DNA from: an uncultured Gammaproteobacteria bacterium
Lineage (GTDB): Bacteria; Patescibacteriota; Patescibacteriia; Patescibacteriales; UBA12465
Direction: 5' to 3'
Assembly (NCBI GenBank): GCA_964470695.1
Contig: CAYYDR010000001.1
Coordinates: 593,997 to 657,996, forward strand
DNA: 64,000 nt
Part shown: one piece after another, positions 1 to 64,000 of the stretch
How positions within the stretch are numbered: position 1 is the first letter of the stretch
Layout of the letters: every line of letters starts with the position of its first letter
Notes under the pieces: generated by a model
Database searches by the model: none
The model's input: the letters and a program-made list of their open reading frames with translations, nothing else
What the model was told of the DNA's origin: nothing
Position numbers and translations under genes: made by a program

Positions 1-1
1 G

Positions 2-331
2 ACCTGGTGGCAGAACATGCCAGCTATTCTAAAAGGCTTTATGGATAGGGTTTTCGTGGCCAAATTTTCTTTTACTTATAAAGCGGGCTTACCAATAGGA
101 TTATTAAAGGGCAAGAAGGCAGCCGCTTTCAGCGCTACTGGCGGCCCGCGGCTCTATACCAGCCTCTTTACCGGTGATCAATCGCTAAGTGTCCTGACTA
201 AAGACATACTTGGCTTTGCCGGTATCCAGGCGCGCGGCTTTTCTTTAGGCTCAGCGCGGCGCCTAGACGATTCTGATAAGGCCCACTTGGAACGGATTGC
301 TAAAAAAGTCTTAAAATATCTTTTTAATTAA
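2..331 (+). CDS. Flavodoxin-like fold NAD(P)H dehydrogenase (quinone) family protein, C-terminal part; 5' end outside window
   Basis: Frame is open from base 2 (TWWQNMPAILKGFMDRVF...). The WW..MPA.LKG..DRV pattern is typical of Flavodoxin_2/NQO-type FMN reductases. Track ORF 17..331 is the in-window remainder. Confidence 0.55.
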   Translation, partial: TWWQNMPAILKGFMDRVFVAKFSFTYKAGLPIGLLKGKKAAAFSATGGPRLYTSLFTGDQSLSVLTKDILGFAGIQARGFSLGSARRLDDSDKAHLERIAKKVLKYLFN

Positions 332-348
332 TATCTGTAGATATCTCT

Positions 349-903
349 TTAATTAACATCTGCTCCAGAGCGGGGCTGATTTATTAAGGCGCGATATAAA
401 ACAATGCCGGCGGCGACCATGACATTTAACGACTTATTAATGCCATACATCGGCACCTCGGCAATATCATTAGCTAAGCCTAAGGCGGCGACGCTTAATC
501 CGCTCGTTTCATTACCAAATAAAAAGGCTACTGGCAACTTATACTCAATATCGCGGTAATCCGCAGACTTTTTATTCTGCTCTACCGCTATAACGCGCAA
601 CCCTTTAATCTTCTTCAACTTCTTAACCGCTACCACAGCGGTTTTTTGATATTCCCAGGGCACTAATTTATAGGCGCCGACCGAGGCTTTGCTAATTTTT
701 GGATCAGGCGGCGTCGCCGTGCCGCCGCATAAATAAATTTTTTCCGCGCCAATAGCATCGGCTAAACGGAAAAAACCGCCGATATTATAAGTATCTAGGA
801 TATCTTCTAAAATTAAATAAATCGGCTGGCGAAAGCGTCGCGCTTTTATCTCTTCAGACCTAGTAGCATCCAGACGGCGCAACTCATAGGAATTCAAAGT
901 CAT
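349..903 (-). CDS. SpoU/TrmH-family RNA 2'-O-methyltransferase
   Basis: 184 aa. SpoU methylase motifs NIGGFFRLADAIGA, FLFGNETSGLS, PMYGINKSLNVMVAAGIVLY. Confidence 0.8.
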   Translation of the reverse strand: MTLNSYELRRLDATRSEEIKARRFRQPIYLILEDILDTYNIGGFFRLADAIGAEKIYLCGGTATPPDPKISKASVGAYKLVPWEYQKTAVVAVKKLKKIKGLRVIAVEQNKKSADYRDIEYKLPVAFLFGNETSGLSVAALGLANDIAEVPMYGINKSLNVMVAAGIVLYRALINQPRSGADVN

Positions 904-970
904 AAAAAATAAATTAAGTTTTCCACAGATAAAAAATAATTCATAAAATAGGCAATTTTATTGGGCCTAG

Positions 971-1026
971 GCACTATATACAATATATGGTATACTAATT
1001 AATACATTATACACTATATATAGAAA
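971..1026 (+). promoter_or_regulatory. Candidate tandem NrdR boxes overlapping a putative nrdA promoter (extended -10 TGgTATACT 988-996)
   Basis: ATACAATATATGGTAT (978-993, 14/16 self-complementary) and ACACTATATATAGAAA (1011-1026) each match about 13/16 of the NrdR box acaCwAtATaTwGtgt. Starts are 33 bp apart and lie 40 bp upstream of nrdA. The background is AT-rich, so chance matches are possible. Confidence 0.4.
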
Positions 1027-1065
1027 TAGAGGAAATGGCCTTTTCTTTAATTTCTTCAATACTTT

Positions 1066-3582
1066 ATGTCTTTGACCATTACAAAAATTGACGGCCAAAA
1101 GGAAATCTTTGACGCCGATAAGATCAATCGCGCTATCGCGGCCGCCTGCGAAGGGCTCAGCGAACCAAGCGCTAAGATAACGCAAATCGCTAGCGAAACC
1201 GAGTTAACGCTCTACGATGGCATTACTACCAGAGAATTAGACCAAGCCGTTATCGGAGCGGCCGTCCAAAATATCAAGGACGATCCTGATTTTGATATCA
1301 TTGCCGAACGCTTGCTACTGAAAACTATTTATAAGGAGGTGCTGGGCGACTTTATTGACACAGCTGATTTAGATAAACAGCACCAAGCCGGTTTTCTTGA
1401 CTATATTGAGCGCGGTCTAAAAGAAAATTTACTATCCCCGGAATTAAAAGTTTTTGATTTTACTAAATTATCCAGCGTCTTAGACAGAGGACGCGATTCC
1501 CTGCTAACTTACACTAGCTTAGCGACCATGAAGCATCGCTACTTGGCTAAGGGAGCGGATCAAAAGCTCCGCGAAACGCCGCAATATTTCTGGATGCGCG
1601 TCGCTATGGGCATGGCATACAAAGAAAAAAATGCTACCGAAATGGCCCAAAAATTTTATGATAAAATGTCGCGCCTAGAATATGTGGCCGGCGGCTCTAC
1701 TAATATCAACGCTGGCGGACCAACGCCACGGCTGAGTAATTGCTTTATTTTAGACATGGAAGATGATATCTCCCATATCGGTAAAACCGTCGCTGATGTC
1801 ATGAAATTATCTAAAGCCACGGGCGGTATTGGGCTAGCCGTCACTAAGCTCCGCGCCAATGGCTCGCCAATTAATACCAATAACACTTTCTCATCCGGCC
1901 CCGTCCCCTTCCTCCATATTATTGACTCAACTATCCGCGCTATTTCCCGCGCCGGTAAAAAAATGGGGGCGCTCTGCTTCTATATGGAAAACTGGCACAT
2001 TGACTTCCAAGATTTTTTGGACTTAAAACAAAATGCCGGCGATGATTACCGCCGCACCAGAACCGCTGATACCGCGGTTTGGATTTCTGACGAATTCATG
2101 AAGCGCGTTAAAAATAATGAGGCCTGGTATCTGTTTGATCCACAGGAAACGCCTGATTTAGTTGAGCTTTACGGCGCGGCGTTTAGCAAGAGATATCAAG
2201 AATACATAGACTTAGCCGAGGCCGGCAAAATGCGGATATTTAAAAAAATGCCCGCCACCGAACAATTCAATAATATTATTGTTTCCTTGCAAGGGACCTC
2301 GCACCCTTGGCTGACCTGGAAAGATACTATTAACGTCAGGGCCTTAAATAATAATACCGGCCCGATTTATAGTTCTAATCTATGCACAGAAATAACTTTG
2401 CCAGCCAATAAAGATAATGTCGCGGTCTGCAATCTATTATCAGTAAATCTTGCCCGCCATTTAAACGAGAAAAATGAGATTGACTGGAATAAGTTAGAAG
2501 AAAGCGTTAATTTAGGCATACGCCAATTAGATAATTTAGTGGACATTAACCAGCCGCCTATTGCCGAGGCGAAAAATTTTGATAGCCATAACCGCGCTGT
2601 CGGCCTTGGAGTTATGGGGTTAGCGGACATGCTTGAACAGAAAAATCTCGCTTATGACAGCTCGGAGGCCTATGAACTAACTGATGAAATAATGGAATTC
2701 ATCAGTTATCAGGCTATTAAAACTAGCGCCGCTCTTGCTCAAGAAAAAGGCAGTTATGATAACTTCGCCGGCTCCCTCTGGTCCCAGGGGTATGTGCCAT
2801 ATGATACGCTTGATAGGCTAGAAAAAGACCGCCAGCTGCCTCTAAGCGTTAAGAAGCAAGCCAGCAAGTTAGATTGGGATAGCTTAAGAAAATCTGTTAA
2901 GGCCGGGATGCGTAATTCCACTCTCTTAGCCATTGCGCCAACCGCTAATATCGGACTCATCGCCGGAACTTCAACCGGCATAGACCCGCGCTTCGCCCTT
3001 ATTTTCAGCCGCAATACCCTGTCTGGCAAATACTTAGAACTTAATTTTAATTTAGTTAAAAAACTTAAAGCTCTAAATCTCTGGGAAAAAACTCGGGAGA
3101 GTATTTTAATGACTCAAGGCGACCTGACTGATATTGAAGAAATCCCCGAGGAAATAAAATCTGTTTATAAAGATTCCTTCTCGGTCAATCCGGAGGCCTT
3201 CTTGGAAGTAGCGGCCCGAGCTCAGAAATGGGTTGACCAGGCCATTAGCCGCAACATGTATTTAACTACCCGCGATACGGAAGAAATCATGAAAATATAT
3301 CTCAGCGCCTGGGAAAAAGGCTTAAAAACAACCTATTACCTGCACATGAAGCCCCGCCATACCGCTGAACAAAGCACTACTAAAGTTAATAAATCTAGTG
3401 CTATCGGTAAAAGAGGTTTCGGCGCAGTTAGTAGCCAGAGAACAGAAAATGAAGCTGATAAGGCTAACCAAGAACTTAAGGCTAGCCCGTCGCTCGCCAA
3501 AGAAGCTAGCACTACTCCTGCTCCTGGCCAGGCCTGCCCAATTGATCCGCAGGAAAGACTCTTATGTGATAGCTGCCAATAA
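1066..3582 (+). CDS. nrdA: Ribonucleoside-diphosphate reductase, class I alpha subunit
   Basis: 838 aa. N-terminal ATP-cone (ITKIDGQKEIFDADKINRAI), catalytic loop SNLCTEITLP, C-terminal Cys pair CDSCQ. Immediately followed by nrdB. Confidence 0.95.
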   Translation: MSLTITKIDGQKEIFDADKINRAIAAACEGLSEPSAKITQIASETELTLYDGITTRELDQAVIGAAVQNIKDDPDFDIIAERLLLKTIYKEVLGDFIDTADLDKQHQAGFLDYIERGLKENLLSPELKVFDFTKLSSVLDRGRDSLLTYTSLATMKHRYLAKGADQKLRETPQYFWMRVAMGMAYKEKNATEMAQKFYDKMSRLEYVAGGSTNINAGGPTPRLSNCFILDMEDDISHIGKTVADVMKLSKATGGIGLAVTKLRANGSPINTNNTFSSGPVPFLHIIDSTIRAISRAGKKMGALCFYMENWHIDFQDFLDLKQNAGDDYRRTRTADTAVWISDEFMKRVKNNEAWYLFDPQETPDLVELYGAAFSKRYQEYIDLAEAGKMRIFKKMPATEQFNNIIVSLQGTSHPWLTWKDTINVRALNNNTGPIYSSNLCTEITLPANKDNVAVCNLLSVNLARHLNEKNEIDWNKLEESVNLGIRQLDNLVDINQPPIAEAKNFDSHNRAVGLGVMGLADMLEQKNLAYDSSEAYELTDEIMEFISYQAIKTSAALAQEKGSYDNFAGSLWSQGYVPYDTLDRLEKDRQLPLSVKKQASKLDWDSLRKSVKAGMRNSTLLAIAPTANIGLIAGTSTGIDPRFALIFSRNTLSGKYLELNFNLVKKLKALNLWEKTRESILMTQGDLTDIEEIPEEIKSVYKDSFSVNPEAFLEVAARAQKWVDQAISRNMYLTTRDTEEIMKIYLSAWEKGLKTTYYLHMKPRHTAEQSTTKVNKSSAIGKRGFGAVSSQRTENEADKANQELKASPSLAKEASTTPAPGQACPIDPQERLLCDSCQ

Positions 3583-3613
3583 AAATATTCTTTAAATAAA
3601 TAACTAAAATTAT

Positions 3614-4594
3614 ATGATATTAGGAAAACCGCTCAATGAGGATATGCAGCTTAGGCCCATAAAATATCCCTGGGCCTATGATCTCTATAATCAAGCTGTT
3701 GCTAATACTTGGTTCCCCCACGAAATCGCTCTCGGCGAAGATTTAGAGGATTGGAAAAAAATGACGGAAGATGAACGGCACGCCGTCAGCTTTCTAATGA
3801 GCTTCTTTAACCCGGCAGAACTTATTGTTAATAGAACTTTGGCGCTCGGGGTTTATCCTTATTTAAAAGCGCCCGAGGCCCATCTTTATTTAGCTAAACA
3901 AATGTGGGAGGAAGCTAACCACTGTCTAGCCTTTGAATATGTGCTAGAAACCTTCCCTCTTGATAGGACGAAAGTCTTCCAGCAGCATCTAGAAACTCCC
4001 TCCATAAAAGCTAAAGAGGACTTTATCACCCGCCATTTGACCCGTATGACTGAAATGAACCTGGATATTAATACGGCGGAGGGGAAAAAAGACTTTGTCC
4101 GCAATTTAGTCGCCTATAACGTTATTATGGAGGGCATTTGGTTCTACAGCGGCTTCATGGTCGCTCTCAGCTTCCGCCAAAGGCGCCAGTTGCGCAACTT
4201 CGGTTCGCTTATTGACTGGGTCGTTAGAGACGAAAGCCTGCATCTAAAATTCGGCATAAATTTAATCTTAACCATTCTAGAAGAAAATCCCGAAATAGTG
4301 ACTAGCGAATTCAGCCAGGAAATTCAAGACATTATTATTAACGGCGTTGAACTAGAAACGGCTTATAATCGCGACATGTTCCCGCGCGGTATTCTAGGCG
4401 TTAACGCGGACTATGTTAACCAGTATGTCCAATATGTCGCTGATAGACGTTTAGAGGAGCTCGGCTTCCCTACCCATTATAATGTCACTAACCCGGCTAA
4501 ATGGATGGCGGCGGCGACCGACGCTTTAGAACTGGTTAATTTTTTTGAAACGCAAAATACTAACTACGAAGTTGACGGACGAGCCAGTAAATAA
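3614..4594 (+). CDS. nrdB: Ribonucleotide reductase beta subunit (R2), class Ic-like metal/radical site
   Basis: 326 aa. Ferritin-like di-metal motifs FFNPAELIV, EEANHCLAF, MEGIWFYSGF, RDESLHLKF. C-terminal NFFETQNTNYEV tail. Confidence 0.9.
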   Translation: MILGKPLNEDMQLRPIKYPWAYDLYNQAVANTWFPHEIALGEDLEDWKKMTEDERHAVSFLMSFFNPAELIVNRTLALGVYPYLKAPEAHLYLAKQMWEEANHCLAFEYVLETFPLDRTKVFQQHLETPSIKAKEDFITRHLTRMTEMNLDINTAEGKKDFVRNLVAYNVIMEGIWFYSGFMVALSFRQRRQLRNFGSLIDWVVRDESLHLKFGINLILTILEENPEIVTSEFSQEIQDIIINGVELETAYNRDMFPRGILGVNADYVNQYVQYVADRRLEELGFPTHYNVTNPAKWMAAATDALELVNFFETQNTNYEVDGRASK

Positions 4595-4630
4595 TTAAGC
4601 AAATAAAGGCACTACTTAATTAGACAAAAC

Positions 4631-4658
4631 AAAAAAGCACCCGATTGGGCGCTTTTTT
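4631..4658. terminator. Bidirectional intrinsic terminator between nrdB and ferritin gene
   Basis: aaaaaaGCACCCgattGGGCGCtttttt: GC hairpin flanked by an A-run and a T-run, between convergent genes. Confidence 0.6.
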
Positions 4659-4687
4659 GTAACTTTTATAACTAATGTACAGCTAGT

Positions 4688-5209
4688 TTATTTAGCAGTA
4701 GCGGCATAAGGACCAGAGGGGACATAAACTCGCGCTGCCAAATCTTTATCAACCAGGTATAAGGCCGAGCCATCAGAACCAATCAGTTTTATTTTATCAA
4801 TCATTTCTGTAGCGTTAGCCTCTTCCTCAACCTGCTCATCAATATACCATTTAATAAAGGAAATTAAGGCATAGTCCTTTTCGGCCTGAGCAACTTCATA
4901 AATATTACCAATTAAGCTAGTAACAAATTTTTCATGCTTTAATCCGGCCTCAAAGACTTCTTGAATATTCTTGACATTAGCCTCTGGCTTTTTAATAGCT
5001 TCTAATTTAACCGCTACGCCGCGCTCGGTTAAAAATTTAAAGAAGCCCATGGCATGGTCAACTTCTTCCTTGGCCTGGATAAGCATCCAATTAGCGGCGC
5101 CTTTAAAATTCCAAGCCTCTAACTGGGCTGATAAGGCTAAATAAAGATAGGAAGAATAGAATTCTTCTTTAATTTGATTGTTTATTACATCAATAACTTT
5201 TTGCGTCAT
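4688..5209 (-). CDS. ftn: Ferritin (non-haem, Ftn type)
   Basis: 173 aa. Ferroxidase-centre pattern EEFYSSYLYL, QAKEEVDHAMGFF, YIDEQVEEE. Confidence 0.85.
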   Translation of the reverse strand: MTQKVIDVINNQIKEEFYSSYLYLALSAQLEAWNFKGAANWMLIQAKEEVDHAMGFFKFLTERGVAVKLEAIKKPEANVKNIQEVFEAGLKHEKFVTSLIGNIYEVAQAEKDYALISFIKWYIDEQVEEEANATEMIDKIKLIGSDGSALYLVDKDLAARVYVPSGPYAATAK

Positions 5210-5289
5210 ATGTTTAAATATTATGATAAATAAAATATATAAAACCTTAACTTAGGTCTATTTTTAAAGTAAAATTTATTAGGGAAAAA

Positions 5290-5577
5290 CTATTTTTTCT
5301 TGTTTTTCCGATTATTATTAGAGGAATCCTTAGCCGCCTCTTGCCATCTAATGCGGCCGATTATATAGCCGCCGATTATACCGGCGAGAAGCAAAGTCAT
5401 CTTGACGAAGGGCGACAAATAGCAATTAACTCCTAAAAAGCTATAAGCCTCGGGGACTAAGCCATCAGCGAGAATGATCCTAATTGACCAGGCTTCTAAA
5501 AAACTCTGGAAAATCGTTACTGGCAAAAGCGTTAGAAAGATGAAAAATAAAACGTAATTGATTTTTTCAATTTTCAT
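5290..5577 (-). CDS. Hypothetical small membrane protein with Lys/Asn-rich tail
   Basis: 95 aa, two or three hydrophobic helices. Same strand as its neighbours and downstream of the 54-aa ORF. Confidence 0.5.
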   Translation of the reverse strand: MKIEKINYVLFFIFLTLLPVTIFQSFLEAWSIRIILADGLVPEAYSFLGVNCYLSPFVKMTLLLAGIIGGYIIGRIRWQEAAKDSSNNNRKNKKK

Positions 5578-5604
5578 TTTTTTAAATTTATATTTTTTAC
5601 CAAC

Positions 5605-5769
5605 CTATTTAAAAGTAATTTCAAATAGGGTAAGAAAAAAAATGACCGTTACGATAATGCCAGCGATAAACCCAGACAAAGAGGAGGCGAGAGCCTTGCC
5701 AAGACGAAACTTAAATTTCTTGTGTTCACTAGAAATAAAATCTTTAGCTAACTCCTTTTGAATATCCAT
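5605..5769 (-). CDS. Hypothetical 54-aa tail-anchored membrane peptide (below the ORF-track size cutoff)
   Basis: Hand translation: MDIQKELAKDFISSEHKKFKFRLGKALASSLSGFIAGIIVTVIFFLTLFEITFK*. ATG at 5769, TAG at 5605-5607, one C-terminal TM helix. A promoter-like ATGACA-N17-TATAAT lies upstream at 5820-5848. Confidence 0.4.
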   Translation of the reverse strand: MDIQKELAKDFISSEHKKFKFRLGKALASSLSGFIAGIIVTVIFFLTLFEITFK

Positions 5770-5819
5770 AGTATTAATTTATTATCCAGCCTGGCCCAAC
5801 GACCAAGACTTATATTTAA

Positions 5820-5848
5820 ATTATAACAAATTATTGAAAGTTTGTCAT
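5820..5848 (-). promoter_or_regulatory. Sigma-70-type promoter candidate for the 5769..5290 small-protein unit
   Basis: Minus strand ATGACA-17 nt-TGtTATAAT. Confidence 0.45.
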
Positions 5849-5870
5849 AGGGGACGGCAAGCAGGCAATG

Positions 5871-5899
5871 AAAAAGGCGGTTATTTAAAATAAACCGCC
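5871..5899 (-). terminator. Intrinsic terminator after ORF 5911..6564
   Basis: Minus strand GGCGGTTtattttaaatAACCGCCttttt. Confidence 0.7.
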
Positions 5900-5910
5900 A
5901 GTTAAGCAAA

Positions 5911-6564
5911 TTATTCATTATAGGCCACTATCTCACGCTGTCCGGCATTCAGGCTCTTGCCGGTTAAGGATATAAACATGCCACCATTGAGCGAGGCAAC
6001 AAAATACATATTATTTTTTCCTATAGTGGTATAACTGGAGGTGGTAGTGGCTCTAATTTCATTAAGAAATTTTCCGCTCTCGTAGTATACCTTTAAAAAG
6101 TGTACCATATGCATCGGCAATGTCTCCGCCAAGCCCTTGTTGGGGCCGATATAATCAGGGTCGATCCCATTTACTACCCAAATAGCTGAGACTGAATAAG
6201 ATTCATCTGGCCTAATATCAGCTTTTTCCAAATCAATATTGGCGGCAGTATTAATATTACACTGTGCGCATTTACCAATTCTTAGAATCTTAGCCCGGTA
6301 GGCGTTGAGGCCTTTTATCATTATAAGCAGTCGGTATGTTTCTCCGGATTTTCTGGGTTCTGGCGGTTTCGGAATTTTAATATTACTTAAATCAATTCCG
6401 ATTATTCCATAGGCATTTTCATAAAAGTTTTCCCATTCCAATCTAATCTCATGAAATGAGCGATTAGGGTCAACTTCAACCCCCTCTCCCCTGATGTTAT
6501 TAACTCTAATCAGGACACTTCTCTGATCACCTATTTTCTTCTGCTGTTCTTCATTAGCTGCCAT
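5911..6564 (-). CDS. Hypothetical protein
   Basis: 217 aa ORF with a GGGAG Shine-Dalgarno upstream and its own terminator. No motif recognised. Confidence 0.6.
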   Translation of the reverse strand: MAANEEQQKKIGDQRSVLIRVNNIRGEGVEVDPNRSFHEIRLEWENFYENAYGIIGIDLSNIKIPKPPEPRKSGETYRLLIMIKGLNAYRAKILRIGKCAQCNINTAANIDLEKADIRPDESYSVSAIWVVNGIDPDYIGPNKGLAETLPMHMVHFLKVYYESGKFLNEIRATTTSSYTTIGKNNMYFVASLNGGMFISLTGKSLNAGQREIVAYNE

Positions 6565-6674
6565 TATTACTTTTCTCCCATATTATTTATTATAGTTTGA
6601 TTGTTAGCCCAGCCTATTTTCGGAAATAAACTAAGCTAACAACCAAACAAAAATTTCAAAGGACTAGTCAAAAT

Positions 6675-6708
6675 AATACAAAACCATAGCATTTCTACTA
6701 TGGTTTTG
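6675..6708 (-). terminator. Intrinsic terminator after the CxxC-x17-CxxC gene
   Basis: Minus strand AAACCATAGtagaaatgCTATGGTTTtgtattatttt. Confidence 0.65.
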
Positions 6709-6744
6709 TCAATATCTATAAAATTAAATAGGAATTACAAGAGA

Positions 6745-7326
6745 TTATTTTTTCTTCCCTTTCTTAACAACTGCCTTAACTTTAGGGGCTGCTACTTTAG
6801 CTTTAGAGACAACTGGCTTAATTTTTAAACCGCCATCCTTAATTTCTGGAGCAGCGACTTTAACCACCTCTTTCTTAGCAGCTGGAGCAGAAACAGAAAC
6901 TAAATTTAAAGCGCTTAAAATTCTGTCTAATTTAGAATTTAAGATTTCAAAATTCTTATTATCAGAAGAGCTGTTAGAGGCGCCATGGGAATGACTATCG
7001 CCGCGCGGAGCAAAACTAGGCTTAGAGAAATCACGACCGCCCGTCGGTCTAGTATTCATTCCTTCCTTGCCCTTAAAGCAGTTACTGCAATAAACCGGTC
7101 TATCACCGGTAGGGCGAAACGGTACTTCACAGGACTGACCGCACTCGGCGCAAGTTGCCTGATGCATAGCGGGCCGAGAAAAATCACGACCGCCACCACT
7201 GCCACCCCGGCCGAAATCGCGGCCACCAGAATCTCGGCGACCAAAATCGCTCGGACCCTTACGGTCACCAAATCCACCGCCGCCTCTTTTATCGCCAAAA
7301 CCACCCCGTTGATTAAAATTTTTCAT
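6745..7326 (-). CDS. CxxC-x17-CxxC zinc-ribbon protein with RGG/GGRDF repeats and Lys-rich tail
   Basis: 193 aa. CAEC-(17 aa)-CSNC. N-terminal repeats GGFGD/GGRDFGR/GGRDFSR. C-terminal KAKVAAPKVKAVVKKGKKK. Confidence 0.8.
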   Translation of the reverse strand: MKNFNQRGGFGDKRGGGGFGDRKGPSDFGRRDSGGRDFGRGGSGGGRDFSRPAMHQATCAECGQSCEVPFRPTGDRPVYCSNCFKGKEGMNTRPTGGRDFSKPSFAPRGDSHSHGASNSSSDNKNFEILNSKLDRILSALNLVSVSAPAAKKEVVKVAAPEIKDGGLKIKPVVSKAKVAAPKVKAVVKKGKKK

Positions 7327-7360
7327 AATTCATTAAATAGTTATTTATACTTAAAGTCTA

Positions 7361-7410
7361 GTCTCTTAAGCCCTTAAAATCAAGGGCTGAGGGCTTAAGA
7401 GACTAAGCCC
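7361..7410 (-). other. Nested, mutually exclusive inverted repeats in the csp / CxxC-gene spacer
   Basis: GTCTCTTAAGCCC (7361-7373) is perfectly complementary to GGGCTTAAGAGAC (7391-7403). GGGCTTA (7391-7397) can alternatively pair with TAAGCCC (7404-7410). CCCTT (7371-7375) can pair with AAGGG (7382-7386). Confidence 0.5.
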
Positions 7411-7412
7411 CA

Positions 7413-7450
7413 AACAAAATCCCGCCGCAATAAAATTGGGCGGGATTTTG
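7413..7450 (-). terminator. Intrinsic terminator after csp
   Basis: Minus strand ATCCCGCCcaattttattgcGGCGGGATtttgttt. Confidence 0.65.
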
Positions 7451-7466
7451 CGTTCAAGAGAGATTA

Positions 7467-7664
7467 TTAAACGCGTTTAACGTTTACCGCATTCATTCCT
7501 TTAGGAGATTTTTCCATATCAAAAGATAGGGTATCGCCTTCACGTAATTCATTGTATTGAACACCAACCAATGAGTTGCTATGGAAGAATAAATCCTTTT
7601 CTTGGCCTTCTACAGCAATGAAACCGAAACCTTTATCGGTTAAAGCTTTGATAGTACCAGTCAT
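7467..7664 (-). CDS. csp: Cold-shock protein (CspA family)
   Basis: 65 aa. RNP motifs KGFGFI and LFFHSN. Confidence 0.95.
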   Translation of the reverse strand: MTGTIKALTDKGFGFIAVEGQEKDLFFHSNSLVGVQYNELREGDTLSFDMEKSPKGMNAVNVKRV

Positions 7665-7755
7665 AGTATTTTTGTTCTTAGTTTGTAAGGTTGCAATTTA
7701 ATAATGAGATTAAAAAATCGACTACTTTTTTGACACGCGTTATTGTTGCTTAACT

Positions 7756-7784
7756 AATATAACATATTAAAATAAATAAGTCAA
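7756..7784 (-). promoter_or_regulatory. Sigma-70-type promoter candidate for csp (about 90-nt leader)
   Basis: Minus strand TTGACT-17 nt-TGtTATATT. Confidence 0.5.
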
Positions 7785-7809
7785 GAGTGATAGAACTAAC
7801 CGTCAATAT

Positions 7810-7834
7810 TAAAAAATAGGCTCTAATTAGCCTA
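7810..7834 (-). terminator. Terminator hairpin after DUF1294 gene; third copy of the TAGGCT-N5-TAGCCTA hairpin family
   Basis: taaaaaaTAGGCTctaatTAGCCTA. The A-run on the plus strand gives a U-run on the minus strand. Same core as 9181-9216 and 14223-14258. Confidence 0.55.
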
Positions 7835-7859
7835 TCTTAGCCTTTTATATTAGTTACTC

Positions 7860-8156
7860 TCAGTTCCCTATCAAAAATAAATAAAGCAAATAAAGCGTAG
7901 CTAAGTTTTGAATAATTAAAAGCGGAATACCAAATAAAAAACACCATTTCTTAGTCTTATGCCGAAAAGCGAACATGCCGGCATAAATTCCCAGGCTGCC
8001 AAAAATAACTGCCCAAAAGAACATCATCCCTTCCGAAATTCTTTCTGATCCCGAGCGAGCAGATTTAACCTTATCTTCCAACATGACTAAAAAGGCGATT
8101 AGATTAATCACTAAAAAAGGAGCAAGATAATATAGCCACGGGTAATCTATAAGCAT
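7860..8156 (-). CDS. DUF1294-family small membrane protein
   Basis: 98 aa, 3 TM helices. FRHKTKKWCF motif is characteristic of DUF1294. TGA stop. Confidence 0.7.
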   Translation of the reverse strand: MLIDYPWLYYLAPFLVINLIAFLVMLEDKVKSARSGSERISEGMMFFWAVIFGSLGIYAGMFAFRHKTKKWCFLFGIPLLIIQNLATLYLLYLFLIGN

Positions 8157-8211
8157 AAATTAATTTTATCAAAAATTACTGTTTTTGACTATTTTAATTA
8201 ATTTAATAAAT

Positions 8212-8238
8212 AAAAAAGCCCGCGTAGGTTTCGGGCTT
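8212..8238 (-). terminator. Intrinsic terminator after ORF 8272..8607
   Basis: Minus strand AGCCCGaaacctacgCGGGCTttttt. Confidence 0.7.
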
Positions 8239-8271
8239 TACTAACAAATAATAATGAACTTCAAGGCAGGA

Positions 8272-8607
8272 CTAATTTTTCCCTACTATAAACACTCTTT
8301 GGCCACAACCGCAGTAGTCAATGACATTTACTTTATCGCTACGGTTTTCATACGAACGCCAATAATAGTGATTATGGCTATTTGGGCACTGCCAGATGCC
8401 ATTAAATAGTTTAACTCTGGGCAGATTCTGAGCTTCTTTAGGTATAACGCTTTTGCGACGCTGATTCTGTACGGACCTCCGGTAGGCGTCGCAATTCTTA
8501 ACCTTTACCCCAGTCTGATTACATCTGTAATAACCGCGAGCCAAAGGTCTAAAAGTAACCTTCATCTCCGGCGTTATTGACGATGGCGCTAACAAGGTTT
8601 TTGCCAT
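8272..8607 (-). CDS. Hypothetical Cys/His-rich basic protein
   Basis: Track ORF starts at GTG 8622, which lies inside the GAGGAG Shine-Dalgarno. ATG at 8607 (MAKTLLAPSS...) sits 7 nt after it, giving 111 aa. Contains several C..C / H.H pairs. No family recognised. Confidence 0.6.
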   Translation of the reverse strand: MAKTLLAPSSITPEMKVTFRPLARGYYRCNQTGVKVKNCDAYRRSVQNQRRKSVIPKEAQNLPRVKLFNGIWQCPNSHNHYYWRSYENRSDKVNVIDYCGCGQRVFIVGKN

Positions 8608-8794
8608 TTTAGTACTCCTCACTTGTTGGATGATAGAAATTGTTAGTTGTTCTAAAAATCCCTAAAGATCCTTGGAACAGCCAACAATTCATATTTAAAG
8701 GTGCGGATAGTTTTTTTGACTTTACTATATATTAAGTATTGAGTCAAGGGTGGTAATTTAGAAATAATCAAAAAACTCTATAATACGAGACTAT

Positions 8795-8822
8795 TTGACA
8801 TAACTCTGATATTTGCTAAAAT
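8795..8822 (+). promoter_or_regulatory. Sigma-70-type promoter candidate for the tRNA-Asn gene
   Basis: TTGACA (8795-8800)-16 nt-TGcTAAAAT (8814-8822), about 50 nt upstream of the tRNA 5' end. Confidence 0.45.
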
Positions 8823-8874
8823 ATACATACAAAATGTTTTAGAACATTTTTGTTTTTTGGAGACAATTTAATAT

Positions 8875-9179
8875 TCCCGGGTAGCGCAGCGGTAGCGCAG
8901 TTGGCTGTGAACAATAAACGCAGCTTCCTCAGGCAACTGAGGTCGAATAACAAGGTGAATTGCTGGAAGCCTAAATCCGCAAGGATATGGTAATCAGCAG
9001 CCAAGCCCTGATTTTCAGGGAAGGTTCAGAGACTATCCCGAAAGGGAGTACTTCTCTACTTTAGAGCAGGAAGCGCCTTGCATCCGTTTTAACGGATGAT
9101 GATATAGTCCACCCCATTAGGAAACTATTGGATAAGTGTAACCAATTGGTCGTCGGTTCGAATCCGACCCCGGGAGCCA
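8875..9179 (+). tRNA. tRNA-Asn(GUU) interrupted in the anticodon loop by a group I intron; exons 8875-8908 and 9139-9179, CCA encoded
   Basis: Joined exons fold as a cloverleaf. Acceptor TCCCGGG/CCCGGGA, D stem GCGC/GCGC, anticodon stem GTTGG/CCAAT, loop CT-GTT-AA, T arm GTCGG-TTCGAAT-CCGAC, discriminator G then CCA. U1-A72, G73 and the CUGUUAA loop mirror E. coli tRNA-Asn. Confidence 0.85.
8909..9138 (+). ncRNA. Group I self-splicing intron (230 nt, no ORF)
   Basis: Conserved elements P AATTGCTGGAAG (8958-8969), Q AATCAGCAGCC (8992-9002), R GTTCAGAGACTAT (9024-9036), S GATGATATAGTCC (9098-9110). P1 pairs exon GGCTGT with GCAGCT (8920-8925), giving U.G at the 5' splice site. P7 is GACTA/TAGTC. 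GNRA-capped P2, P5, P8 and P9. Terminal G at 9138. Confidence 0.85.
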
Positions 9180-9180
9180 T

Positions 9181-9216
9181 TAAAAAATAGGCTAAAGTTA
9201 GTCTATTTTTTGTTAT
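9181..9216 (+). repeat. 36-nt hairpin/terminator module, copy A (terminator of the tRNA gene)
   Basis: taaaaaaTAGGCTaaagtTAGTCTAttttttgttat. 34/36 identical to 14223-14258. Hairpin plus T-run immediately after the tRNA CCA. Confidence 0.7.
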
Positions 9217-9220
9217 ATTA

Positions 9221-9249
9221 TTGACAAAGTTATAATAATATGATATAGT
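9221..9249 (+). promoter_or_regulatory. Sigma-70-type promoter candidate for ORF 9370
   Basis: TTGACA (9221-9226)-17 nt-TATAGT (9244-9249). Confidence 0.5.
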
Positions 9250-9283
9250 AATTTAATTGTTATTTAACAAAATTTGATAAAAA

Positions 9284-9335
9284 CTTATTGAATTATCTAA
9301 GTCTATTTAATTGTAGATTGAGATAATTCAATAAG
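9284..9335 (+). promoter_or_regulatory. Perfect 15-bp inverted repeat in the leader of ORF 9370 (operator or leader hairpin)
   Basis: CTTATTGAATTATCT (9284-9298) and AGATAATTCAATAAG (9321-9335) are exact reverse complements separated by 22 nt, between the promoter candidate and the start codon. Confidence 0.5.
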
Positions 9336-9369
9336 TAATAATTAAATCAAAAAATCAGAAAGGTGCGAA

Positions 9370-10083
9370 ATGAAAGTAATTATCTTAACAGTCGAAACAG
9401 CTCCTTTAGTGCTTGAAGCGCTAAGTGAAATCACAAAAAACCAGTATTTTACGGTTGAAAATGGATATTCAGAAGAAGAAGTTAACCCATTAAGCAAACC
9501 CCAGCAAATTAACTGGTCAACTGAAAGCAAGAATACTTTTAGGAACAACTCAGCCAGGAGAGGAAACGATGATAATTTTGATATCATTCTTCTCTCTAGG
9601 ACTCCATCCCATTCGGTAATAGTATTCGAAAAAGGGAGTAAGGTTTATCTATCTGAAAATCAGGTGATTTTCCAAAGACCCATGAGTGAAGTCTCTCGTC
9701 GCGGAAAATTCGGATACCAAAAAATTTCTCTTGAAACTAAGAATGCAGAGCAGAAGTTTGTCGCCTCCGTCCAGACTCTTAATGATGAAAACAAAAGAAT
9801 TTATGATGTGGGAGAAGAAAATGAATGCTCAGATTTTTTCAAAGAAGAGGCTGAAGATAAGATGGATAACATCATTGCCCAATCAAAAATAACTGGAAAT
9901 CCTCATTATAATGTATATGACGAAAAGCATTGCGCTACAAAAATATACTTCTATATTAAGGATTACAAGAGTCAAAAGGCTGCCGAAGAGGCCTGTTATG
10001 AATACAGGAACTCGCTACCTGGGTCAACGCTAAAAGAGATATGCCTAGACCACACGAATAAAGGCTTTTTCTTCTTTATGTAA
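9370..10083 (+). CDS. Hypothetical protein
   Basis: 237 aa ORF with AAAGGTG Shine-Dalgarno. No motif recognised. Confidence 0.6.
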   Translation: MKVIILTVETAPLVLEALSEITKNQYFTVENGYSEEEVNPLSKPQQINWSTESKNTFRNNSARRGNDDNFDIILLSRTPSHSVIVFEKGSKVYLSENQVIFQRPMSEVSRRGKFGYQKISLETKNAEQKFVASVQTLNDENKRIYDVGEENECSDFFKEEAEDKMDNIIAQSKITGNPHYNVYDEKHCATKIYFYIKDYKSQKAAEEACYEYRNSLPGSTLKEICLDHTNKGFFFFM

Positions 10084-10129
10084 TTCAATATTTGAACAAC
10101 ATTTTATTCACAAAACAGGGAATGTTCGT

Positions 10130-10459
10130 ATGAAAAGGTTAAATAAAGTTCTCGGAAACATAAATATATGTTTCGTGATAATTATTTCTCAGCTTATTTC
10201 AATTTTACTTCTCGGCGTGGCGATTACAATTTATTTGTTCCAGAAGCCAATACCGCAGAATGATTATCTTAAAGTTGCTGTTATTGCTTCAGTTGCATTT
10301 GTACTTGGCACAATGGTCACCTACATAGTGAAGAAGGGATTCATAAAGTCAGGTCGGAATGACTTAGATAAAGCTGCTTTAGCGTTATCTCTGCTTGGAA
10401 CGAGCAGCACATTTGCCATCTCTTTAAGCCTATATTTGTGTTATTTTGTAATTTTTTAG
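10130..10459 (+). CDS. Hypothetical small membrane protein (3 TM)
   Basis: 109 aa, three hydrophobic helices. Follows ORF 9370 in the same unit. Confidence 0.55.
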   Translation: MKRLNKVLGNINICFVIIISQLISILLLGVAITIYLFQKPIPQNDYLKVAVIASVAFVLGTMVTYIVKKGFIKSGRNDLDKAALALSLLGTSSTFAISLSLYLCYFVIF

Positions 10460-10495
10460 TAATCAATAACATAAGATAGCTATTTCAAATCTTTA

Positions 10496-10532
10496 AGGCC
10501 AGGCGTTTAGCAATAAATATCCTGGTCTTTTT
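10496..10532 (+). terminator. Possible intrinsic terminator after ORF 10130
   Basis: AGGCCAGG-17 nt loop-CCTGGTCTtttt. The long loop weakens the call. Confidence 0.4.
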
Positions 10533-10634
10533 AATATAAATTAATATTATTATATATATTGTGCGATTAATTTGAATTCCTCGCCTATCTTAACCCAATT
10601 CTGAGTTCTAAATGCGTCCACGAAAGGGAGATAC

Positions 10635-10663
10635 TTGACAAAAATAATACTGTATGGTATTAT
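10635..10663 (+). promoter_or_regulatory. Sigma-70-type promoter candidate for ORF 10705
   Basis: TTGACA-17 nt-TGgTATTAT. Confidence 0.5.
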
Positions 10664-10704
10664 TTTTTATTACATTAACAATTCAGTAAATTGGAGAACA
10701 TTAA

Positions 10705-11220
10705 TTGGAAAAGCACAGAATACTTGAAGCCCTGTCCGCGGGGTCGCTGATGTTATCCAAATATTTTTTAGCGATATCAAGCATATTCGGCTGGTGGTTA
10801 TCTATAATTGGATATACACTAGCTACTTTGCTAAATATCAAAATAAAATTAAGGATAGTATCAACAATTAGCGTCGGCCTAGCGCTATTATCTGTTTACG
10901 GCCTATACAAATGGCTTAACGATGTGCCAGGATTACAGTTTGTGGACTTTGCGATTATTGCCATTAGTATTTTGTTCGCATTAGTTCTGACAATCACTGA
11001 AGCAAAACAGCAAAAGCAATTCTGGATCGTCCAAAGCATTTGTACGATAGCCTTCAGCTCGGCCTTTATCTTACTAGGCATGAAGATGGAAATCGGCTGG
11101 TATGCCCTGCTAATTGGGCATATTAATAATACCTATTTGTACTACAAAAAGGAGGCCTTCATCATAGCCTTCATGCAAATTGTTAGTATCATAATTGTAC
11201 TAACAAAACTGTTAGGATAA
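10705..11220 (+). CDS. Polytopic membrane protein, weak PnuC-like (nicotinamide riboside transporter) resemblance
   Basis: 171 aa with TTG start, 8 nt after GGAGA. 5-6 TM helices. LLSVYGLYKW and a repeated two-half architecture recall PnuC, but this is unverified. Confidence 0.5.
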   Translation: MEKHRILEALSAGSLMLSKYFLAISSIFGWWLSIIGYTLATLLNIKIKLRIVSTISVGLALLSVYGLYKWLNDVPGLQFVDFAIIAISILFALVLTITEAKQQKQFWIVQSICTIAFSSAFILLGMKMEIGWYALLIGHINNTYLYYKKEAFIIAFMQIVSIIIVLTKLLG

Positions 11221-11247
11221 TTGAAAATTGGCAAACATTTTTTTAAA

Positions 11248-11277
11248 GGGGACTGTTTTTAAACAGTCCCTATTTTA
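11248..11277 (+). terminator. Intrinsic terminator after ORF 10705
   Basis: GGGACTGTTTttaAAACAGTCCCtatttt. Confidence 0.75.
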
Positions 11278-11298
11278 TTAGAGAAACAATAAATACGT

Positions 11299-11327
11299 TT
11301 GACAAAAATATAGCAAAATGCTATATT
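11299..11327 (+). promoter_or_regulatory. Sigma-70-type promoter candidate for ORF 11383-ridA unit
   Basis: TTGACA-17 nt-TGcTATATT. Confidence 0.5.
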
Positions 11328-11382
11328 TTTTTGTTATAGATCTTTAAAAAATTTATTAATTCACAAACAAAAAGGAAGAACA

Positions 11383-11904
11383 ATGCCACAAACAGCAACA
11401 CTTATCGTATGTCACCATAGTGACAACGCCCGCGTCCTTAAGGAAATGGAAGGATCGGGCAGCAGATATTTTCCAGCAGTTGGTGAAACTTCAAACAGAG
11501 TTGAAATTATTCCGGCAACAATGGAACTCTTGCAAAAAGAGCTAGCTGAACTAGGCCTGATAATAGAAGACCTGCCGACAATTGAAAAGGTTGCCAAAAA
11601 ATTCAGGCATGAACTCATCAGCCGACCAGGCGGAAGTTTAGCGGCGGATGGAGATACAAACTCTGGTCTATACGAAGTCATAATAGCTAATTATAGACTA
11701 CTAGACGCTAAGTTGGAAAACTTCGGCCCAACGAGTCGGCTGCTAAAGCAGACTAAAATAAGCAAGGAGGACATCGGAAAAATATTTTATTCCGATCCAG
11801 AAAAGAAAATCGGATTTATCATCAGCAACGAAGACTTTCTGAAGATGAACCCAGATGACGTTGGCGGCTGGATAAGAATTAGCGAATTAGATGTAAATCC
11901 TTAA
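11383..11904 (+). CDS. Hypothetical protein
   Basis: 173 aa with AAGGAAG Shine-Dalgarno. No motif recognised. Confidence 0.6.
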   Translation: MPQTATLIVCHHSDNARVLKEMEGSGSRYFPAVGETSNRVEIIPATMELLQKELAELGLIIEDLPTIEKVAKKFRHELISRPGGSLAADGDTNSGLYEVIIANYRLLDAKLENFGPTSRLLKQTKISKEDIGKIFYSDPEKKIGFIISNEDFLKMNPDDVGGWIRISELDVNP

Positions 11905-11980
11905 AATTCTCCGATTATGCTATAATTAACAATATCCACATAAAACACTAATTATAAACCATTAAAAAAGGTATATTACT

Positions 11981-12370
11981 ATGCCAAAAAAACAACTTCC
12001 CATCGCAGCAGACAACAGTCTTCCCTTTTCTCCAGTAGTGCAAATCGGCAACCATTTCCATTTTTCCGGAACAGTTCCCAACTTAGGCGAAGACAAAAAG
12101 CCTATCTCTGGAACGCTTGCTTTGCAGACCGAAGAGGTTCTGGCCAAGATGAAAAAGTCTCTTAGTGACTGCGGACTGTCTTTCAACGACTTGTTTCATG
12201 TCACAATCATGCTCAGCGGCTCTATGGATGGCTATAATGAAGTTAACAAAATCTACTCCGAAGCTTTAAAGGAAGTAGAAATTAAGCCAGCCAGAAAAGC
12301 TTTTGCTGTTGCAGGCCTACCCTTCGGCGCTTTGATTGAAATAGAATACGAAGCAGTTAAGCAGGACTAG
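11981..12370 (+). CDS. ridA: RidA/YjgF/L-PSP family reactive-intermediate deaminase
   Basis: 129 aa. PFSPVVQIGNHFHFSG, TEEVLAKMKKSL, PARKAFAVAGLPFGALIEIEYEA match the YjgF/RidA fold pattern. Confidence 0.8.
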   Translation: MPKKQLPIAADNSLPFSPVVQIGNHFHFSGTVPNLGEDKKPISGTLALQTEEVLAKMKKSLSDCGLSFNDLFHVTIMLSGSMDGYNEVNKIYSEALKEVEIKPARKAFAVAGLPFGALIEIEYEAVKQD

Positions 12371-12390
12371 CCATAAATACCTGTTTTCTT

Positions 12391-12422
12391 AAGGCTCAGT
12401 AGACTAATCTGAGCCTTTTTTA
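12391..12422 (+). terminator. Intrinsic terminator after ridA
   Basis: AAGGCTCAGtagactaatCTGAGCCTTtttt. Confidence 0.75.
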
Positions 12423-12503
12423 ATTAAAAAAATTAATTGTAATTTCTAATAATTAAAGGTAAAATTTCTTTAAAGACAGCTTATTTCAACTACTTATTAC
12501 TTT

Positions 12504-13742
12504 ATGTGGCTAGCTTTTAAAAAAGCCCTAGATAATGATTTCTTCCGGTTAATTAATAACTGGATTTTAGGAATTACCATATTAGCAATTTTCCTCTCCG
12601 CCTGGCTCAGACCAAACTATTTATCATTTCAATTAGAGAGCTTCCCGCCTGATTTAGTGCACTTCATTTTTTTTCTTTTTTATATTCTACTGCTCAGTTA
12701 TACCATTCTAAGCTTCACTACTATAAAAAGAACTAAATTAAGTCTTTATTTATACGGTCTGGCTATTCTATTACTTACTATTTCTCCTCCCTTATTATCC
12801 ATGGATATAGGAGGCTATATTTTAGGAGCAAAAAATATTATTTCCCCTGATAGCCGGACTTATTTAGACGCTCTGCGCGGCGCCGCTCCCTGGGCCAAAG
12901 AAATGTCTAATATCTGGTGGCTAGATTACCCAACCGTCTATGGCCCAACTTTTCAGACTATTGCTCTAACTAGTCTAATTGCTTCGCCGTTCGGGCTTTT
13001 AGCGACAATATTAATCTATAAATTAATAGGGCTGGCGGGATTTTTGTCTGTCCTTTATTTATTTTGGCTCATCGCGCGAGACCGGGGGCTTGAGGAAAGA
13101 AGACTCTGGCTATTAGCCCTTAACCCCGCCCTGCTCATCAATTGGCTTCTAGAGGGGCATAACGATATTTTTATCGCCCTCGGCCTATTAGGAACGCTTT
13201 ACTGCCTAGATAGAAAAAAACTCTGGCCCACCTGGTTATTATTTACGCTGACTATTTTTATTAAATATACCGCTCTAATCTTTTCGCCGATTTTATTTTT
13301 TAAAAACAATAAATTTAGTTTAAAAAATGCCTTAGGATTTTTACTCTTAACCGGCTTAGCTTTCCTGGCCTTCTTTAAAATAAGCGGCCTAAGCTTAAGT
13401 CTTTTTTCTCATAATCTATTTTTCTTAAACCAGTGCTTTTATCATTGTTCGCCCTTAGTCTATTTATTTCAATTCACTGGCTCCGCCCAATTCATCATTC
13501 GCCTGGCCTTGTTCGCCATTCTATACGTTCTAATTACCTGGCGTTATTTATATAAACAGACTGATTATTTAAAATTTATTTTCTGGTCCGGCCTAGCCTT
13601 ATTTTTTGTCCAAACCACCTGGCTCACGCCCTGGTATCCGACTATAATTATTCCGATTGGATTGCTCATAAAAGACAAAAAATACCTCTACTTAGTCATC
13701 TTGGTCAGCTGGTATTCTCTTTTGCATTATTTCGGCCTCTAG
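12504..13742 (+). CDS. Polytopic integral membrane protein, GT-C/DUF2029-like glycosyltransferase candidate
   Basis: 412 aa, more than 10 TM helices. LNPALLINWLLEGHNDIF loop resembles GT-C mannosyltransferase-like families. Unverified. Confidence 0.6.
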   Translation: MWLAFKKALDNDFFRLINNWILGITILAIFLSAWLRPNYLSFQLESFPPDLVHFIFFLFYILLLSYTILSFTTIKRTKLSLYLYGLAILLLTISPPLLSMDIGGYILGAKNIISPDSRTYLDALRGAAPWAKEMSNIWWLDYPTVYGPTFQTIALTSLIASPFGLLATILIYKLIGLAGFLSVLYLFWLIARDRGLEERRLWLLALNPALLINWLLEGHNDIFIALGLLGTLYCLDRKKLWPTWLLFTLTIFIKYTALIFSPILFFKNNKFSLKNALGFLLLTGLAFLAFFKISGLSLSLFSHNLFFLNQCFYHCSPLVYLFQFTGSAQFIIRLALFAILYVLITWRYLYKQTDYLKFIFWSGLALFFVQTTWLTPWYPTIIIPIGLLIKDKKYLYLVILVSWYSLLHYFGL

Positions 13743-13814
13743 AAGAAAAGAACTGACTGATGCGTATTAGTAATCAAGAGACTAAGAATCTTAATTTTTA
13801 TTTTAAAAAAATCT

Positions 13815-14192
13815 ATGGAACTGAGCAAAAAAATGGCGGGCGGCCTTAAAATTGCAGCAGCCGTCTTAATCGCGCTTCTTTTACTGGCTATTGGTATGGC
13901 CTTAGGCGCCCGCTGGAGTAATCATGGCGGATATAGCCACAAAGGCTTTACTTGCGGCCGAGATAACGGATTTGTTAGAGGAGGCGAAAGAGGCGAGAAA
14001 GGTTGTAATAAACAATTTAAAATGATGGGCTGTCAGGGCGGAGAGAATAATATTCAAAATGATTCTATTCATGCCGGTTGCCAATTTAACCCAGCGAGTA
14101 ACATTAATCAAATTAATAACCCTATTACTCCTAGCGAAACTCCTGATCTAAACGTAGTCCCAGTCCCAGTTATTCCAAACCCTGTCCAATAA
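13815..14192 (+). CDS. Hypothetical signal-anchored Gly/Cys/Asn-rich small protein
   Basis: 125 aa. N-terminal TM/signal (AAAVLIALLLLAIGMALGA), then a low-complexity region with 4 Cys and a Pro-rich tail. Confidence 0.5.
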   Translation: MELSKKMAGGLKIAAAVLIALLLLAIGMALGARWSNHGGYSHKGFTCGRDNGFVRGGERGEKGCNKQFKMMGCQGGENNIQNDSIHAGCQFNPASNINQINNPITPSETPDLNVVPVPVIPNPVQ

Positions 14193-14222
14193 TTTAGCTT
14201 AGAGCAAAGAAAATCCATAAAC

Positions 14223-14258
14223 TAAAAAATAGGCTAAAATTAGCCTATTTTTTGTTAT
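14223..14258 (+). repeat. 36-nt hairpin/terminator module, copy B
   Basis: taaaaaaTAGGCTaaaatTAGCCTAttttttgttat. 34/36 identical to 9181-9216. Acts as terminator for ORF 13815. Confidence 0.7.
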
Positions 14259-14295
14259 TTTGTTATTCTAAACTTGCTACTAATTTTAATAACTA

Positions 14296-14324
14296 TTGAC
14301 TTTTTTAAATATATATGTTATTAT
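14296..14324 (+). promoter_or_regulatory. Sigma-70-type promoter candidate for the 14381-15354 gene pair
   Basis: TTGACT-17 nt-TGtTATTAT, followed by a 9-bp leader hairpin AATTATAGG/CCTATAATT (14330-14352). Confidence 0.5.
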
Positions 14325-14380
14325 TTAATAATTATAGGAAAGCCCTATAATTGTCCTTACACAACAAAGATGGAGAGAAC

Positions 14381-14875
14381 ATGTTACAATCAATATCCAA
14401 TTTCTATGAAGACCATAAAGTAGGAATCTGGTCGAGCGTTGTTATCTTTTTTGTAGTAGCATTTATCGGCTTGATTATCTGGCGCGCTGCCTGGGTAACC
14501 TTTGTCGATAAGCATGAGTATGGTTTTGTTTTTGACAAATTATCCGGCAAAGTTTACCCTGTAGGGCACACCGGATATGTCGTAGCCAATCCATTTTTCT
14601 ACGGTGTTCATACAATAGATACACGCCCCTATCAGGTTTCCATCAGTGCGAACGAGCGTATCTTAAATGCTAAACTTGTTCGCTTTAATATTCATGGAAT
14701 TAAGACATTCGTTTCTTGGCACGGCGTATCTGCTGGTGACGAAGTTAGCAATCTGAAAGAAATATTAAAATGCTATGCTTTTGACCGCGATGAAGGTCGT
14801 GACTGCCCTTTCCTGGAAGTAGTAGGCGTTCTGGCTCCAAACCAAGGCATGCCTCTTAATCAGGAGGATAAATAA
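14381..14875 (+). CDS. Membrane-anchored protein, SPFH/Band-7-like N-terminal region; paralog A
   Basis: Track start TTG 14351. ATG 14381 follows GGAGAG. One TM helix, then YGFVFDKLSGKV..GYVVANPFFYGVHTIDTRPYQV, which resembles the first strands of SPFH domains. About 30 percent identity to the next ORF over the core. Confidence 0.6.
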   Translation: MLQSISNFYEDHKVGIWSSVVIFFVVAFIGLIIWRAAWVTFVDKHEYGFVFDKLSGKVYPVGHTGYVVANPFFYGVHTIDTRPYQVSISANERILNAKLVRFNIHGIKTFVSWHGVSAGDEVSNLKEILKCYAFDRDEGRDCPFLEVVGVLAPNQGMPLNQEDK

Positions 14876-15354
14876 TGATGTTTAGAACAGTCTGGAAATC
14901 GTTAGCCGCGCTAATGAAAAGACGCTGGTTTAAAATATCAACCTTCATTATCTGTGTCATCTTATCCTTTTACATGATGTGCCTTAACTATGCTCAACCA
15001 TCTGATTTACCAATCGCCCGTGACATATTTTCGGGAGAAATGTGGGATCAGGGGGGCGGCTGGCACTTAACAGCGCCCTGGGTACAAGTATCAATCATTG
15101 ATACTCGCCCAATGCGTGTAGAGGTTGCTTCTGCGGGGCATGGTTTTTCCGCCAAATTAATACAATTTGACAGAAAGTATTGGCAAGACTTCATCAACAC
15201 AGAAGGTTTCTATTATTACTGGTGGGCTAATCGTTTTTCCATTAACTTCGGTTATAGTGAAGAACATCGTGGCGTTAGGGATATTATGCGCGGATATGCT
15301 TACAGCGCGAAACATTACCCATTCCTTAAAATTTTAAACGAGTATCAGCAATAG
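14875..15354 (+). CDS. Membrane-anchored protein, SPFH/Band-7-like N-terminal region; paralog B
   Basis: 159 aa. Start overlaps the upstream stop (TAATG), with AGGAGG 8 nt upstream. One TM helix. GWHLTAPWVQVSIIDTRPMRV..AKLIQF aligns with paralog A. Confidence 0.6.
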   Translation: MMFRTVWKSLAALMKRRWFKISTFIICVILSFYMMCLNYAQPSDLPIARDIFSGEMWDQGGGWHLTAPWVQVSIIDTRPMRVEVASAGHGFSAKLIQFDRKYWQDFINTEGFYYYWWANRFSINFGYSEEHRGVRDIMRGYAYSAKHYPFLKILNEYQQ

Positions 15355-15366
15355 CGGTATTCGGCA

Positions 15367-15407
15367 AAGTCCGGGAAAAGAGTCCAATCTTTACTCGGAC
15401 TTTTTTC
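15367..15407 (+). terminator. Intrinsic terminator after ORF 14875
   Basis: AAGTCCG-22 nt-CGGACTTttttt. Confidence 0.5.
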
Positions 15408-15432
15408 TTTGTAAAAAATAATGTATTTGACA

Positions 15433-15467
15433 AAAAAAAGACCGTGGTCATAAACCCGGTCTTTTTC
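15433..15467. terminator. Bidirectional terminator (serves rpoD on minus strand)
   Basis: aaaaaaAGACCGtggtcataaaccCGGTCTtttt, between convergent units. Confidence 0.6.
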
Positions 15468-15488
15468 ATATAGTAAACTATAAATCTT

Positions 15489-16799
15489 TTAGTAATCTCT
15501 TAACTTCTCTAAACCCTTAAACTTTCTAATTTTCTCTAGTGCCTTAGATTCAATCTGGCGAATACGCTCGCGAGTAACCTCAAACTCTTGGCCGACTTCT
15601 TCTAAAGTATGGGCGACGCCATCAATTAAACCAAAGCGCATTTCTAAAATTTTCTGCTCGCGCGGCGAAAGCTGGGCGACAATATTTTTTACATAATCCT
15701 TTAAAAGCTGCAAAGCGGCCGCTCTATCAGGCGTAACATTTTTAACATCCTCAATAAAGTCTTCTAGAGTTGAGTCTTCATCATCATCACCAATAGTCGT
15801 TTCTAAAGAAATAGTGTCCTGAGAAATCTTCATAATATAGCGCACCTTATCAAGTTCTTCGCCCATTTCGGAAGCAATTTCATCGGCTAACGGCTCGCGG
15901 CCTAATTCCTGGATTAAATTGCGCTGGACCTGCTGGAACTTATTAATGGTTTCTACCATATGGACCGGAATACGAATGGTTCTAGACTGATCAGCTAAGG
16001 CGCGGGTAATGGCCTGACGTATCCACCAGGTCGCGTAAGTAGAAAATTTATAGCCTTTGCGATATTCAAATTTTTCCACTGCTCTAAATAAACCAATATT
16101 CCCTTCTTGAATCAAGTCTAATAAGCTCATACCCTTAGCGCCGGCGAACTTTTTAGCAATGGATACGACCAAGCGCAAGTTAGCTTCAATAATTTTTTTC
16201 TCGGCTTCTTTATCGCCCTTTTCTTTACGCTTCGCTAGCTCTACCTCTTCGTCGCCACTCAGCAAAGGAACCTTGCCAATTTCTTTTAAGTACATCTGGA
16301 TAGAATCAGCGCTTAACTTTGACAAGTCAACGTTAAGGGCGTTCTGGTGCGCTAAGGCGCGTCCGGTTAAGGCTGGCTCAGCCGCTTTCTTTTCGGCCGT
16401 ATCTAAAATACGCCCGGAGTCTTCCATAATTCTCACGCCGCTTTTCTGTAAGTCGCCTAAAAAAACATCATAATCATAAACATATTCCTCAACCTCAGGA
16501 AATAAATATAAAAGCTCAGTTTCGGTAATGAAGCCCCTCAGACGCCCTTTATCAATCAGATTTTGAAGCTGCTCCGGGGTCGGTTTAACGGCCGGACGCG
16601 GCTCTCTCTCATGGGCTACGTGTTTAACTTTTTTAGCGCTATGGCGGCTAAAATCTTTTTTAGATTTATTATGCTTGCTAGCCTTATTATGCTTAGCAGG
16701 CGCCGCTTTCTTAGCCGGACTATGCTTAGCCGGTTTTTTAGGCGCCGCTTTAGCGGCCGCAGTTTTCTTAGTTTTTTGCTTGCTAGTTTTAGTAGCCAT
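15489..16799 (-). CDS. rpoD: RNA polymerase primary sigma factor with Lys/Ala-rich N-terminal tail
   Basis: 436 aa. Regions 1.2-4.2: [68 protein letters not shown]. Confidence 0.95.
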
Positions 16800-16806
16800 A
16801 GTATTA

Positions 16807-18615
16807 TTAAGAAGTCATTAAATTTTTTAACTCATTCATTAACCGTTCTAACTTAGCCTGGTCGCCGGCTTTCTCGGCCTGGGCAATTTCTTTCTGTAGT
16901 TTCTGGCTCTCGCGCTGCCGGCCATATTTTCTCAGTTCTGAAATGATATTAATTATTTCCGCTTTAACCTGGTTAACTTCATAGTTATAAAAATCTTTTT
17001 CACCCAACAGAATCAACTTATCTAAAAATTTTTCACCTCCGCTGCCTCCTTCGGTTAAATATAAGCGAAAATCATCATAATCTAAAGAGGCCGTTCTATT
17101 ATAGTAGATTATTAGATTCTTGTAAAACCCGGCTAAGTCATCGTCAGTTAAAAACTCGGGCTCTAAATTACTGACGCTATAGCTAATAAACTCTGGAAAT
17201 TTAACGATTAAAGAAAATAGGAGCTCAGCTAATTTATCAGCCCGGCTGGTTTCGGAAATTATCTCTGGGGCTTTCTTAGCGACTGCCTTGACTGTCCCCT
17301 TATCCTTTAGTACGCCATGCTTAGCTTGCCACTTCAAAAACTCTTCCCTAGTATCATTCTCATCAAAATCCAACTCCTCGCTCAAACGCTTCAGCCAGTG
17401 TCCTTGTTCCATCTTACTCGCCACTAAATCTATCATCGCAAACATTTTATCGCTAACAATCCGCTTATTATCCAGCTTCTTCAAATCAACTCCGGCGCTG
17501 ACTTTATCAAAATAATATTCTAGCATCGGTCGGGCATTTTCTACCGCCTTTTTAAACTCATCAGGATTGTTTTTTAAACATTCATCCGGATCCTTGCCGT
17601 CGCCGAGCGTTATAATCTTTAAGTTCATTTCTTGGGCCAAGACCTCTTTAATACCCCTGTCCGCCGCCATTTGGCCAGCTTTATCCATATCAAACAATAA
17701 GGCGACATTAGTGGTAAAACGCTTCAGAAGGGCCACCTGCTCGGTTGTAAGTGCCGTTCCCGAAGAAGCCACGACATTCTTAAAGCCATGATTATGGCAG
17801 GCAATCACATCCATCTGCCCCTCTACGACTATGGCTAATTCATCCTGCCTAATAGCATTCTTAGCCTTATTTAAAGCATAGAGGACGCGGCTCTTATCAT
17901 AAACCTTGGTCTGAGTAATATTAATATATTTCCCCATTTTTTCCGTCTTTTCTTTGGCCGGATTAACGCGGGCGGTAAAGGCAATTAAATTATTATTAAC
18001 ATCCCAAATCGGGAACATAATCCGATCGCGAAAACGATCATAATAACCGCGCCCACCCTCTTTCTTAACGACTAAGCCAGCCGAAAAAATTTCTTCATCC
18101 GTATATTTCTGCCCCGTTAAGGGCCTAGCCTTCAAAAATTTATATAAACCATCCCAGGCATCCTGACTATAACCTAGCTGCCAATCTTTAATTACTTCTT
18201 CGCTTAAGCCCCGACGCGTTAAATATTCGCGCGCTTCCTTGCCAATCGGCTCATGTAAAAGATGGGCGTAATATTTGCCGGCTAATTCCAAAATATCCAA
18301 CAAGCGATTACGCTGCGAATATGACTCGGGATTTTCGTATTTTAAGACTACGCCCGCTTTAGGAGCGAGGAGCCGCAAAGTCTCCATGAAGCCCAAGCCT
18401 TCTTTTTCCATGACAAAAGCAAAGACATCGCCGCCCCGGCCACAGCCGAAACAATGCCAAATCTGCTTATCCGGAGAAATAACAAAAGACGGCGTCTTTT
18501 CATTATGAAAAGGACACAGAGCTTGAAAGTTAGCCCCCACCGCTTTAACTGGAGCATATTCGCGAATTACTTCAACGATGTCCAGCTTAGATTTTATTTC
18601 TTCAGCTTGGCCCAT
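16807..18615 (-). CDS. dnaG: DNA primase
   Basis: 602 aa. Zinc finger [22 protein letters not shown] and [14 protein letters not shown]. Confidence 0.95.
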
Positions 18616-18617
18616 AA

Positions 18618-18944
18618 TTAATTAAAAAAATCTGGTAATAACAAACTACTTAATCTCGCCATTTCATTTTCTACTACTTCCCCGTCGTATTCCGCGTTAT
18701 GGCGGCTAAAGCCTTCATAGCCCGGTCGCTTCTGATCAAGGTGTAAATTAAAAATTACCTGGTCAACGCCGTTCTCTTTAGTTTCAATAAAATAAATATG
18801 AAAACGCGGATAAAAATCACGTGTTAACCGACGGGCGAAACTAGCCTGGCCATCCTCACGCTCCGGAATAAAAGCGTAACCGGCCTGCCTTAGCCACATC
18901 TCGGGCGGAGCACCTAATTGTTTTTTATTAACCTTTAATTTCAT
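18618..18944 (-). CDS. Hypothetical protein
   Basis: Track ORF to 18986. ATG 18944 (MKLKVNKKQLG...) limits overlap with the upstream gtrA-like gene to 17 nt. No family recognised. Confidence 0.5.
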   Translation of the reverse strand: MKLKVNKKQLGAPPEMWLRQAGYAFIPEREDGQASFARRLTRDFYPRFHIYFIETKENGVDQVIFNLHLDQKRPGYEGFSRHNAEYDGEVVENEMARLSSLLLPDFFN

Positions 18945-19407
18945 GGCTTTGGTTTGTTTTAAAAATAATAAATTTATAAACCACAAAATTCCAGAAAGCG
19001 AGCACTAAATTAACGATAATCTGAGATAAAATATACCAAACCGCGTACTTAACGACTAAAAGATGCATAAAATAACCATTCAGATATAAGCCGAGCAGGG
19101 CATTTAAAATATAAAGAACTAACTGCTGGACGACTTTATTCTGATAATCACGAAAGGTCCAAAATTTCTGGAGAGTAAAGCTGACTAGGAAAGCTAAAAT
19201 GAAGGCGGAGCTGGTTGATAAAACTATATTCCAGAGAAATAAGCCGTGAAAAATAAAAAGAAAGACTAAATCGCTTCCGCCCGCTAAACAGCCGGCAATA
19301 ATAAATTTTATAACTGATTTCCGCCCTTCACAGAAATTATATAAATTAGGAAAACGATTAGCGAAATAATGGCGAAAACGGTGATACAAATCGTGGATTA
19401 AGGACAT
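18928..19407 (-). CDS. GtrA-family membrane protein
   Basis: 159 aa, 4 TM helices. FIIAGCLAGGSDLVFLFIF and a C-terminal YKF pattern typical of GtrA-like proteins. Confidence 0.7.
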   Translation of the reverse strand: MSLIHDLYHRFRHYFANRFPNLYNFCEGRKSVIKFIIAGCLAGGSDLVFLFIFHGLFLWNIVLSTSSAFILAFLVSFTLQKFWTFRDYQNKVVQQLVLYILNALLGLYLNGYFMHLLVVKYAVWYILSQIIVNLVLAFWNFVVYKFIIFKTNQSHEIKG

Positions 19408-19409
19408 AA

Positions 19410-20282
19410 TTATTTATTCCAATTATAGCTATTAAAAACCCAATTGGCTAAATTACGGCTATCTTGAAAACGCTCATTCTTGCCCGAACTATTTAAAACA
19501 ACGGAAATAAGCTCACGCCCGGTCGCGTCTTTAAGGCGGCCGACAAAACAATAACCCGCTTGCTCTGTATATCCGGTTTTCCCACCCAAGACTTGCAAGG
19601 AACTCTGGCTAGAATCTGATAATAAATAATCAGTTGACTCAACTTTTTTATCACGCCCCAGCTGAGTTTTGAACTGATAACTAGTCCTAGTAGTCGCGTC
19701 TCTAATCTCTTCTCGGTTTAGAGCGGCCTGGGCTAATAAAGCGACTTCGCGAGCCGTGGAAATATTATTATCACTTAACCCAATCGGATCAACAAAACTA
19801 GTTTTAGCTAAACCGAGCTTCTTCGCTTTTTCGTTCATCCGAGCCACAAAATCATTTTCGCTTAGTCCAGTAGAATGAACTAGAGCTAGAGTAGCGCCAT
19901 TATCGGAAGCAACTAAACTCGTATAGAACAAATCCTTTACTCTAACCTCATCGCCTAAAAATAAATTCAGGCGCCCGCCTTCCACATGATCATCACTAAC
20001 TATCTTATATATTTTATCCCAACCAGGATTATAATCTAAAAAAACTAAAGCGGTCATGAGTTTCGTAATGCTGGCAATCGGCTGCGTTTCATCGCCGCGC
20101 TTAGAAAACAGAAAAAGATGGTCATTAGCTACAAGTACCGCTCCCCGGTCAGCCCTTAGCTCAAAAGCCGGAATATTAGGTTTAGGCCTTAAAATCGGTG
20201 CGTCAAGGCTGACCGCCGTATCCAAACGGCCGACGCCTAAAAATAAAGCTAAAATAAAATTTAAAATGGCTATCCAAGACAT
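19410..20282 (-). CDS. D-alanyl-D-alanine carboxypeptidase (serine peptidase S11, PBP5-like)
   Basis: 290 aa. SxxK (ASITK), SDN (VASDNGA), KTG (GGKTGYT). N-terminal signal/anchor. Confidence 0.85.
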   Translation of the reverse strand: MSWIAILNFILALFLGVGRLDTAVSLDAPILRPKPNIPAFELRADRGAVLVANDHLFLFSKRGDETQPIASITKLMTALVFLDYNPGWDKIYKIVSDDHVEGGRLNLFLGDEVRVKDLFYTSLVASDNGATLALVHSTGLSENDFVARMNEKAKKLGLAKTSFVDPIGLSDNNISTAREVALLAQAALNREEIRDATTRTSYQFKTQLGRDKKVESTDYLLSDSSQSSLQVLGGKTGYTEQAGYCFVGRLKDATGRELISVVLNSSGKNERFQDSRNLANWVFNSYNWNK

Positions 20283-20297
20283 GGTAATAAGTAATTG

Positions 20298-20852
20298 TTA
20301 GCTTTTAATAACCGAATCAGACTCAGCTAAAATAGTTTCTATCGTTTCGGACTGATGGAGCTTCTCATAATCCGGCAAGCCGGCCAGTTCTTTCAGGCCG
20401 AGAAAACGGATAAAATCATGAGTGACCGTATAATAATTTTCATTTTTAGCTTTATCAAACTTTTCCTCAATTAAACCGCGTAGCAGAAGATTGCGGATAA
20501 TCATAGAACAGTTAATCCCGCGAATTCTCTCCAACTCTAATTTAGCAATTGGACCGCGATAGGCAATAATAGTCAGGGCTTCCAGGCTCGGCTGCGATAA
20601 TTCACCGCTAGTCTCATCCTTCAAAAATTCTTGGACTAGGGCGGCGTTAGCGCCGGCTGTCGTTATCTGATACTGATTATTATTCTTAATCAGCATTAGG
20701 CCGCTCTCCTGGCTCTCGTAACCAGCGGCTAGCATCTCTAGAGCCTCTTCTATCTCCTTAGGCTTAGCTTTAGTAAAGACCGCCAAATCCTTAACCGCTA
20801 GCGGCTTTAAGGAAACAAATAATAATGATTCTAACTGTGATTTTAAGGACAT
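20298..20852 (-). CDS. scpB: Segregation and condensation protein B
   Basis: 184 aa. LESLLFVS..PL, LEALTIIAYRGPI..ELERIRG winged-helix pattern. Follows scpA. Confidence 0.9.
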   Translation of the reverse strand: MSLKSQLESLLFVSLKPLAVKDLAVFTKAKPKEIEEALEMLAAGYESQESGLMLIKNNNQYQITTAGANAALVQEFLKDETSGELSQPSLEALTIIAYRGPIAKLELERIRGINCSMIIRNLLLRGLIEEKFDKAKNENYYTVTHDFIRFLGLKELAGLPDYEKLHQSETIETILAESDSVIKS

Positions 20853-20882
20853 ACCTTTTTAAAAAATTATATGACCGATAGG

Positions 20883-21629
20883 CTAGCTAATAGGCTCGCT
20901 ATCGGTTCGGCTAATATGAATATCGCTAAATAACTCACTCTGCTCAAAAATTAATTCTTTCTGTTTGGCTAATTCTAAAACCGCCAAAAAATTAACAATA
21001 ATCTCCGTCTTAGTTCCTGCAGCCGCCAGCAACTTAGAAAAATTAACTTTAATTTTATCCAGCAGCATTTTTTTAATAGAAATAATCTGATCATCAATGC
21101 TGATTTTAGCCTCTAGAGTTTCCTCGGGCAATTTCTCTTCCCTAGCTTTTATTAACTGTCTCTCTAAATTATCTAAAAGAGCTAAATAGCGATCACGCAA
21201 AATCACGGCGGTAAGCTTAGCCGGAGCGGAAAAAACTGGTAAATTAAACTGGCTGCGGCGATTCTTGGTCAAGGGCGGCAGAAATAACCAATGCCGTCCG
21301 GCAATAATATCCTTAATCTTCTGGCTGGCCGCCACGAACTCTTTATACATCTTGAGCTGCTTTTCTAAATCATTAATCTCTTCCTCTTCCTCGCCCGAAT
21401 AAAGATATGGCAAAAGAGCCTTAGATTTAATAAACAATAATTTAGCCGCGACGACTAAAAAATCAGCCATTTCTTCCGGGTCAATATCCTTAGCTGCCCT
21501 AATATAAGTAACATATTCATCGGCTATCTTAGCTAAGGACACTTCCGTAATATCCATCTCCTCGCTTTCAATTAAACTTAAAAGCAAGCCTAACGGTCCA
21601 GAAAATTTTTCTGTCGTGAATTCAATCAT
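20883..21629 (-). CDS. scpA: Segregation and condensation protein A (kleisin)
   Basis: 248 aa. FSGPLGLLLSLIESEEMDITEVSLAKIADEY and C-terminal FLAVLELAKQKEL. Confidence 0.9.
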   Translation of the reverse strand: MIEFTTEKFSGPLGLLLSLIESEEMDITEVSLAKIADEYVTYIRAAKDIDPEEMADFLVVAAKLLFIKSKALLPYLYSGEEEEEINDLEKQLKMYKEFVAASQKIKDIIAGRHWLFLPPLTKNRRSQFNLPVFSAPAKLTAVILRDRYLALLDNLERQLIKAREEKLPEETLEAKISIDDQIISIKKMLLDKIKVNFSKLLAAAGTKTEIIVNFLAVLELAKQKELIFEQSELFSDIHISRTDSEPIS

Positions 21630-21635
21630 AATTAA

Positions 21636-22712
21636 TTATTTCGCGGGGATTTCTTTAACCGCCGGAGCCGGCACTACTTTTACAGCATTCACCGCCGACG
21701 CCTCTTTAGACATATAAAGATTACCTAAGAGACATTGATAACCAGCGGCGTGTTCTTTACTTCCCCCTTCGCTAATTGGGTAATATTGTCTATCGGTCCT
21801 GTCAGCTAAAGAGTCGGTTCTAAAAGTCGCACAAAATTCAAATTCCTTATCATTTATTTTTTGATAAGTAATCGGCGCTTTATTATCAGAATCCATAGTA
21901 AGATTAACATCCAAATTAATAGCTCGATCGCTAACTAAAATAGATAAATTATCCGGTAATTTATCATTATTAGAATAATAGGTATTGACCGCGCTCTCTA
22001 AACTAGAAATATTCATGACTAAATTTTTGTCTAACTGCTTAGCGCGAGCCAGCATCGGCGATTCAATAAAGAACCAAGCGGCAATGAAAGCGGCTAATAC
22101 CAAGGCCATGGTACCAAAGAAAAAAACTTTTACAACCTTGTCAGACTGCTCCGGATTAGCCCGCTTAATATCATAAAAATAAAAAGCAAACGGCAAGGCG
22201 GACAAGATAAAAACGGTCAAGGCCTTCAAAGCAAAGCGCGAAGTAAGCTCGCCTGATAAAAAATTATTAATGACGCCTATAAAGACGCCTAAAATCACTA
22301 ACGAAGAAACTAATAAAATAAAATAGGTTAACCAACGACGGATACCTGATTCCTTATCGAGCTCGCCTCGGCGTAAACCCTTATTAATAAGGCTGGAAAT
22401 AAAGTAAAAGATAGGCGCAGCAATAAATAAGGCGGAGATAGCAAACTTAAGAGGCCCATCGACTGAACCATAATAATTAATGGCATCAGGAATGGTTTTA
22501 TTTATAATACCAAAGACAACCATGCCGACTGATAAGGCGGTGAAAATTAGAGCGACGAGTGATAGGAGATAATAAAAAGCATACTTAGCGTTGTTCTTAT
22601 TATTCATATTATTGTTTCCTTCCCTAACTGCTAATACTAAAAAAATGATTAGCAAGGCCGGGAGAGGTAAAAAAATAAAAAAACTAATAAAACCCATAGA
22701 CAAATTACTCAT
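21636..22712 (-). CDS. Hypothetical polytopic membrane protein with extracytoplasmic C-terminal domain
   Basis: 358 aa, about 6 TM helices. The C-terminal part (LESAVNTYYSNNDKLPDNLSIL) resembles pilin/pseudopilin-like globular regions. Unverified. Confidence 0.6.
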   Translation of the reverse strand: MSNLSMGFISFFIFLPLPALLIIFLVLAVREGNNNMNNKNNAKYAFYYLLSLVALIFTALSVGMVVFGIINKTIPDAINYYGSVDGPLKFAISALFIAAPIFYFISSLINKGLRRGELDKESGIRRWLTYFILLVSSLVILGVFIGVINNFLSGELTSRFALKALTVFILSALPFAFYFYDIKRANPEQSDKVVKVFFFGTMALVLAAFIAAWFFIESPMLARAKQLDKNLVMNISSLESAVNTYYSNNDKLPDNLSILVSDRAINLDVNLTMDSDNKAPITYQKINDKEFEFCATFRTDSLADRTDRQYYPISEGGSKEHAAGYQCLLGNLYMSKEASAVNAVKVVPAPAVKEIPAK

Positions 22713-22715
22713 CCT

Positions 22716-24104
22716 TTAAAATTCAGCATTCTTCGGCGTGCGCGGAAAAGGAATAACATCACGGATATTGGCCATACCAGAAATATACATGAGTAGTCTT
22801 TCAAAGCCTAAGCCAAAGCCCGCATGTTTAACCGAGCCGTATTTTCGTAAATCTAAATACCAAGCGTAATCTTCTTTCTTAAGACCCATTTCTTCCATGC
22901 GCTTCTCTAAATTCTCTAAGCGCTCTTCCCTCTGGCTGCCGCCGATTATTTCGCCTATGCCCGGCGCCAGTAAATCCATAGCCGCTACAGTCTTACCGTC
23001 TTCATTCAGGCGCATATAGAAAGCCTTGATATCCTTAGGATAATCAGTCACAAAAACCGGCTTCTGGAAAACTTTATCAGTTAAATAACGCTCATGTTCA
23101 GTCTGTAAATCAATACCCCATTTAACCGGATAAACAAACTTCTCGCCTGACTTCTCTAAAATTTCAATCGCTTCCGTATAAGTAACGCGGCCGAAATCAG
23201 AATTCAAAATATTATTTAGGCGCTCACTAATTCCCGGATCAATAAACTTATTAAAGAAAGCCATTTCTTCCGGCAATTCTTTTAAGACATAATCAATCAG
23301 GTACTTCAACATCTTCTCGGCTAAATTCATGTCGTCAGCTAAATCAGCGAAGGCCATTTCCGGCTCCATCATCCAGAATTCAGAAGCATGGCGAGTCGTA
23401 TTAGAATTTTCGGCCCTAAAAGTCGGGCCAAAAGTATAAACTTTATTTAAGCCCATAACAAGCGCCTCAGCATTTAACTGGCCGCTGACGGTGAGTCCCG
23501 CCTTTTTACCAAAAAAATCTTCAGCGTAATTTATTTCTCCCTTAGGATCGCGGAGGGGATTTTTTAAATCTAAAGTCGTAACCTGGAACATTTCACCCGC
23601 GCCCTCGCAGTCGCTCGTAGAAATTATCGGGGTATGGATATAAGCAAAACCCTCTTCCTGAAAAAATTTATGAATCGCAAAACTTAAAACAGATCGTAAA
23701 CGAAAAACTGCGGAAAAGGTATTGCTGCGCCCTCTTAAATGCGCGATGGTGCGTAAAAATTCAAAACTATGTTTTTTCTTCTGGAGCGGATAATCGGCCG
23801 GGGCTTCATTAATAATATTAATTTTCTCGGCTTTAAGTTCAAAAGCCTGGCCGGCCGCCGGCGATTCTACTAAGGTTCCCTCAACTTCTAAAGAAGAGCC
23901 AACGGCAATATTTTCTACAGCCGCAAAATTACTTAAATCAGAAGCAAATACAATCTGCAGACCCTTAAAAAATGAGCCGTCATTAATCTCAATAAAGCCA
24001 AATTCCTTAGAGCTGCGGGCGGTTCTAACCCAGCCAGCCACGGTTATTTTTTGGTTAAGATGAGAAGCGGTATCGCGATATAAGGTTTTTATAGTTATAT
24101 TCAT
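22716..24104 (-). CDS. asnS: Asparagine--tRNA ligase
   Basis: 462 aa, class IIb. [33 protein letters not shown]. Confidence 0.93.
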
Positions 24105-24157
24105 AGTTACAAATTTAAAGATGAACCGATAAAATGCGAAGTGCTGCTAAATATAAA

Positions 24158-25474
24158 TTAGGGAGTCAGGCGCTTGACATCGCGCGGCAAGAAACAAGCC
24201 TCTTTAACGCTAGTGAGCCCCAACATTTTCATAACAATACGACCCGGCCCCATGCCAATTCCGCCGTGATTAGGGCAGCCGTAACGGAAAAAATTAATAT
24301 AATCCTTTAATTCTTCTAAATTCATTCCCTTCTCAATCGCCTGTTTTTCTAAAATTTCCACTCGGTGTTCGCGCTGCGAGCCGGTCGTGATTTCTAAACC
24401 GCGGTATAAAAGATCAAAGCTTTTAGTTAAACCGGGATTATCCTCATGACGCATATGATAGAAAGGACGAGCTTCAATCGGATAGTCGGTTACGAAAACA
24501 AAGTCATGCCCTGTTTCTTTTTTAATGATTTCGCCCAATTCTTTTTCTTCTTCAGTAGAAAAATCCCAGTCTTTTTCGCTCTTAATGCCCGCTACTTTTA
24601 ACTTAGCCTTAGCTTCCGCCAAAGTTAATTTTGGAAACGGTTTGCTCGGCACCTCAACCTCTATTCCTAAATCCTCTTTGACTCTAGTAAAGCCGGAAAT
24701 AAGCAAATCCTCTTCAATAGACATTATGTCAAAATGCGAGTTAATATAGGAAACCTCAAAGTCCCAGCCGGTAAACTCGGTTACATGCCTAGTCGTAAAT
24801 GATAACTCCGCTCGAAACACCGGACCAACCATAAAAACTTTTTCCAAACCGCTGGCCATCGCCATCTGCTTATAGAATTGCGGGGATTGAGAAAGATAAG
24901 CTTTACGATCAAAATATTTAACTTCAAATACTTCCGAGCCGGTTTCTGATGAGGTATTCATTAAACAAGGCGTATAAATCTGGAGAAAATTATTCTGACG
25001 GAAATAATCGCGACAGCCTTCTTCTAATTTAGACCAAACCTTAAAGACCATTTGATGTTCGCTCTGCCGCAGATCCAACCAGCGCCAGTCTAAACGATTA
25101 TCTAGGTTAGCTTCATTATTAGCCGTAGTAAAAACCGGAATCGGCAAATTTTCGTCAGCCAAGGAGATTAATTTTGCTTCTTTAACTAGTAATTCAAAAT
25201 CTTTAACCGGGTTAGGGTCATTTTTTTTAGTAGGTTTTTCTTGTAAAATACCCTTTATTTCTATTACGCTCTCTAATCTAAATTTTTCTGCCAAATTATA
25301 AACATCATTATTGCCATCAGAATTAGAAACGAAAACGGACTGCATAGTTCCGGAAATATCGGCTAAATCAACAAAAATAACGCCTTTATGAGCGCGTAAA
25401 TTACGAACCCAGCCGGCAATTGTTACTTCTCCCGTAGCCTGTTTCTTAGCCTCAGCAATTAATATTCTTGACAT
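24158..25474 (-). CDS. aspS: Aspartate--tRNA ligase, archaeal/eukaryal type
   Basis: 438 aa. RWLDLR, SQSPQFYKQ, FRAELSFTTRH, GSQREHR, GIGMGPGR. Confidence 0.9.
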   Translation of the reverse strand: MSRILIAEAKKQATGEVTIAGWVRNLRAHKGVIFVDLADISGTMQSVFVSNSDGNNDVYNLAEKFRLESVIEIKGILQEKPTKKNDPNPVKDFELLVKEAKLISLADENLPIPVFTTANNEANLDNRLDWRWLDLRQSEHQMVFKVWSKLEEGCRDYFRQNNFLQIYTPCLMNTSSETGSEVFEVKYFDRKAYLSQSPQFYKQMAMASGLEKVFMVGPVFRAELSFTTRHVTEFTGWDFEVSYINSHFDIMSIEEDLLISGFTRVKEDLGIEVEVPSKPFPKLTLAEAKAKLKVAGIKSEKDWDFSTEEEKELGEIIKKETGHDFVFVTDYPIEARPFYHMRHEDNPGLTKSFDLLYRGLEITTGSQREHRVEILEKQAIEKGMNLEELKDYINFFRYGCPNHGGIGMGPGRIVMKMLGLTSVKEACFLPRDVKRLTP

Positions 25475-25595
25475 AAAACAAAATTAATTTTAAGCCAAAC
25501 AAGGCCTAAAATTTGATAAAAAATCTAATTAAACTATCTAAATAGTAACTTATTTTTGAGATTTTAGCAAGAAAAGATAAGCTAGTTTTAAACAA

Positions 25596-25627
25596 ACAAA
25601 AACAGGCCGAGTGGGCCTGTTTTTTTA
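25596..25627 (-). terminator. Intrinsic terminator after the 1180-aa gene (bidirectional shape)
   Basis: aaaaACAGGCCgagtgGGCCTGTttttttt. Confidence 0.7.
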
Positions 25628-25646
25628 CTATTATTACAGAGTAAAA

Positions 25647-28600
25647 TTAAAATTCTGAAAAAAATTCGGCCTGCCCTTTGTTCTTAGCTATTTCTTTCAA
25701 AAGTTCCTTAGCTAAAGATGTTCTCTTGTCAGGTAAATTATCATAAAGCATCTGCTTAAGTGGAATAGCTTCTTTTAGAGACTTGCCATCTAAAACATCC
25801 CCATTTCTAATAATATTAAATTTATCACTCTGTCCTGTTTCTGATAACCTGTTAAAAGCCATATGAAATTTTTCATATTCTTTAGTTTCAAAATGATAAA
25901 TACCATCTCGTTTAGCCATGACCAGTTCGCCTAAATTAGTTCTGGCCCCATTGGGCAAATCTTTTAAATTTTCAATGGAAGTAAAGGCTTTCTTGGCCTC
26001 ATCTACGCCTATATCCTTAAACTCTGACCCTGATTTATAGGCAGATGGATCTTCTACGGCTGATTTATTTACATCAGCCTTAGCCTCCTCTAAAGACGAT
26101 GACTCACCAGACCCCTTACCGGTTTCAATGTTGGCCGCATTATCAGTCTTGCCAGAAACATCACTATGAACTTCTTGAGCGGCAGCTGCACCGTTTCCGC
26201 TGTCCGAAGAAGAGCTAGCGTCCTGCTCAAAGCCTAAACGGGACGATTTCGGACTATGGTCAAATAAAACTGATTCTGAAGTAACGGCTGACGATATTTT
26301 CCCATTATTCAAGACGTTTTCCGTGCCCTCCTTAATGACCACGTCGTCTATCTTAATACCATGTTTATCATGGTACAAAAATTCATGTTGGGCTCTAATA
26401 TCAGCTTTTGATTTTTCAATAAATTGCTTCTTAAGCTCTTCATAGTTTACGTCCTTCCCCTTGTTTGGAAGTTCTGACGCGCTGTTTTTAGGAGCAACGA
26501 CTTCCTCAGCTTTTACCCCACCCTGACTAGCACGTTCTAAATGCCCCGGATCAAAACCGTCGCCCTTTTCTATCTCAATACTATAGTTTCCTTTCGCATC
26601 CTGATTTAGCACTATCTTATTGCCTTCAAAAACTTTATCAGTTAATTCTCCTGAATTATTAATTGCCTTTCCAGTCTGAATCTGAGACCAGGCTTCTAAG
26701 GCTTTAGCATCGTTAACATCGCCCTTATAGCCCAATTCCGCGGCGTGATCTTTAAAAATCTGGTTAGTAGAATGCCAGACGGAATCGGTATGACCGGGTT
26801 TAAGATTTTCGTTAGTAATTATGTCTTCATAAGCTGAGGACTTAGGGGCTATAGGCGCTTCCTCTAATCCAGGCGTTTGACTACTACCACTAGCGGAGGA
26901 AGTTTCTAAATCAGGTATTTTACTGCCGCCACTAGCTGGCGGTGTCTCTAAATTTTGACCGCTTACACTATCAGGCTTATTCCCGGTGATTCTTTCTATT
27001 ATACTGCCGGAATCGCCTCTAAGACCGCCGATTGGCTTAACCATGGTAGCATCAGCAACAGCTCCACTAGAGGGCGGTACTGGTACTTCCAAATCGGGTA
27101 ACTGGCTATCACCGCTAACTAGCGGCATTTCTAGACCAGGGGCAACTTCTCCAGATGATCCAGCGGCTGTTGTGTCTACTGGGACTGTTTCAGTCTGAGT
27201 TGTGTCTGTCTCAACTTGATTATTATCTGCGCTTGGTTCCTCATCTACAATTTCATCAGTTAATTCTGTCTTTCCGGAATGAGAATGGTTAAGATGACGA
27301 GATAATTCATGGACCATTCCGCCCACTCCTAGACCAACCACGGCGCCGCCGACCCGTCCAACAACTTTTATTATTCTGTCATTATTTTTATACTTTTTAT
27401 CACTTTTTATTTCCTTCTCCAAACTCTCGTTTAAAGCGGCCACATTAAATTTTTTATTTCCGCTCCCTAAAGCAATATCCTCGGTCTCCTCTACTTCTTT
27501 TTTTAATTTTAAATACTCCTCAGGGCTATTCTTTTGAAAATTTTTATCTAATAATTTTTTTCTAGCGGCCGCATAATCTGATTTATTGGTTATTTTTTTA
27601 TCAGTGACAATATTGTAAGAAGCCTCATATTTCTGATTCTCTTTATTTATATAGTGGTCAACTACGGCTCCGCCTAAGCGGTAACCCGCAAGAGCTGATA
27701 AGGCCAATCTGGTGCCAGGCAATTCCCTGGCCGCTAAACCCAAACCAGCTAAAACGGCCGCGCTTACCGTCTTCTCACGAGTAGATTCACCGCTAATTAC
27801 CTTATCCATTGTCTTGATAATTTTATCAAGCTTGGTAGTCTTATTTAAAGCGGCCTCTTTTTCAGCATTTATTTTATCAATATCATCCAATCCTTCTAAG
27901 GTTCTAATAATTTTGTCTTTATAGTCCATTAATTTATCCGGCGGGATGTTCAGCATGCCTAAACTATTTTGTTCTTCAATATATTTATCAATCAGGGCAG
28001 TTCTTTCTCCTTTTTCGCCAAGATTAACTTTTTCAATCTCAACCTTTTTCTTAAGACTAATAGAAGCGGCTAAGCGATCTTGCAGGGTAATCTTTTCTTC
28101 ATCAGTTTTTTTAGCTTTTATTTCGGCCGTCTTTTTAGCCAAATCTTTAGCTAAAACTTTATCAGTTATCAAACGATCAACCACTCTAGCAACAGCAATG
28201 GCCCCCATACCAAAACCAACCCCCATACCAAAAGTCGGTATTGTGGAAGTTGCAAATAACACGCCAGCCCCCATATAGACGGCTGTTTTTGTTACTGCTA
28301 GACCGATTCTTTTAGTACGACTTGCACTCTTATTAATTTCATCTTTAGCCTCAGCAACAAGACTTTCCTCTTGTACTTGGTAAATTTCCCTTATTGTATC
28401 TTCGGAAAGTCCTGTCTTAGTCGCTAATTCTTTTAACTTACTATCCAGATTCTTATCTAGCTCCTTGGCCAGTAAAGAATCTGACAAACCTTTAAGTTCT
28501 TCCTCTAAATAGGACTGATTGGTCTCTATAAAACGTACTCCTGGGGTTTCTATTTTCCCTTCTTGTATTTTCAATTTTTCTAAATGCTGGCGATAGTTAA

Positions 28601-29189
28601 GCGGCAAGTCAATTTCCGGCTCAACAACTTCTGGTTCTGGGGTAGACGGAACCTGATCAGGATTAGGTTGAGTCTGATCCGGGGTAACCGGATCTTGATT
28701 TTGAGTCTGAGCTTGATCAGGACTAACTGGGGCCTGATTTTGAGCCTGAGCTTGATCAGGACTAACTGGGGCCTGATTTTGAGCCTGAGCTTGATCCGGA
28801 GCGGCCTGATTTAAATTAGCATCTGGAATCGGCACGGATTGATTATTAGCAACCGTCTGTCCGGCCTCTCTATTCTTAATTGCATTTTTAACATTATCAA
28901 AACTAGGGTCGTATTCTACGCCAAAATCCGCTACAAACTTCTGTTTAGCCGTTTCCAGCTTTCCTTCAAATTTTGCAATCTTTTCTGAGGTGTTAGCACT
29001 CTTCTTCTCATTGTTAATTTTTCTAATACTATCTAGTCGCTCTTTAACAGAGGTTAGAAAAGCCTTCATTTCTGCTGGAGACATGGCCTTTTTCTCAACA
29101 CTAGCCTGGACCTCTGGAGCCGCTTCAGTTCCATTAACTGGCTTATCAGTTTTTTTAAAAATTTTGAAAAAATTTTCAGCAAATTTCAT
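25647..29189 (-). CDS. Very large low-complexity membrane/surface protein with tandem repeats
   Basis: 1180 aa. Coiled-coil-like K/E-rich stretches. At least three Gly-rich hydrophobic segments (for example GAGVLFATSTIPTFGMGVGFGMGAIAVA and VGGAVVGLGVGGMV). QAQAQNQAPVSPD repeats and S/G/P/E-rich repeats. Confidence 0.8.
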   Translation of the reverse strand: MKFAENFFKIFKKTDKPVNGTEAAPEVQASVEKKAMSPAEMKAFLTSVKERLDSIRKINNEKKSANTSEKIAKFEGKLETAKQKFVADFGVEYDPSFDNVKNAIKNREAGQTVANNQSVPIPDANLNQAAPDQAQAQNQAPVSPDQAQAQNQAPVSPDQAQTQNQDPVTPDQTQPNPDQVPSTPEPEVVEPEIDLPLNYRQHLEKLKIQEGKIETPGVRFIETNQSYLEEELKGLSDSLLAKELDKNLDSKLKELATKTGLSEDTIREIYQVQEESLVAEAKDEINKSASRTKRIGLAVTKTAVYMGAGVLFATSTIPTFGMGVGFGMGAIAVARVVDRLITDKVLAKDLAKKTAEIKAKKTDEEKITLQDRLAASISLKKKVEIEKVNLGEKGERTALIDKYIEEQNSLGMLNIPPDKLMDYKDKIIRTLEGLDDIDKINAEKEAALNKTTKLDKIIKTMDKVISGESTREKTVSAAVLAGLGLAARELPGTRLALSALAGYRLGGAVVDHYINKENQKYEASYNIVTDKKITNKSDYAAARKKLLDKNFQKNSPEEYLKLKKEVEETEDIALGSGNKKFNVAALNESLEKEIKSDKKYKNNDRIIKVVGRVGGAVVGLGVGGMVHELSRHLNHSHSGKTELTDEIVDEEPSADNNQVETDTTQTETVPVDTTAAGSSGEVAPGLEMPLVSGDSQLPDLEVPVPPSSGAVADATMVKPIGGLRGDSGSIIERITGNKPDSVSGQNLETPPASGGSKIPDLETSSASGSSQTPGLEEAPIAPKSSAYEDIITNENLKPGHTDSVWHSTNQIFKDHAAELGYKGDVNDAKALEAWSQIQTGKAINNSGELTDKVFEGNKIVLNQDAKGNYSIEIEKGDGFDPGHLERASQGGVKAEEVVAPKNSASELPNKGKDVNYEELKKQFIEKSKADIRAQHEFLYHDKHGIKIDDVVIKEGTENVLNNGKISSAVTSESVLFDHSPKSSRLGFEQDASSSSDSGNGAAAAQEVHSDVSGKTDNAANIETGKGSGESSSLEEAKADVNKSAVEDPSAYKSGSEFKDIGVDEAKKAFTSIENLKDLPNGARTNLGELVMAKRDGIYHFETKEYEKFHMAFNRLSETGQSDKFNIIRNGDVLDGKSLKEAIPLKQMLYDNLPDKRTSLAKELLKEIAKNKGQAEFFSEF
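28670..28813 (-). repeat. 39-bp in-frame tandem repeat inside the 1180-aa gene
   Basis: GCTTGATCAGGACTAACTGGGGCCTGATTTTGAGCCTGA occurs twice exactly (28711-28749, 28750-28788), with degenerate copies on both sides. Encodes (A/D)PVSPDQAQAQNQ. Confidence 0.9.
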
Positions 29190-29200
29190 ATATGCTTATA

Positions 29201-29545
29201 TTATTTAGTCAAACTAGCGACTGCCTTTTGAATAAATTCTTCCATCCCCGTTTTTACCTTAGCCGGATAATCAGGGATATATTTATCTAATAAAATTTGT
29301 AATTTAGCCGAGTCAGGCATTGGGCCATCATCTAAAAGAGCAGCATATTCCGTTTGGCCCGCCTCAGGCAAATTTTCCATAATTATCAAACCCAAACGAC
29401 GACTAAGCTGAAGAACTAAGGTCTCCTTAAGATAGTTTTTATCCGCCTCCGGCAGGTCGGAGAGATAGGCCTGGCTGATAATATTATCAGCAATCACTTC
29501 CATCTCGTCTACTGGCGCCTGTCCGCCATTAATTGGATTGGTCAT
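29201..29545 (-). CDS. Hypothetical acidic protein
   Basis: 114 aa ORF between recO and the giant gene. No motif recognised. Confidence 0.55.
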   Translation of the reverse strand: MTNPINGGQAPVDEMEVIADNIISQAYLSDLPEADKNYLKETLVLQLSRRLGLIIMENLPEAGQTEYAALLDDGPMPDSAKLQILLDKYIPDYPAKVKTGMEEFIQKAVASLTK

Positions 29546-29611
29546 AATTCAAATATGTTAATTATGAAATAGTAAGTAGCTATATTAATGATAGCATCTT
29601 TAGTTTAAATA

Positions 29612-30355
29612 TTAAAATCGGAAATCAAGAAAATTACTGACTAAACCATATAGTTCTTTGGCTAACTTTCTTTCTATTTTAAGCTTTCCGGCCATTTTGA
29701 ATTTATTATCCATGATAAAACGTATTATTTTAACACAATTATCGGAAATCGTCAAAAATCCCTGGCTAAAAAATTCCTGACCACGGCTAGCTTCAAAACA
29801 TTTACCGCAAACTATTCCGCCGCCCATTAAACTAAAATAATTTTGGCCCGGCTTTATGTCTTCTCCACAAGACAAACATTTGCTAACCTCCGGTTTATAG
29901 CCTAACTCAGACGCCAAACGTAAAATAAAAAAAGATAGGAGCAATTCCCCGTCTTGTTTTCTGAATTCAACCGAAGAATCGTTTAAGGCCTCCAGCCACC
30001 GGCCCAACAAAAAAAACAGGCGTTCATCCGCCTGGTTTTCCTTTACTAGCCGGTTAAAAAGACTTAAGGCCTGGCCAGCATAATATAATTTATTCAAGTC
30101 CTCCCTAATCCCTAAATAAGACTCACGCGTCACCGCACTACCAATATAATCCCGACTCTTGCCGCGGATAATCATAACATCAGCCATAGTCAGAGGCTCA
30201 ATATGACCGGCCAACTTAGATTTTATTTTTTTAACCCCGCGAGCTAGTAAAAACAGCTTGCCCGAATCAGCCGTATAAACAGTAACTAGGGCGTCATTTT
30301 CTCTATAAGGCTGGCGATTTAAAATAAAGGCGGCCGTATTTCTAGTTTCCTCCAT
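29612..30355 (-). CDS. recO: DNA repair protein RecO
   Basis: 247 aa. N-terminal OB-fold pattern (ILNRQPYRENDALVTVYT), zinc finger CLSCG..CGKC. Confidence 0.85.
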   Translation of the reverse strand: MEETRNTAAFILNRQPYRENDALVTVYTADSGKLFLLARGVKKIKSKLAGHIEPLTMADVMIIRGKSRDYIGSAVTRESYLGIREDLNKLYYAGQALSLFNRLVKENQADERLFFLLGRWLEALNDSSVEFRKQDGELLLSFFILRLASELGYKPEVSKCLSCGEDIKPGQNYFSLMGGGIVCGKCFEASRGQEFFSQGFLTISDNCVKIIRFIMDNKFKMAGKLKIERKLAKELYGLVSNFLDFRF

Positions 30356-30752
30356 ATTGGCCCTTATCTAGGTAACTCTGTAAAATAATAGTCGCTGCTA
30401 GCTCATCCCGTTCCGCTTTCTCTCCGTCCGTGCCATCAAGCGCATCAGCGGCCAGACTGCTTAAACGCTCATCAACTAATTCTACTCTTCGCCCGCCCCG
30501 CTCTTTCAACTGTTCTAAAAAATTAAGCCAAGCCGGATTATCAGCTACTCCGCCTGACATTTTACGCGGATCGCCCATTACCACTATATCCGTTTCTTCT
30601 TCTTTCATGGCCGTTAACACCTCTGCCAAACTACTAACTGTTTTAAGCGGCAGAGCTAAATTTACCTCACTGTCGCCAGTGGCTAGCCCGATTCGTTTTT
30701 CGCCCCAATCAATCCCTAAATATTTTTTAATATTATCCATATAATTTTTCAA
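30342..30752 (-). CDS. ruvX: Holliday-junction-resolvase-like nuclease YqgF/RuvX
   Basis: 136 aa. YLGIDWGEKRIGLA, DERLSS. An alternative start at MDNIKK (30740) is possible. Overlaps recO by 14 nt. Confidence 0.85.
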   Translation of the reverse strand: MKNYMDNIKKYLGIDWGEKRIGLATGDSEVNLALPLKTVSSLAEVLTAMKEEETDIVVMGDPRKMSGGVADNPAWLNFLEQLKERGGRRVELVDERLSSLAADALDGTDGEKAERDELAATIILQSYLDKGQYGGN

Positions 30753-30771
30753 GAATATTATGCTGATTAAA

Positions 30772-31605
30772 TTAGGCTTTAGTTAAAATTTGGCAGCCAT
30801 CTTCAGTAATTGCTACTGTATGTTCAAAATGGGCGCTTAAAGAACCGTCGGCCGTAACAACCGTATAATCATTATCAGCCATAGTTACCCGCCAATCACC
30901 GGCATTAATCATCGGTTCAATCGCGATTACCATACCTGGTTTAAGCACGATATTTTCCGGCGATTTCTCCTTAATAACAAAATTAAAGACATCGGGTTTT
31001 TCATGAGCATAATAACCAACCCCGTGGCCGACTAAATCGCGCACCACTCCATATCCTTGGCTTTCCGCCGTTGATTCAACGGCCCGAGCGATATCATTAA
31101 GCGTATTGCCTGGTTTGGCGGCTTTTAAAGCCAAATCTAAGCATTGTTTAGAAACATGAAGAAGTTTTTTAGCCTCCGCACTTATTTTACCGACTCCGAC
31201 CGTTAGACAGGTATCAGTATAATATCCGCCGCCTGGCGAAAAAGGATTACGAGGCGCCTGATATTTTTCCTGTAATTTTTTATCTACCGGCCATTCCATG
31301 CCTATATCTAAGTCAACAATATCGCCTGATTGCAAAACTCTAATTGGCCAAGCCGCGCCATGGACAACCTCATTATTAATAGAAACGCAAAGAGTAGACG
31401 GGAAAAAGATACCTCCTCCCATAGGGTAATCTTTAAAGGCCGAAGCGCCCCCCTCTTTTTCAATTAAAGAGTTGGCTAAATCTTCTAAATACCCAGTATT
31501 AACTCCGGGTTTTATTTCGGCGGCCAAGCGACTTAAAATGGCCGCCAAACGGCGACCGCCTTCCGCTAATATTCTAATTTCTTCTGGTGTTTTAAGATAA
31601 ACCAT
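30772..31605 (-). CDS. map: Methionine aminopeptidase, type I
   Basis: 277 aa. Metal-ligand context DIVDLDIG, GHGVG, IAIEPMI, HFEHTV. Confidence 0.93.
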   Translation of the reverse strand: MVYLKTPEEIRILAEGGRRLAAILSRLAAEIKPGVNTGYLEDLANSLIEKEGGASAFKDYPMGGGIFFPSTLCVSINNEVVHGAAWPIRVLQSGDIVDLDIGMEWPVDKKLQEKYQAPRNPFSPGGGYYTDTCLTVGVGKISAEAKKLLHVSKQCLDLALKAAKPGNTLNDIARAVESTAESQGYGVVRDLVGHGVGYYAHEKPDVFNFVIKEKSPENIVLKPGMVIAIEPMINAGDWRVTMADNDYTVVTADGSLSAHFEHTVAITEDGCQILTKA

Positions 31606-31607
31606 AC

Positions 31608-32372
31608 TTAAAATCTATTTAAAGGATTTAGGGGATTTACAGGGTGCGGCGCTTGATTAACCGGGGGCATCTGATCCGGCATGGCTGATCTGGCTGACCG
31701 GCCGGGACGAGTTACTGGTCCGCCGGCGGCTTGTAGCTGGGCAAAAGTTTTTTTCTGCATATCCCGAGCGACTTCGCCACCGCCTAAGCGACGCATTTGT
31801 TCATATCTAAGTCCGAGACGAGCTCTATCTCCCTGGCTCTGTTTTCCGCCGCCCAGCGAGGAGGCAAAGCCGGGCCGTCCTAAGCCAGGCTGGCCGGATA
31901 ATAATCCGTTCGCTTCAGACGCTGATGTATCACGGTTAACTCGAGAAAAACGCGTAGTCGGACGGGACTGAGCGGTACTAAAACGTTTAAGGCCAGTGCT
32001 AGCTAAACGATCTTCAACCACCTCATCAAGAGCCATTTCCCCTTTAATCGCTGTTTTTTCCGCTTTAACTACCGATTCGGACTTGTTACTTAAATATTCT
32101 AAAATTTCTTTCGTATCTATTTTATCCTGCTTAGAAAACTTATAGCCTTCTAGCTTCTGAATTTTTTTCAAAGCCGATACTCTGTCCAGGCGAGTAAATT
32201 TACCCAGGCGTATTTTCCGCTCGCTGTCTTTAACAACTTTAAGAATTGATGTTTTATTATCCCCCAAATTATCACCGTAACGCGTCGCTGATGACAGCTT
32301 CCTAGCAAAGCTGCCTGGACCATAAGTCGCCCGGAATTTGCTGCCTGCCCCTGGTAATTTTTTAACATCCAT
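31608..32372 (-). CDS. Hypothetical basic, largely disordered protein
   Basis: 254 aa. G/R/S/P-rich C-terminal half. Occupies the slot between secY and map. Confidence 0.6.
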   Translation of the reverse strand: MDVKKLPGAGSKFRATYGPGSFARKLSSATRYGDNLGDNKTSILKVVKDSERKIRLGKFTRLDRVSALKKIQKLEGYKFSKQDKIDTKEILEYLSNKSESVVKAEKTAIKGEMALDEVVEDRLASTGLKRFSTAQSRPTTRFSRVNRDTSASEANGLLSGQPGLGRPGFASSLGGGKQSQGDRARLGLRYEQMRRLGGGEVARDMQKKTFAQLQAAGGPVTRPGRSARSAMPDQMPPVNQAPHPVNPLNPLNRF

Positions 32373-32384
32373 ATAATTAAGCTA

Positions 32385-32681
32385 CTAGCTCTTAAAGCTA
32401 TCTAATAAATCATTAATCTGTTCTAAATCAGTCGGGGTTAAACCAAGTTTAATTCGGTCTTGATAGAGATGATATTTATCTTCTCTAATAGTTATTGAGG
32501 ATGGTTTAATGCCGCGGCGTATCTTTTCCTTATATTTATTTATTAACTTAAGAATCAGCTCTCTATTGCCTGAATCTAAATTACGAAAATTGGGATTAGT
32601 CCGCATTAATTCCTCCATGCGGCGCGTAATCCGGTAATTTTCTTGATTAGCCAGGTCTTTAGTTAAATCTTGCAAGTCCAT
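32385..32681 (-). CDS. Hypothetical small helical protein
   Basis: 98 aa. Weak similarity to the N-terminal part of the downstream 254-aa ORF (ILK....KIR.G). Confidence 0.6.
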   Translation of the reverse strand: MDLQDLTKDLANQENYRITRRMEELMRTNPNFRNLDSGNRELILKLINKYKEKIRRGIKPSSITIREDKYHLYQDRIKLGLTPTDLEQINDLLDSFKS

Positions 32682-32765
32682 AATTTTAAAATCAATCCTT
32701 GTCCCAAAATTTCCTGTTTATAGGCCAAGGCCTTATTTTTAAATATATTCTTAAATATTATATCA

Positions 32766-32794
32766 TAAAAAAAACCGGCTATAAAGCCGATTTT
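32766..32794 (-). terminator. Intrinsic terminator after secY
   Basis: Minus strand aaaatCGGCTttatAGCCGgtttttttt. Confidence 0.75.
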
Positions 32795-32817
32795 ATTTAT
32801 CAAAAATGCTTTAAGAA

Positions 32818-34089
32818 TTAAAGACCATCATACTCACGCATCGTGAGCTGGGATTCAATTTGCTTAACAGTTTCAATAACAACAGAAACAACGATTAGCA
32901 AACTGGTGCCGCCGACGGACAGGGCCTGAATACCGGTAAAATAGCGCATAATTAGAGGTAAAATAGCAATAATGCCTAAGAATAAAGCGCCGACTAAGAT
33001 AATTTTATGAGTAGTATTAGCTAAATAATCACTAGTATTTTTTCCTGGTCTAATGCCAGGGATAAAACCGCCTTGCTTCTGCAAATTCTCAGCAATTTGA
33101 GACGGATGAAAAATAACCTCGGTATAAAAATAGGTAAAAGCAAAAACTAAAATGAAATAAAATACGCCGTAAAATAACTGATTATTAAATAAGGCGATAG
33201 TCCCATTAGCAGCATTAGCTATCCAGGCCGTCTTGGCATGGATTAAAAATTGCGCGATCATGGACGGAAATAAAACCACGGAAACAGCAAAGATAATCGG
33301 GATAACGCCAGCCATATTAACTCTTAAAGGCAAATGGCTAGAAGTGCCGCCGAAAGTGCGGTTACCTCTAATCTGACGGGCGTATTGGACAGGAATATTG
33401 CGCTGGCCTTCATTAATAATAACAACGCCGACGACAGTAATAAGAGCAATAACTACGAAGCCGATTAACATAAACATCTGGGTAGAATCAAAGGTAACAA
33501 AAATCTGCTGAATAGCTGTTGGCAAACTAGCGACGATGCCGGCAAAAATTAATAAGGAGATGCCGTTACCGACTTTCTTTTCGGTAATTAATTCGCCAAG
33601 CCACATTAAGAAAATAGAGCCGGCGGTAATGGTTACTATCATAACTCCGAAATCAAACAGGGCAATATCGCCTAAAATACCAGCCGAACCGCGGCGCAAA
33701 AGAGTAATCATGCCATAGGATTGTAAAACAGCGAGCGGCACAGTTGCCCAACGGGTCCACATGTTTATTTTCTGGCGGCCCGCTTCTTCTTTCTGCATTT
33801 CTTCTACGCTCGGGATTATCATGCCTAAGAGCTGGAAGATAATAGAAGAAGTAATATAAGGCCCGACACCCATCATCACAATAGAAAAATTTTCCATGCC
33901 GCCGCCGGAGAATAAATTCATAAGCCCCAGAATCTGATTAGAGGAAAAGAGGTTTTTTAAAGCCACGGCATTGACGCCTGGAACTGGGATATGGGCGGCT
34001 AAACGAAAAACGACCAGCATTGCCAGCACGAAGAGGATATTATTTCTTAAATCCTTGGCTTTCCAAATTTGGTCTATTTTATCAAACAT
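32818..34089 (-). CDS. secY: Preprotein translocase subunit SecY
   Basis: 423 aa, 10 TM helices. GVGPYITSSIIFQLL, GNGISLLIFAGI. Confidence 0.95.
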   Translation of the reverse strand: MFDKIDQIWKAKDLRNNILFVLAMLVVFRLAAHIPVPGVNAVALKNLFSSNQILGLMNLFSGGGMENFSIVMMGVGPYITSSIIFQLLGMIIPSVEEMQKEEAGRQKINMWTRWATVPLAVLQSYGMITLLRRGSAGILGDIALFDFGVMIVTITAGSIFLMWLGELITEKKVGNGISLLIFAGIVASLPTAIQQIFVTFDSTQMFMLIGFVVIALITVVGVVIINEGQRNIPVQYARQIRGNRTFGGTSSHLPLRVNMAGVIPIIFAVSVVLFPSMIAQFLIHAKTAWIANAANGTIALFNNQLFYGVFYFILVFAFTYFYTEVIFHPSQIAENLQKQGGFIPGIRPGKNTSDYLANTTHKIILVGALFLGIIAILPLIMRYFTGIQALSVGGTSLLIVVSVVIETVKQIESQLTMREYDGL

Positions 34090-34107
34090 AAAAATGAAGA
34101 TAATTTT

Positions 34108-34524
34108 TTATTTTACTAACTGCGCCTTAACTGATTCACTAGTCTTAATTTTCTCAATTTTTACCTTAACCGTCAATTTTTCTTTACCTAAAATTTTAAC
34201 CGGCAAGGAAGCAGAGCCAATCAGTTTTTTCTCAAATAAAGCTAAAGGAGTAACTACTTCCCCATCCTTGAAGAAATTATTAATTGCTTTAACGCTAACC
34301 ACCTGATTCTTCGGATTCAAAGATTTAAAGCCGCGTACTTTAGGAATCTGGAGCAGCTGCTTCTTCATGCCTAAACGCTTTAAGCCAGAAACGCCGGAAC
34401 GAGATTTTTGACCCTTAAGACCGCGGGTACTATAAGTACCGTGTCCAGAAGCGTTACCGCGTCCGACCCGTTTATTTTTCTTAAGAGCGCCGGTTGATTT
34501 TTTGATCGTATTAAGTGATAACAT
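34108..34524 (-). CDS. rplO: 50S ribosomal protein L15 (uL15)
   Basis: 138 aa. RVGRGNASGHGTYSTRGLKGQKSRSG. Position after S5. Confidence 0.95.
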   Translation of the reverse strand: MLSLNTIKKSTGALKKNKRVGRGNASGHGTYSTRGLKGQKSRSGVSGLKRLGMKKQLLQIPKVRGFKSLNPKNQVVSVKAINNFFKDGEVVTPLALFEKKLIGSASLPVKILGKEKLTVKVKIEKIKTSESVKAQLVK

Positions 34525-34559
34525 ATGATTAATTGACGATTTTAGGGATTAAGATAAAT

Positions 34560-35234
34560 TTATTTAGCTTTTTTAGTCTCAGTGCCTTTAGCTTCTTTCT
34601 CGGTTTTATTTTCTTTATTCTGGTGAGACTCCTTAGCCGCTTCTTTACCCTCAGGGCGACGCAGATTACGAAGCGCCTCAATCGTACAACGAGCGTTATT
34701 AATTTTATTATTAGAACCTAACGCTTTACTAGTAATATTTTTAACGCCAGCTAACTCCAAAATGACGCGGGTAACACCGCCGGCGATAACGCCGCGGCCC
34801 TTTTTAGCCGGCTTAATCATAATCAGAGCGGCTCCCATTTTCTGTAGTACGGCGTGCGGAATAGTATCATTAACAAAAGGAACGCTAACCATATCTTTCT
34901 TAGCCTTATTAACCGCCTTATTAACCGCCATGGTAACATCAGCGCCTTTACCGACGCCAACGCCAACGCTGCCCTTTTTATCACCAATAGCAATACAAGC
35001 CCGAAAATTCATTCTTTTTCCTCCGGCCATAACACGAGTAACCCGAGCGACTTCTAAAATGCGCTGTTCCATGTCATCTTTCGGTCTATCGTCGCGGTTG
35101 CCACGTGGACCACGGCCGCGGCCACCAAAATTCTTCTTTTGGCCTCCGTATAAATCCTTGGCGACAGTTTCAGCTGCTCCGGTTTTAGCGCCGGATGTCG
35201 GGGAAACTGCTTGTGTTTTTTTCTCTTCGGACAT
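34560..35234 (-). CDS. rpsE: 30S ribosomal protein S5 (uS5) with N- and C-terminal charged extensions
   Basis: 224 aa. Core VARVTRVMAGGKRMNFRACIAIGDKKGSVGVGVGKG. Additional G/R-rich N-terminus and K/E-rich C-terminus. Confidence 0.95.
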   Translation of the reverse strand: MSEEKKTQAVSPTSGAKTGAAETVAKDLYGGQKKNFGGRGRGPRGNRDDRPKDDMEQRILEVARVTRVMAGGKRMNFRACIAIGDKKGSVGVGVGKGADVTMAVNKAVNKAKKDMVSVPFVNDTIPHAVLQKMGAALIMIKPAKKGRGVIAGGVTRVILELAGVKNITSKALGSNNKINNARCTIEALRNLRRPEGKEAAKESHQNKENKTEKEAKGTETKKAK

Positions 35235-35277
35235 ATTTTACAAAATTATATTTTCAAATTTAAAATTATGAATTAGG

Positions 35278-35631
35278 CTAGAAAACTAAACCGCCTTCAC
35301 GAGCGCCATCAGCCACGGCTTTAACTCGGCCATGATACTTATAAGAACTGCGGTCAAAAACCACCTGGCTAATTTTTTTATCTTTAGCTTTCTGAGCGAT
35401 TAACTTGCCTAATTCTTTGCCCGCTTCAACTTTATTAGGAAAATTCTTAATTTCTTTCAAAGCCGCACTGGCTAAAGTCTGGCCAGTCGCATCGTCTATT
35501 AATTGCAAAAACATGCCTTTATTAGAACGATAAACGCTCAAACGAGGACGAGCGGCACTACCGGAAATTTTTGACCGGACGCGCGCCGAGCGACGAGCTT
35601 GCTGTTTATTTTTAACCTTAGTTTTGTCCAT
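35278..35631 (-). CDS. rplR: 50S ribosomal protein L18 (uL18)
   Basis: 117 aa. RPRLSVYRSNKGMFLQLIDD, FDRSSYKYHGRVKAVADGAREGGL. Confidence 0.95.
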   Translation of the reverse strand: MDKTKVKNKQQARRSARVRSKISGSAARPRLSVYRSNKGMFLQLIDDATGQTLASAALKEIKNFPNKVEAGKELGKLIAQKAKDKKISQVVFDRSSYKYHGRVKAVADGAREGGLVF

Positions 35632-35655
35632 ATGATTTAAGATGTCTTACTTTAA

Positions 35656-36201
35656 TTATTTGCCTTTCGCAGCGGCTTTACCAGCCTTGCGACGGATAAT
35701 TTCGTCAGAATATTTAACACCCTTTCCTTTATAAGGTTCAGGCTGGCGAATCTTGCGAATTTGTGCGGCGACTTCTCCGACTAAAGCCTTATCAGCGCCT
35801 TCTAGAGTTATAACGTTAGCGGCGACAGAGGCGGTTATTCCTTTCGGTAATTTAAATTCCACGGGATGAGAAAAGCCCAAACTCATATTAAGCTTATCAC
35901 CAGCGACCGCGGCGCGGTAACCAACACCGTTAATTTCCAACTTTTTGGTAAATCCTACGCTGACTCCTTCAACACAGTTCTTAGTCAGACTCCACATTAA
36001 ACCCCACATAGCGCTAGCATTTTTAGCGTTCATATCATAAGGTTTAACGGATATTTCATTGTTTTCTATCTTAGCTTCAATGATAGGATTAGCGGCTAAA
36101 TGCAACTCGCCCTTAGGCCCCTTGAAAGTCATTTCCTTGGCGCTAATTGCGGCGGTAACGCCAGCCGGCAATTTAATTGGTAATTTTCCTAAACGTGACA
36201 T
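35656..36201 (-). CDS. rplF: 50S ribosomal protein L6 (uL6)
   Basis: 181 aa. SRLGKLPIKLP, GVGYRA, EPYKGKGVKY. Confidence 0.95.
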   Translation of the reverse strand: MSRLGKLPIKLPAGVTAAISAKEMTFKGPKGELHLAANPIIEAKIENNEISVKPYDMNAKNASAMWGLMWSLTKNCVEGVSVGFTKKLEINGVGYRAAVAGDKLNMSLGFSHPVEFKLPKGITASVAANVITLEGADKALVGEVAAQIRKIRQPEPYKGKGVKYSDEIIRRKAGKAAAKGK

Positions 36202-36221
36202 ATGCGTATAAATAGTGATGA

Positions 36222-36632
36222 TTAAAAAATCTCGCCGATTACTTCTCCGCCTATTTTCTTTTTCTTAGCTTCTTTATTAGTCATTAAACCGCTAGAAGTA
36301 GAAATTATGGCGATACCGAAATTACTGAGGACGGTCGGCACCTCTTCTTTAGAAACATAAATTTTTAAGCCCGGTCGGCTAACCCTCTGGATACTGGAAA
36401 TCTGGGGCTTACCATTTTTACGGTACTTAAGCTGAAGCTTTAATTCGTCAAAGCTATTGTGCTGTCCGTTTAGCCCGCCCGGAATTATCTCCGCTTTTTT
36501 AATCCAGCCTTCAGTTTCCAAAATCTTAGCGATTTCGTATTTTAATTTGCTGAGCGGCAAAATAACCTCCGTTTTTTTAACGGCGGAAGCGTTTCTAATT
36601 CTTGTGAACATGTCTGCGATGGGATCCATCAT
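36222..36632 (-). CDS. rpsH: 30S ribosomal protein S8 (uS8)
   Basis: 136 aa. DPIADMFTRIRNA, GGEVIGEI. Confidence 0.95.
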   Translation of the reverse strand: MMDPIADMFTRIRNASAVKKTEVILPLSKLKYEIAKILETEGWIKKAEIIPGGLNGQHNSFDELKLQLKYRKNGKPQISSIQRVSRPGLKIYVSKEEVPTVLSNFGIAIISTSSGLMTNKEAKKKKIGGEVIGEIF

Positions 36633-36659
36633 ATTTTTGGATATTGCTTAATTACTAAT

Positions 36660-36845
36660 TTACCAACTGGACTTGGTTATGCCCGGCAAGTCCCCGTTAT
36701 CAGCTAATTCCCGGAAACAAATACGGCATAATTTAAAGTCGCTCATATAGCCGTGATTACGGCCGCAGCGCCAGCACCGATTTATTTTCCGAGTGGAAAA
36801 TTTCGGCTTTCTTTTTGCTTTTACTATTAATGCAGTTCTTGCCAT
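36660..36845 (-). CDS. rpsN: 30S ribosomal protein S14, zinc-binding type Z (uS14)
   Basis: 61 aa. [17 protein letters not shown]. Confidence 0.95.
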
Positions 36846-36856
36846 ATATATTTGAA

Positions 36857-37402
36857 TTATTTGCTGTCTTTCTTAAAGGGGAAACCAAGTAAGCGGAATA
36901 GTTCTAAGCCTTCGGCTCTATTTTTAGCGTTAGTCGCTAAACAAACCTCCAGGCCATAAGGGGCTTCTGATTCTTCAATACGTATTTCTGGAAAATTAGC
37001 ATGATCTTTAAAGCCGACGGTTAAGTTGCCATTTCTATCAACTGCCTTATCGCTGATGCCGCGGAAGTCGCGGACTAAAGGAAAATCAATATTAACTAAT
37101 TTATCAACGAAGTCATACATTCTTGGGCCACGGATAGTAACCTTAGCGCCGATGACTAGGCCTTCTCTAATTTTAAAAGCGGAAATAGATTTCTTAGCAG
37201 CCGTCATGACCGGTTTCTGGCCAGAAATTTTGGTTAAACCTTTTTCCACGCTGGCAATATATTCTTTTTCTTTAAGATGATGGCCAAAGCCCACGTTCAG
37301 CACAACCTTAGTCAGGCGCGGAACCAGCATGGCGTTCTTAAAACCAAAGGCTTTTTCCATCTGTGGTACTATTTCTTTTTGATATTTTTCTTTTAATCTC
37401 AT
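36857..37402 (-). CDS. rplE: 50S ribosomal protein L5 (uL5)
   Basis: 181 aa. [29 protein letters not shown]. Confidence 0.95.
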
Positions 37403-37407
37403 ATATA

Positions 37408-37731
37408 TTACTCAATTATTTCCTGGCATTTTTTACAAACGCGGAATTTTTTATTTTTGCCCCCTTCAACTTTAGTAATCTTGGCGCCGACTCTAGTCGG
37501 ACGGCCACATTTCGGACAGACCAGGGATAAATTGGCGACATTCATAAAAGCTGGGAATTCAATACGCTGACCCTTCTCGCCACTGCGACGAGGGCGCAAA
37601 TGCTTAATCAATAAATTCAGGCCTTCAACGCTAGCCCGATTCTCACTCGGAATAACCTGGAGAACCTTGCCGGTCTTCCCTTTATCCTTACCAGATAAAA
37701 TTTTTACTTTGTCGTTCTTTTTGATATTCAT
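37408..37731 (-). CDS. rplX: 50S ribosomal protein L24 (uL24) with C4 zinc-ribbon segment
   Basis: 107 aa. KOW motif KILSGKDKGKTGKVL, plus CPKCG..CKKC. Confidence 0.93.
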   Translation of the reverse strand: MNIKKNDKVKILSGKDKGKTGKVLQVIPSENRASVEGLNLLIKHLRPRRSGEKGQRIEFPAFMNVANLSLVCPKCGRPTRVGAKITKVEGGKNKKFRVCKKCQEIIE

Positions 37732-37755
37732 ATAATTCGCAGTCGGGATAATATT

Positions 37756-38130
37756 TTATAAAACCTCAGGCGCCAAAGAGGCAATCTTTACAAAACCCGC
37801 TTTTCTAACTTCTCTGGCCACTGGCCCAAAGATACGAGTTCCTTTCGGATCCTTTTTTTCAATATCGGTAATGATAACACAAGCGTTATCGTCAAAACGT
37901 ACATAAGAACCATCCGTTCGGCGGATTTCTTTCTTAGTCCGGACAATAACCGCCTTAGCTACATCGCCCTTCTTAATCGCGGCGTGCGGGGCGGCTGACT
38001 TCACAGCGACAATTATAATATTACCGACGTGCCCATAGCGGCGTTTATAACCACCGAGAACGCGGATGCACTGGACCTCCTTAGCTCCGGAGTTATCAGC
38101 TACTTTTAAATATGTTTGTACTTGGACCAT
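37756..38130 (-). CDS. rplN: 50S ribosomal protein L14 (uL14)
   Basis: 124 aa. [27 protein letters not shown]. Confidence 0.95.
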
Positions 38131-38167
38131 AAAATTAAGATGCTATTCTAAAAATTTGGAATTAGGC

Positions 38168-38437
38168 TTATTTCACTACGCGCCATCTCTTGTCCTTGCT
38201 TAAAGGACGGCATTCTACGAAACTAACCTTATCGCCGACATGATATTCATTCTTTTCATCATGAACCTTATATTTGCGGCTAACGGTATAGCGCTTCTGA
38301 TATTTAGGATGCTTTTTAACGCTATCAACCTTAACCACAATAGTCTTATCGCTCTTATCGCTTACGACCACGCCAATGAAAGTGCGATTGATAACGGCAG
38401 GCTTAGTGCTGACTGGTTTAACTTTTTGTGCGGCCAT
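38168..38437 (-). CDS. rpsQ: 30S ribosomal protein S17 (uS17)
   Basis: 89 aa. [33 protein letters not shown]. Confidence 0.95.
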
Positions 38438-38438
38438 A

Positions 38439-38624
38439 TTATTTTACTTTATTTAATATAGTTAAAACGTGGGCAATAAGCTGTCTGACGGCTCTAATTT
38501 CCCGAATGTTCTTCAGCTGCTTATTTGAATCCTTAAAACGCAAGTCACGTAATTTCTCACGGTTCAAGCCCAATAAGTCCTGTAATTCCTTGACGCTTTT
38601 GGTTGATAATTCTTTAAATTCCAT
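38439..38624 (-). CDS. rpmC: 50S ribosomal protein L29 (uL29)
   Basis: Track ORF starts at 38666 inside rplP. ATG 38624 ([16 protein letters not shown]...) follows an AAGGA Shine-Dalgarno and gives the expected 61 aa. Confidence 0.9.
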
Positions 38625-38641
38625 ATAATTTATATCCTTGT

Positions 38642-39049
38642 TTAATCTTTGCTGATAAATTGGCACTTAAGAGGCAGCTTGTGAGCGGCCATTTCCATGG
38701 CTTTCTTAGCAGTCGCTCTGTCCAAACCTTCCATCTCAAACATGACCATGCCCGGCTTGATAATAGCAACATAATAATCAACAGCACCCTTACCTTTACC
38801 CATCGGGATTTCTCCACCATGAGCAGTAACTGGTTTATCCGGGAAGATCCGAATCCAAATCTGCCCGCCCTTCTTGACGTATTTAGTCATAACCCGACGC
38901 GCTGCTTCAATCTGACGGGAAGTTACCCAGCAGGCAGTCAAGCTCTTCAGACCATAGCTACCGAAACTGATATTCAGATTACGGGTCGCCTTACCGCCAC
39001 GACGGCGTTTCTGGTCCTTTCTCCATTTAGTTTTCTTTGGCATTAACAT
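38642..39049 (-). CDS. rplP: 50S ribosomal protein L16 (uL16)
   Basis: 135 aa. MLMPKKTKWRK, IWIRIFPDKPVT, PMGKGKG. Confidence 0.95.
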   Translation of the reverse strand: MLMPKKTKWRKDQKRRRGGKATRNLNISFGSYGLKSLTACWVTSRQIEAARRVMTKYVKKGGQIWIRIFPDKPVTAHGGEIPMGKGKGAVDYYVAIIKPGMVMFEMEGLDRATAKKAMEMAAHKLPLKCQFISKD

Positions 39050-39072
39050 ATGTTTTGATGCAGATTTTTATT

Positions 39073-39753
39073 TTATTCAGCGATCACTTCGCCTTTAGCC
39101 ATTTTCTCTTTTTTAAAAACTTCTCCCTTATAAACCCAAACTTTAATACCGATAGCGCCATAAGTAGTGTGAGCGGCGCCGCGCGCGTAATCAATATCCG
39201 CTCTTAAAGTCTGTAAAGGTAATTTGCCCCAAACCAATTTCTCAGTGCGAGCAATTTCCGCGCCATTCAAACGGCCAGAAATAACGATTTTAGCACCCAA
39301 GGCACCAGCTCTTTCAATTTTGCCAATGGACTGTTTCATTACTTTGCGGAAAGGCATTCTTTTTTCAATTTCCAAAATCATGCTTTGAACCATTATCTGA
39401 GCGCTTAAGTTTGGACGGCTAAATTCTTTAATATTTAAACTGATTTCACCCATTCGTAAATTTTTCAAAAATTTATCGTGCAGTTTCTTCTTCAATTCTT
39501 CCGCACCATTACCGCCGCGACCAATGATTAAACCTGGCTTAGCAGTTGTAACGTTAATTTCCATCTTGCTGATGCTGCGAACGATTTCTACCTTATCAAT
39601 GCCAGCCTCCTTAAATTCCTTAATCATGTATTTCCGGACGCCGATATCCTGACGGATATTCTTGATATATTTATCGCCGCGTTCAAACCATAAAGACGGC
39701 CAAGTCTTGGTGATGCCCATGCGGAGAATTTTCGGATTAACTTTTTTACCCAT
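39073..39753 (-). CDS. rpsC: 30S ribosomal protein S3 (uS3)
   Basis: 226 aa. MGKKVNPKILRMG, KH domain GLIIGRGG, GRLNGAEIAR. Confidence 0.95.
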   Translation of the reverse strand: MGKKVNPKILRMGITKTWPSLWFERGDKYIKNIRQDIGVRKYMIKEFKEAGIDKVEIVRSISKMEINVTTAKPGLIIGRGGNGAEELKKKLHDKFLKNLRMGEISLNIKEFSRPNLSAQIMVQSMILEIEKRMPFRKVMKQSIGKIERAGALGAKIVISGRLNGAEIARTEKLVWGKLPLQTLRADIDYARGAAHTTYGAIGIKVWVYKGEVFKKEKMAKGEVIAE

Positions 39754-39801
39754 ATGGATTCAATTACAAATAATTACGAATAATTATAAATTAATTAATG
39801 A

Positions 39802-40311
39802 CTAGCCAGCCTTTCTCTGGAACATTTTTCTCTTCTCGCCGCCAGCGGCTTTCTTGCCAGCCTCTTTAGAAACTTTCAAAGTAGATTTAGCCGTGGCCTT
39901 TTCGCCCTCTTTAGCCAATTTCTCTAATTTGACCGGATCAGCAGCTTTAACGACTTTCTTTTCTTTTTTGCCGCTTTCCTTAATTTCCGCTAGAACTAAA
40001 TTGACATGGCAGCCGCGTTTGCGAATAGAAGTGGCGCGACCATGGGCGCGAGGCATCCAGCGCTTTAACATAACGCCCTCATCAGACCGGATTTCCTTAA
40101 TATATAAATTATCTCTTTCTAAACTATAAGTGTTAACCGCGTTAGCAATAGCTGATTTGATTAATTTAGCTACCGGCTCCGCCGCTAACTTATTAATAAA
40201 ACGCAATTGATCTAAAGCCGCTTCAACCGGCATTTTGCGGATAACATCAATCACCAAGCGGATTTTCCGTGGCGACATTCTTAAATGATTTAAACTAGCT
40301 TTTACTTCCAT
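39802..40311 (-). CDS. rplV: 50S ribosomal protein L22 (uL22) with K/A/E-rich C-terminal extension
   Basis: 169 aa. LRMSPRKIRLVIDVIR, PRAHGRATSIRKRGCHV. About 55-aa charged tail. Confidence 0.95.
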   Translation of the reverse strand: MEVKASLNHLRMSPRKIRLVIDVIRKMPVEAALDQLRFINKLAAEPVAKLIKSAIANAVNTYSLERDNLYIKEIRSDEGVMLKRWMPRAHGRATSIRKRGCHVNLVLAEIKESGKKEKKVVKAADPVKLEKLAKEGEKATAKSTLKVSKEAGKKAAGGEKRKMFQRKAG

Positions 40312-40325
40312 ATATTCGTGATTAA

Positions 40326-40613
40326 TTATTTCTTATCAGCCGCCTGGCTCTTAGCCATCTTACCGCCATGACCTAAAAATTTACGGGTCGGAGAAAATTC
40401 CCCTAAACGATGCCCAACCATATTCTCCACGATGTAAATTGGTAAATGGGTCTTGCCGTTATGAACGCCAAGCGTAAAACCAACCATTTCTGGAGTAATT
40501 GTGCAGGCCCTATCCCAAACTTTAATCGTGCTCTTATCGCCCGGCTTTAAATTCTTTATTTTGTTGACGAGGCGCAGATTAATGTATGGCCCTTTTTTTA
40601 AACTTCTGGACAT
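40326..40613 (-). CDS. rpsS: 30S ribosomal protein S19 (uS19)
   Basis: 95 aa. [26 protein letters not shown]. Confidence 0.95.
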
Positions 40614-40633
40614 ATATATTACTAAGTTATTTA

Positions 40634-41470
40634 TTATTTACGTTTCTGGCGACGATTAATAATCAAACGATCACTATGTCTCTTTCTTCTAGTCTTAACA
40701 CCCAAGGCTGGCTTGCCCCACATAGTCTTAGGATGTCTAAGACCGATAGGCTGGTTACCTTCACCACCGCCGTGTGGATGATCAACTGGATTCATAGCGG
40801 TACCACGAACAGTCGGACGAATACCTAAGTGACGGCTGCGACCGGCTTTACCTAATGAGATATGACGGAAATCAGGATTACTAGCGCGACCGATCGTACA
40901 TAAACATTCTTTCTTAACCTGGCGAATTTCACCTGATGGCATTTTTAACTGAGCATATTTCCCTTCCACGCCCATGACATAAACGACATTGCCGGCACCG
41001 CGAGCAATTTTAGCGCCCTGGCCCGGTTCTAATTCAACGCAACTAACGGCCATGCCGGCTGGGATAAACTGTAAAGGCAGGGCATTACCATTTTTTAATT
41101 CAATCAACTCCTTAGAACTCATAACCTTATCGCCAACTTTTAAATCAGTCGGAGCGATAATATAGCGCTTAGCGCCGTCCATATAATTAAGCAAAGCTAA
41201 ACGAGCACCGCGATTTGGGTCATATTCAATAGAAGCAACCGTTGCTTCAATATTATATTTATCACGCTTAAAATCAACCAAACGAATATAACGCTTAGCG
41301 CCGCCGCCTTGATGACGGACCGTAATTTTACCCTGAGAGTTACGGCCACCGCGTTTTTTCTTAATAACGACCAATCTCTTTTCCGGAGAAAACTTTGTCA
41401 AATCATTAAAATCATCAAAAGTCGCTTCACGTCGTCCCGGAGTATTCGCTTTTACTTTTTTAATACCCAT
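40634..41470 (-). CDS. rplB: 50S ribosomal protein L2 (uL2)
   Basis: 278 aa. [27 protein letters not shown]. Confidence 0.95.
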
Positions 41471-41493
41471 ATGTGCAATCTAAATATAATAAA

Positions 41494-41967
41494 TTAAACG
41501 CCTTCGTAAATCTTAATGGCCTCTCCCTTAGCTAAAGTAACGATCGCTTTGCGCCAATCGCTTCTCCGGCCTTTAACGCGGCCACGGGCCACTTTCTTGC
41601 CGGAGACATTAGACATATTTACTTTAAGCGGAGTGACATTATATAAAGCCTTGATGGCGCGGGCGACCGAAATTTTATTAGCGCCTTCAGAAACTACGAA
41701 AACATATTTATTTTCCGCGCTTAAATTGGTAGCTTTTTCCGTGATAAGCGGGCGAACTAAAATGCGATAAGATTCGTTAGCCTTAAGCTTAACGCTGCCG
41801 GATTTAGTCGGGGATTTAACTGCCGTTTCAGAACTGTAAAGATCCTGCATGCTAACTGAAGCGTCTTTATTGGCCGCTTCTTTTTTAGCCGCTTCCTTCT
41901 TCACGGGTTTTTTAGCCGCGACGGTCTTATCCTCTGAACCAGTTTTTTTATTACCAAATAAAGCCAT
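41494..41967 (-). CDS. rplW: 50S ribosomal protein L23 (uL23) with about 60-aa N-terminal K/A-rich extension
   Basis: 157 aa. Core ILVRPLITEKAT...YVFVVSEGANK...WRKAIVTL. Confidence 0.93.
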   Translation of the reverse strand: MALFGNKKTGSEDKTVAAKKPVKKEAAKKEAANKDASVSMQDLYSSETAVKSPTKSGSVKLKANESYRILVRPLITEKATNLSAENKYVFVVSEGANKISVARAIKALYNVTPLKVNMSNVSGKKVARGRVKGRRSDWRKAIVTLAKGEAIKIYEGV

Positions 41968-41978
41968 ATGATTGATAA

Positions 41979-42629
41979 TTACTTCGTCTTACTATAACGG
42001 TCACTCAAAGATTTGACTGCCGCTTCGGTTACTAATAAATTTTTATAATTCAGGATGTCTAATAAATTGATATTTTCTAAATTGATAATCTTAACACCCT
42101 TTAAATTGCGGCCGGAATATTGGGCCTTTTCGTTTTTCGCTTCGTTTATTACTAAAATATCACGGCGGTCATTCTTCAAGACATTTTTTTCCACCGCGCT
42201 TAAAATAGCGTTAAATTTCTTGGTCTTAAATTCGCTGAAGTTAAGATTTTCTAAAACGACTAAAGTTTCGGTAACCGCCTTATCGGATAAAGCCATGAAC
42301 ATCGCTTTCTGCTTCATCTTCTGATTTATTTTCTGCTTGAAATTACGATTCTTGGTTGGACCAAAAGTAACACCGCCGCCAATCCATAAAGGAGAACGGC
42401 TAGAACCAACGCGAGCGCGGCCAGTTCCTTTTTGTTTCCAAGGCTTTTTACCGCCGCCGGAAACTTCGCTTCTATCCTTAGTATGGGCTAAAACCTGACG
42501 AGCATTAGCTTGCTGGGTAATAACGGCCTGATGCAGTAAATCATGATTAGGCTTGACGCCAAAAATTTTAGCATCTAACTCTAAGTCTTTAACAGCTTCA
42601 GCGGATTGGTTATAAACTTTTATCTTCAT
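41979..42629 (-). CDS. rplD: 50S ribosomal protein L4 (uL4)
   Basis: 216 aa. GGGKKPWKQKGTGRARVGSSRSPLWIGGGVTFGP. Confidence 0.95.
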   Translation of the reverse strand: MKIKVYNQSAEAVKDLELDAKIFGVKPNHDLLHQAVITQQANARQVLAHTKDRSEVSGGGKKPWKQKGTGRARVGSSRSPLWIGGGVTFGPTKNRNFKQKINQKMKQKAMFMALSDKAVTETLVVLENLNFSEFKTKKFNAILSAVEKNVLKNDRRDILVINEAKNEKAQYSGRNLKGVKIINLENINLLDILNYKNLLVTEAAVKSLSDRYSKTK

Positions 42630-42654
42630 ACAATTCGTAAATTCGTATTAATAT

Positions 42655-43428
42655 TTATTTTGCTTCTTCGGCAGACTCTTCTTTAACTTCTCCGACTACT
42701 TCCGCCTTAGCCTCTTCTGCCGCTTCTTCAGCCTTAACCTCTTCAACTACTTCTTCTGTTTTAATTTCCGGGGTTTCTTCCGCTGAAACAGTTTTTTTCA
42801 AGTTAACCTGTAAATCACCGGCGCCGCTAATCATTACTAAACCATTGATAGCGCCAGGAACAGAACCCTTAACAAAAATTATATCTTTAGCTTCATCAAT
42901 AGCCACTATTTCTAAATTAGTAGTAGTTACTCTTTCGCCACCCATACGACCAGCCATACGAGTTCCCTTGAAAACATGGGCCGGGCCCTTAGGTCCGACT
43001 GAGCCAGACATTCTTTCCTGATCTTTATTACCATGAGTCGCTTTATGACCGGCAAAATGATGGCGCTTAACTACACCCTGGAAACCTTTACCTTTAGAAG
43101 TACCCGTGACATTGATAACATCTTTAACCGCAAAAGCTTCAACAGTGATAACATCGCCAACTTTAAAATCAGCTGCCTTATCAGTTCTAAACTCGCGGAC
43201 ATGCATTGGTTTAACACCAGCGGCCTTATAATGACCGAGCTGTGGCTTTTTAATATTTTTTTCTTTGCGCGCGCCATAAGCAACCTGCAAAGCATCATAA
43301 CCATCTTTAGTTTTAGTCTTGACCTGGGTAATTACACAAGGCCCGGCCGCTACTGGAGTAACTGCCATAACTTCATCGCCAGACCAAATCTGGGTCATGC
43401 TCATTTTTTTTCCGCTGATAAATTTCAT
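42655..43428 (-). CDS. rplC: 50S ribosomal protein L3 (uL3) with acidic E/A/V-rich C-terminal extension
   Basis: 257 aa. GKGFQGVVKRHHFAG, GSVGPKGPAHVFKGTRMAGRMG. About 45-aa EEVVEEVKAEEAAEEAK tail. Confidence 0.95.
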   Translation of the reverse strand: MKFISGKKMSMTQIWSGDEVMAVTPVAAGPCVITQVKTKTKDGYDALQVAYGARKEKNIKKPQLGHYKAAGVKPMHVREFRTDKAADFKVGDVITVEAFAVKDVINVTGTSKGKGFQGVVKRHHFAGHKATHGNKDQERMSGSVGPKGPAHVFKGTRMAGRMGGERVTTTNLEIVAIDEAKDIIFVKGSVPGAINGLVMISGAGDLQVNLKKTVSAEETPEIKTEEVVEEVKAEEAAEEAKAEVVGEVKEESAEEAK

Positions 43429-43713
43429 ATATTTCTAGGTCTTTTAAATTCCTAGCGAGCCAACAAGCGAAAGCTTGCTTTCATTTGTGGCGAGCGACGG
43501 AATTACACGCCTGTAAGTGCTTTAAAACAAAAACTGGCTTTGAAACCAGCTTAAAAACTAAACAATAAAAAATAAAATTTGTTTTCTATCTTTTATTTTG
43601 TTTTGTCAGCTGATTTACCTCCTAATTTTAGCTAATATTCGCTTAAACACTTTCTATAATTTCAGAGTTATTTAGGCTTATTTTAGCTAAGTTAATCTCA
43701 TCTTTTTATACTA

Positions 43714-44049
43714 CTACATTTTTATTTCTACGTCAACCCCTGCCGGTAAGGCTAGGTTGGTCAAATCCTCAATCGTCTTGGCGGTTGGATCAATAATATC
43801 AATCATGCGCTTATGAATACGCATTTCATATTGATCACGGGCGTCCTTATGGACGAAAGTGGAACGGTTAACAGTATACTTCCTCTTCTCAGTCGGAAGC
43901 GGTATTGGCCCGAAAAACTGGGCGTCACTGCGCTCAATCGTTTCAATAATCGTTTTAGTGGACTGGTCAATAATCTTATGATCAAAAGCCTTGATCTTGA
44001 TTCTGATCCGTTGTTTAAAATCTTTTTCTTCTTTTTTGTTTTCGGACAT
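43714..44049 (-). CDS. rpsJ: 30S ribosomal protein S10 (uS10)
   Basis: 111 aa. [44 protein letters not shown]. Confidence 0.95.
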
Positions 44050-44073
44050 AATTTAACTTCTTTAAAATATACA

Positions 44074-44105
44074 CTACAAACCCGCCCTCAAAATAAGAGC
44101 GGGTC
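44074..44105 (-). terminator. Hairpin between tuf and rpsJ (possible attenuator/partial terminator)
   Basis: Minus strand ACCCGCtcttattttgaggGCGGGTttgt. The U-tract is short, so function is uncertain. Confidence 0.35.
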
Positions 44106-44112
44106 AAAGTGC

Positions 44113-45303
44113 TTACTTTAAAATCTTAGTAACGACGCCGGCGCCGACAGTGCGGCCACCTTCGCGAACAGTAAATCTCTGTTTCTCTTCAAGCGCAATC
44201 GGAGCAATTAACTTAATAGTTAAGTTAACAGTGTCTCCTGGCATAACCATTTCGGTGCCAGCTGGTAAATTAATATCACCAGTAACATCAGTGGTCTTGA
44301 AATAGAATTGAGGTTTATAACCATTAAAGAATGGCTTATGGCGTCCACCTTCCTCTTTAGATAAGACGTATACTTCAGCAGTAAATTCAGTGTGAGGAGT
44401 AATTGAACCTGGTTTGCATAATACTTGGCCACGTTCTACTTCATTTTTCTTAGTACCACGAAGTAAAATACCAGCATTATCACCAGCCTGACCATTGTCT
44501 AACTGCTTATTGAACATTTCAATACCAGTAACAGTAGTCTTCTTGGTATCCATTAAACCAACGATTTCCACTTCATCGCCAACTTTGATAACGCCTCTTT
44601 CAATACGGCCAGTAACGACAGTGCCGCGGCCTTCAATTGAGAAGATATCTTCAATCGGCATTAAATAAGGGTGGTCAACATCGCGAACTGGTTCTGGGAT
44701 ATAATCATTCAAAGCGTCCATCAATTTCATGATTGGCTCAGCATCAGGACCAGTCGGGTTCTCTAAAGCCTTTAAGGCAGAACCGCGGACAATTGGAGTA
44801 GTGTCACCCGGGAATTCATATTTCTTAAGTAAATCGCGAATTTCTTCTTCAACTAAATCAATTAACTCTTTATCCTCAACCATGTCGCACTTGTTTAAGA
44901 AGACGATGATATAAGGAACGCCTACCTGGCGAGCTAATAAGATGTGTTCTCTGGTCTGAGGCATAGGGCCATCAGTCGCAGCTACTACTAAAATAGCACC
45001 GTCCATCTGAGCGGCGCCAGTGATCATGTTCTTAACATAATCAGCGTGACCCGGACAGTCAACGTGAGCATAATGTCTCTTGTCAGATTCGTATTCAACG
45101 TGAGCGGTGGCGATGGTAATACCTCTCGCCTTCTCTTCTGGAGCGGCGTCAATTTCGCCAACGCCTTTCTTAGACGCTTTCATGCCTTTAGCGGCGAAAA
45201 CGGCTAACATCGCGGCGGTTAAAGTGGTCTTCCCATGGTCAACGTGGCCGATAGTACCGACGTTAACATGGGGCTTGGTGCGTTCAAATTTGTCTGCTGC
45301 CAT
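44113..45303 (-). CDS. tuf: Elongation factor Tu
   Basis: 396 aa. [21 protein letters not shown]. Confidence 0.97.
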
Positions 45304-45397
45304 GTTTTTGTTGTACGGCCCCCGCTTACCACGGGGTTTCTTTCCTGAAACCAGGAAACCAGCCGAACTAAATTAATTATTAATAAATAAATTATTT

Positions 45398-45784
45398 CTA
45401 AGATTGAACTTCCTGAGCCTTATCCTTCACTTGCGGAGGGATCTGCCAGGCCTTTTTTGGTTTATTTTCTTCTCCCAAATAAGCCGAATCATCTCGATTT
45501 TTCCACATCGAGATTTCGCGATTTATTTTATCAGTTAAATCTTCTTCTGTCAAATTTTCCATTTTCTCTGTTTTTACTGGTAATTCCGGCTTTATTAGCG
45601 TATTTTCTTGACTAGCTGAATCAATCTTTTCGGTTATTTTTTGCCCTTTAGAAATTAAGGACTCGTAGCTAGAAAAATCCATCAAAGCATAAGAATCATC
45701 CGGATTAGCAGCATCAAAAATAATGACTCTATCACCAGTCTTCTTCACTAAGGTTAAAATTTTCTTTAGCTGTTCTGGAAACAT
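45398..45784 (-). CDS. Hypothetical protein inserted between fusA and tuf
   Basis: 128 aa ORF on the operon strand, 20 nt after fusA. No motif recognised. Confidence 0.55.
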   Translation of the reverse strand: MFPEQLKKILTLVKKTGDRVIIFDAANPDDSYALMDFSSYESLISKGQKITEKIDSASQENTLIKPELPVKTEKMENLTEEDLTDKINREISMWKNRDDSAYLGEENKPKKAWQIPPQVKDKAQEVQS

Positions 45785-45804
45785 ATGTAAATTTCTGTAA
45801 AAGA

Positions 45805-47883
45805 TTACTTCCCTTGTTTTTCTTTAATCTGCTCTAAGATATTCTTCGGCACTTCCGCGTAATGAGAAAATTCCATAACGTAGTTAGCGCGACCTTGGCT
45901 CATAGAACGTAAACCAGTAGAGTAACCAAACATTTCCGCCAAAGGCACTTTAGCCTTAACGACCTTAACATTAGAACGATCGGACATTTCTTCAATCTGA
46001 CCACGCTTACTGCTTAAATCACCGATAATATTACCCATGTATTCTTCCGGGGTGGTAACTTCCACTTTCATGATTGGTTCAAGTAAAATAGCGCCGGCCT
46101 TCGCACAAGCATCACGGAAAGCGAAGATGGCCGCCATTTTAAAGGCAATTTCCGAAGAGTCAACTTCATGATAAGAACCATAGAAAACAGCGGTTCTAAC
46201 ATCAACCATCGGATAGCCAGCCACGCCGCCAGATAAAAATGCTTCCTTAACACCCTTTTCAATAGCCGGAATAAATTCTCTAGGAATAACGCCGCCCTTA
46301 ACTTCATCAACGAATTCAAAGCCTTTACCAGTTTCCAGCGGTTCAACACGTAAGGAACAATGGCCATATTGACCACGACCACCGGACTGCTTAGCATATT
46401 TATGTTCAGCTTCAGCAACTTTAGTAATAGTTTCACGATATGATACCTGAGGATTGCCAACGTTAGCTTCCACGCCGAATTCGCGCTTCATACGATCAAC
46501 AATGATTTCCAAGTGTAATTCACCCATACCAGAAATAAGAACCTGGTTGGTTTCGGTGTCAGTTTCAACGCGGAAAGTCGGATCTTCTTCCGCCAAGCGC
46601 TGTAAAGCCACGCCCATTTTTTCCTGGTCGGCTTTAGTCTTAGGTTCAACCGCAATTTTAATAACTGGTTCTGGGAAGACAATAGATTCTAATAAGACCT
46701 GGTTATTTTCGTCGCATAGAGTATTGCCAGTAGTAGTATTTTTCAAACCAATAATAGCCGCGATATCACCGGCATAAACCTCTTTCGCTTCTTCACGATG
46801 ATTAGCGTGCATGCGGACTAAACGACCGACTCTTTCCTTGCTATCCTTAGAAGAGTTAACAATATAAGAACCGGCGGTTAAAACCCCCTGATAAACACGA
46901 ACGAAACAAAGCTTACCAACGAAAGGATCAGTAGCAATTTTGAAAGCTAAACCGACAAAAGGTTTGCCATCATCAGCAGTGATAATAATTTTTTTCTCAG
47001 TATCGCGAACATCGGTTGCTTCAATTGCGGCGACATCAAGCGGGGATGGTAAATAATCATTAACGGCATCTAAAGCTAATTGAACGCCGATATTCTGTAA
47101 AGCCGTGCCGCAAAGAACCGGATAAATCGCGTTAGCAATAACGCCCTTGCGGATAGCAGCCTTTAATTCTTCTAAAGAAATTTCTTGGCCAGCCAAATAT
47201 TTTTCCATGGTCTTTTCATCGCACTCAACCGCCTTTTCAATTAATTCGTTATGGAATTCATCAACTTTCGCCTTCATATCTTCCGGAATAGCGACTTCTT
47301 CAATATTAACGCCAAAATGACCAGAGAATTGATAGGCTTTCTTGGTTAAAATATCAATAACGCCAGATAAATTGCTTTCGGCGCCGATTGGTAATTGAAT
47401 AGCAACCGCTTTCTGGTTAAGACGAGTTCTAATAGAATTAAGACTCATGTAAAAATCAGCGCCCATCTTATCCATTTTATTTACAAAGCAAAGACGAGGA
47501 ACCTGATATTTATCAGCCTGGCGCCAAACAGTCTCAGATTGCGGCTCAACGCCGGCCTGACCGTCAAAAACCGCAATAGCACCGTCTAAAACGCGCAAAG
47601 AGCGTTCTACTTCAACCGTGAAGTCAACGTGCCCAGGGGTGTCAATAATATTGATTTTATTGTGTTTCCAAAAACAAGTAGTAGCGGCGGAAGTAATAGT
47701 AATACCTCTTTCCTTTTCCTGTTCCATCCAATCCATTTCCGCGGCGCCCTCATGAACTTCGCCAATTTTATGTTTTTTACCAGTATAAAACAAAACGCGC
47801 TCGGTAAAAGTTGTTTTGCCGGCGTCGATATGGGCCATGATACCGATGTTTCTAATGTTTTCTAAGGCGTAGTCTCGGGGCAT
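45805..47883 (-). CDS. fusA: Elongation factor G
   Basis: 692 aa. [21 protein letters not shown]. Domains II-V are recognisable. Confidence 0.97.
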
Positions 47884-47924
47884 AATAAAAAATTATAATA
47901 AATTTATTTTAAAGTTATATTTAG

Positions 47925-48044
47925 GATAAATTCATTTTTGAGAGGAGTTCAAGGAAGGAATGAAGCGCGGAGTGAGCCGTATTAACATACGGCGAACGAG
48001 CACTGGAATTTCTGACGAAGAAATCCTCCAAAAATGGATTTATC
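47925..48044 (-). promoter_or_regulatory. About 120-nt structured element spanning the rpsG stop and the rpsG-fusA spacer
   Basis: GATAAATTCATTTTTGAGAGGA (47925-47946) pairs with TCCTCCAAAAATGGATTTATC (48024-48044): about 20 bp with one bulge and one G.U. Internal hairpins GCCGTA/TACGGC (47976-47993) and GGAATTTCT/AGAAATCC (48005-48026). Contains GGAGTGAG (47969-47976) and ACGGCGAA (47989-47996). Confidence 0.5.
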
Positions 48045-48507
48045 TTGAGAAGTGAGCGAAAGCTTTGTTCGCTTCAGCCATCTTATGAACCGCCTCTCTC
48101 TTCTTAACGGCCGTACCTTCGCCATTAGAAGCGTCTAAAATCTCAGTGGCCAATTTTTCCGCGGTAGAACGTCCTTTTCTATCATTAGCAGCACCAATAA
48201 TCCAGTTACAAGCTAAGAAATAGCGTCTTTCACCACGAACCTGGAAAGGGACCTGATAGTTCGCACCACCAACACGCTTGCCTCTTACTTCAACTAAAGG
48301 AGAAACTTTCTTAATCGCTTTATTGAAAATGTGGCGAGGATCTTGCTTAGTCTTCTCTTTTAATATTTCAAAAGAGCCGTAAACAATCTTTTCGGCCGCA
48401 CTTTTCTTACCACGTTCCATAACGTAGTTTATAAATTTGGCGATATTCTTATCGTTATATTTAGCGTCGCCTTCTATTGATCTTTTAGGAGCTGGTTTAC
48501 CTCTCAT
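48040..48507 (-). CDS. rpsG: 30S ribosomal protein S7 (uS7)
   Basis: 155 aa. KFINYVMERGKKS, VEVRGKRVGGANYQVP. Confidence 0.95.
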   Translation of the reverse strand: MRGKPAPKRSIEGDAKYNDKNIAKFINYVMERGKKSAAEKIVYGSFEILKEKTKQDPRHIFNKAIKKVSPLVEVRGKRVGGANYQVPFQVRGERRYFLACNWIIGAANDRKGRSTAEKLATEILDASNGEGTAVKKREAVHKMAEANKAFAHFSR

Positions 48508-48523
48508 AGTATTTAAGAATTAA

Positions 48524-48946
48524 TTATTTGGCTTTAGGCTTTTTAGCGCCATAACAACTGCGGCCCTGACGACGAGCCTCAACGCCAGAAGCGTCAAAAA
48601 CGCCCCGGACAACCTTATAGCGGACACCTGGCAAATCTTTAGTCTTACCACCTTTAACTAAAACGATAGAGTGTTCTTGTAAATTATGACCCATGCCAGG
48701 AATATAGGCAGTTACTTCCATGCCATTAGATAAGCGGACGCGAGCAATTTTACGTAAAGCGGAGTTCGGTTTTTTCGGAGTAGTTGTAGTTACCTTTAAA
48801 CAAACCCCCTGTTTAAAAGGAGCTCCTTTAGCGGTATCTTTTTTCTTCCGATGGAGAGAGTCAAGGCTAGTATGAAGAGCTAGCGCATTGCGTCTCTTAC
48901 CAAGAGATTTTCGTCCGTTCTTGATTAATTGGTTTATTGTTGGCAT
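48524..48946 (-). CDS. rpsL: 30S ribosomal protein S12 (uS12)
   Basis: 140 aa. [30 protein letters not shown]. Confidence 0.95.
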
Positions 48947-49017
48947 AAAAGCTAATGATAAGCAAAAATAATCCTGACTATTCAGGATATTTTTAGGCTA
49001 CGATTTAATACTAATTC

Positions 49018-49046
49018 AATTTAACAAAATATAAAATATAAGTCAA
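49018..49046 (-). promoter_or_regulatory. Sigma-70-type promoter candidate for the rpsL operon
   Basis: Minus strand TTGACT-17 nt-TGtTAAATT. A hairpin ATCCTGA/TCAGGAT (48971-48988) lies in the leader. Confidence 0.4.
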
Positions 49047-49069
49047 GATTAAACTTCTGATAAACCCAG

Positions 49070-49684
49070 TTAAACCCCTACTATAGTCCTAAACAGAAAA
49101 TTAACTAAAGGCATGATTAAATTACCGGCTAACATTACGAACAGAATAATTAAAATAAAGCCCATTCTTTCATTGCCGAGATAGCGTTCACGGGTCTGGG
49201 GAGACAAGAAGGTGGCTAATATTTTAGATCCATCAAGGGGCGGGATGGGCACTAAATTAAAGACCATCAAAACCAAATTAATATAGACTATTATACCCAA
49301 GAGGCCAACGAAAGTAATATTAAAAGCAGGCAAAAACCTTAAACATAAGCCAAAAAATAGCGCTACTACAAAATTAGCCAAAGGTCCGGCTAGAGCAACC
49401 TTAGCGTCACCATATTTTTTATCTCTTAAATTATAGGGATTATAAGGGACTGGCTTGGCCCAACCGAAAACAAAGGGCATATTAGACACTATCATCACTA
49501 AAGGCAAGAAAAAAGACCCAAACCATTCCAGATGAGCTAAGGGGTTAGCGGTCAATCGCCCCGCATCTTTAGCCGTTGAATCGCCTAAGCGGTAAGCCAT
49601 CCAGCCATGCATATATTCATGAATAACAGCCGAAAAAACCAAAACAATAATTTGAAAAACTTGAATCATAATTATATCCGCCAT
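49070..49684 (-). CDS. Site-2 protease family (M50) membrane metalloprotease
   Basis: 204 aa. HEYMHGWMA (HExxH), PIPPLDGSK, multiple TM helices. Confidence 0.8.
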   Translation of the reverse strand: MADIIMIQVFQIIVLVFSAVIHEYMHGWMAYRLGDSTAKDAGRLTANPLAHLEWFGSFFLPLVMIVSNMPFVFGWAKPVPYNPYNLRDKKYGDAKVALAGPLANFVVALFFGLCLRFLPAFNITFVGLLGIIVYINLVLMVFNLVPIPPLDGSKILATFLSPQTRERYLGNERMGFILIILFVMLAGNLIMPLVNFLFRTIVGV

Positions 49685-49721
49685 ATAGGCTTGTATTATT
49701 ATAATTATATTCTACCATAGC

Positions 49722-49750
49722 TTGATTAATTTTGAAAATGCTGTTAAGAT
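49722..49750 (+). promoter_or_regulatory. Sigma-70-type promoter candidate for rpmB
   Basis: TTGATT-17 nt-TGtTAAGAT. Confidence 0.4.
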
Positions 49751-49779
49751 AAGATTGTTTTTAAAATTAAACTATAAAT

Positions 49780-50070
49780 ATGGCGAAAAAATGTGATTTA
49801 TGCGGACGCAGCGCGACTAAGGGAGCCAGCCGTTCTCACTCTAAGATTAAAACCCTAAAAAGACAACATATTAACTTACAGAGCAAGATGATTGACGGTA
49901 TGAAAGTTAAGGTTTGTACTTCTTGTCTGCGCACTATGGATAAACCAAAAAGAGTTAAAGCTAAAAGAAAACCGGCTTTAAAGGCGGGCGAATTAAAAGC
50001 TTTAAAGGTTAAGAAGGCTGGCGCCAAAAGTGCCGCCAAAAAAGCGACTAAGAAAACTTCTAAAAAATAA
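49780..50070 (+). CDS. rpmB: 50S ribosomal protein L28 (bL28) with Lys/Ala-rich C-terminal extension
   Basis: 96 aa. MAKKCDLCGRSATKGASRSHS..KRQHINLQ, then KAKRKPALKAG...KKATKKTSKK. Confidence 0.85.
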   Translation: MAKKCDLCGRSATKGASRSHSKIKTLKRQHINLQSKMIDGMKVKVCTSCLRTMDKPKRVKAKRKPALKAGELKALKVKKAGAKSAAKKATKKTSKK

Positions 50071-50075
50071 ATTTC

Positions 50076-51476
50076 TCACCATTTAAACCGTCTCCTTAGT
50101 AGGAGACGGTTTTTTGTTATATAAATAATAATGACTAAAACCAAATAATATCCCCCGCCCCAATACCAATTAAAACCCTTAATATTTATAGCCGACCAAC
50201 TGGGCGCCGCTAATAGATTAGAAATAATAAAAATAAATTTTAATATTAAATAAGAAGGCAAAAACCATAAAAATCCTAAAATCGGGATTAAGGCTGATAA
50301 AAATACAGCGATGATAAGCGATGATAATAAGGGCGGAAAGGTCCAAAGCACTAAAATATTAGCCAGCGGGGCAATTAATGATAACTGCTTAAAGTTAATT
50401 AAGGCGATTGGCAATATTACAATCTGCGCAACTAAAGTTAAATTAAGAGTATCTAATATTGTTTTCCCAATATTTTTAGAGCGATGTTTCAATTTTAATT
50501 TATCTAAAAATTTAACCGTTAGGCTCTCACCTAAAGGATAAATATAAATTATCCCTAAAATAGCCAGGAATGACAATTGGAAACCAATATCATCGCGTAG
50601 TAGGCGGGGGTTAAAAAATAGCATGAGGGCCGCGCTAAAAATTAAAGCCTTGACCAGAGAGCTAGTTCTCTCATAATAAACAGCTAGAAAAGCCAGGGCG
50701 CCCATTAAAGACGAACGGACGGCAGAAGCGGAAAGACCAGTAATTAAGGGATATAAAAATAAAAATATAAAAATTAATTTCAGGGCGCGCCGGCGGCTAA
50801 AACCCACGCTCAATAGAAAATTAATAACCATGGCGCTTAAAATTGTAATATGCGAACCAGAAATTGCGATCATATGACTCAGGCCAACGCGAGAAAAAAT
50901 AGCCAAGTCCTCCCTTTCTACCGTCCGGCGATAACCCAATAATATAGCATCAGCCAAACCGGCGACTGGCTCAGGCAAATTAGAATCAATAATCAGTTTA
51001 AGGGTTTGTTTAAATTCTATTAGTTTTTTATAAGCCAATTGCGAATAATTTAGCGACCCAGTTTCTAAACTTATTTTTGGCCTATACATAACAGAATATA
51101 TATCATAACGAGCCAAGTAAGCTTCATAATCAAATTCGTCTATCTCAGGAGGTGCCTGTAACTGGCCACTAATTTTTAAATAATCGCCATAATCATAGGC
51201 TGGGTATAGATTAGTCGTAACTAAAACTTGTCCCTTAATTTGGCCTTTAACGCAAATAGTCAGGCGGCGGCTTTTAATATCAACATCCGCCTCTTCGCAA
51301 ACTTGGCCGATGAAGCTTAAATTTCGGCCGTTGTAATAAGCCAAGTCACCCCCTGAAATCTCCGGACGAAAAGCTTTAGACCGGAACCCTAAAATAAAAA
51401 TTCCGCCTATGAAAAACAGGTTAAATGCCAGAAATATTCTGGCTGGGGGCCAGGAAAGTGGAGAAAATAAAGACAT
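50076..51476 (-). CDS. comEC: ComEC/Rec2-family DNA internalisation channel protein (no beta-lactamase-like domain)
   Basis: 466 aa, polytopic. HMIAISGSHITIL competence-domain motif. TGA stop. Confidence 0.8.
   Translation of the reverse strand: MSLFSPLSWPPARIFLAFNLFFIGGIFILGFRSKAFRPEISGGDLAYYNGRNLSFIGQVCEEADVDIKSRRLTICVKGQIKGQVLVTTNLYPAYDYGDYLKISGQLQAPPEIDEFDYEAYLARYDIYSVMYRPKISLETGSLNYSQLAYKKLIEFKQTLKLIIDSNLPEPVAGLADAILLGYRRTVEREDLAIFSRVGLSHMIAISGSHITILSAMVINFLLSVGFSRRRALKLIFIFLFLYPLITGLSASAVRSSLMGALAFLAVYYERTSSLVKALIFSAALMLFFNPRLLRDDIGFQLSFLAILGIIYIYPLGESLTVKFLDKLKLKHRSKNIGKTILDTLNLTLVAQIVILPIALINFKQLSLIAPLANILVLWTFPPLLSSLIIAVFLSALIPILGFLWFLPSYLILKFIFIISNLLAAPSWSAINIKGFNWYWGGGYYLVLVIIIYITKNRLLLRRRFKW
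50086..50116 (+). terminator. Intrinsic terminator of rpmB, embedded in the 3' end of convergent comEC
   Basis: AACCGTCTCCttagtaGGAGACGGTTttttt. Confidence 0.75.
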
Positions 51477-51567
51477 AAAAAATACGGCTAATTCAATAGT
51501 CGTATTTTACAATATAATAGATTAAGAAAAGATAAAAAAATAAAATAGGAAATGCAGATTGAAATAT

Positions 51568-51596
51568 TTGACAAAAATAACATTTTGTCCTAATGT
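51568..51596 (+). promoter_or_regulatory. Sigma-70-type promoter candidate for ORF 51793
   Basis: TTGACA (51568-51573)-17 nt-TAATGT (51591-51596). Confidence 0.4.
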
Positions 51597-51792
51597 TATT
51601 TATTAACTAGTCCTTTAATAATTCTTGTCTCCACTAAAATACAGCTCGCAGTAAACGAGTCTTGGCTTTATTTTCGTGGAGATAAATAATCCACGGCAGT
51701 CTTCCCTTTGGCCACGCGGCCGGGACTAGTACCATTATGGTAGACTGAAAACCCCTGTGCCTCCTGACCGAGGCTGAAAAAAAGGAGTTTAT
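51597..51792 (+). ncRNA. Structured about 195-nt leader / candidate cis-regulatory RNA upstream of ORF 51793
   Basis: Hairpin TCTCCACTAAAATA/TATTTTCGTGGAGA (51628-51682, 13 of 14 pairs). Three-way junction: CAGTCT/AGACTG enclosing TCCC-GGCCacgcGGCC-GGGA and TACCattaTGGTA. Long-range ACTAGTCC (51606-51613) / GGACTAGT (51723-51730). GCCTCctgaccGAGGC just before AAGGAG. More GC-rich than its surroundings. Confidence 0.4.
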
Positions 51793-52539
51793 ATGATGTT
51801 ATTCAAAAAAAAGTCAAAACGATTATGGCTACTGGCAGTGGTGACATTCTTCACCCTCTACGTAATCATAATGCTGCTTGTAACAGCTGGGGAATACAAT
51901 GATTCCTTAGCTATAACAAGGAACGAATCACTATTGAAAATGGAGGTCGCATTATTTAGCATAGCCTCTTTAATCGGCCTGATAATCTCGCTCATTATTA
52001 TCTTCTCCAAGTCTGAAGAAGAAATAAATGAATATGAAACTAATTATGGCAAGGACATAATTAAAGAGCTGATAAAAACAATTAATAAAATTGATGGCGT
52101 GCTCGACGATCTGCATGTTTTTGGGGATTACTCCCCAAAAAGCATCAAATATTTCCGAGATAACTGTCTGGAATTTTTAAATCAACTTCGACGATGCCAC
52201 GGTTACGACATCAAAAGCGATGCCGTCAAAGTTATCTTAGCTGGAATCGGAAACACTCTAATAGTGGTATACAACATGCTTGACGGATATTGGGAAAAAC
52301 GCCGGGAAATCATAAAATCCAAGCCAACCGGCTGGGAAATGACGGTTGCCATAACAGATGAAAGTATTGATATGTTCATCGAAATGAAAGGATTCTTGCA
52401 TAAGTCATATGAAGATGTAGAAAAAATAGCTCTACGCCATAAAGTAAGTATAACAAGAAGCGATGACGCTACTGAATTGAAATATCTAGTGTATACTAAC
52501 CCCGATACTCTAAAACTTCTCAAAAAAAAGAAAAAATAA
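51793..52539 (+). CDS. Hypothetical membrane-anchored protein
   Basis: 248 aa with a strong AAGGAG Shine-Dalgarno. Two N-terminal TM helices, then a helical soluble domain. No family recognised. Confidence 0.6.
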   Translation: MMLFKKKSKRLWLLAVVTFFTLYVIIMLLVTAGEYNDSLAITRNESLLKMEVALFSIASLIGLIISLIIIFSKSEEEINEYETNYGKDIIKELIKTINKIDGVLDDLHVFGDYSPKSIKYFRDNCLEFLNQLRRCHGYDIKSDAVKVILAGIGNTLIVVYNMLDGYWEKRREIIKSKPTGWEMTVAITDESIDMFIEMKGFLHKSYEDVEKIALRHKVSITRSDDATELKYLVYTNPDTLKLLKKKKK

Positions 52540-52563
52540 AAGCGAACAAAGTCTCCCAAAAAC

Positions 52564-52594
52564 AAAAAACCCTCCAAAAATTGGAGGGTTTTTC
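52564..52594. terminator. Bidirectional intrinsic terminator
   Basis: aaaaaaCCCTCCAaaaatTGGAGGGttttt, between convergent genes. Confidence 0.8.
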
Positions 52595-52616
52595 ATTTTA
52601 AAAAATAATCTTAAAA

Positions 52617-53090
52617 CTACAAACCCCATTCTCCGTCACAATATTTGTCGCGCTTCAATATTATTTCTATTTCTTCTCTCACTAAAATAACATCATTTTC
52701 ATTCAATGGCTCAAAACCATCATAAAACCCGGTCTTACGATCAGGCAAATGCATACTTTCCGGCCAAGGCTGCTTAACCGCATTAGTAGCACGGCCAAAA
52801 ATATGAACATGTAGTAGAGGCTTGGTATTCGTTTTCCAAGCCCAATTGCCCATGTCTTGATAGTTTATTTTAATAACTGGAATGCCCTGCTTATTCATGG
52901 CTTTTTCTAAGGCTTCGCCCACAACCATAGTCAAGCGCATCAGTTCAATAGCCAGTTTAGGGGGCAACTGCGTCCGATCAGAAAATGATTTATCTTTTGA
53001 TAATATCCGGATATGGCCGCCGTCCGTCCGCGGTAAAAATGGCTGCTCACGCGACTCAACAATAAAATTTTTACTTTCGTAAATTAACAT
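52617..53090 (-). CDS. HIT-like (histidine triad superfamily) protein, degenerate triad
   Basis: 157 aa. LLHVHIFGR resembles the H-x-H-x-H-x-x motif but the third His is Phe. The N-terminal strand pattern also fits HIT. Unverified. Confidence 0.5.
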   Translation of the reverse strand: MLIYESKNFIVESREQPFLPRTDGGHIRILSKDKSFSDRTQLPPKLAIELMRLTMVVGEALEKAMNKQGIPVIKINYQDMGNWAWKTNTKPLLHVHIFGRATNAVKQPWPESMHLPDRKTGFYDGFEPLNENDVILVREEIEIILKRDKYCDGEWGL

Positions 53091-53094
53091 ATAA

Positions 53095-54198
53095 TTATCT
53101 CTTCAAAAACCTTAAATAAGCTTCCATGAATGGCTCTAAGTCGCCATCTAAAACGCTATCAACATTAGAAGTCTCATAACTAGTCCGGTGGTCTTTAACT
53201 AAACGATTGCCATAAAGAAAATAGGAACGAATTTGGCGGCCCCATTCAGCCTTAGTCAACTCTCCTTTCAATTTTCTTTCTTCCGCTTCTTTCTCGGCCA
53301 AAGATAATTGATATAATTTAGTTTTCAATATTTTAAAAGCATTTTCCTTATTCTGATGCTGGGAGCGTTCGCTCTGGCAAGCCACGGTTATTCCGGTCGG
53401 AATATGGACAACGCGAACCGCCGAGTCAGTCGTGTTAACGCTCTGGCCGCCCGGACCGCTAGAACGATAAACATCTATTCTAATATCTTCGTCTTTAATA
53501 ACTATCGCTGAGTCATCTTTAATCTCCGGAATAACTTCTACTAAAGCGAACGAAGTCTGGCGCAAACCATCGGCATTAAAAGGCGAGTTACGCAGTAAAC
53601 GATGAACGCCATTCTCGCTCTTTAAATAACCATAGGCCCAGGGACCGCTAACGCGCAAAACAGCGCTCTTTAGGCCCGCTTCATTGCCATAGTTACGATC
53701 TAAACTTTCTACTCGCCAGCCCTCTCTCTCGCCAAAACGGAAATACATTCGCTCCAGCATTTGAGCCCAATCCTGGGCATCAACCCCGCCTGTCCCAGAA
53801 TGAATAGATAAAATGGCATTATCATGGTCATAAGATCCGGAGAATAATGATAAAAATTCCAAATGAGAAAATTTCTTACTCAGCTCTTCATATTTTTTTT
53901 CCAAATCACTAGTCAAATCGTCCCCCTGCTCCTTCTGAGCTAAGGCGGTAATTTCCTCAACCTCCCTTATCTCTTTCTCCATCGCTTCCCATTCTCCAGT
54001 CTCGGAGGCTAATTCTTCCACCTTCTGGCCGATTTTAACCGCCGCGGCTCTATCCGACCAAAAATCCGGCTCAGCCATGCGCAAACGAAGCTCTTTCTCT
54101 TCTACAATTTTCCGCTCAATATTTAAAAGAGCTTTAGTCTTTAGAAAGCGCTCGCGTAAATCTTCTAAATTTTTTAATAATGTTTCCATATTGCTCAT
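53095..54198 (-). CDS. prfB: Peptide chain release factor 2, encoded without programmed frameshift
   Basis: 367 aa single ORF. SPF (NSPFNA) and GGQ (SGPGGQSVN) motifs. Confidence 0.93.
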   Translation of the reverse strand: MSNMETLLKNLEDLRERFLKTKALLNIERKIVEEKELRLRMAEPDFWSDRAAAVKIGQKVEELASETGEWEAMEKEIREVEEITALAQKEQGDDLTSDLEKKYEELSKKFSHLEFLSLFSGSYDHDNAILSIHSGTGGVDAQDWAQMLERMYFRFGEREGWRVESLDRNYGNEAGLKSAVLRVSGPWAYGYLKSENGVHRLLRNSPFNADGLRQTSFALVEVIPEIKDDSAIVIKDEDIRIDVYRSSGPGGQSVNTTDSAVRVVHIPTGITVACQSERSQHQNKENAFKILKTKLYQLSLAEKEAEERKLKGELTKAEWGRQIRSYFLYGNRLVKDHRTSYETSNVDSVLDGDLEPFMEAYLRFLKR

Positions 54199-54203
54199 TA
54201 TAA

Positions 54204-54236
54204 CAAAAAAACGCCCTGTTGGGCAGGGCGTTTTTG
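54204..54236 (-). terminator. Strong intrinsic terminator after rpsI, ending 5 nt before the prfB start codon
   Basis: Minus strand ACGCCCTGcccaaCAGGGCGTttttttt, then gttataATG. Confidence 0.8.
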
Positions 54237-54256
54237 ATATAGAAATGATATAACGA

Positions 54257-54766
54257 TTAACGTTTGCTCCATTGCGGGGCTTTGCGGGCTTTGCGTAAAC
54301 CCGGCTTCTTTCTTTCCACCTGGCGCGGGTCGCGAGTCAAAAAGTCATTTACCTTCAAAGCTTCCTTAGTAGCTGGATCAAGGGTTAAAATAGCGCGGGC
54401 AATCCCTAAGCGGACAGCACCAACCTGACCTTGTTTACCGCCACCCTGAGCTAAAATAGAGAAATTATAGTCACGGGCATGGCCGGTCGCCTTTAAAGGC
54501 TGGGCGATAATGTTCGCTCCTTCACCAGCAAAATACTGGCTAGCGCGCATGCCATTAACCATGATAATGCCTTTGCCGTCTTCATATAAACGGACCTTCG
54601 CCACCGCATTTTTACGGCGACCGACGGCCTTAATATATTTACCAACGAATTCAGCGGTTTCATTTTTGGCCCAATCCTTTTCTTCTTCCGCCGGTAACTC
54701 AGTTACTAATACTTCGTGCGGATCAATTTCTCTGGCCACCTGAGGTTTTGCTTTTCTTTCTACCAT
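54257..54766 (-). CDS. rpsI: 30S ribosomal protein S9 (uS9) with N-terminal extension
   Basis: 169 aa. GRRKNAVAKVRL, GGGKQGQVGAVRLGIARAL, TRDPRQVERKKPGLRKARK. Confidence 0.95.
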   Translation of the reverse strand: MVERKAKPQVAREIDPHEVLVTELPAEEEKDWAKNETAEFVGKYIKAVGRRKNAVAKVRLYEDGKGIIMVNGMRASQYFAGEGANIIAQPLKATGHARDYNFSILAQGGGKQGQVGAVRLGIARAILTLDPATKEALKVNDFLTRDPRQVERKKPGLRKARKAPQWSKR

Positions 54767-54767
54767 A

Positions 54768-55124
54768 TTATTTAATAATTAATCTTTTGAGCATACCGGT
54801 TCGCAATCTAGTATCCGGCAACATTTCTCTAACCGCACGGACCAAAACTTCACCAGGATTATCAGCATAAACTTTACCCATGGTTTTGGTCTTTAAATGA
54901 CCAAGATAACCAGTAAAATGATGGTACTGTTTCTGGGATAATTTCTTGCCAGTAAACTTAAGCTTAGTAATATTGCTTACTTCAACAATATCGCCTAAAT
55001 CTAAGTGAGGCTGAAATTCCGGTTTAGTCTTACCTCTTAAGAGGTTAGCTACTTTAGTCGCTAAACGACCCAAGGATTCACCGGTCGCATCTAACTTCTG
55101 TAATTTTCTTTCAATATTTTTCAT
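54768..55124 (-). CDS. rplM: 50S ribosomal protein L13 (uL13), short form
   Basis: 118 aa. DATGESLGRLATKVANLLRGK, YHHFTGYLGHLK. Confidence 0.93.
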   Translation of the reverse strand: MKNIERKLQKLDATGESLGRLATKVANLLRGKTKPEFQPHLDLGDIVEVSNITKLKFTGKKLSQKQYHHFTGYLGHLKTKTMGKVYADNPGEVLVRAVREMLPDTRLRTGMLKRLIIK

Positions 55125-55128
55125 ATGG

Positions 55129-55479
55129 TTATACTAATTCAATCTGCACCATTTCCGCGCCGTCGCCAGCCCGAGTGCCTAATTTAGTCGTACGAGTATA
55201 GCCGCCCGGACGAGTCTTATAGCGAACGCCAAGCACCTCAATCGCCTTCTTAACCGAATTCTTCTGCAGTAAAACTTTCAAAAGACCACGACGAGCTGTT
55301 AAATCACCAGCTTTAGCCGCGGTAATTGATCTTTCTACTAAAGGACGGACCGCTGCGGCCTTAGCCCTAGTTGTCTTAACCTTTTCGTACAAAAGAATAC
55401 TAGAAGCCAAGTTACGCAACATGAGTTCGCGTGGGCCTTTCTTCCGATCCAGGATTTTATTTTTATTTCTGTGACGCAT
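55129..55479 (-). CDS. rplQ: 50S ribosomal protein L17 (bL17)
   Basis: 116 aa. MRHRNKNKILDRK, GGYTRTTKLGTRAGDGAEMVQIEL. Confidence 0.95.
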   Translation of the reverse strand: MRHRNKNKILDRKKGPRELMLRNLASSILLYEKVKTTRAKAAAVRPLVERSITAAKAGDLTARRGLLKVLLQKNSVKKAIEVLGVRYKTRPGGYTRTTKLGTRAGDGAEMVQIELV

Positions 55480-55502
55480 ATCGTTCTATTACAAATTACC
55501 AA

Positions 55503-56333
55503 TTATTTTTTAGCTTTTTTAGCTTTTTTTTCTTTCTTCTCTGGTTTTTCAGCCTTCTCTTCCTCATCATCTTCGCTGACCGCTTCTTCCACGACTTCAG
55601 CCTCAACAACCTCTTCGCTAGCAGCCGGAGCTTCTTCGGCGCCGGAGCTAATAGCCAAGAAAGATGAATATTGATCAACTAAAATTTTAACCGCTTCATT
55701 AAAAGCTTCTTCAGCGCTAATAGTGCCATCAGTCTTAACCGTTAAAATCAATTTATCCCAGTTAGTCATTTTACCAACGCGGGTACTTTCCACATTGATG
55801 CTAACGACGATAACTGGAGAAAAAATAGAATCTATTTCAATATAACCAATTTCTCTATTATCTTTTTTAGTTCCTTCAGCCATTTTATAGCCACGACCTT
55901 CTTTCACTAATATTTCTGCCTCTAGACTGCCTGATTCATCGGTAATATGAGCGATAACTAACTCCGGGTTCTTAATAGAAACCTGAGAATTTTTAACTAT
56001 ATCACCGGCGGTTACTACTTTTTTACCCTTTACTTTCAGATCAAGGCGAACCTCTTCTTCAGTAAAAGCTTTAAGGCGTAACTGCTTAAGATTTAAAAGT
56101 ATTTCTAGAACATCCTCTTTAACATGCGGCAAAGCCATAAACTCATGGCTAGCTCCCTTGATCTTTACGCCAATAACCGCGGCGCCAGGCAAGGAAGATA
56201 AAAGAACGCGACGAAGGGCGTTACCAAGAGTCATGCCATAACCTGGAAATAAAGGCTCAACTGTAATGATCCCCTCGTGAGGATTGCTACCTTTTTTGAA
56301 TTCAATTTTTTTTGGTAGAGCAATGTTTTGCAT
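55503..56333 (-). CDS. rpoA: DNA-directed RNA polymerase alpha subunit, N-terminal domain only plus charged low-complexity tail
   Basis: 276 aa. GYGMTLGNALRRVLLSSLPGAAV and the dimerisation/assembly domain up to about residue 228. The rest is AEEAPAASEEVVEAEVVEE...KKEKKAKKAKK. Confidence 0.93.
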   Translation of the reverse strand: MQNIALPKKIEFKKGSNPHEGIITVEPLFPGYGMTLGNALRRVLLSSLPGAAVIGVKIKGASHEFMALPHVKEDVLEILLNLKQLRLKAFTEEEVRLDLKVKGKKVVTAGDIVKNSQVSIKNPELVIAHITDESGSLEAEILVKEGRGYKMAEGTKKDNREIGYIEIDSIFSPVIVVSINVESTRVGKMTNWDKLILTVKTDGTISAEEAFNEAVKILVDQYSSFLAISSGAEEAPAASEEVVEAEVVEEAVSEDDEEEKAEKPEKKEKKAKKAKK

Positions 56334-56340
56334 AAAGATT

Positions 56341-56382
56341 ATTCGCGCCTAGACGGAGTGAGATGTCCGCCGACGGCGAATT
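56341..56382 (-). promoter_or_regulatory. GC-rich hairpin element in the rpsD-rpoA spacer sharing a bipartite motif with 47969-47996
   Basis: ATTCGCgcctagaCGGAgtgagatgTCCGCCgacGGCGAAT. Contains GGAGTGAG (56355-56362) and ACGGCGAA (56373-56380) 10 nt apart. Outer ATTCGC/GCGAAT pairing. Confidence 0.5.
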
Positions 56383-56385
56383 ATT

Positions 56386-57015
56386 TTATTTTGAGTAATA
56401 CTCAATAATTACTTGAACGTTTAAATTTAATGGCAAATCAGTGTCTTTTGGTTCATGTAGAACCTTGGCGCTTAAATCAGAATTATCAAAATTCAACCAG
56501 CTTGGTCTATCAGCCTTCTTAAGTTTTTCACCTAAGTTTTTAAAATAGCGGTTAGACTGGCTAGATTTCTTAATTTTTAAAACTTGACCGACTTTAACAT
56601 TGAAAGAAGCAATATCAGCCTTACGACCATTAACAGTAAAGTGGCCATGATTAACTAATTGACGAGCTGCGGCGCGGGAAGTCGCCCAACCGAGACGATA
56701 AATAACGTTATCTAAACGCATTTCTAAAGCTCTGAGGAAATTCTTACCGGCATCACCGCTCTTCTTGGAAGCTTTTTCAAAAGTCAAACGGAATTGTTTT
56801 TCCATTAAGCCATAGAATTTCTTAGCTTTCTGTTTTTCCGCTAACTGCAAACCGTAGTCGCTAGTTCTCTTATGTCCTTTAGGGCCATGAAAACCAGGAG
56901 CGTAGTTACGCTTAATTATCGCGCATTTCGGAGTAAAGCAGCGTTCCCCTTTTAAAAACAGCTTTTCGCCCAAACGGCGGCATTGTTTGCATTTGCTATC
57001 AATATTTCTTCCCAT
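56386..57015 (-). CDS. rpsD: 30S ribosomal protein S4 (uS4)
   Basis: 209 aa. CKQCRRLGEKLFLKGERC, YGLQLAEKQK, S4 domain RLDNVIYRLG. Confidence 0.95.
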   Translation of the reverse strand: MGRNIDSKCKQCRRLGEKLFLKGERCFTPKCAIIKRNYAPGFHGPKGHKRTSDYGLQLAEKQKAKKFYGLMEKQFRLTFEKASKKSGDAGKNFLRALEMRLDNVIYRLGWATSRAAARQLVNHGHFTVNGRKADIASFNVKVGQVLKIKKSSQSNRYFKNLGEKLKKADRPSWLNFDNSDLSAKVLHEPKDTDLPLNLNVQVIIEYYSK

Positions 57016-57045
57016 ATCTTTTTAGACTTTATGAATATTTTATAA

Positions 57046-57618
57046 TTATACCCTTCTCGGTTTCTTCGGACGGCAGCCATTATGAGGAACCGGAGTAACA
57101 TCTTTAATTGAAGTGACATTTAAACCATTAGCATTTAAAGCGCGGATAGCCGCTTCACGGCCAGTCCCGACGCCGGAAACAAAAACGCTAACCTCTTCTA
57201 AACCATATTCTTCACGCGCTTTCTGGGTAGCAATTTTAGTAATAATCTGAGCGGCATAAGGAGTCGCTTTTTTAGCGCCCTTAAAACCAGCCAAACCAGC
57301 GCTAGCCCAAGAAATGACGTCGCCACCATTATCAGTCAAGGTTAACATCGTGTTATTATAGGTCGCCTGAATATAAGCGCGGCCGATTTTAACGATTTTA
57401 GCAGTCTTCTTTTTCTTTTTCTTAATCAGCTTTTTCTTACTGCGAGCCGCTTTATTCTTTTCTAATTTCTGCTTAATTTCTTCCGGTAATTCCTCAACGC
57501 TGGAATCAAAAGAAAAATCAGAGCCTTCCTTTTCTTCTTTCGGCTCTTTAGCTTCTTGACTGGCGCCTAGGGCGGCCGGAGTCACTTCTTTTTTAGTTTC
57601 TTTTACTTCTTCGGACAT
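57046..57618 (-). CDS. rpsK: 30S ribosomal protein S11 (uS11) with about 70-aa charged N-terminal extension
   Basis: 190 aa. Core [55 protein letters not shown]. Confidence 0.95.
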
Positions 57619-57665
57619 AATATTCTTAAAATTCTTAATTCGTAATTTTTAATTCGTAATTATGA

Positions 57666-58061
57666 TTAAGTCTTCTGTAAACCAGCCTTGCTCTTACCGC
57701 TACCCATAGTTACGCGCTTATTGCCACGAACAGTGCGGCTATTAGTCTTAGTTCTCTGACCACGGACCGGTAAATGCTTACCATGGCGCAAACCGCGGTA
57801 ACAACCGATTTCTCGTAAACGCTTAATATTACTGGCTACTTCACGACGCAAATCACCCTCAACCGTATATTTCTTCTCAACGATTTCGCGCAAAGTATTA
57901 ACTTCGCTTTCTTTTAAATCCTTAGTTCTGGTATCTTTATTAACTTTAGCTTCCGCCAAAATCTTATTAGATCTGGTCTGGCCGACGCCGTGGATATAAG
58001 TTAAAGCGATTTCTATTCTTTTGTCATTAGGGATGTTAACTCCCGCAATTCTTACTGCCAT
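57666..58061 (-). CDS. rpsM: 30S ribosomal protein S13 (uS13)
   Basis: 131 aa. [47 protein letters not shown]. Confidence 0.95.
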
Positions 58062-58076
58062 AATATTATAAAAAAA

Positions 58077-58190
58077 TTACCCCTGTCTCTGCTTATGCTT
58101 AGGGTTTTTACAAATAACGTGGACCCGACCTTCACGTCTGACCACCTTACAATCTTTACAAATTTTCTTAGCACTGGCTCTTACTTTCAT
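58077..58190 (-). CDS. rpmJ: 50S ribosomal protein L36 (bL36); below the ORF-track size cutoff
   Basis: Hand translation of the minus strand: [40 protein letters not shown] at 58190, TAA at 58077-58079. Confidence 0.95.
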
Positions 58191-58245
58191 ATTTAAAATG
58201 CATTAATCAAATTACGAAATAAATTTCTAAATCAGTCTGAAAAAT

Positions 58246-58503
58246 CTACATGCGGTAAGTGATGCGCCCTTTAGTTAAATCGTAGGGGCTGATTTGGAGC
58301 TTAACCTTGTCTCCTGGCAGAAGACGGATTTTATTCATCCGCATTTTACCGGATAAGTGAGCTAAAATCTCGTGGCCATTTTCCAAGGCTACTTTAAAAC
58401 TAGCCGCTGGCATCAGCTCTAACACCTCGCCCTGCATCTCAATAAAGTCCTTAGCATTAAGTATGGCAGAAGCCTCGCTAGTATTTTCTTTTTCTTTTGA
58501 CAT
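58246..58503 (-). CDS. infA: Translation initiation factor IF-1
   Basis: Track ORF extends to 58545. ATG 58503 gives [67 protein letters not shown]..., the S1-like IF-1 core with a short N-terminal extension. Confidence 0.92.
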
Positions 58504-58596
58504 TAACACAAAAAAATTTGATAAAGACTCTTGCCTCCTTATCAAAATTCTTTAAAAATTAGTTAAGTTATTTTGTATAATAATCTTAATAAAATT

Positions 58597-58625
58597 ATTA
58601 TAGAGATAAGATTAGAAGTTGTCAA
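58597..58625 (-). promoter_or_regulatory. Consensus sigma-70 promoter for the infA-rpmJ-rpsM...rpsI operon
   Basis: Minus strand TTGACA-17 nt-TATAAT, exact consensus hexamers, about 95 nt upstream of infA. Confidence 0.6.
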
Positions 58626-58630
58626 TAGGC

Positions 58631-58662
58631 AAAAATAGCGATAAAGGCCTAATTTAGGCCTT
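58631..58662 (-). terminator. Hairpin overlapping the alaS stop codon (possible terminator)
   Basis: AAGGCCTaatttAGGCCTT. The downstream U-tract on the minus strand is interrupted. Confidence 0.35.
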
Positions 58663-60480
58663 ATTCTCTAAAACCGCCTTAATACGCCTCACTCCAGCGC
58701 TAGATGCCTCTTCTTTTTGTATCTTAAAATGTCCCAGAATACCGGTATTATTAACATGAGGACCCCCACAAATCTCCTGAGAGAAGGCTAATTTGGTGTC
58801 AGGCTGGTTGTCTGCTTGAAGCGGGGCAACCGTATAGACTTTAACTTGTTCGCCATATTTAGAGTCAAATACCCCCATCGCGCCCCTATCCTTTGCTTGC
58901 GCCAGAGATAATTCTTCGCAGACTACTGGATAATCAGCGGCAATAGCGCCGTTAACTAAATCCTCCACTTCTTTTATCTGCTCTGGGGTCATTTTTTCGG
59001 GATGAGAAAAATCCAAACGTAAACGTTCCGCAGTAATATTGCTACCCTTTTGAACAACATGCTCTCCCAAAACTTTTCTAAGAGCCGCGAGCATCAGATG
59101 GGCGGTAGTATGTAATTTGGTAGTTTCTTCACCCGCATCAGCCAGACCGCCTTTAAATTTCCCAGCGGCAGCAGTACGGGATAAATCCTGATGCTTCTTG
59201 AGTTCGGCTTCAAAGCCCGACCTATCAACTCCTACGCCCTTTTCCTTGGCGAGCTCCTCAGTTATTTCCAAGGGAAAGCCATAGCTCTGATATAACTTAA
59301 AAGCTTCTTCGCCGCTAATAACGCCGTCACCGGATAGCTTATTGAACTCTAATAATCCTTTTTCTAAAGTAAAATTAAATTTTTCTTCTTCCTTATCTAA
59401 ATTATCTAGCGTAAACTGCTTATTTTTTTCTAACTCATTATAAATATTTTTATAATCATTAATAACCACGGCCGCGATTTCTTTAACCCAAAGTTGACTC
59501 TTAATATCTAACTGCTTGCCATAACGGATGGCGCGTCTAATTAGACGACGAACAACATAGCCCTGATCAGTATTAGACGGCGTAATACCTTTATTATCAC
59601 TGATGATAAAAGTAGCGGCCTTTAAATGATCGGCAATAATGCGCATGGCTCGGGTAATCTCGGAAGATTCATTATACTTATGCCCGCTCAAAGACTCTAG
59701 CTTATTAATTAAATTAATAAACAACTCAGTCTGATAATTATCAGCTAAACCATTCATAACCGCCAAGACTCTTTCTAGGCCCAAACCAGTATCAACATTC
59801 TTCTGAGCTAAGGGCACAAACTTACCAGCCGCGTCCTTATTATATTGCATAAAGACGTTATTCCAGATTTCAACCCATAAATCATTATCATCATTAAAGC
59901 TGCCCGGGGTCTTATCCGGCGCGCCAACCCAATAAAAAATTTCTGTATCCGGTCCGCAGGGCCCAGTAATACCAGCCGGCCCCCACCAATTATTTTTCTT
60001 AGGTAATTTCGCGATGCGTTCTAGAGGCAAACCGTTATCAGTAAAGATTTTAGACCAAATATTATAAGCCTCACTGTCAAAAGGGGCGTCATCGTCGCCG
60101 GCAAAAACCGAGACGGCTAAACGGCTCTTATCCAAACCGAGCCACTGAGTGCTAGTTAAAAACTCCCAACTATAATTAATTGACTCTTCTTTAAAGTAAT
60201 CACCAAGTGACCAGTTACCCATCATTTCAAAAAAAGTATGGTGAGTCGTATCACCGACTTCGTCAATATCGCCAGTCCGAATACATTTCTGAGCATTAGT
60301 TAAACGATTACCGGCCGGGTGTTTTTCGCCCAGTAAATATGGGACCAAAGGATGCATGCCGGCGGTCGTAAATAAGACCGAAGGATCATTTTCTGGAATT
60401 AAAGAAGAACTAGAAATCACGGCGTGATTTTTAGCCTTAAAAAAATCTAAATATTTTTGGCGCAGTTCAACTGAAGTCAT
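58654..60480 (-). CDS. alaS: Alanine--tRNA ligase, short form ending after the editing domain
   Basis: 608 aa. FFKAKNHAVISSSSLIP, WGPAGITGPCGPDTEIF, editing-site HTTAHLM and CGGPHV. No C-Ala domain. Confidence 0.92.
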   Translation of the reverse strand: MTSVELRQKYLDFFKAKNHAVISSSSLIPENDPSVLFTTAGMHPLVPYLLGEKHPAGNRLTNAQKCIRTGDIDEVGDTTHHTFFEMMGNWSLGDYFKEESINYSWEFLTSTQWLGLDKSRLAVSVFAGDDDAPFDSEAYNIWSKIFTDNGLPLERIAKLPKKNNWWGPAGITGPCGPDTEIFYWVGAPDKTPGSFNDDNDLWVEIWNNVFMQYNKDAAGKFVPLAQKNVDTGLGLERVLAVMNGLADNYQTELFINLINKLESLSGHKYNESSEITRAMRIIADHLKAATFIISDNKGITPSNTDQGYVVRRLIRRAIRYGKQLDIKSQLWVKEIAAVVINDYKNIYNELEKNKQFTLDNLDKEEEKFNFTLEKGLLEFNKLSGDGVISGEEAFKLYQSYGFPLEITEELAKEKGVGVDRSGFEAELKKHQDLSRTAAAGKFKGGLADAGEETTKLHTTAHLMLAALRKVLGEHVVQKGSNITAERLRLDFSHPEKMTPEQIKEVEDLVNGAIAADYPVVCEELSLAQAKDRGAMGVFDSKYGEQVKVYTVAPLQADNQPDTKLAFSQEICGGPHVNNTGILGHFKIQKEEASSAGVRRIKAVLENKA

Positions 60481-60481
60481 A

Positions 60482-60919
60482 TTAATTAATCTTACTTAAA
60501 TCATTGTTTAAAATTATCGGCTTCATGGCAATAAGCTCATCATTATAAGGCATGTCGGGTAGCTCATTCAGTAAAAATATTTTCTTGTCCATAGTATAAG
60601 CAAACCCCATTTCTAAAAAAGTATTACCGCCGATATAATTCTTAATTCCCTTCTTATCGCAATTAACTACTAAAATAGCGTCCGACTCTTTAATAAAATT
60701 ATAATAACGCTTAATTACATCTTCACCGGTTCCTTCCCGGAAGACCTTGTCGCCCTGCTTAGCTTTAACGGCTAAAAATTCTTCTAGCGAAATTTCACCG
60801 GCTAAAATCTTTTGAGACACCAAAGGAATTTCCGTCGTATGCCCCATGTTCTCTAAGATATCCTTAACTTCTTTAATTTTTGGCGTTAAATCAACGCTGG
60901 CGCAAATGACTATTTTCAT
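60482..60919 (-). CDS. Nucleoside 2-deoxyribosyltransferase-like / YtoQ-like protein
   Basis: 145 aa. MKIVICASV, SDAILVVN, GGNTFLEMGFAYTMDKKIFLL resemble the Rossmann-like NDT superfamily. Unverified. Confidence 0.5.
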   Translation of the reverse strand: MKIVICASVDLTPKIKEVKDILENMGHTTEIPLVSQKILAGEISLEEFLAVKAKQGDKVFREGTGEDVIKRYYNFIKESDAILVVNCDKKGIKNYIGGNTFLEMGFAYTMDKKIFLLNELPDMPYNDELIAMKPIILNNDLSKIN

Positions 60920-60925
60920 ATCATC

Positions 60926-61945
60926 TTATAATATATTAACTTCTTCCTCTAAATCAAGAGCAAACTTTTTCTTAACCGCCGCCTTCACTTTTTTAATTAA
61001 AGCTAAAACTTGTTTGGCGGTCGCCTGGTTGTGATTAACTAACACGAGCGCCTGTTTATCATGCATGCCGACTGGACCAACTTTCTTCCCCTTAAAGCCA
61101 ACCTGCTCTATTAACCAGCCGGTCGGAATTTTTACTTTACCGCGAGACGCTGGGAAATGCGGCAAATTAGGATATTTTTTTAATAATTGCTTGAACTTAA
61201 GCGAGCTGACTTCCGTATTTTTAAAGAAAGAGCCGGCGTTAGGCGCGGTAACTGGATTAGGTAACTTGGCATTACGAATTTCCTCAATAGTCCTTACCAC
61301 TTCGCGCAAATTAGGATCATTAATATTTTTCTTCAGCAGCTCTTCGCGGATAGAGCCATAGTCCAATTTAAATTCGGCCTGACGTTTTAACTTTACCGTT
61401 ACGGAATAAATAAAATAACGGCCTTTCAGCTTAGTTTTAAAAATACTATTGCGGTAACCGAAATGACAATCTTTGCTAGCAAATATTTTTTCATGGCCAG
61501 TTTTAAGGTCAATTGCTTTCAAATGATAAAAAACATCTTTAAGTTCAACGCCGTAAGCGCCAATATTCTGAACCGGCGCCGCGCCGACTGTGCCATAAAT
61601 TAAAAATAGATTTTCCAAACCATACAAATCATGACTGACACAAAAATTTACAAACTTAGTCCAAACTTCTCCCGACTTTCCTTCTACTAACGCATAGTCT
61701 TTATTCTTCTCAATTAACTCAATCCCTTTTATTTCATTCTTTAAGACTAAACCCTTGAGCTTATTGGTAATTAGAACATTAGAGCCGCCGCCTAAGACAT
61801 AAACTGGCTTTTTATTAATCTTGGCCCAAGCGATAGCTTCCAGTAATTCGGCCTTAGATTTTACTACAGCAAAAAACTCGGCCGCCGGGCCGATTTTAAG
61901 AGTTGTGTATGGCGCTAAAACAATATTCCTATCTATTTTAAGCAT
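60926..61945 (-). CDS. murB: UDP-N-acetylenolpyruvoylglucosamine reductase
   Basis: 339 aa. LAPYTTLKIGPAAEFF, VYVLGGGSNVL, GAYGVE, NAGSFFKN. Confidence 0.9.
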   Translation of the reverse strand: MLKIDRNIVLAPYTTLKIGPAAEFFAVVKSKAELLEAIAWAKINKKPVYVLGGGSNVLITNKLKGLVLKNEIKGIELIEKNKDYALVEGKSGEVWTKFVNFCVSHDLYGLENLFLIYGTVGAAPVQNIGAYGVELKDVFYHLKAIDLKTGHEKIFASKDCHFGYRNSIFKTKLKGRYFIYSVTVKLKRQAEFKLDYGSIREELLKKNINDPNLREVVRTIEEIRNAKLPNPVTAPNAGSFFKNTEVSSLKFKQLLKKYPNLPHFPASRGKVKIPTGWLIEQVGFKGKKVGPVGMHDKQALVLVNHNQATAKQVLALIKKVKAAVKKKFALDLEEEVNIL

Positions 61946-62042
61946 GGTTTAATTATAGTAAAAAGATAGGAAAAAGTCTAAAAGCCAAAAGTCTCGGAAA
62001 AAAGTCCGAGACTAAAATTAATATAAATAATTAAATAACAAA

Positions 62043-63833
62043 TTAATCCACCTCTCCCATCTTCTGCAAGTTCAAAAGCTTGGCATAAAGGCCGCCATTA
62101 ACCTTAGCCAGCTCTAAATGACTGCCCTCTTCGGCCACTCGGCCATTTTCTAAAACAATTATCTTATCAGCCTTCTTAATTGTGCTTAAGCGATGAGCAA
62201 TAATAATCATAGTTCTGTCGCGGCTAATCTTGCCAATCGCATCCTGAATTAAGACTTCGCTCTGGCTATCTAAATTAGAAGTTGCTTCATCAAAAATCAA
62301 TACCCGCGGATTAGCTAAAATAGCCCGGGCAATGCCAACACGCTGGCGCTGGCCGCCGGACAGTTTAATGCCGCGCTCGCCGACCATAGTATCATAACCC
62401 TGCTCCAGCTTATCAATAAATTCGGAAGCATTAGCAATCTTGGCTGCCGCAATAATTTCTTTCTTAGTCGCGTCTGGTTTAGCATAAGCGATATTTTCCG
62501 ATACGCTCAAATCAAATATTTCCACTTCCTGGGGTACGATGGCAAAAAACTTTCGGAAAGCGTACAGGTCATAGTCGCGCAAATCCTTGTCGTCTAATAA
62601 GACGCGGCCCTCCTGCGGATCATAATGACGATAGGCTAAACGAGCAACCGTGGTTTTTCCGCCACCCGATGGTCCGACTAAAGCGGTAACGCAACCCGGA
62701 TTAATTTTAAAATTCAGTTTACTAACCGCCGCGCGCTTATTATCGCTATAGCGGAAAGAAACATCCTGAAATTTTATTTCCCCTTTTACACTCTTAGGCT
62801 TATAGCCTTTATCTTTATTAACCACCTCATTTTTAGCGTTAAACAAAACTAATAGACGATTAACGCCTTCGCGCCCTTCCTCCATCTTGTCGTAAAAACG
62901 CGACAGACGATATAAAGAAGCATAGGCCTTTTCACTAAGGGTAAACACAAAAATCAGGGAGCCGACGCTCATTAAACCTTTAAAAACTAAATAGACGCCA
63001 AAAAATAGAACCGAGGCGCGACCGATATCAACAATTAAATTACGGCCCAGACCAACCTTCATCATCCAGCCCCATTGTTTATCTTCATTATCACGGACAT
63101 GGCGCTTAATTGTGTCAAAATCACTAAGCTCACGCGGCTCCTGCACAAAAGACTGGACGGCATTAATATTAATAATGGCCTGGCCCATCTTACCGCTCGC
63201 TTTTTCATAGTCACGGTAAATCTGCTTACGAACCGGGTACATCCGACGATTAGACCAATAAGTTACGGCAATGAATAGAGGAGCGAAGAATAGAAAAGTT
63301 AAACCGATGCGCCAATCCGCCCAAAGTAAAGTTGGCAAAGTTAAACTTAATTGGATAACAGTCGGAATAACCTCCCAACACATGTTATTAATAAATTCCG
63401 AAATTTTATCAATTCCCTTTTCAATCTTAATAATTTTGCTGCCCGTATTTTCTCTTTCATGATAACCGAGGCTTAAATAGACTAATTTTTCCTGAGCCTT
63501 TATACCCAGGGAATATTCAGCCTTAACTAGTAATTTTAAAATGCGCCTATCGCTCAGGTATTGGACAAAGGAACGGACTTCATCCGTTACTAAATACAAT
63601 AAAATCAGCTTAAGTAAACCCGGCAAGCTATCGGCGCTTAAATTACTAACCCCGTCAATAACAAATTTTAAGATGTAAGGCTTGAACAAATCTAAAACAG
63701 CAGCCGCTAAAATAGCCGCTACTACGCCCCAAAAAAGAGCTCTAAAGGGAGAGAGTAACCGCCAAAGCTCAGCCCAAAAGACCTTGAGCGGGATGGTTTC
63801 TTTTTCTTTAATTGGCTTTTCCGCCTTATTCAT
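62043..63833 (-). CDS. ABC exporter, fused permease/ATPase (MsbA-like type I exporter)
   Basis: 596 aa. 6-TM domain, Walker A GPSGGGKTT, signature LSGGQRQR, Walker B LIFDEATS. Confidence 0.9.
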   Translation of the reverse strand: MNKAEKPIKEKETIPLKVFWAELWRLLSPFRALFWGVVAAILAAAVLDLFKPYILKFVIDGVSNLSADSLPGLLKLILLYLVTDEVRSFVQYLSDRRILKLLVKAEYSLGIKAQEKLVYLSLGYHERENTGSKIIKIEKGIDKISEFINNMCWEVIPTVIQLSLTLPTLLWADWRIGLTFLFFAPLFIAVTYWSNRRMYPVRKQIYRDYEKASGKMGQAIININAVQSFVQEPRELSDFDTIKRHVRDNEDKQWGWMMKVGLGRNLIVDIGRASVLFFGVYLVFKGLMSVGSLIFVFTLSEKAYASLYRLSRFYDKMEEGREGVNRLLVLFNAKNEVVNKDKGYKPKSVKGEIKFQDVSFRYSDNKRAAVSKLNFKINPGCVTALVGPSGGGKTTVARLAYRHYDPQEGRVLLDDKDLRDYDLYAFRKFFAIVPQEVEIFDLSVSENIAYAKPDATKKEIIAAAKIANASEFIDKLEQGYDTMVGERGIKLSGGQRQRVGIARAILANPRVLIFDEATSNLDSQSEVLIQDAIGKISRDRTMIIIAHRLSTIKKADKIIVLENGRVAEEGSHLELAKVNGGLYAKLLNLQKMGEVD

Positions 63834-63902
63834 AATAATAAAAACATCATTAGACTTAATTATCTACTATAGTATACGGAAAAATATGGCTAATGTTACA
63901 GA

Positions 63903-64000
63903 TTATTTTTTCTTAACCGATTTAAAAAGATTATCAGCTATCCGAAAAACATCTCCCGCACCCATAAGAAAAAGCAAATCCCTGGACGATAATCTAGCCC
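63903..64000 (-). CDS. C-terminal end of a Mur-ligase-like protein (probably murC); 5' part outside window
   Basis: Minus-strand frame reads ...ARLSSRDLLFLMGAGDVFRIADNLFKSVKKK*. The MGAGD(I/V) ending is typical of MurC/MurD, and the gene is adjacent to the murB region. Confidence 0.4.
   Translation of the reverse strand, partial: ARLSSRDLLFLMGAGDVFRIADNLFKSVKKK

Follow-up and report, generated by a model that had tools for sequence, protein, structure and literature searches.

The 64-kb stretch of DNA analyzed here (the window) holds a tRNA gene whose anticodon loop is interrupted by 230 nucleotides. Which tRNA does this gene encode, what interrupts it, and could a functional tRNA be produced from it? 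We conclude, with high confidence, that the gene is a tRNA-Asn(GUU) of Patescibacteria (CPR), split between U35 and U36 by a 230-nt, ORF-less group I intron of the subgroup IA type. All features described below lie on the + strand unless stated otherwise.

The 5′ exon (8875-8908, 34 nt) contains the 5′ strand of the acceptor stem, the D arm, the 5′ strand of the anticodon stem, and the loop nucleotides C32, U33, G34, and U35. Its 3′ end is CUGU, and U8908 is the -1 U of the 5′ splice site. The insert (8909-9138, 230 nt), whose final nucleotide is G, is followed by a 41-nt 3′ exon (9139-9179) that starts with UAA and ends with GCCA. This exon contains U36, A37, and A38, the 3′ strand of the anticodon stem, the variable loop, the T arm, the 3′ strand of the acceptor stem, and G73, and it terminates in an encoded CCA (9177-9179). 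Direct reading returned the exon and insert coordinates and sequence of the original prediction, which had also read the joined exons as a 75-nt tRNA-Asn cloverleaf with U1-A72 and G73. Indeed, the joined exons form a canonical 75-nt cloverleaf called tRNA-Asn(gtt) by ARAGORN, and U1-A72 and G73 can be read directly from the sequence. Exon joining predicts CUGUUAA as the ligated anticodon loop. With default settings, ARAGORN reports zero tRNAs in the 64-kb window; neither ARAGORN nor Rfam finds a second tRNA there, in agreement with the prediction that the split gene is its only one.

When compared with the Rfam family RF00028 (Intron_gpI), the insert scores 89.2 bits, above the gathering score of 50 (E = 1.8e-21, match 8826-9131), so that its assignment as a group I intron withstands the covariance-model check. 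Intron_gpI is the only Rfam family that reaches the gathering threshold in the 64 kb. The first 46 positions of the RF00028 model are misplaced upstream, and the real P1 and P2 are treated by Rfam as an insertion. We rejected the Rfam placement of P1 and P2 at 8826-8873 as spurious, since these positions precede the tRNA and form a hairpin that is not significant (z = -1.4). The secondary structure was derived from the Rfam alignment, the fold, and the comparison with relatives. The precursor fold has a z score of -5.5 against shuffled sequence, and the minimum-energy fold already includes P1 (with U8908 opposite G8920), P2, P4-P6, P8, and P9.

Covariation was assessed in 36 ORF-less relatives sharing the core type of the window intron, using MAFFT and explicit pair counting, an approach that under-counts helices adjoining variable loops (P5a, inner P8, and P9). 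Across these 36 relatives, 93.0% of cells are in standard pairs, compared with 35-42% when the partners are slid by one to three columns. Double-sided changes are found in 47 of the 72 modelled pairs (478 cells), and none of 500 column shuffles reached any of the observed measures. Compensatory changes are seen in P2, P3, P4, P6a, P7.1, P7.2, P8, P9.0, and P9. In the window copy itself, all 72 modelled pairs are standard.

At the 5′ end of the intron, P1 pairs exon nucleotides 8903-8908 (GGCUGU) with the guide at 8920-8925 (GCAGCU), placing the wobble U8908.G8920 at the 5′ splice site, and the helix is extended by G8909-C8919. No covariation was seen between P1 and anticodon-stem positions 30-31 in the relatives, the guide staying GCAGCY whatever the stem sequence, and P1 effectively consists of four conserved pairs plus zero to two lineage-specific ones. 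The P2 hairpin (8927-8942, CCUCAG-GCAA-CUGAGG) is paired in 95% of cells, with compensatory changes in 6/6 pairs. P3 joins CAAGGUG (8951-8957) to CGCCUUG (9074-9080), is paired in 98% of cells, and shows compensatory changes that include C-G to U-A and A-U to G-C. P4 (8961-8966 with 8994-8999) carries multiple double substitutions, for example, from UGCUGG/UCAGCA to UCGGGG/UCCCGA. P5 (8969-8971 with 8989-8991) and P6 (9000-9002 with 9023-9025) rest on the covariation alignment; P5a (8975-8978 with 8983-8986) is closed by a GCAA loop, and P6a (9006-9011 with 9015-9020) shows compensatory changes.

The 5′ strand of P7 (9029-9035) consists of G9029, a bulged A9030, and GACUA (9031-9035); it pairs with UAGUCC (9105-9110), which lies inside the S element GAUGAUAUAGUCC. 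P7 is invariant in 36/36 sequences and hence shows zero covariation; it was identified through the Rfam alignment of the R and S elements. Within it, G9031-C9109 is probably the guanosine-binding pair. Between P7 and the 3′ strand of P3 are positioned P7.1 (9036-9039 with 9044-9047, GAAA loop), paired in 100% of cells with compensatory changes in 3/4 pairs, and P7.2 (9051-9057 with 9063-9069), paired in 96% of cells with compensatory changes in 6/6 pairs. The P8 hairpin (9081-9098, CAUCCG...CGGAUG) has compensatory changes in 5/6 pairs. At the 3′ end, a covarying P9.0 (A9111-U9137 and C9112-G9136) and P9 (9114-9120 with 9125-9131, GAAA loop) lead to ωG at 9138, a boundary set by the 75/75 match between the joined exons and intron-less genes. 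No P10 between the 3′ exon (UAACC) and the P1 loop (GAACAAUAAAC) was found in the sequence; according to work on the Anabaena pre-tRNA, tRNA-embedded introns reportedly use the anticodon stem in its place.

The structural claims of the original prediction hold throughout. The P, Q, R, and S elements are all present in the insert, together with P4 (UGCUG/CAGCA) and P7 (GACUA/UAGUC), and the four GNRA-capped hairpins that it named can be assigned to P2 and P5a (both GCAA) and to P7.1 and P9 (both GAAA). Likewise, P1 pairs GGCUGU with GCAGCU and puts a U.G at the splice site, the intron ends in a G (G9138), and it contains no ORF, its longest stop-free stretch being just 46 codons. In the Michel-Westhof classification, P7.1 and P7.2 between P7 and the 3′ strand of P3 are the mark of subgroup IA. 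Both helices are present here with covariation, and the intron is of the subgroup IA type.

The window shares its dnaG-rpoD block and genes beyond it, over up to 7 kb and at 67-79% nucleotide identity, with five loci, all of them titled “Patescibacteria group bacterium”; one of these (L065) carries the nearest intron, which is 92% identical. Based on these MAG titles and the nucleotide collinearity, we take the host to be a member of the Patescibacteria. The exact NrdB protein of the window was found on two metagenome contigs only.

Upstream of the tRNA lies a putative sigma-70-type promoter (8795-8822), with TTGACA at 8795-8800, a 16-nt spacer, and a TG-extended TAAAAT at 8817-8822. It matches the consensus at 11 of 12 positions, with TG before the -10 element, and its predicted transcription start precedes the tRNA by about 45 nt. 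Conservation of 8795-8912 extends to intron-less relatives. Downstream, a terminator-like hairpin with a U run (9181-9212) has a folding energy of -12.4 kcal/mol and z = -6.2, consistent with a role in termination; a rule-based terminator scan missed it, its stem having fewer than three G-C pairs. Given this promoter and trailer hairpin, the split tRNA looks like an independent, expressed transcription unit. In addition, the window encodes an asparagine-tRNA ligase, as had been predicted (asnS, 22716-24104, - strand; NCBIfam NF003037 asnS, 693 bits, cutoff 414), with the Pfam tRNA-synt_2 domain and an OB fold. Therefore, the earlier point on direct charging of tRNA-Asn stands.

Splicing by two successive attacks, the first by guanosine and the second following exchange for ωG, is the established group I mechanism. 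In the present case, the transcript would start from the gene's own promoter (8795-8822) and end at the hairpin (9181-9212). The first attack, after U8908, would come from an exogenous guanosine held in P7, presumably at G9031-C9109. G9138, placed by P9.0 and P9, would then take over the guanosine site, and the 3′ OH of U8908 would attack after G9138. Ligation of the exons would produce the anticodon loop CUGUUAA, and end processing would give a tRNA-Asn that the AsnRS of the window could charge. The anatomy, the exon junction, the membership in the family, and the conservation of the fold are demonstrated for the window copy. That it is also catalytic is likely by analogy with a family member for which catalysis has been shown experimentally and whose exons and intron are 90% and 70% identical, respectively, to those of the window.

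How widespread is this arrangement? A family pattern made up of the S element, ωG, the first three nucleotides of the 3′ exon, and the T arm matches once in the window and not at all in 100 shuffles. The same pattern matches 7 loci in IMG/VR and at least 120 at one genome per GTDB species. Among the matches listed, 105 of the 117 loci delimited by ARAGORN are tRNA-Asn(GUU) genes with CUGU before the intron, a G at its end, and UAA after it, so that one scan yields at least 105 further examples of a split tRNA-Asn. The terminal G and the UAA were imposed by the search pattern (GTAA), which makes the universality of ωG in these 105 loci circular, whereas CUGU as the exon end and Asn as the isotype are independent of the pattern. 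The titles of the 120 loci listed comprise 85 Patescibacteria/CPR, 12 unnamed, and 23 other names, and 12 of these 23 among the matches listed are “uncultured Gammaproteobacteria” co-assembly bins. These Gammaproteobacteria labels are doubtful because several of the rpoD genes align to the window as well as Patescibacteria ones do.

Introns of this kind have been described before. The original prediction held that tRNA-Asn is not a well-described host, a view that is out of date given two studies describing the class. Williams (bioRxiv 2020, 10.1101/2020.01.27.920355) extended the intron-split bacterial tRNA types from the four classical ones to 21; as cited in PMC13011429, these include Asn.4Ug, sometimes miscalled Thr.2Ug. 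Nakagawa et al. (mSystems 2026, PMC13011429; preprint July 2025) surveyed 95 complete Patescibacteria genomes, in which 22 tRNA genes contain introns; 15 of these genes are tRNA-Asn(GUU) split at 35/36. They classified 25 of the 28 introns found at 35/36 as subgroup IA, reported intron lengths of 184-894 nt (mean 257), and found the majority to be without endonuclease genes, with four Asn introns encoding HNH enzymes. They also showed in vitro that the tRNA-Asn of GCA_016700035.1 self-splices accurately and in a GTP-dependent manner, sequencing the junction and including an ωG-to-C control.

The window gene has every computationally testable defining feature of this class. It shares the tRNA, the anticodon, the split site with CUGU before and G and UAA at the other end, and the phylum; the intron has the same IA-type core with P7.1 and P7.2, a similar length (230 nt), and no endonuclease gene. 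Compared with four published sequences, the intron is 67-74% and the exons are 81-90% identical, with the same splice-site context. Specifically, the in vitro-validated gene of GCA_016700035.1 is 90% identical in the exons and 70% in the intron, and shares the anticodon arm as well as the context of CUGU before the intron, GUG at its end, and UAACC after it, and the introns of GCA_016700315.1 and GCA_016699245.1 are 73-74% identical. The P7.1/P7.2 region of the window intron is closer to that of GCA_016699245.1 (Paceibacteria) than to that of the tested Saccharimonadia example. As such, the window gene is a further example of a published, experimentally validated class and is not new in kind.

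We also compared the intron with two other known groups. The classical IC3 introns reside in tRNA-Leu(UAA) of cyanobacteria and plastids, tRNA-fMet, tRNA-Ile(CAU) of Azoarcus, and tRNA-Arg(CCU) of Agrobacterium. Like the window intron, they are small ORF-less ribozymes in the anticodon loop, flanked by the tRNA body, with a 5′ exon U forming the U.G of P1 and an ωG at the 3′ end. However, they insert at 34/35, 33/34, or 36/37 (PMC13011429) rather than at 35/36, and they occur in other isoacceptors and lack P7.1 and P7.2, whereas the window intron is IA-type with both. Membership in the classical IC3 group is ruled out by the 35/36 insertion and the P7.1/P7.2 helices. The second group consists of phage introns, in psbA of Synechococcus phage S-SRM01 and in an RNA polymerase gene of Schitoviridae, whose P3-P7 core shows 75-85% identity across 100-185 nt. 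These adjoin homing-endonuclease genes, as do HNH-bearing relatives of the window intron, but they interrupt protein-coding genes, and their P1 and guide are unrelated to those of the window intron.

Several observations were made in the course of these comparisons. In close ribozyme relatives (79% identity), the P1 loop harbors an ORF for an HNH endonuclease. A split tRNA-Asn is found within a tRNA cluster on a plausible phage contig, and at another locus, a serine recombinase adjoins the split gene. Identical tRNA-Asn exons occur with or without the intron in organisms equally related to the window.

Why would such an intron be retained? Nakagawa et al. (PMC13011429) raised, speculatively, a regulatory role for it. 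On this account, the intron splices and is kept because it regulates the supply of tRNA-Asn, for example in response to GTP, Mg2+, or a protein cofactor, and is not a neutral selfish insertion. In favor of this idea, the intron is found widely and persists in very small genomes (at least 105 loci), group I introns occur in about 40% of Patescibacteria genomes (PMC13011429), and most copies are without a homing endonuclease. Against it, no sensor or regulatory module is visible in the sequence. Moreover, the occurrence of the same tRNA-Asn with and without the intron in equally related organisms fits the gain and loss of a dispensable element, and the endonuclease-bearing relatives point to a mobile-element history. 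We consider a regulatory role unlikely.

Regarding its mobility, the published view is that such introns are transferred horizontally to a limited extent. On the strength of the observations above, the tRNA-Asn 35/36 intron might instead continue to move among Patescibacteria, carried by phages and integrative elements; we regard this as possible, if rather doubtful, and if true, it would contradict the view of limited transfer. The side observations on mobility are the residual novelty of this locus; the published survey, which covered complete bacterial genomes, leaves them aside.

Alternatively, the locus could be a tRNA pseudogene that holds a decayed, catalytically dead relic of an intron, with Asn decoding carried out from a gene elsewhere. 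Such a reading draws on the fact that 64 kb of the genome is visible, that the split tRNA is known here from its sequence alone, and that related organisms have intron-less alleles. Nevertheless, all helices of the family consensus are intact in the window copy, as reflected in its 72/72 standard pairs, and none of the invariant core residues has been lost. The exons match uninterrupted tRNA-Asn genes at 100% identity, the locus retains a near-consensus promoter as well as a strong trailer hairpin, and in published complete genomes, the split gene is the sole tRNA-Asn copy (PMC13011429). Altogether, we judge decay to be very unlikely and retain the reading of an intact, spliceable gene. The window would then represent one more very small genome that apparently routes the decoding of a whole amino acid through RNA-catalysed splicing, a dependence that is conditional on this being the sole Asn gene and is viewed here through one 64-kb window. 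Because this point has already been made and tested by others, the locus opens no new question.

The identity of the tRNA itself depends on the register in which the intron is removed. In intron mode, ARAGORN outputs tRNA-Thr(tgt) i(33,230), that is, a tRNA-Thr(UGU) with the intron at 33/34, exon 1 running to U8906, the intron at 8907-9136, and exon 2 starting from UGUAA. This register likewise yields a 7-nt loop and a G-ending intron, and it is possible because the intron ends in GUG. The pairing of the intron points to the other register. P9.0 changes from C-G to U-A in 7 and to A-U in 2 of the 36 relatives, and since it covaries, the GUG ending is attributable to ribozyme structure and not to a second splice site; the G-U preceding ωG is thereby explained. 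Because P9.0 explains the usual GUG intron end, it also accounts for the 2-nt register shift that ARAGORN can make. At the 5′ splice site, U8906 (U33) pairs with A8922, and the U.G wobble is formed by U8908. In the family, the commonest guide, GCAG(C/U), pairs with C32-U33-G34-U35 and puts the U.G at U35.

Intron-less genes provide a second line of evidence. We scanned metagenome contigs with an anticodon-arm pattern that allows both registers (GCAGTTGGCTKKTAACCAATTGGTC). Among the matches listed (at least 134), 116 are Lys(UUU), 18 are Asn(GUU), and none is Thr(UGU). Uninterrupted tRNA-Asn genes at two loci are identical to the predicted spliced product at 75/75 positions, and those at three more loci are identical at 73-74/75. 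The intron-less loci share with the window the region upstream of the tRNA and the neighboring rpoD, at 74-83% nucleotide identity, and therefore belong to related organisms without the intron. When the spliced sequence was compared with all complete E. coli genomes and plasmids, the best matches were all annotated tRNA-Asn (90% over 60 nt). The intron-less tRNAs of the fetched loci were discarded as a guide to isotype, with no Asn among them and Lys(UUU) as the top match at 75%.

The acceptor end agrees with this result. The window tRNA has U1-A72 and G73, and U is found at position 1 in 104 of the 105 split tRNA-Asn relatives among the matches listed; in contrast, bona fide tRNA-Thr(UGU) genes lacking an intron, present in some of the fetched loci, carry G at position 1 (GCACCCG..., GCCGGTG..., and GCCAACG...) and have G1-C72. 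Checked in five ways, the competing isoacceptor gave way to Asn(GUU), and the predicted position between 35 and 36 is the only register that gives the CUGUUAA of the uninterrupted alleles together with a U.G at U35. We regard a tRNA-Thr as extremely improbable, the more so as published work documents the same Thr(UGU) 33/34 miscall by ARAGORN/tFind and shows it to be an artefact, the sequenced product having the 35/36 junction (PMC13011429).

The miscall made for the window gene is thus the one known for its class, and it recurs among the relatives, where 71 of the 105 split tRNA-Asn loci among the matches listed are labelled Thr(tgt) by ARAGORN through the same 2-nt shift. This has a practical consequence, as default tRNA finders miss the split gene and intron-aware ones assign it the wrong amino acid (Thr). 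Consequently, a genome of this kind would be scored as being without tRNA-Asn and would appear less complete than it really is.

The identical insertion site at position 35/36 of tRNA-Asn is, judging from the core sequences, occupied by at least two ribozyme lineages, because 19 of the 105 family loci listed (tRNA-Asn split as CUGU/...G/UAA) carry a core without P7.1/P7.2 there. In this second core type (e.g., L017, L023, L029, L041, and L044), P7 is followed directly by the 3' strand of P3 (AGAGACUAGAUACC...).

The introns also differ in length. Among the loci listed, introns longer than 450 nt were found in 32 of the 117 callable loci (those with a gene delimited by ARAGORN), and 19 of the 70 window-type introns measure 534-630 nt (e.g., L080, L038, L094, and L006). 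We translated five long introns and found that their extra length is due to an insertion of approximately 320 nt in the loop of P1, downstream of the 5' splice site and ahead of the guide sequence. In four of the five, a protein of approximately 105-115 aa with an HNH-type motif (CxxCGY...HHxD...CANCH) is encoded; for the long intron of L013, translation gave a frame open over the C-terminal part only. The ribozyme part of L080 is 79% identical to the ORF-less intron of the window. These HNH ORFs in split tRNA-Asn loci are consistent with a published survey of complete Patescibacteria genomes, which reported four Asn introns bearing HNH (Nakagawa et al., mSystems 2026, PMC13011429).

The split gene is also found on a phage-like contig and on a putatively integrative one. 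The 76.6-kb contig L003 (IMGVR_UViG_3300028299_000003) encodes tail-fibre-like and baseplate-like proteins, together with HNH and LAGLIDADG endonucleases. Its tRNA genes form a cluster (Asp, Leu, Asp, Arg, Arg), after which comes a tRNA-Asn interrupted at 35/36 by a group I intron of 226 nt. PMC13011429 makes no mention of a phage-borne copy of split tRNA-Asn. On a second contig, L009 (IMGVR_UViG_3300025600_000123), the region at about 1217-3165 holds a split tRNA-Asn, with an intron 85% identical to that of the window, and a 565-aa large serine recombinase (249 bits to phrog_95) whose gene reaches the 3' exon of this tRNA, ending at its edge or inside it; a Zot-like ATPase lies nearby. L009 looks like an integrated element that uses tRNA-Asn as its attachment site.

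Among the loci listed, 12 co-assembly MAGs titled "uncultured Gammaproteobacteria" carry the split tRNA-Asn (L017, L042, L062, L063, L073, L080, L087, L097, L108, L116, L121, and L128). In at least 8 of the 12, rpoD aligns at 66-79% nucleotide identity with the window as well as with MAGs titled Patescibacteria, and the Gammaproteobacteria labels look wrong. Pattern matches were also listed in MAGs labelled as non-CPR phyla, namely Omnitrophota (L019, L021, L025, L060, and L092), Elusimicrobia (L077 and L079), Planctomycetota (L039 and L050), and Bacteroidetes (L107), although a few of these loci (L025, L050, and L107), where ARAGORN made no call, are candidate split genes only. The non-CPR matches could be genuine occurrences outside Patescibacteria, a few of which are reported in PMC13011429, or binning contamination.

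Intron boundaries taken from the Rfam Intron_gpI hit alone would miss the true 5' end by about 80 nt and the true 3' end by 7 nt, since the alignment places the P1/P2 positions on the AT-rich leader upstream of the tRNA (8826-8873) and handles the true 5' exon, P1 (8903-8925), and P2 (8927-8942) as an insertion. The 25-nt anticodon arm of the window tRNA-Asn differs solely at position 34 from that of tRNA-Lys(UUU) genes commonly seen in metagenomes, and these genes, often in tandem copies, account for 116 of the 134 matches listed among the metagenome loci L130-L249.

Finally, we compared gene order over window positions 9180-16799 with that of two intron-less tRNA-Asn loci (L189 and L234) and a split copy (L063). 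In these relatives, with or without the intron, dnaG-rpoD is followed just downstream by a tRNA-Asn that points the same way. The window differs, with rpoD (15489-16799, minus strand) convergent with tRNA-Asn and separated from it by 6.3 kb, an arrangement that indicates a local rearrangement or insertion beside the tRNA gene. The intervening genes include those for a PnuC-like transporter, a RidA-like protein, and an MptA/B-like membrane protein.

Follow-up and report, generated by a model that had tools for sequence, protein, structure and literature searches.

An RNA polymerase alpha subunit without a C-terminal domain and with a conserved acidic-to-basic tail in Falkowbacteria-like Patescibacteria

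The rpoA locus

The locus is an rpoA gene that lies among ribosomal protein genes in a 64-kb window (the whole stretch of DNA that was analysed, part of a contig of ~678 kb). It occupies the alpha-operon position expected of a bacterial RpoA gene (rpsM-rpsK-rpsD-rpoA-rplQ), and the order alaS-infA-rpsM-rpsK-rpsD-rpoA-rplQ-rplM-rpsI is kept in six relatives, where the rpoA-rplQ junction is tight as well. Coordinates of the operon genes, of the parts of RpoA and of the primary sigma factor gene are given in Table 1. The putative promoter listed there likely drives the rpoA-containing operon.

The C-terminal domain of alpha (alpha-CTD) is treated as a near-universal component of bacterial transcription. 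Through it the polymerase recognises UP elements at strong promoters, those for rRNA among them, and class I activators and several elongation factors dock on it. The alpha subunit encoded in the window consists of an N-terminal domain (NTD) followed by a short charged tail.

Table 1. Positions in the window of the rpoA operon, of the parts of RpoA and of the rpoD gene
Feature	Coordinates	Strand	Remarks
rpoD, primary sigma	15489..16799	-	436 aa; Pfam sigma70 regions 1.2, 2, 3 and 4
Sigma basic N-terminal tail	~16560..16799	-	First ~70-80 residues; Lys/Ala/Pro-rich, resembling a histone H1 tail
rplQ (L17)	55129..55479	-	Directly 3' of rpoA; ATG at 55479; PF01196 on orthologous neighbours
rpoA-rplQ spacer	55480..55502	-	23 nt; a CTD exon or ORF would not fit
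rpoA CDS	55503..56333	-	276 aa; stop codon 55503-55505; from ORF list and sequence
Basic C-terminal peptide KAEKPEKKEKKAKKAKK	55506..55556	-	Residues 260-276; proposed stand-in for the DNA-binding CTD
Acidic disordered linker	55557..55649	-	Residues 229-259; 14 D/E, 0 K/R; pLDDT 43-64
Alpha-NTD	55650..56333	-	Residues 1-228; PF01193, PF01000; platform for dimerisation and beta/beta' assembly, intact
rpsD	56386..57015	-	Upstream gene of the rpoA operon
rpsK	57046..57618	-	Upstream gene of the rpoA operon; product with charged N-terminal extension
rpsM	57666..58061	-	Upstream gene of the rpoA operon
infA	58246..58545	-	Upstream gene of the rpoA operon (56386..58545)
Promoter TTGACA-N17-TATAAT	58597..58625	-	Both hexamers perfect, no TGn; 52 nt upstream of infA

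An alpha subunit that ends after its N-terminal domain

In Pfam, RpoA matched PF01000 (7.1e-30) and PF01193 (6e-22) and nothing further; PF03118, the alpha-CTD family, gave no match in the 276-aa protein even at E<=10. Coverage by the NCBIfam rpoA models was limited to profile positions ~1-250, and alignment to alpha subunits in the PDB was confined to residues ~6-254, with E-values down to 2.3e-55. The protein scored 251.7 bits with TIGR02027 (rpoA), above the cut-off of 227.8 for a bacterial alpha, and it is 45-49% identical to the B. subtilis and E. coli subunits over residues ~6-230. The NTD ends with ...SSFLAI at residue 228. An AlphaFold model, built from an input alignment of 92 sequences, gave the NTD a pLDDT of ~97 and residues 230-276 a pLDDT of 43-64. 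On this model, RpoA is a folded NTD platform with a disordered tail. With its NTD intact, the subunit should remain capable of dimerising and of assembling beta and beta'. Since there is no alpha-CTD, the holoenzyme would offer no such surface to UP elements, to sigma region 4 or to class I activators.

The integrity of the gene was examined by comparing assemblies. The rpoA CDS and its flanks (930 nt) are identical in the NCBI contig and in two independent Logan assemblies made from separate runs; the short rpoA is therefore not a frameshift. A CTD encoded elsewhere in the window was searched for by six-frame phmmer, tblastn and HMM, using as queries the CTDs of E. coli and B. subtilis together with a CTD HMM made from 57 homologues, and nothing credible was found in the 64 kb. 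The best match (E=0.016) was dismissed, as it covers 22 of the 69 model positions and falls out of frame inside rplW. No second alpha-type gene occurs within the window. As a positive control, the CTD was detected in distant alpha homologues, in 91 of them by phmmer and in 107 by HMM. Because identical queries find the domain in these 91-107 control subunits, the negative result in the window is meaningful.

The first-pass annotation had described RpoA as ending after the NTD, with the alpha-CTD absent and an acidic-then-basic low-complexity tail in its place, and had argued that rplQ begins too soon after the rpoA stop to leave room for a split CTD ORF. All of this was borne out by the profile searches, by the composition of the tail and by the 23-nt spacer. 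Structure prediction and comparison with orthologues, which it had suggested as checks, agree with it, and the restoring frameshift that it had allowed for was looked for and not found. Judged by its sequence, the locus encodes a genuine, functional alpha subunit of Falkowbacteria-like Patescibacteria (CPR) from which the alpha-CTD has been deleted in evolution. We are close to certain that this is a real, selected, CTD-less alpha bearing a conserved tail.

Composition and conservation of the tail

The 48 residues that follow the NTD read SSGAEEAPAASEEVVEAEVVEEAVSEDDEEEKAEKPEKKEKKAKKAKK. An acidic stretch comes first (Table 1), and the last 17 residues (KAEKPEKKEKKAKKAKK) then contain 10 K and 3 E. 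Among the 120 best homologues, the short basic end EKKEKKAKKAKK is strongly conserved at the terminus of the tail: K-K-x-K-K forms the last five residues in 117-118 of the 120 proteins and is preceded by EKKEKK-like repeats. The acidic linker varies in sequence and length across the same set, and its composition is kept. When the codons of the terminal motif were compared in five related genomes, synonymous changes between AAA and AAG and between GAA and GAG were found with the peptide unchanged. Such synonymous turnover under a constant peptide points to selection on the protein and not on the DNA.

One of the nearest CTD-bearing relatives (P0128) has an NTD, an acidic linker of ~50 aa and then a CTD. 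Because CTD-bearing relatives of this kind already have a long acidic linker, the acidic block is best read as the old linker between the domains, and it is probably the former alpha interdomain linker. The basic peptide is, in turn, best read as a replacement of the CTD.

Distribution of CTD loss

The 120 best homologues are 75-92% identical to the window protein over the aligned part, are 266-288 aa long and match PF01000 and PF01193 only; none of the 120 has a CTD. Those that carry a name are assigned to 'Patescibacteria group' or 'Candidatus Falkowbacteria'. Clusters formed at 50% identity were sampled through their best 150 representatives: ~50 of these are complete proteins with a short charged tail and no CTD, and the remainder are 300-350 aa long with the CTD present. 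The terminus is acidic instead of basic in 9 of ~65 CTD-less relatives, and some tails are very short.

A survey of named GTDB genomes covered at least ~15 named CPR loci, the best match listed being 47% identical and the close relatives lying outside it. Among the matches listed, the CTD is kept in Saccharibacteria, Microgenomates, Peribacteria and two genomes of the Parcubacteria group, and it is absent from one Veblenbacteria genome and two other Parcubacteria/Patescibacteria genomes. It is also absent, among the same matches, from one MAG labelled Gammaproteobacteria, a label that we take to be wrong.

A tree of the NTDs, a rough one made by a distance method (neighbour joining) and drawn without support values, placed the window protein in a clade of 36 leaves, 30 of which lack the CTD. 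Further CTD-less forms lie dispersed between CTD-bearing sequences of CPR, which may reflect several losses or noise in the tree. Loss of the CTD is, in these sequences, the trait of a whole CPR sub-radiation, reaching well beyond one genome.

A putative AT-hook in the sister clade

A sister clade was gathered by a search with P0122, the closest of the 50%-cluster representatives and ~65% identical to the window protein in the NTD; its alpha subunits are 64-78% identical to P0122. In 108 of 120 of these, [RK]GRP (mostly as KKRGRPKK) stands 3-6 residues from the C-terminus, after an acidic stretch. We take KRGRPKK and KKRGRPKK to be a canonical AT-hook core. The Pfam AT_hook model (PF02178) aligns at the motif with 10.1-13.1 bits, below its cut-off of 17.4. 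AT-hook ends were also seen in the remoter clusters P0129, P0132 and P0134 and in one Veblenbacteria genome, and a motif of this type occurs in none of the 107 CTD-bearing subunits. None of the 120 tails of the window clade, the window protein included, has a GRP core; they end in EKKEKKxKKxKK instead. A minority of sister-clade subunits has a lysine-rich end in place of the AT-hook, which suggests that ends of the two kinds replace each other.

The DNA target of AT-hooks is the minor groove of AT-rich sequences, and that of the alpha-CTD is the same groove in A/T-rich UP elements. Since the lost domain also reads the A/T-rich minor groove, we regard the analogy between AT-hook and alpha-CTD as direct.

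The primary sigma factor

The primary sigma factor of the window has a basic N-terminal tail (Table 1). The net charge of the corresponding N-terminal segment is at least +10 in 117 of 120 sigma homologues, with a median of +25. Polycationic tails are therefore present on both the sigma and the alpha subunits of one holoenzyme. The sigma tail could share in upstream anchoring, or it could associate with the acidic linker of alpha.

Promoters and upstream DNA

Sites of the form TTGACA-N14-TGN-TATAAT with at most two mismatches occur 11 times in the window against 0.74 expected, in keeping with the regular, near-consensus extended -10 promoters remarked upon in the first-pass annotation. Intergenic DNA of the window is 71% AT. 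For 16 candidate -35 boxes, a small number of sites, the AT fraction of the DNA lying 1-60 nt upstream was 0.65-0.71 compared with 0.71 for intergenic DNA. As the upstream AT content does not rise above the intergenic background, an UP-like signal is not detectable at these 16 sites.

CRP/FNR-type activators are reported to be absent from CPR (PMC12531629). The first-pass annotation had proposed that upstream and activator contacts would have to work differently in this lineage. The proposal is reasonable and fits the absence of these activators; as regards DNA, contact was probably not given up. The basic end is conserved position by position and the sister clade has an AT-hook core there, which together suggest that a minimal contact with upstream DNA has been retained.

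Proposed role of the tail

The account that we favour, by a little, as a whole comprises a CTD-less alpha, a conserved tail and anchoring to upstream DNA by the basic ends. Each polymerase would carry two such ends, one on each alpha, which would act as tethered cationic peptides and touch the AT-rich DNA upstream of the -35 element, on its backbone or in its minor groove. In the AT-hook clade this would mean binding in the AT-rich minor groove, in the window clade an electrostatic contact. Anchoring of this kind would be generic, independent of activators and 'UP-like', and would take the place of the helix-hairpin-helix CTD. The acidic linker would serve as a flexible spacer and might cover the basic end as long as no DNA is bound. 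Class I activation through the alpha-CTD would be impossible in this lineage, and the peptide would provide no docking surface for activators. Promoter strength would then rest on near-consensus -35 and extended -10 elements, possibly with help from sigma's basic N-terminal tail.

For the DNA-anchoring function of the alpha tail taken by itself, which we infer from sequence and analogy, the case seems evenly poised. Anchoring is consistent with intergenic DNA of 71% AT, with the enrichment of consensus promoters, with the sigma tail and with the absence of CRP/FNR. Against it, the window clade has no GRP core, and oligolysine would bind any polyanion, RNA and the acidic linker of the protein itself included. 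The AT_hook model stays below its gathering score in the sister clade, 9 of ~65 CTD-less relatives have acidic ends, the AT content upstream of the 16 candidate -35 boxes equals background, and ribosomal proteins carry charged extensions too. More tentatively, and with rather less than even confidence, we propose that a large CPR sub-radiation (Falkowbacteria-like, Veblenbacteria-like and other Parcubacteria-type lineages) has rebuilt its upstream-DNA contact from AT-hook or oligolysine peptides on acidic linkers, complemented by an H1-like sigma70 tail. This would be a new holoenzyme architecture without the interface between alpha-CTD and activators.

Among the alternatives, the tail may be functional with a partner other than promoter DNA, which we consider unlikely. 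The basic end would then have nascent RNA, rRNA or an acidic protein as its ligand; the acidic block would engage a basic partner, for instance the sigma N-terminal tail or a nucleoid or ribosomal protein, or would mimic DNA; and the role would lie in regulation, in transcription-translation coupling or in assembly. Blocky acidic/basic polyampholytes often mediate protein-protein and protein-RNA contacts, and the oligolysine end of the window clade has neither base nor groove specificity. The acidic linker of alpha could find a partner in the conserved sigma70 N-terminal segment, with its net charge of ~+20 to +25, and rpoA lies among ribosomal protein genes whose products have similar extensions. 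However, the characterised function of the AT-hook core found in the sister clade is minor-groove DNA binding, of which the WhiB family provides an example, and the peptide sits where the DNA-binding domain was, at the end of the same linker. No candidate partner was found in this analysis.

It is quite improbable, in our estimate, that the tail is an essentially functionless remnant, in which the old linker persists, charged low-complexity sequence drifts neutrally and the polymerase does without any contact between alpha and DNA. E. coli RNA polymerase with alpha cut at ~235 does assemble and carry out basal transcription (PMC8321222). Purely acidic or very short tails in some CTD-less relatives, the charged extensions on S11, S9, L23, S5 and L3, and the failure to detect UP-like AT enrichment at 16 candidate promoters are also what a remnant would lead one to expect. 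Neutral drift does not, however, predict that K-K-x-K-K should persist in 117-118 of 120 proteins through synonymous turnover, that 108 of 120 sister proteins should have RGRP placed 3-6 residues before their C-terminus, or that the motif should be absent from 107 CTD-bearing subunits.

A further alternative is an artefact: a frameshift from sequencing or assembly, a pseudogene cut short, or a gene split so that the CTD is encoded nearby. One could cite for it a low-complexity, A-rich tail (AAA/AAG runs) prone to indel errors. It was rejected for this locus and is extremely improbable given that independent assemblies are identical, that all 120 close and ~50 distant homologues share the architecture, that 23 nt separate the rpoA stop from rplQ, and that nothing CTD-like occurs in the other frames of the tail region or gives a signal in the 64 kb.

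Comparison with known systems

Relative to canonical RpoA (TIGR02027; PF01193, PF01000 and PF03118), the window alpha has an orthologous NTD, the same place in the operon and the same exit into a flexible linker. It differs in that the linker ends in a basic peptide of 12-17 residues where the helix-hairpin-helix CTD would be, and in that it lacks the determinants of the 261/265/287 type for UP elements, sigma region 4 and class I activators. Archaeal RpoD/RpoL and eukaryotic Rpb3/Rpb11 are likewise alpha-like assembly platforms without a DNA-binding C-terminal domain. In contrast to archaeal RpoD, the window protein is clearly bacterial by sequence, as archaeal D-subunit models score it far below their cut-offs (NF001988, 32.7 vs 153 bits; NF011548, 21.1 vs 194).

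AT-hooks are known on factors associated with RNA polymerase, among them WhiB7 and M. xanthus CarD. The peptides of the WhiB-like family on sigma-A region 4, of CarD and of eukaryotic HMGA resemble those described here as short basic K/R-G-R-P-K/R sequences, and the WhiB-like and CarD proteins also as terminal peptides on a protein attached to the polymerase and able to reach AT-rich DNA upstream of the promoter. There the hook belongs to a separate regulatory factor, whereas in the sister clade it is fused to alpha and present in two copies per enzyme. The window clade differs from these factors further in having oligolysine in place of the GRP core.

Natural loss of the alpha-CTD has been described in the endosymbionts Hodgkinia and Tremblaya, which are extremely reduced, and in Euglena chloroplasts, and one sentence of the same source adds Parcubacteria (PMC8321222). 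In the main text of the paper that it cites for Parcubacteria, by Nelson and Stegen, RNA polymerase does not appear. The alpha subunits of Hodgkinia, Tremblaya and the Euglena plastid resemble that of the window in having lost the CTD and kept the NTD in small genomes (PMC8321222). Unlike them, the present case concerns a large, free-standing environmental radiation, and the CTD is here replaced by a conserved module of acidic linker and basic peptide. General erosion of the polymerase is not what was found: the NTD is complete and highly conserved, the tail is conserved and sigma keeps regions 1.2 to 4.

Polymerases from which the domain was removed by design offer another comparison. E. coli alpha(1-235) and the B. 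subtilis RpoA-del strain both assemble an RNA polymerase that transcribes without the alpha-CTD, and in B. subtilis the loss mainly lowers expression of ribosome-synthesis and secondary-carbon genes with UP elements (PMC4495994). Those constructs are artificial, whereas the window subunit is a natural wild type with an added basic peptide. AT-hook or lysine tails linked to a bacterial alpha, or to CPR, were not found in the literature searched. Bare loss of the CTD is thus already known, from a thin, one-line precedent (PMC8321222), and the conserved replacement module, its wide occurrence in CPR and the corresponding basic tail on sigma appear to be undescribed.

A radiation that naturally lacks the alpha-CTD raises the question of how promoter strength and regulation are set. 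The AT-hook or oligolysine at the place of the CTD suggests a testable hypothesis, that of a minimal, sequence-tolerant upstream anchoring, and if it is true, this would be a natural case in which a short linear motif has taken over from a folded DNA-binding domain. In annotation, short rpoA genes in CPR MAGs should be taken as real and not as truncated. The result also bears on promoter prediction and on the heterologous expression of CPR genes.

Charged extensions on other proteins of the window

Charged extensions on several ribosomal proteins suggest that a general genomic tendency contributes to the alpha tail. Such a habit was rejected as the whole explanation because it leaves the conservation of the motif unexplained. 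In the window, extensions of this kind were observed on S11, S9, L23, S5 and L3. Four of the 77 long ORFs passed a screen for terminal composition, and L23 and S9 were added by eye; all are proteins of translation or transcription.

Promoter architecture and the primary sigma factor

Near-perfect sigma70 promoters recur in the window (listed in the table), and many of them carry an extended -10 TG. Allowing two mismatches at most, the pattern TTGACA-N14-TGN-TATAAT was observed 11 times in the window, against an expectation of 0.74. Several of these promoters lie directly 3' of the preceding gene's terminator, a hairpin followed by a T-run, as with aaaaaataggctaaagttagtctatttttt ahead of the promoter at 9221.

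The primary sigma factor begins with a tail of approximately 70-80 residues rich in Lys, Ala and Pro (encoded at about 16560..16799, minus strand), which is reminiscent of histone H1. This basic tail is conserved: the N-terminal segment has a net charge of at least +10 in 117 of 120 homologues, with a median of +25.

Features of the window
Feature	Position	Strand	Remark
Near-perfect sigma70 promoter	58597..58625	-	
Near-perfect sigma70 promoters	9221, 10635, 11299, 14296	+	
Near-perfect sigma70 promoters	5848, 7784	-	
rpoD, primary sigma factor	15489..16799	-	adjoins dnaG
dnaG	16807..18615		neighbour of rpoD
Region of the group I intron and its tRNA gene	8826..9179	+	Rfam RF00028
Class I ribonucleotide reductase large subunit	1066..3582	+	ATP-cone
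ORF, 412 aa	12504..13742	+	
Class II aminoacyl-tRNA synthetase (D/K/N-type)	22716..24104	-	OB anticodon-binding domain
Class II aminoacyl-tRNA synthetase (D/K/N-type)	24158..25474	-	OB anticodon-binding domain
ORF, 1180 aa	25647..29189	-	
ComEC-type competence protein	50076..51476	-	
S5	34560..35234	-	mixed-charge C-terminal tail
L23	41494..41967	-	N-terminal extension
L3	42655..43428	-	acidic C-terminal tail
S9	54257..54766	-	N-terminal extension
S11	57046..57618	-	~60-aa N-terminal extension, acidic then polylysine

A CPR-type alpha subunit under a Gammaproteobacteria label

One locus from the named-genome scan for alpha subunits, L005 (CAZQRI010000022.1), belongs to a MAG labelled 'uncultured Gammaproteobacteria bacterium'. 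Its alpha subunit is CPR-type: it lacks the CTD, has an acidic linker and ends in KPKAKKKAKK. The MAG has probably been mislabelled, through an error in binning or in taxonomy.

Other genes

The Rfam match to the intron scored 89 bits (8826..9131), and the exons of the interrupted tRNA run from TCCCGGGTAGCGCAGCGGTAGCGC (8875) to ...GGTTCGAATCCGACCCCGGGAGCCA (about 9179) on the plus strand. Standard ARAGORN found no tRNAs in the window; its intron-permitting search returned one, with a 230-nt intron, whose designation as Thr-UGU is doubtful. A promoter-like site lies nearby at 8795.

The two D/K/N-type synthetase genes form an adjacent tandem pair. Neither the 1180-aa nor the 412-aa ORF had a Pfam match at E<=1e-5, and both are large proteins for a very small genome. 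Charged low-complexity extensions occur on several ribosomal proteins (S11, S9, L23, S5 and L3), and that of S11 is also present in relatives, where the protein measures 188-207 aa.

Follow-up and report, generated by a model that had tools for sequence, protein, structure and literature searches.

Two spacers in the ribosomal gene clusters of the window analysed here, a 64-kb stretch of DNA from a Patescibacteria (CPR) bacterium, carry the same pair of exact octamers, and the question is whether this pair represents one regulatory element, as the first-pass annotation had proposed, or a likeness between two separate structures. The assignment to CPR rests on how the S4 and S7 homologues are named. 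The octamers GGAGTGAG and ACGGCGAA are indeed present on the forward strand in the same order at both places, as GGAGTGAG-N12-ACGGCGAA at 47969-47996 in the rpsG-fusA spacer (site B) and as GGAGTGAG-N10-ACGGCGAA at 56355-56380 in the rpsD-rpoA spacer (site A). The identity of the flanking genes, all on the reverse strand, is likewise confirmed by profile matches: site B lies between rpsG (uS7; 48040-48507, TIGR01029, E 5e-58) and fusA (EF-G; 45805-47883, TIGR00484, 1144 bits), and site A between rpsD (uS4; 56386-57015, NF003717, E 7e-75) and rpoA (RNA polymerase alpha subunit; 55503-56333, TIGR02027, E 9e-75), the latter encoding the N-terminal domain only, with a match to profile positions 1-250 of 320. 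The tetranucleotide GCGC, said to precede both motifs, is directly adjacent at site B (47965-47968), whereas 6 nt separate it from the motif at site A (56345-56348). We consider it reasonably probable that the octamers, though real, reside in two different cis-encoded hairpins, both of them post-stop-codon mRNA structures, and do not constitute a single regulatory motif.

The coincidence of the two octamers is statistically conspicuous. A search for the gapped pattern, as suggested in the first-pass annotation, returned exactly these two copies on both strands of the 64-kb window and no match in 100 dinucleotide-shuffled windows, either octamer alone being expected by chance about 0.3-1 times per strand. 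When the site A core was shuffled, two colinear common 8-mers between the spacers arose in 68 of 1,000,000 mononucleotide shuffles, a chance of about 7e-5 for this spacer pair, and in 118 of 200,000 dinucleotide shuffles, a conservative null; corrected for the many comparable spacer pairs, the chance is by our own estimate about 0.003-0.1. Both spacers have the same sequence in four independent assemblies per site, which rules out an assembly artefact. Near-copies of the pair in the window (up to 3 mismatches, gaps of 4-30 nt) are about as numerous as in shuffles, and a search for direct and inverted repeats found no repeat family, returning only the arms of the site B hairpin (I20). Small forward-strand open reading frames (GGAAGGA-ATG at 47960 and GGAGTGAG-ATG at 56363) were also considered and rejected, since the motif is not read in the same frame at sites A and B, and since the apical loop of the hairpin family described below differs by 1 nt between copies, shifting the frame.

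The low chance counts, together with the conserved order and similar spacing, are an argument for regarding UUCGCCGU-hairpin-CUCACUCCG on the transcribed strand as a bipartite site for one trans-acting factor (S4/S7, an RNase or a small RNA) at two ribosomal/non-ribosomal boundaries. It is also in agreement with this possibility that both sites occupy the same kind of gene boundary, and that CUCAC(U) is unpaired in the predicted folds of both. Nevertheless, the structural contexts of the octamers, their fate in close relatives and the behaviour of covariance models make a common bipartite site very doubtful.

Site B is a rod-like hairpin of 120 nt on the reverse strand (47925-48044; fold z-score -6.2). 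The rpsG stop codon (48040-48042, positions 3-5 of the covariance model) is part of the first stem of the rod (UAAA), and the apical hairpin P8 (47976-47993, reverse strand) has the form GCCGUAU-GUUA-AUACGGC with unpaired UC on both flanks. The octamers are the two flanks of this apical module. On the transcribed strand, ACGGCGAA (47989-47996) reads UUCGCCGU; its first U belongs to P7, the following UC is unpaired, and the remaining 5 nt open the 5' arm of P8. GGAGTGAG (47969-47976) reads CUCACUCC and begins with the final C of P8, which is followed by an unpaired UC, the P7 pair AC and an unpaired UCC. Thus the earlier reading of ACGGC as the 3' arm of a hairpin is correct for site B, where the stem is 7 bp long (GCCGUAU/AUACGGC).

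Site A is a GC-rich hairpin of 41 nt, also on the reverse strand (56341-56381; MFE -17.9 kcal/mol, z -4.0). The mini-hairpin CGCC/GGCG proposed for it can form, but the minimum free energy fold and the orthologues favour an inner stem GGCGGA/UCCGUC with the loop CAUCUCAC, enclosed in an outer stem AUUCGC/GCGAAU. Here ACGGCGAA (56373-56380), transcribed as UUCGCCGU, supplies the 5' arm of the outer stem and the start of the inner one, and GGAGTGAG (56355-56362), transcribed as CUCACUCC, supplies loop residues and the beginning of the 3' arm of the stem. In other words, the sequences that flank an apical hairpin at site B are a loop (CUCAC) and a stem arm (UCCG) at site A, and the apical module itself (UC, 7-bp stem with GUA/UAC, UC) is absent from site A.

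Conservation in close relatives had been named beforehand as a test of the motif, and at both sites the octamers are missing from the spacer of the nearest relative. At site A this relative (contig L169, 96% S4 identity) has the spacer AATAATTCGGCGCGGGCGGTATCACCGTCTAGCGCGGATAATATT with neither octamer, and both are also absent from the orthologous spacers of L172, L089, L001, L170 and L175. Hairpins with other inner stems are found at the orthologous position in L169, L172, L089 and L001 (z -2 to -4.6), and other close relatives have spacers of 5-21 nt or unrelated hairpins; in many relatives the spacer is 5-9 nt long. At site B, L105 is the nearest relative (97% S7 identity); it retains only the outer arms of the rod and has lost the apical module together with both octamers, which are absent as well from the orthologous spacers of L096, L001, L002, L098, L170 and L275-296. 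Site A is an independent, fast-evolving hairpin, in which UUCG and UCCG are ancestral and CCGU and the CUCAC loop are recent changes.

The same separation is seen with covariance models, two of which (R1 and R2) describe the full site B element and the third (R3, run with all filters off) the apical core only; R2 and R3 were built without the copy from the window. All three find site B (E 1e-7 to 1e-31): R1 with 130.6 bits (E 8e-31), R2 with 108.5 bits (E 3e-22), and R3 at 47962-48006 with 36.7 bits (E 1.3e-7). A scan of relatives recovers further members, but site A is never detected at E<=10 by any of the models, R3 included, which was applied to the whole window. The weaker relative of the motif reported in the rpsJ-rplC spacer, CGACGGAATTA at 43496-43506, is present in the sequence but is also invisible to R1, R2 and R3. 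Thus the idea of a single bipartite element common to the two spacers does not hold, and a link to the regulatory proteins S4 and S7 finds no support at site A, though it is conceivable at site B. Since the octamers are absent in the nearest relatives and occur in unlike hairpins, their match is limited to this species, and a chance resemblance of two GC-rich hairpins is its most likely cause, improbable as two common 8-mers appear at first sight. A real species-specific link between the sites, such as a common trans-acting factor or templated copying, may nevertheless exist, given the low corrected chance of the match. More generally, exact 8-mer pairs in GC-rich hairpins of an AT-rich genome can mimic a motif and fail the conservation test.

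Site B, on its own, is a member of a conserved and apparently undescribed family of rod-shaped hairpins of about 120 nt at the stop codons of small-subunit ribosomal protein genes (hereafter the B family). R1 and R2 locate members after rpsG in the window and in L095, L003, L024, L013, L297 and L308-317, that is, in seven CPR lineages, the one of the window and six others, spanning Falkowbacteria-like, Zambryskibacteria, Taylorbacteria and other Paceibacteria; after rpsM, the uS13 gene, in one CPR contig (L104); and after rpsN, the uS14 gene, in L122, L128, L129 and L132, all from the Clostridia genus Ca. Scatomorpha. All matches of R1 and R2 lie directly after one of these three genes, with none elsewhere in about 2.2 Mb of loci, and the 64-kb window holds a single copy. 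Orientation relative to the upstream gene is the same in 12 of 12 members, and in 10 of the 12 the element overlaps the upstream stop codon or starts 0-4 nt from it. The statement that no described ribosomal protein leader is involved is borne out by Rfam 15, which gave nothing at either site, neither at the gathering threshold over the whole window nor at E<=10 on 43000-59000, and no match at the other B-family members.

The fold of the B family is supported by covariation. In an alignment of four sequences, 24 of the 39 predicted pairs show compensatory changes; with eight sequences, 89% of cells are paired and 32 of the 39 pairs have changed on both sides, a level of covariation that none of 500 shuffles equals, with slid controls only 37-49% paired. 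The conserved core is the P8 hairpin with its flanking UC, so that the apical module of the family can be written UC-GCCGUAU-loop-AUACGGC-UC; within it, GUA/UAC is invariant and UC nearly invariant across the 12 members. Only C-U-C-x-x-U-x-C of the second octamer is conserved in the family, which again argues against the octamers as a bipartite site.

The invariant GUA/UAC and the flanking UC suggest sequence-specific recognition, and the location points to a candidate ligand: the B family could be a uS7 autoregulatory operator that mimics the 16S rRNA site and, from the 3' end of rpsG, controls termination, decay or downstream expression. The element directly follows the rpsG stop codon in the seven CPR lineages whichever gene comes next. 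Moreover, the apical AAUACG presumably resembles positions 1374-1379 of E. coli 16S rRNA (GAAUACG), beside the S7 cross-link site C1378. An rRNA gene is present neither in the window nor in the loci. In E. coli, the S7 operator is likewise said to resemble 16S sites, including 5'-UGAAU (PMC3616713). It is found in the same operon (rpsL-rpsG-fusA-tuf, the str operon), shares the candidate ligand and is also an mRNA hairpin (PMC3616713), but it lies between rpsL and rpsG and blocks coupled S7 translation, whereas the B element comes after rpsG. The E. coli operator is, in addition, confined to Gammaproteobacteria (PMC3616713), and the rpsL-rpsG spacer of the window, in which an operator of this type would be located, is just 16 nt long.

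Several observations make a uS7 operator unlikely, although among the less remote of the alternatives. In L104 the element stands after rpsM, and in Ca. Scatomorpha after rpsN; in L024 it is preceded by a terminator; and known operators work at ribosome-binding sites, not at stop codons. Most close relatives have neither the element nor a compensating one, and the B family is thus dispensable. The idea that it replaces a hairpin of the rpsL-rpsG spacer (loop UAUAGCUGRU), seen in L170, L174, L287-296 and L003, was rejected because the two distributions are not complementary: many relatives possess neither structure, and L003 possesses both.

The patchy distribution also raises the possibility that the B family consists of palindromic insertions, selfish or neutral, of the MITE, REP or ERIC type, which spread or duplicate in transcribed spacers, site A being a small fragment of one or an unrelated hairpin. 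REP/BIME and ERIC (IRU) sequences are imperfect palindromes of 35-127 nt in transcribed enterobacterial spacers and are often located directly behind a stop codon; relatives differ in whether they have them, they form tandem clusters, and they can stabilise the mRNA upstream. For REPs within about 15 nt of a stop codon, reduced translation of the preceding gene has been reported. In a similar way, the same site is filled or empty among close relatives of our bacterium (116-360 nt against 22-38 nt, the latter being the length of the rpsG-fusA spacer in most of them), L104 has a near-identical copy in another spacer, L105 and unit 2 of L122 look like internal-deletion derivatives, tandem or partial duplicates occur in L003, L104, L122, L128 and L308, and the family is present in two phyla.

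However, REP and ERIC families comprise tens to hundreds of copies that are scattered in either orientation, REPs with a cognate RAYT transposase, whereas the B family has one copy per locus, a fixed orientation and a fixed gene partner. The single copy in the 64-kb window, the lack of further copies in about 2.2 Mb of loci and the strict placement after small-subunit ribosomal protein stop codons speak against a mobile element, as do the compensatory changes that maintain the hairpin. Inspection against the empty sites of L096, L001 and L002 disclosed no terminal inverted repeats beyond the hairpin and no target-site duplication. A scan of a viral collection with the core pattern yielded 97 stretches with no homologues among those inspected, which comprised a single coding-region match that recurs throughout a 29-kb phage family and unrelated singletons. 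We therefore regard an insertion, too, as rather improbable, on a par with the uS7 operator.

The choice of strand deserves separate consideration. Structured RNAs usually have purine-rich loops. The internal loops of the B family are 75% pyrimidine (C+U) on the mRNA-sense strand and hence 75% G+A on the antisense strand, and due to this the antisense strand folds better, by 10-23 kcal/mol in 8 of 8 members. Such a preference is unusual for a structured RNA of the sense strand, and these predicted energies indicate that the functional strand could be the other one. The corresponding alternative holds that the functional molecule is an antisense RNA from the forward strand, or a hairpin at the DNA level, with selection for purine-rich loops (tandem GA/GA). 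The next gene is convergent in L024 and L297, which makes antisense read-through plausible, and in L024, where a canonical terminator separates rpsG from the element, the latter may mostly be transcribed antisense. On the other hand, wobble pairs are uninformative on the strand and lend no support (12 G.U on the sense strand against 9 A.C), the forward strand has no promoter consensus, the length of the apical loop varies among members, and no open reading frame is conserved. Anchoring to the upstream stop codon and fixed orientation find their simplest explanation in a role of the sense strand, and an antisense or DNA-level function appears to us hardly probable.

In the favoured interpretation of two separate post-stop-codon structures, each hairpin probably works within the polycistronic mRNA, as a stable structure right after the stop codon. 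There the hairpins would separate a highly expressed ribosomal protein cistron from the downstream gene for EF-G or RNA polymerase alpha, either by blocking 3'-to-5' decay or by serving as processing sites. An influence on termination of the upstream cistron is possible as well, since the terminating ribosome must unwind the base of the hairpin. For the B family, helix and loop residues of invariant sequence point to the binding of a specific factor, for which uS7 would be the obvious candidate. A bolder version, which we find quite unlikely, would make the B family a new ribosomal-protein-linked RNA class in two phyla, either a 3' "retro-operator" to which uS7 or some other conserved factor binds or an antisense RNA with tandem G.A loops, the rpsD hairpin having converged on the same octamers. 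If true, such a retro-operator would be without precedent among ribosomal protein operators in acting at a stop codon.

For the regulation of ribosomal protein synthesis in CPR bacteria the B family offers a concrete candidate, with covariation, anchoring to the rpsG stop codon across deep CPR lineages and recurrence after rpsN in a gut Clostridia genus as its assets. The proteins at whose stop codons it begins, uS7, uS13 and uS14, are all proteins of the 30S head. It could serve to balance the output of ribosomal proteins against that of the elongation factor in reduced genomes, or represent a new protein-binding RNA. The known ribosomal protein operators of E. coli are narrowly distributed (PMC3616713).

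The L17 downstream element L17DE (Weinberg et al. 2017) is a structured RNA downstream of a ribosomal protein gene, and its proposed ligand is the upstream ribosomal protein or another protein of the upstream operon; elements downstream of ribosomal protein genes are rare, and L17DE is the only case described (PMC7247131). L17DE and the B family are alike in being 3' of a ribosomal protein gene and not leaders, but L17DE follows rplQ and is limited to Firmicutes, whereas members of the B family come after rpsG, rpsM or rpsN and are found in Patescibacteria and one Clostridia genus. Unlike L17DE, the B element consists of one 39-bp rod into which the stop codon is incorporated. None of the Rfam models, that of L17DE among them, matches the B family. 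The E. coli S4 operator, Alpha_RBS (RF00140), belongs to the operon rpsM-rpsK-rpsD-rpoA-rplQ, in which site A lies as well; however, it is a pseudoknot at the rpsM start and leaves rpoA outside S4 control, whereas site A, in the rpsD-rpoA spacer, forms a simple hairpin. A weak Alpha_RBS match below threshold (E 1.7) falls at the rpsM start of the window, at 58026-58113.

Finally, intrinsic terminators are likewise GC-containing hairpins at the end of a cistron, but sites A and B, unlike them, have no U-tract. A consensus scan disclosed nothing resembling a terminator in the interval 47700-48700 or at site A and no promoter consensus at either site, and a terminator or promoter role for the two hairpins was rejected. 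An AT-rich linker, read directly from the sequence, connects the site B element with the fusA start codon (47884-47924, reverse strand); it has a TATAAT-like box and no Shine-Dalgarno sequence, and the consensus scan found neither a promoter nor a terminator in it. As a side observation, fusA and rpoA have no obvious promoters of their own. The B-family copy of L308 is followed by UUUUUU, and ordinary short terminators occur elsewhere in these CPR genomes, for example in L024 and L300.

The hairpin of the rpsG-fusA spacer (site B) belongs to a conserved family of hairpins; compensatory changes have preserved it, and some of its residues are invariant. On the transcribed strand it forms a long interrupted hairpin (47925-48044, z -6.2). 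Homologues occupy the same spacer in two fetched loci of relatives, L095 (S7 88% identical) and L003 (77%), and L104 has a close copy in its rpsM-rpsK spacer. These four sequences align with 39 consensus pairs, and 24 of those pairs show compensatory changes. The covariance model built from them (R1) additionally matched two loci of Paceibacteria-type candidate-phyla-radiation (CPR) bacteria in which the element follows rpsG (L024 and L013), a deletion derivative in L105, and, in the rpsN-rpsH spacer, four human-gut contigs of Candidatus Scatomorpha, Clostridia (L122, L128, L129, L132). Paired cells make up 89% of the eight-sequence model alignment, against 37-49% in slid-alignment controls, and both sides have changed in 32 of 39 pairs, a covariation level reached in none of 500 shuffles. 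A second model made without the window copy (R2) scored the held-out site B at E 3e-22 and added L297 (Zambryskibacteria) and the L308-317 group (Paceibacterota), both directly after rpsG; searches with R1 and R2 found no family match elsewhere in the ~2.2 Mb of loci that were searched. None of the members matches Rfam. The first-pass annotation had recognised no described leader, and indeed Rfam 15 is empty at site B and at the rpsD-rpoA hairpin (site A), both at the gathering threshold and at E<=10.

All genes of the two operons lie on the - strand, as do both sites. The str operon has the order rpsL (48524-48946), rpsG (48040-48507), fusA (45805-47883), a 128-aa ORF, tuf (44113-45303) and then rpsJ; the alpha operon comprises rpsM (57666-58061), rpsK (57046-57618), rpsD (56386-57015), rpoA (55503-56333) and rplQ (55129-55479). 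Homologues of S4 and S7 (75-96% identity) carry the source names Patescibacteria group or Candidatus Falkowbacteria, which makes the organism a CPR bacterium. The 128-aa ORF (45398-45784, -) has no NCBIfam match, and an ORF of the same size, without a Pfam match, occurs at the same fusA-tuf position in L170 and L283-286. The 276-aa rpoA product (271-281 aa in relatives) matches positions 1-250 of the 320-position alpha-subunit profile and thus appears to be without the C-terminal domain, while in the 190-aa rpsK product (uS11) the S11 profile starts at residue 69, implying that about 68 aa are added at the N terminus. The 285-nt rpsJ-rplC spacer (43429-43713, -) holds a terminator-like hairpin, GCUGGUUUCAAAGCCAGUUUUUGUUUU, and a second one with an AAUUCC/GGAAUU base immediately before rplC.

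The site B element consists of eight short helices (P1-P8), and the family shares an apical module of UC, (G/A)CNGUA(U/C), a loop of 4-5 nt, (A/G)UACNGC and U(C/U), as well as yCGyC as a 5' internal loop. For 10 of the 12 members, the upstream gene's stop codon is overlapped by the 5' arm or is 0-4 nt away: in the window the rpsG stop codon UAA forms part of P1, and in Ca. Scatomorpha the arm is made by the last codons of rpsN. The downstream gene is fusA in some members, convergent in L024 and L297, and an ORF without known identity in L308; thus the element is associated with the 3' end of a ribosomal protein gene. Its distribution among relatives is patchy. In most Falkowbacteria-like relatives the rpsG-fusA spacer is 22-38 nt long and without the element (L001, L002, L004, L096, L098, L170, L275-296), and L105, the closest relative with the locus (97% S7 identity), has kept the outer arms and lost the apical 60 nt. 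Partial or tandem duplicates are common (L003, L104, L122, L128, L308). The Scatomorpha rpsN-rpsH spacer (L122:2949-3355, L128:3058-3436; ~370-390 nt) contains hairpin units in tandem, two or three in number and partly degenerate, each of which starts by repeating the 3' end of rpsN (CTTGGTAA), and a separate conserved GC-rich region directly upstream of rpsH. At L308:2112-2145, ~20 nt downstream of the full element, lies a second, partial 3' half of an L297-type copy (TATACACGACCTTCGCGAAAAATCCTCCGAGCC), indicating repeated duplication or insertion at that site.

The pair of octamers that first drew attention to sites A and B is real: GGAGTGAG-N(6-20)-ACGGCGAA has exactly two occurrences in the window, both on the + strand (47969-47996 and 56355-56380), and no match in 100 dinucleotide-preserving shuffles, each single octamer being expected ~0.3-1 times per strand. 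Both spacers are identical in four independent same-species assemblies and so are not assembly artefacts. A relaxed pattern (3 mismatches, gaps of 4-30 nt) gave no extra copies in the window above shuffle background. The proposal that the pair is a conserved shared element failed the annotation's own test, since close relatives lack it in their orthologous spacers. Site A, a 52-nt spacer, is predicted to fold as AUUCGC/GCGAAU around GGCGGA/UCCGUC with the loop CAUCUCAC (z -4.0). Orthologous spacers in L169 (96% S4 identity; ...UUCGGCGCGGGCGGUAUCACCGUCUAGCGCGG...), L172, L089 and L001 have one hairpin each (z -2 to -4.6), with a common base AAUAAUUCG...CG(A/G)AUAAU and differing inner stems and loops; the remaining relatives have unrelated hairpins or merely 5-21 nt. 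By this comparison, UUCG and (U)CCG of the 8+9 shared nucleotides are ancestral to site A, and only the window species has CCGU and the CUCAC loop. Moreover, the octamers take different structural positions in the two folds. At site B they are the flanks of the apical hairpin, UUCGCCGU being a P7 residue, unpaired UC and the P8 5' arm, and CUCACUCC the end of P8, UC, P7 and unpaired UCC. Site A was not reported by R1 or R2 at E<=10, nor by an apical-core model from ten non-window members (R3) run over the whole window with filters off, which matched site B at E 1.3e-7. When the site A core was shuffled 1e6 times and compared with site B, two colinear exact 8-mers arose 68 times; corrected for the large number of spacer pairs that the window offers, the probability is estimated at ~0.003-0.1. 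One species-specific common factor may serve both sites; the simplest reading is coincidence between two GC-rich hairpins, and the bipartite motif as such is no real shared feature. Inside the 3' end of an alaS-like ORF (58654-60480), GGAGTGAGGCGTATTAA (58679-58695, -) matches the + strand site B apex at 15 of 17 nt in the opposite orientation, probably by chance.

At both sites a stop codon is directly followed by a stable predicted hairpin on the strand of the operon transcript, and a U-tract or promoter consensus is absent from both. The two hairpins probably act in cis on the polycistronic mRNA, either as barriers to its decay or as sites of processing. Since P1-P2 must be melted by a ribosome that terminates there, they may also influence how translation of the upstream cistron ends; the outcome would be a set ratio of ribosomal proteins to EF-G or RNA polymerase alpha. 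Less probably, the B element acts as an antisense RNA: pyrimidines make up 75% of the internal-loop residues on the gene-sense strand (C 164, U 143, G 52, A 52; 12 members), and the antisense strand folds 10-23 kcal/mol better in all eight of eight members, because UC/UC loops turn into tandem GA/GA. Wobble pairs are neutral on strand (12 G.U vs 9 A.C). Fixed orientation and stop-codon anchoring favour a sense-strand role. The invariant GUA/UAC helix and UC loops of B suggest a bound factor, for which uS7 would be the obvious candidate because of the gene association. A simple S7 operator is argued against by the copies after rpsM and rpsN and by the dispensability of the element.

REP and ERIC palindromes resemble the B family in post-stop-codon position and patchy distribution, but differ from it in being multi-copy and in both orientations. 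The B family is best described as a new variant among structured RNAs of ribosomal protein operons. Just one ribosomal protein "downstream element" has been described, L17DE of Firmicutes, and the survey in question has no Patescibacteria or rpsG element (PMC7247131). The E. coli S7 operator, between rpsL and rpsG, and the S4 operator, at the rpsM start and without control of rpoA, are found only in Gammaproteobacteria (PMC3616713). A sub-threshold match to Rfam Alpha_RBS (RF00140) at the rpsM start (58026-58113, -; 18.4 bits, E 1.7) has the position of the S4 operator. The rpsL-rpsG spacer, 16 nt in the window and without a hairpin there, holds one in some relatives (L170:17035-17099; L174:7983-8070; L287-L296, ~2925-3000; L003:9931-10000). 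The stems of that hairpin covary and its loop, UAUAGCUG(G/A)U, is conserved; it is possibly an analogue of the S7 operator.

Elsewhere in the window, ARAGORN reported no tRNA, and a tRNA gene with a group I intron inside lies at 8876-9179 (+), with exon halves cccgggtagcgcagcggtagcgcagttggct... and ...ccaattggtcgtcggttcgaatccgaccccgggagcca and an Rfam Intron_gpI match at 8826-9131 (89 bits). Finally, three tandem 54-nt repeats at a 39-nt spacing (family D1; 80-100% identity) occur at 28669-28800 (+).
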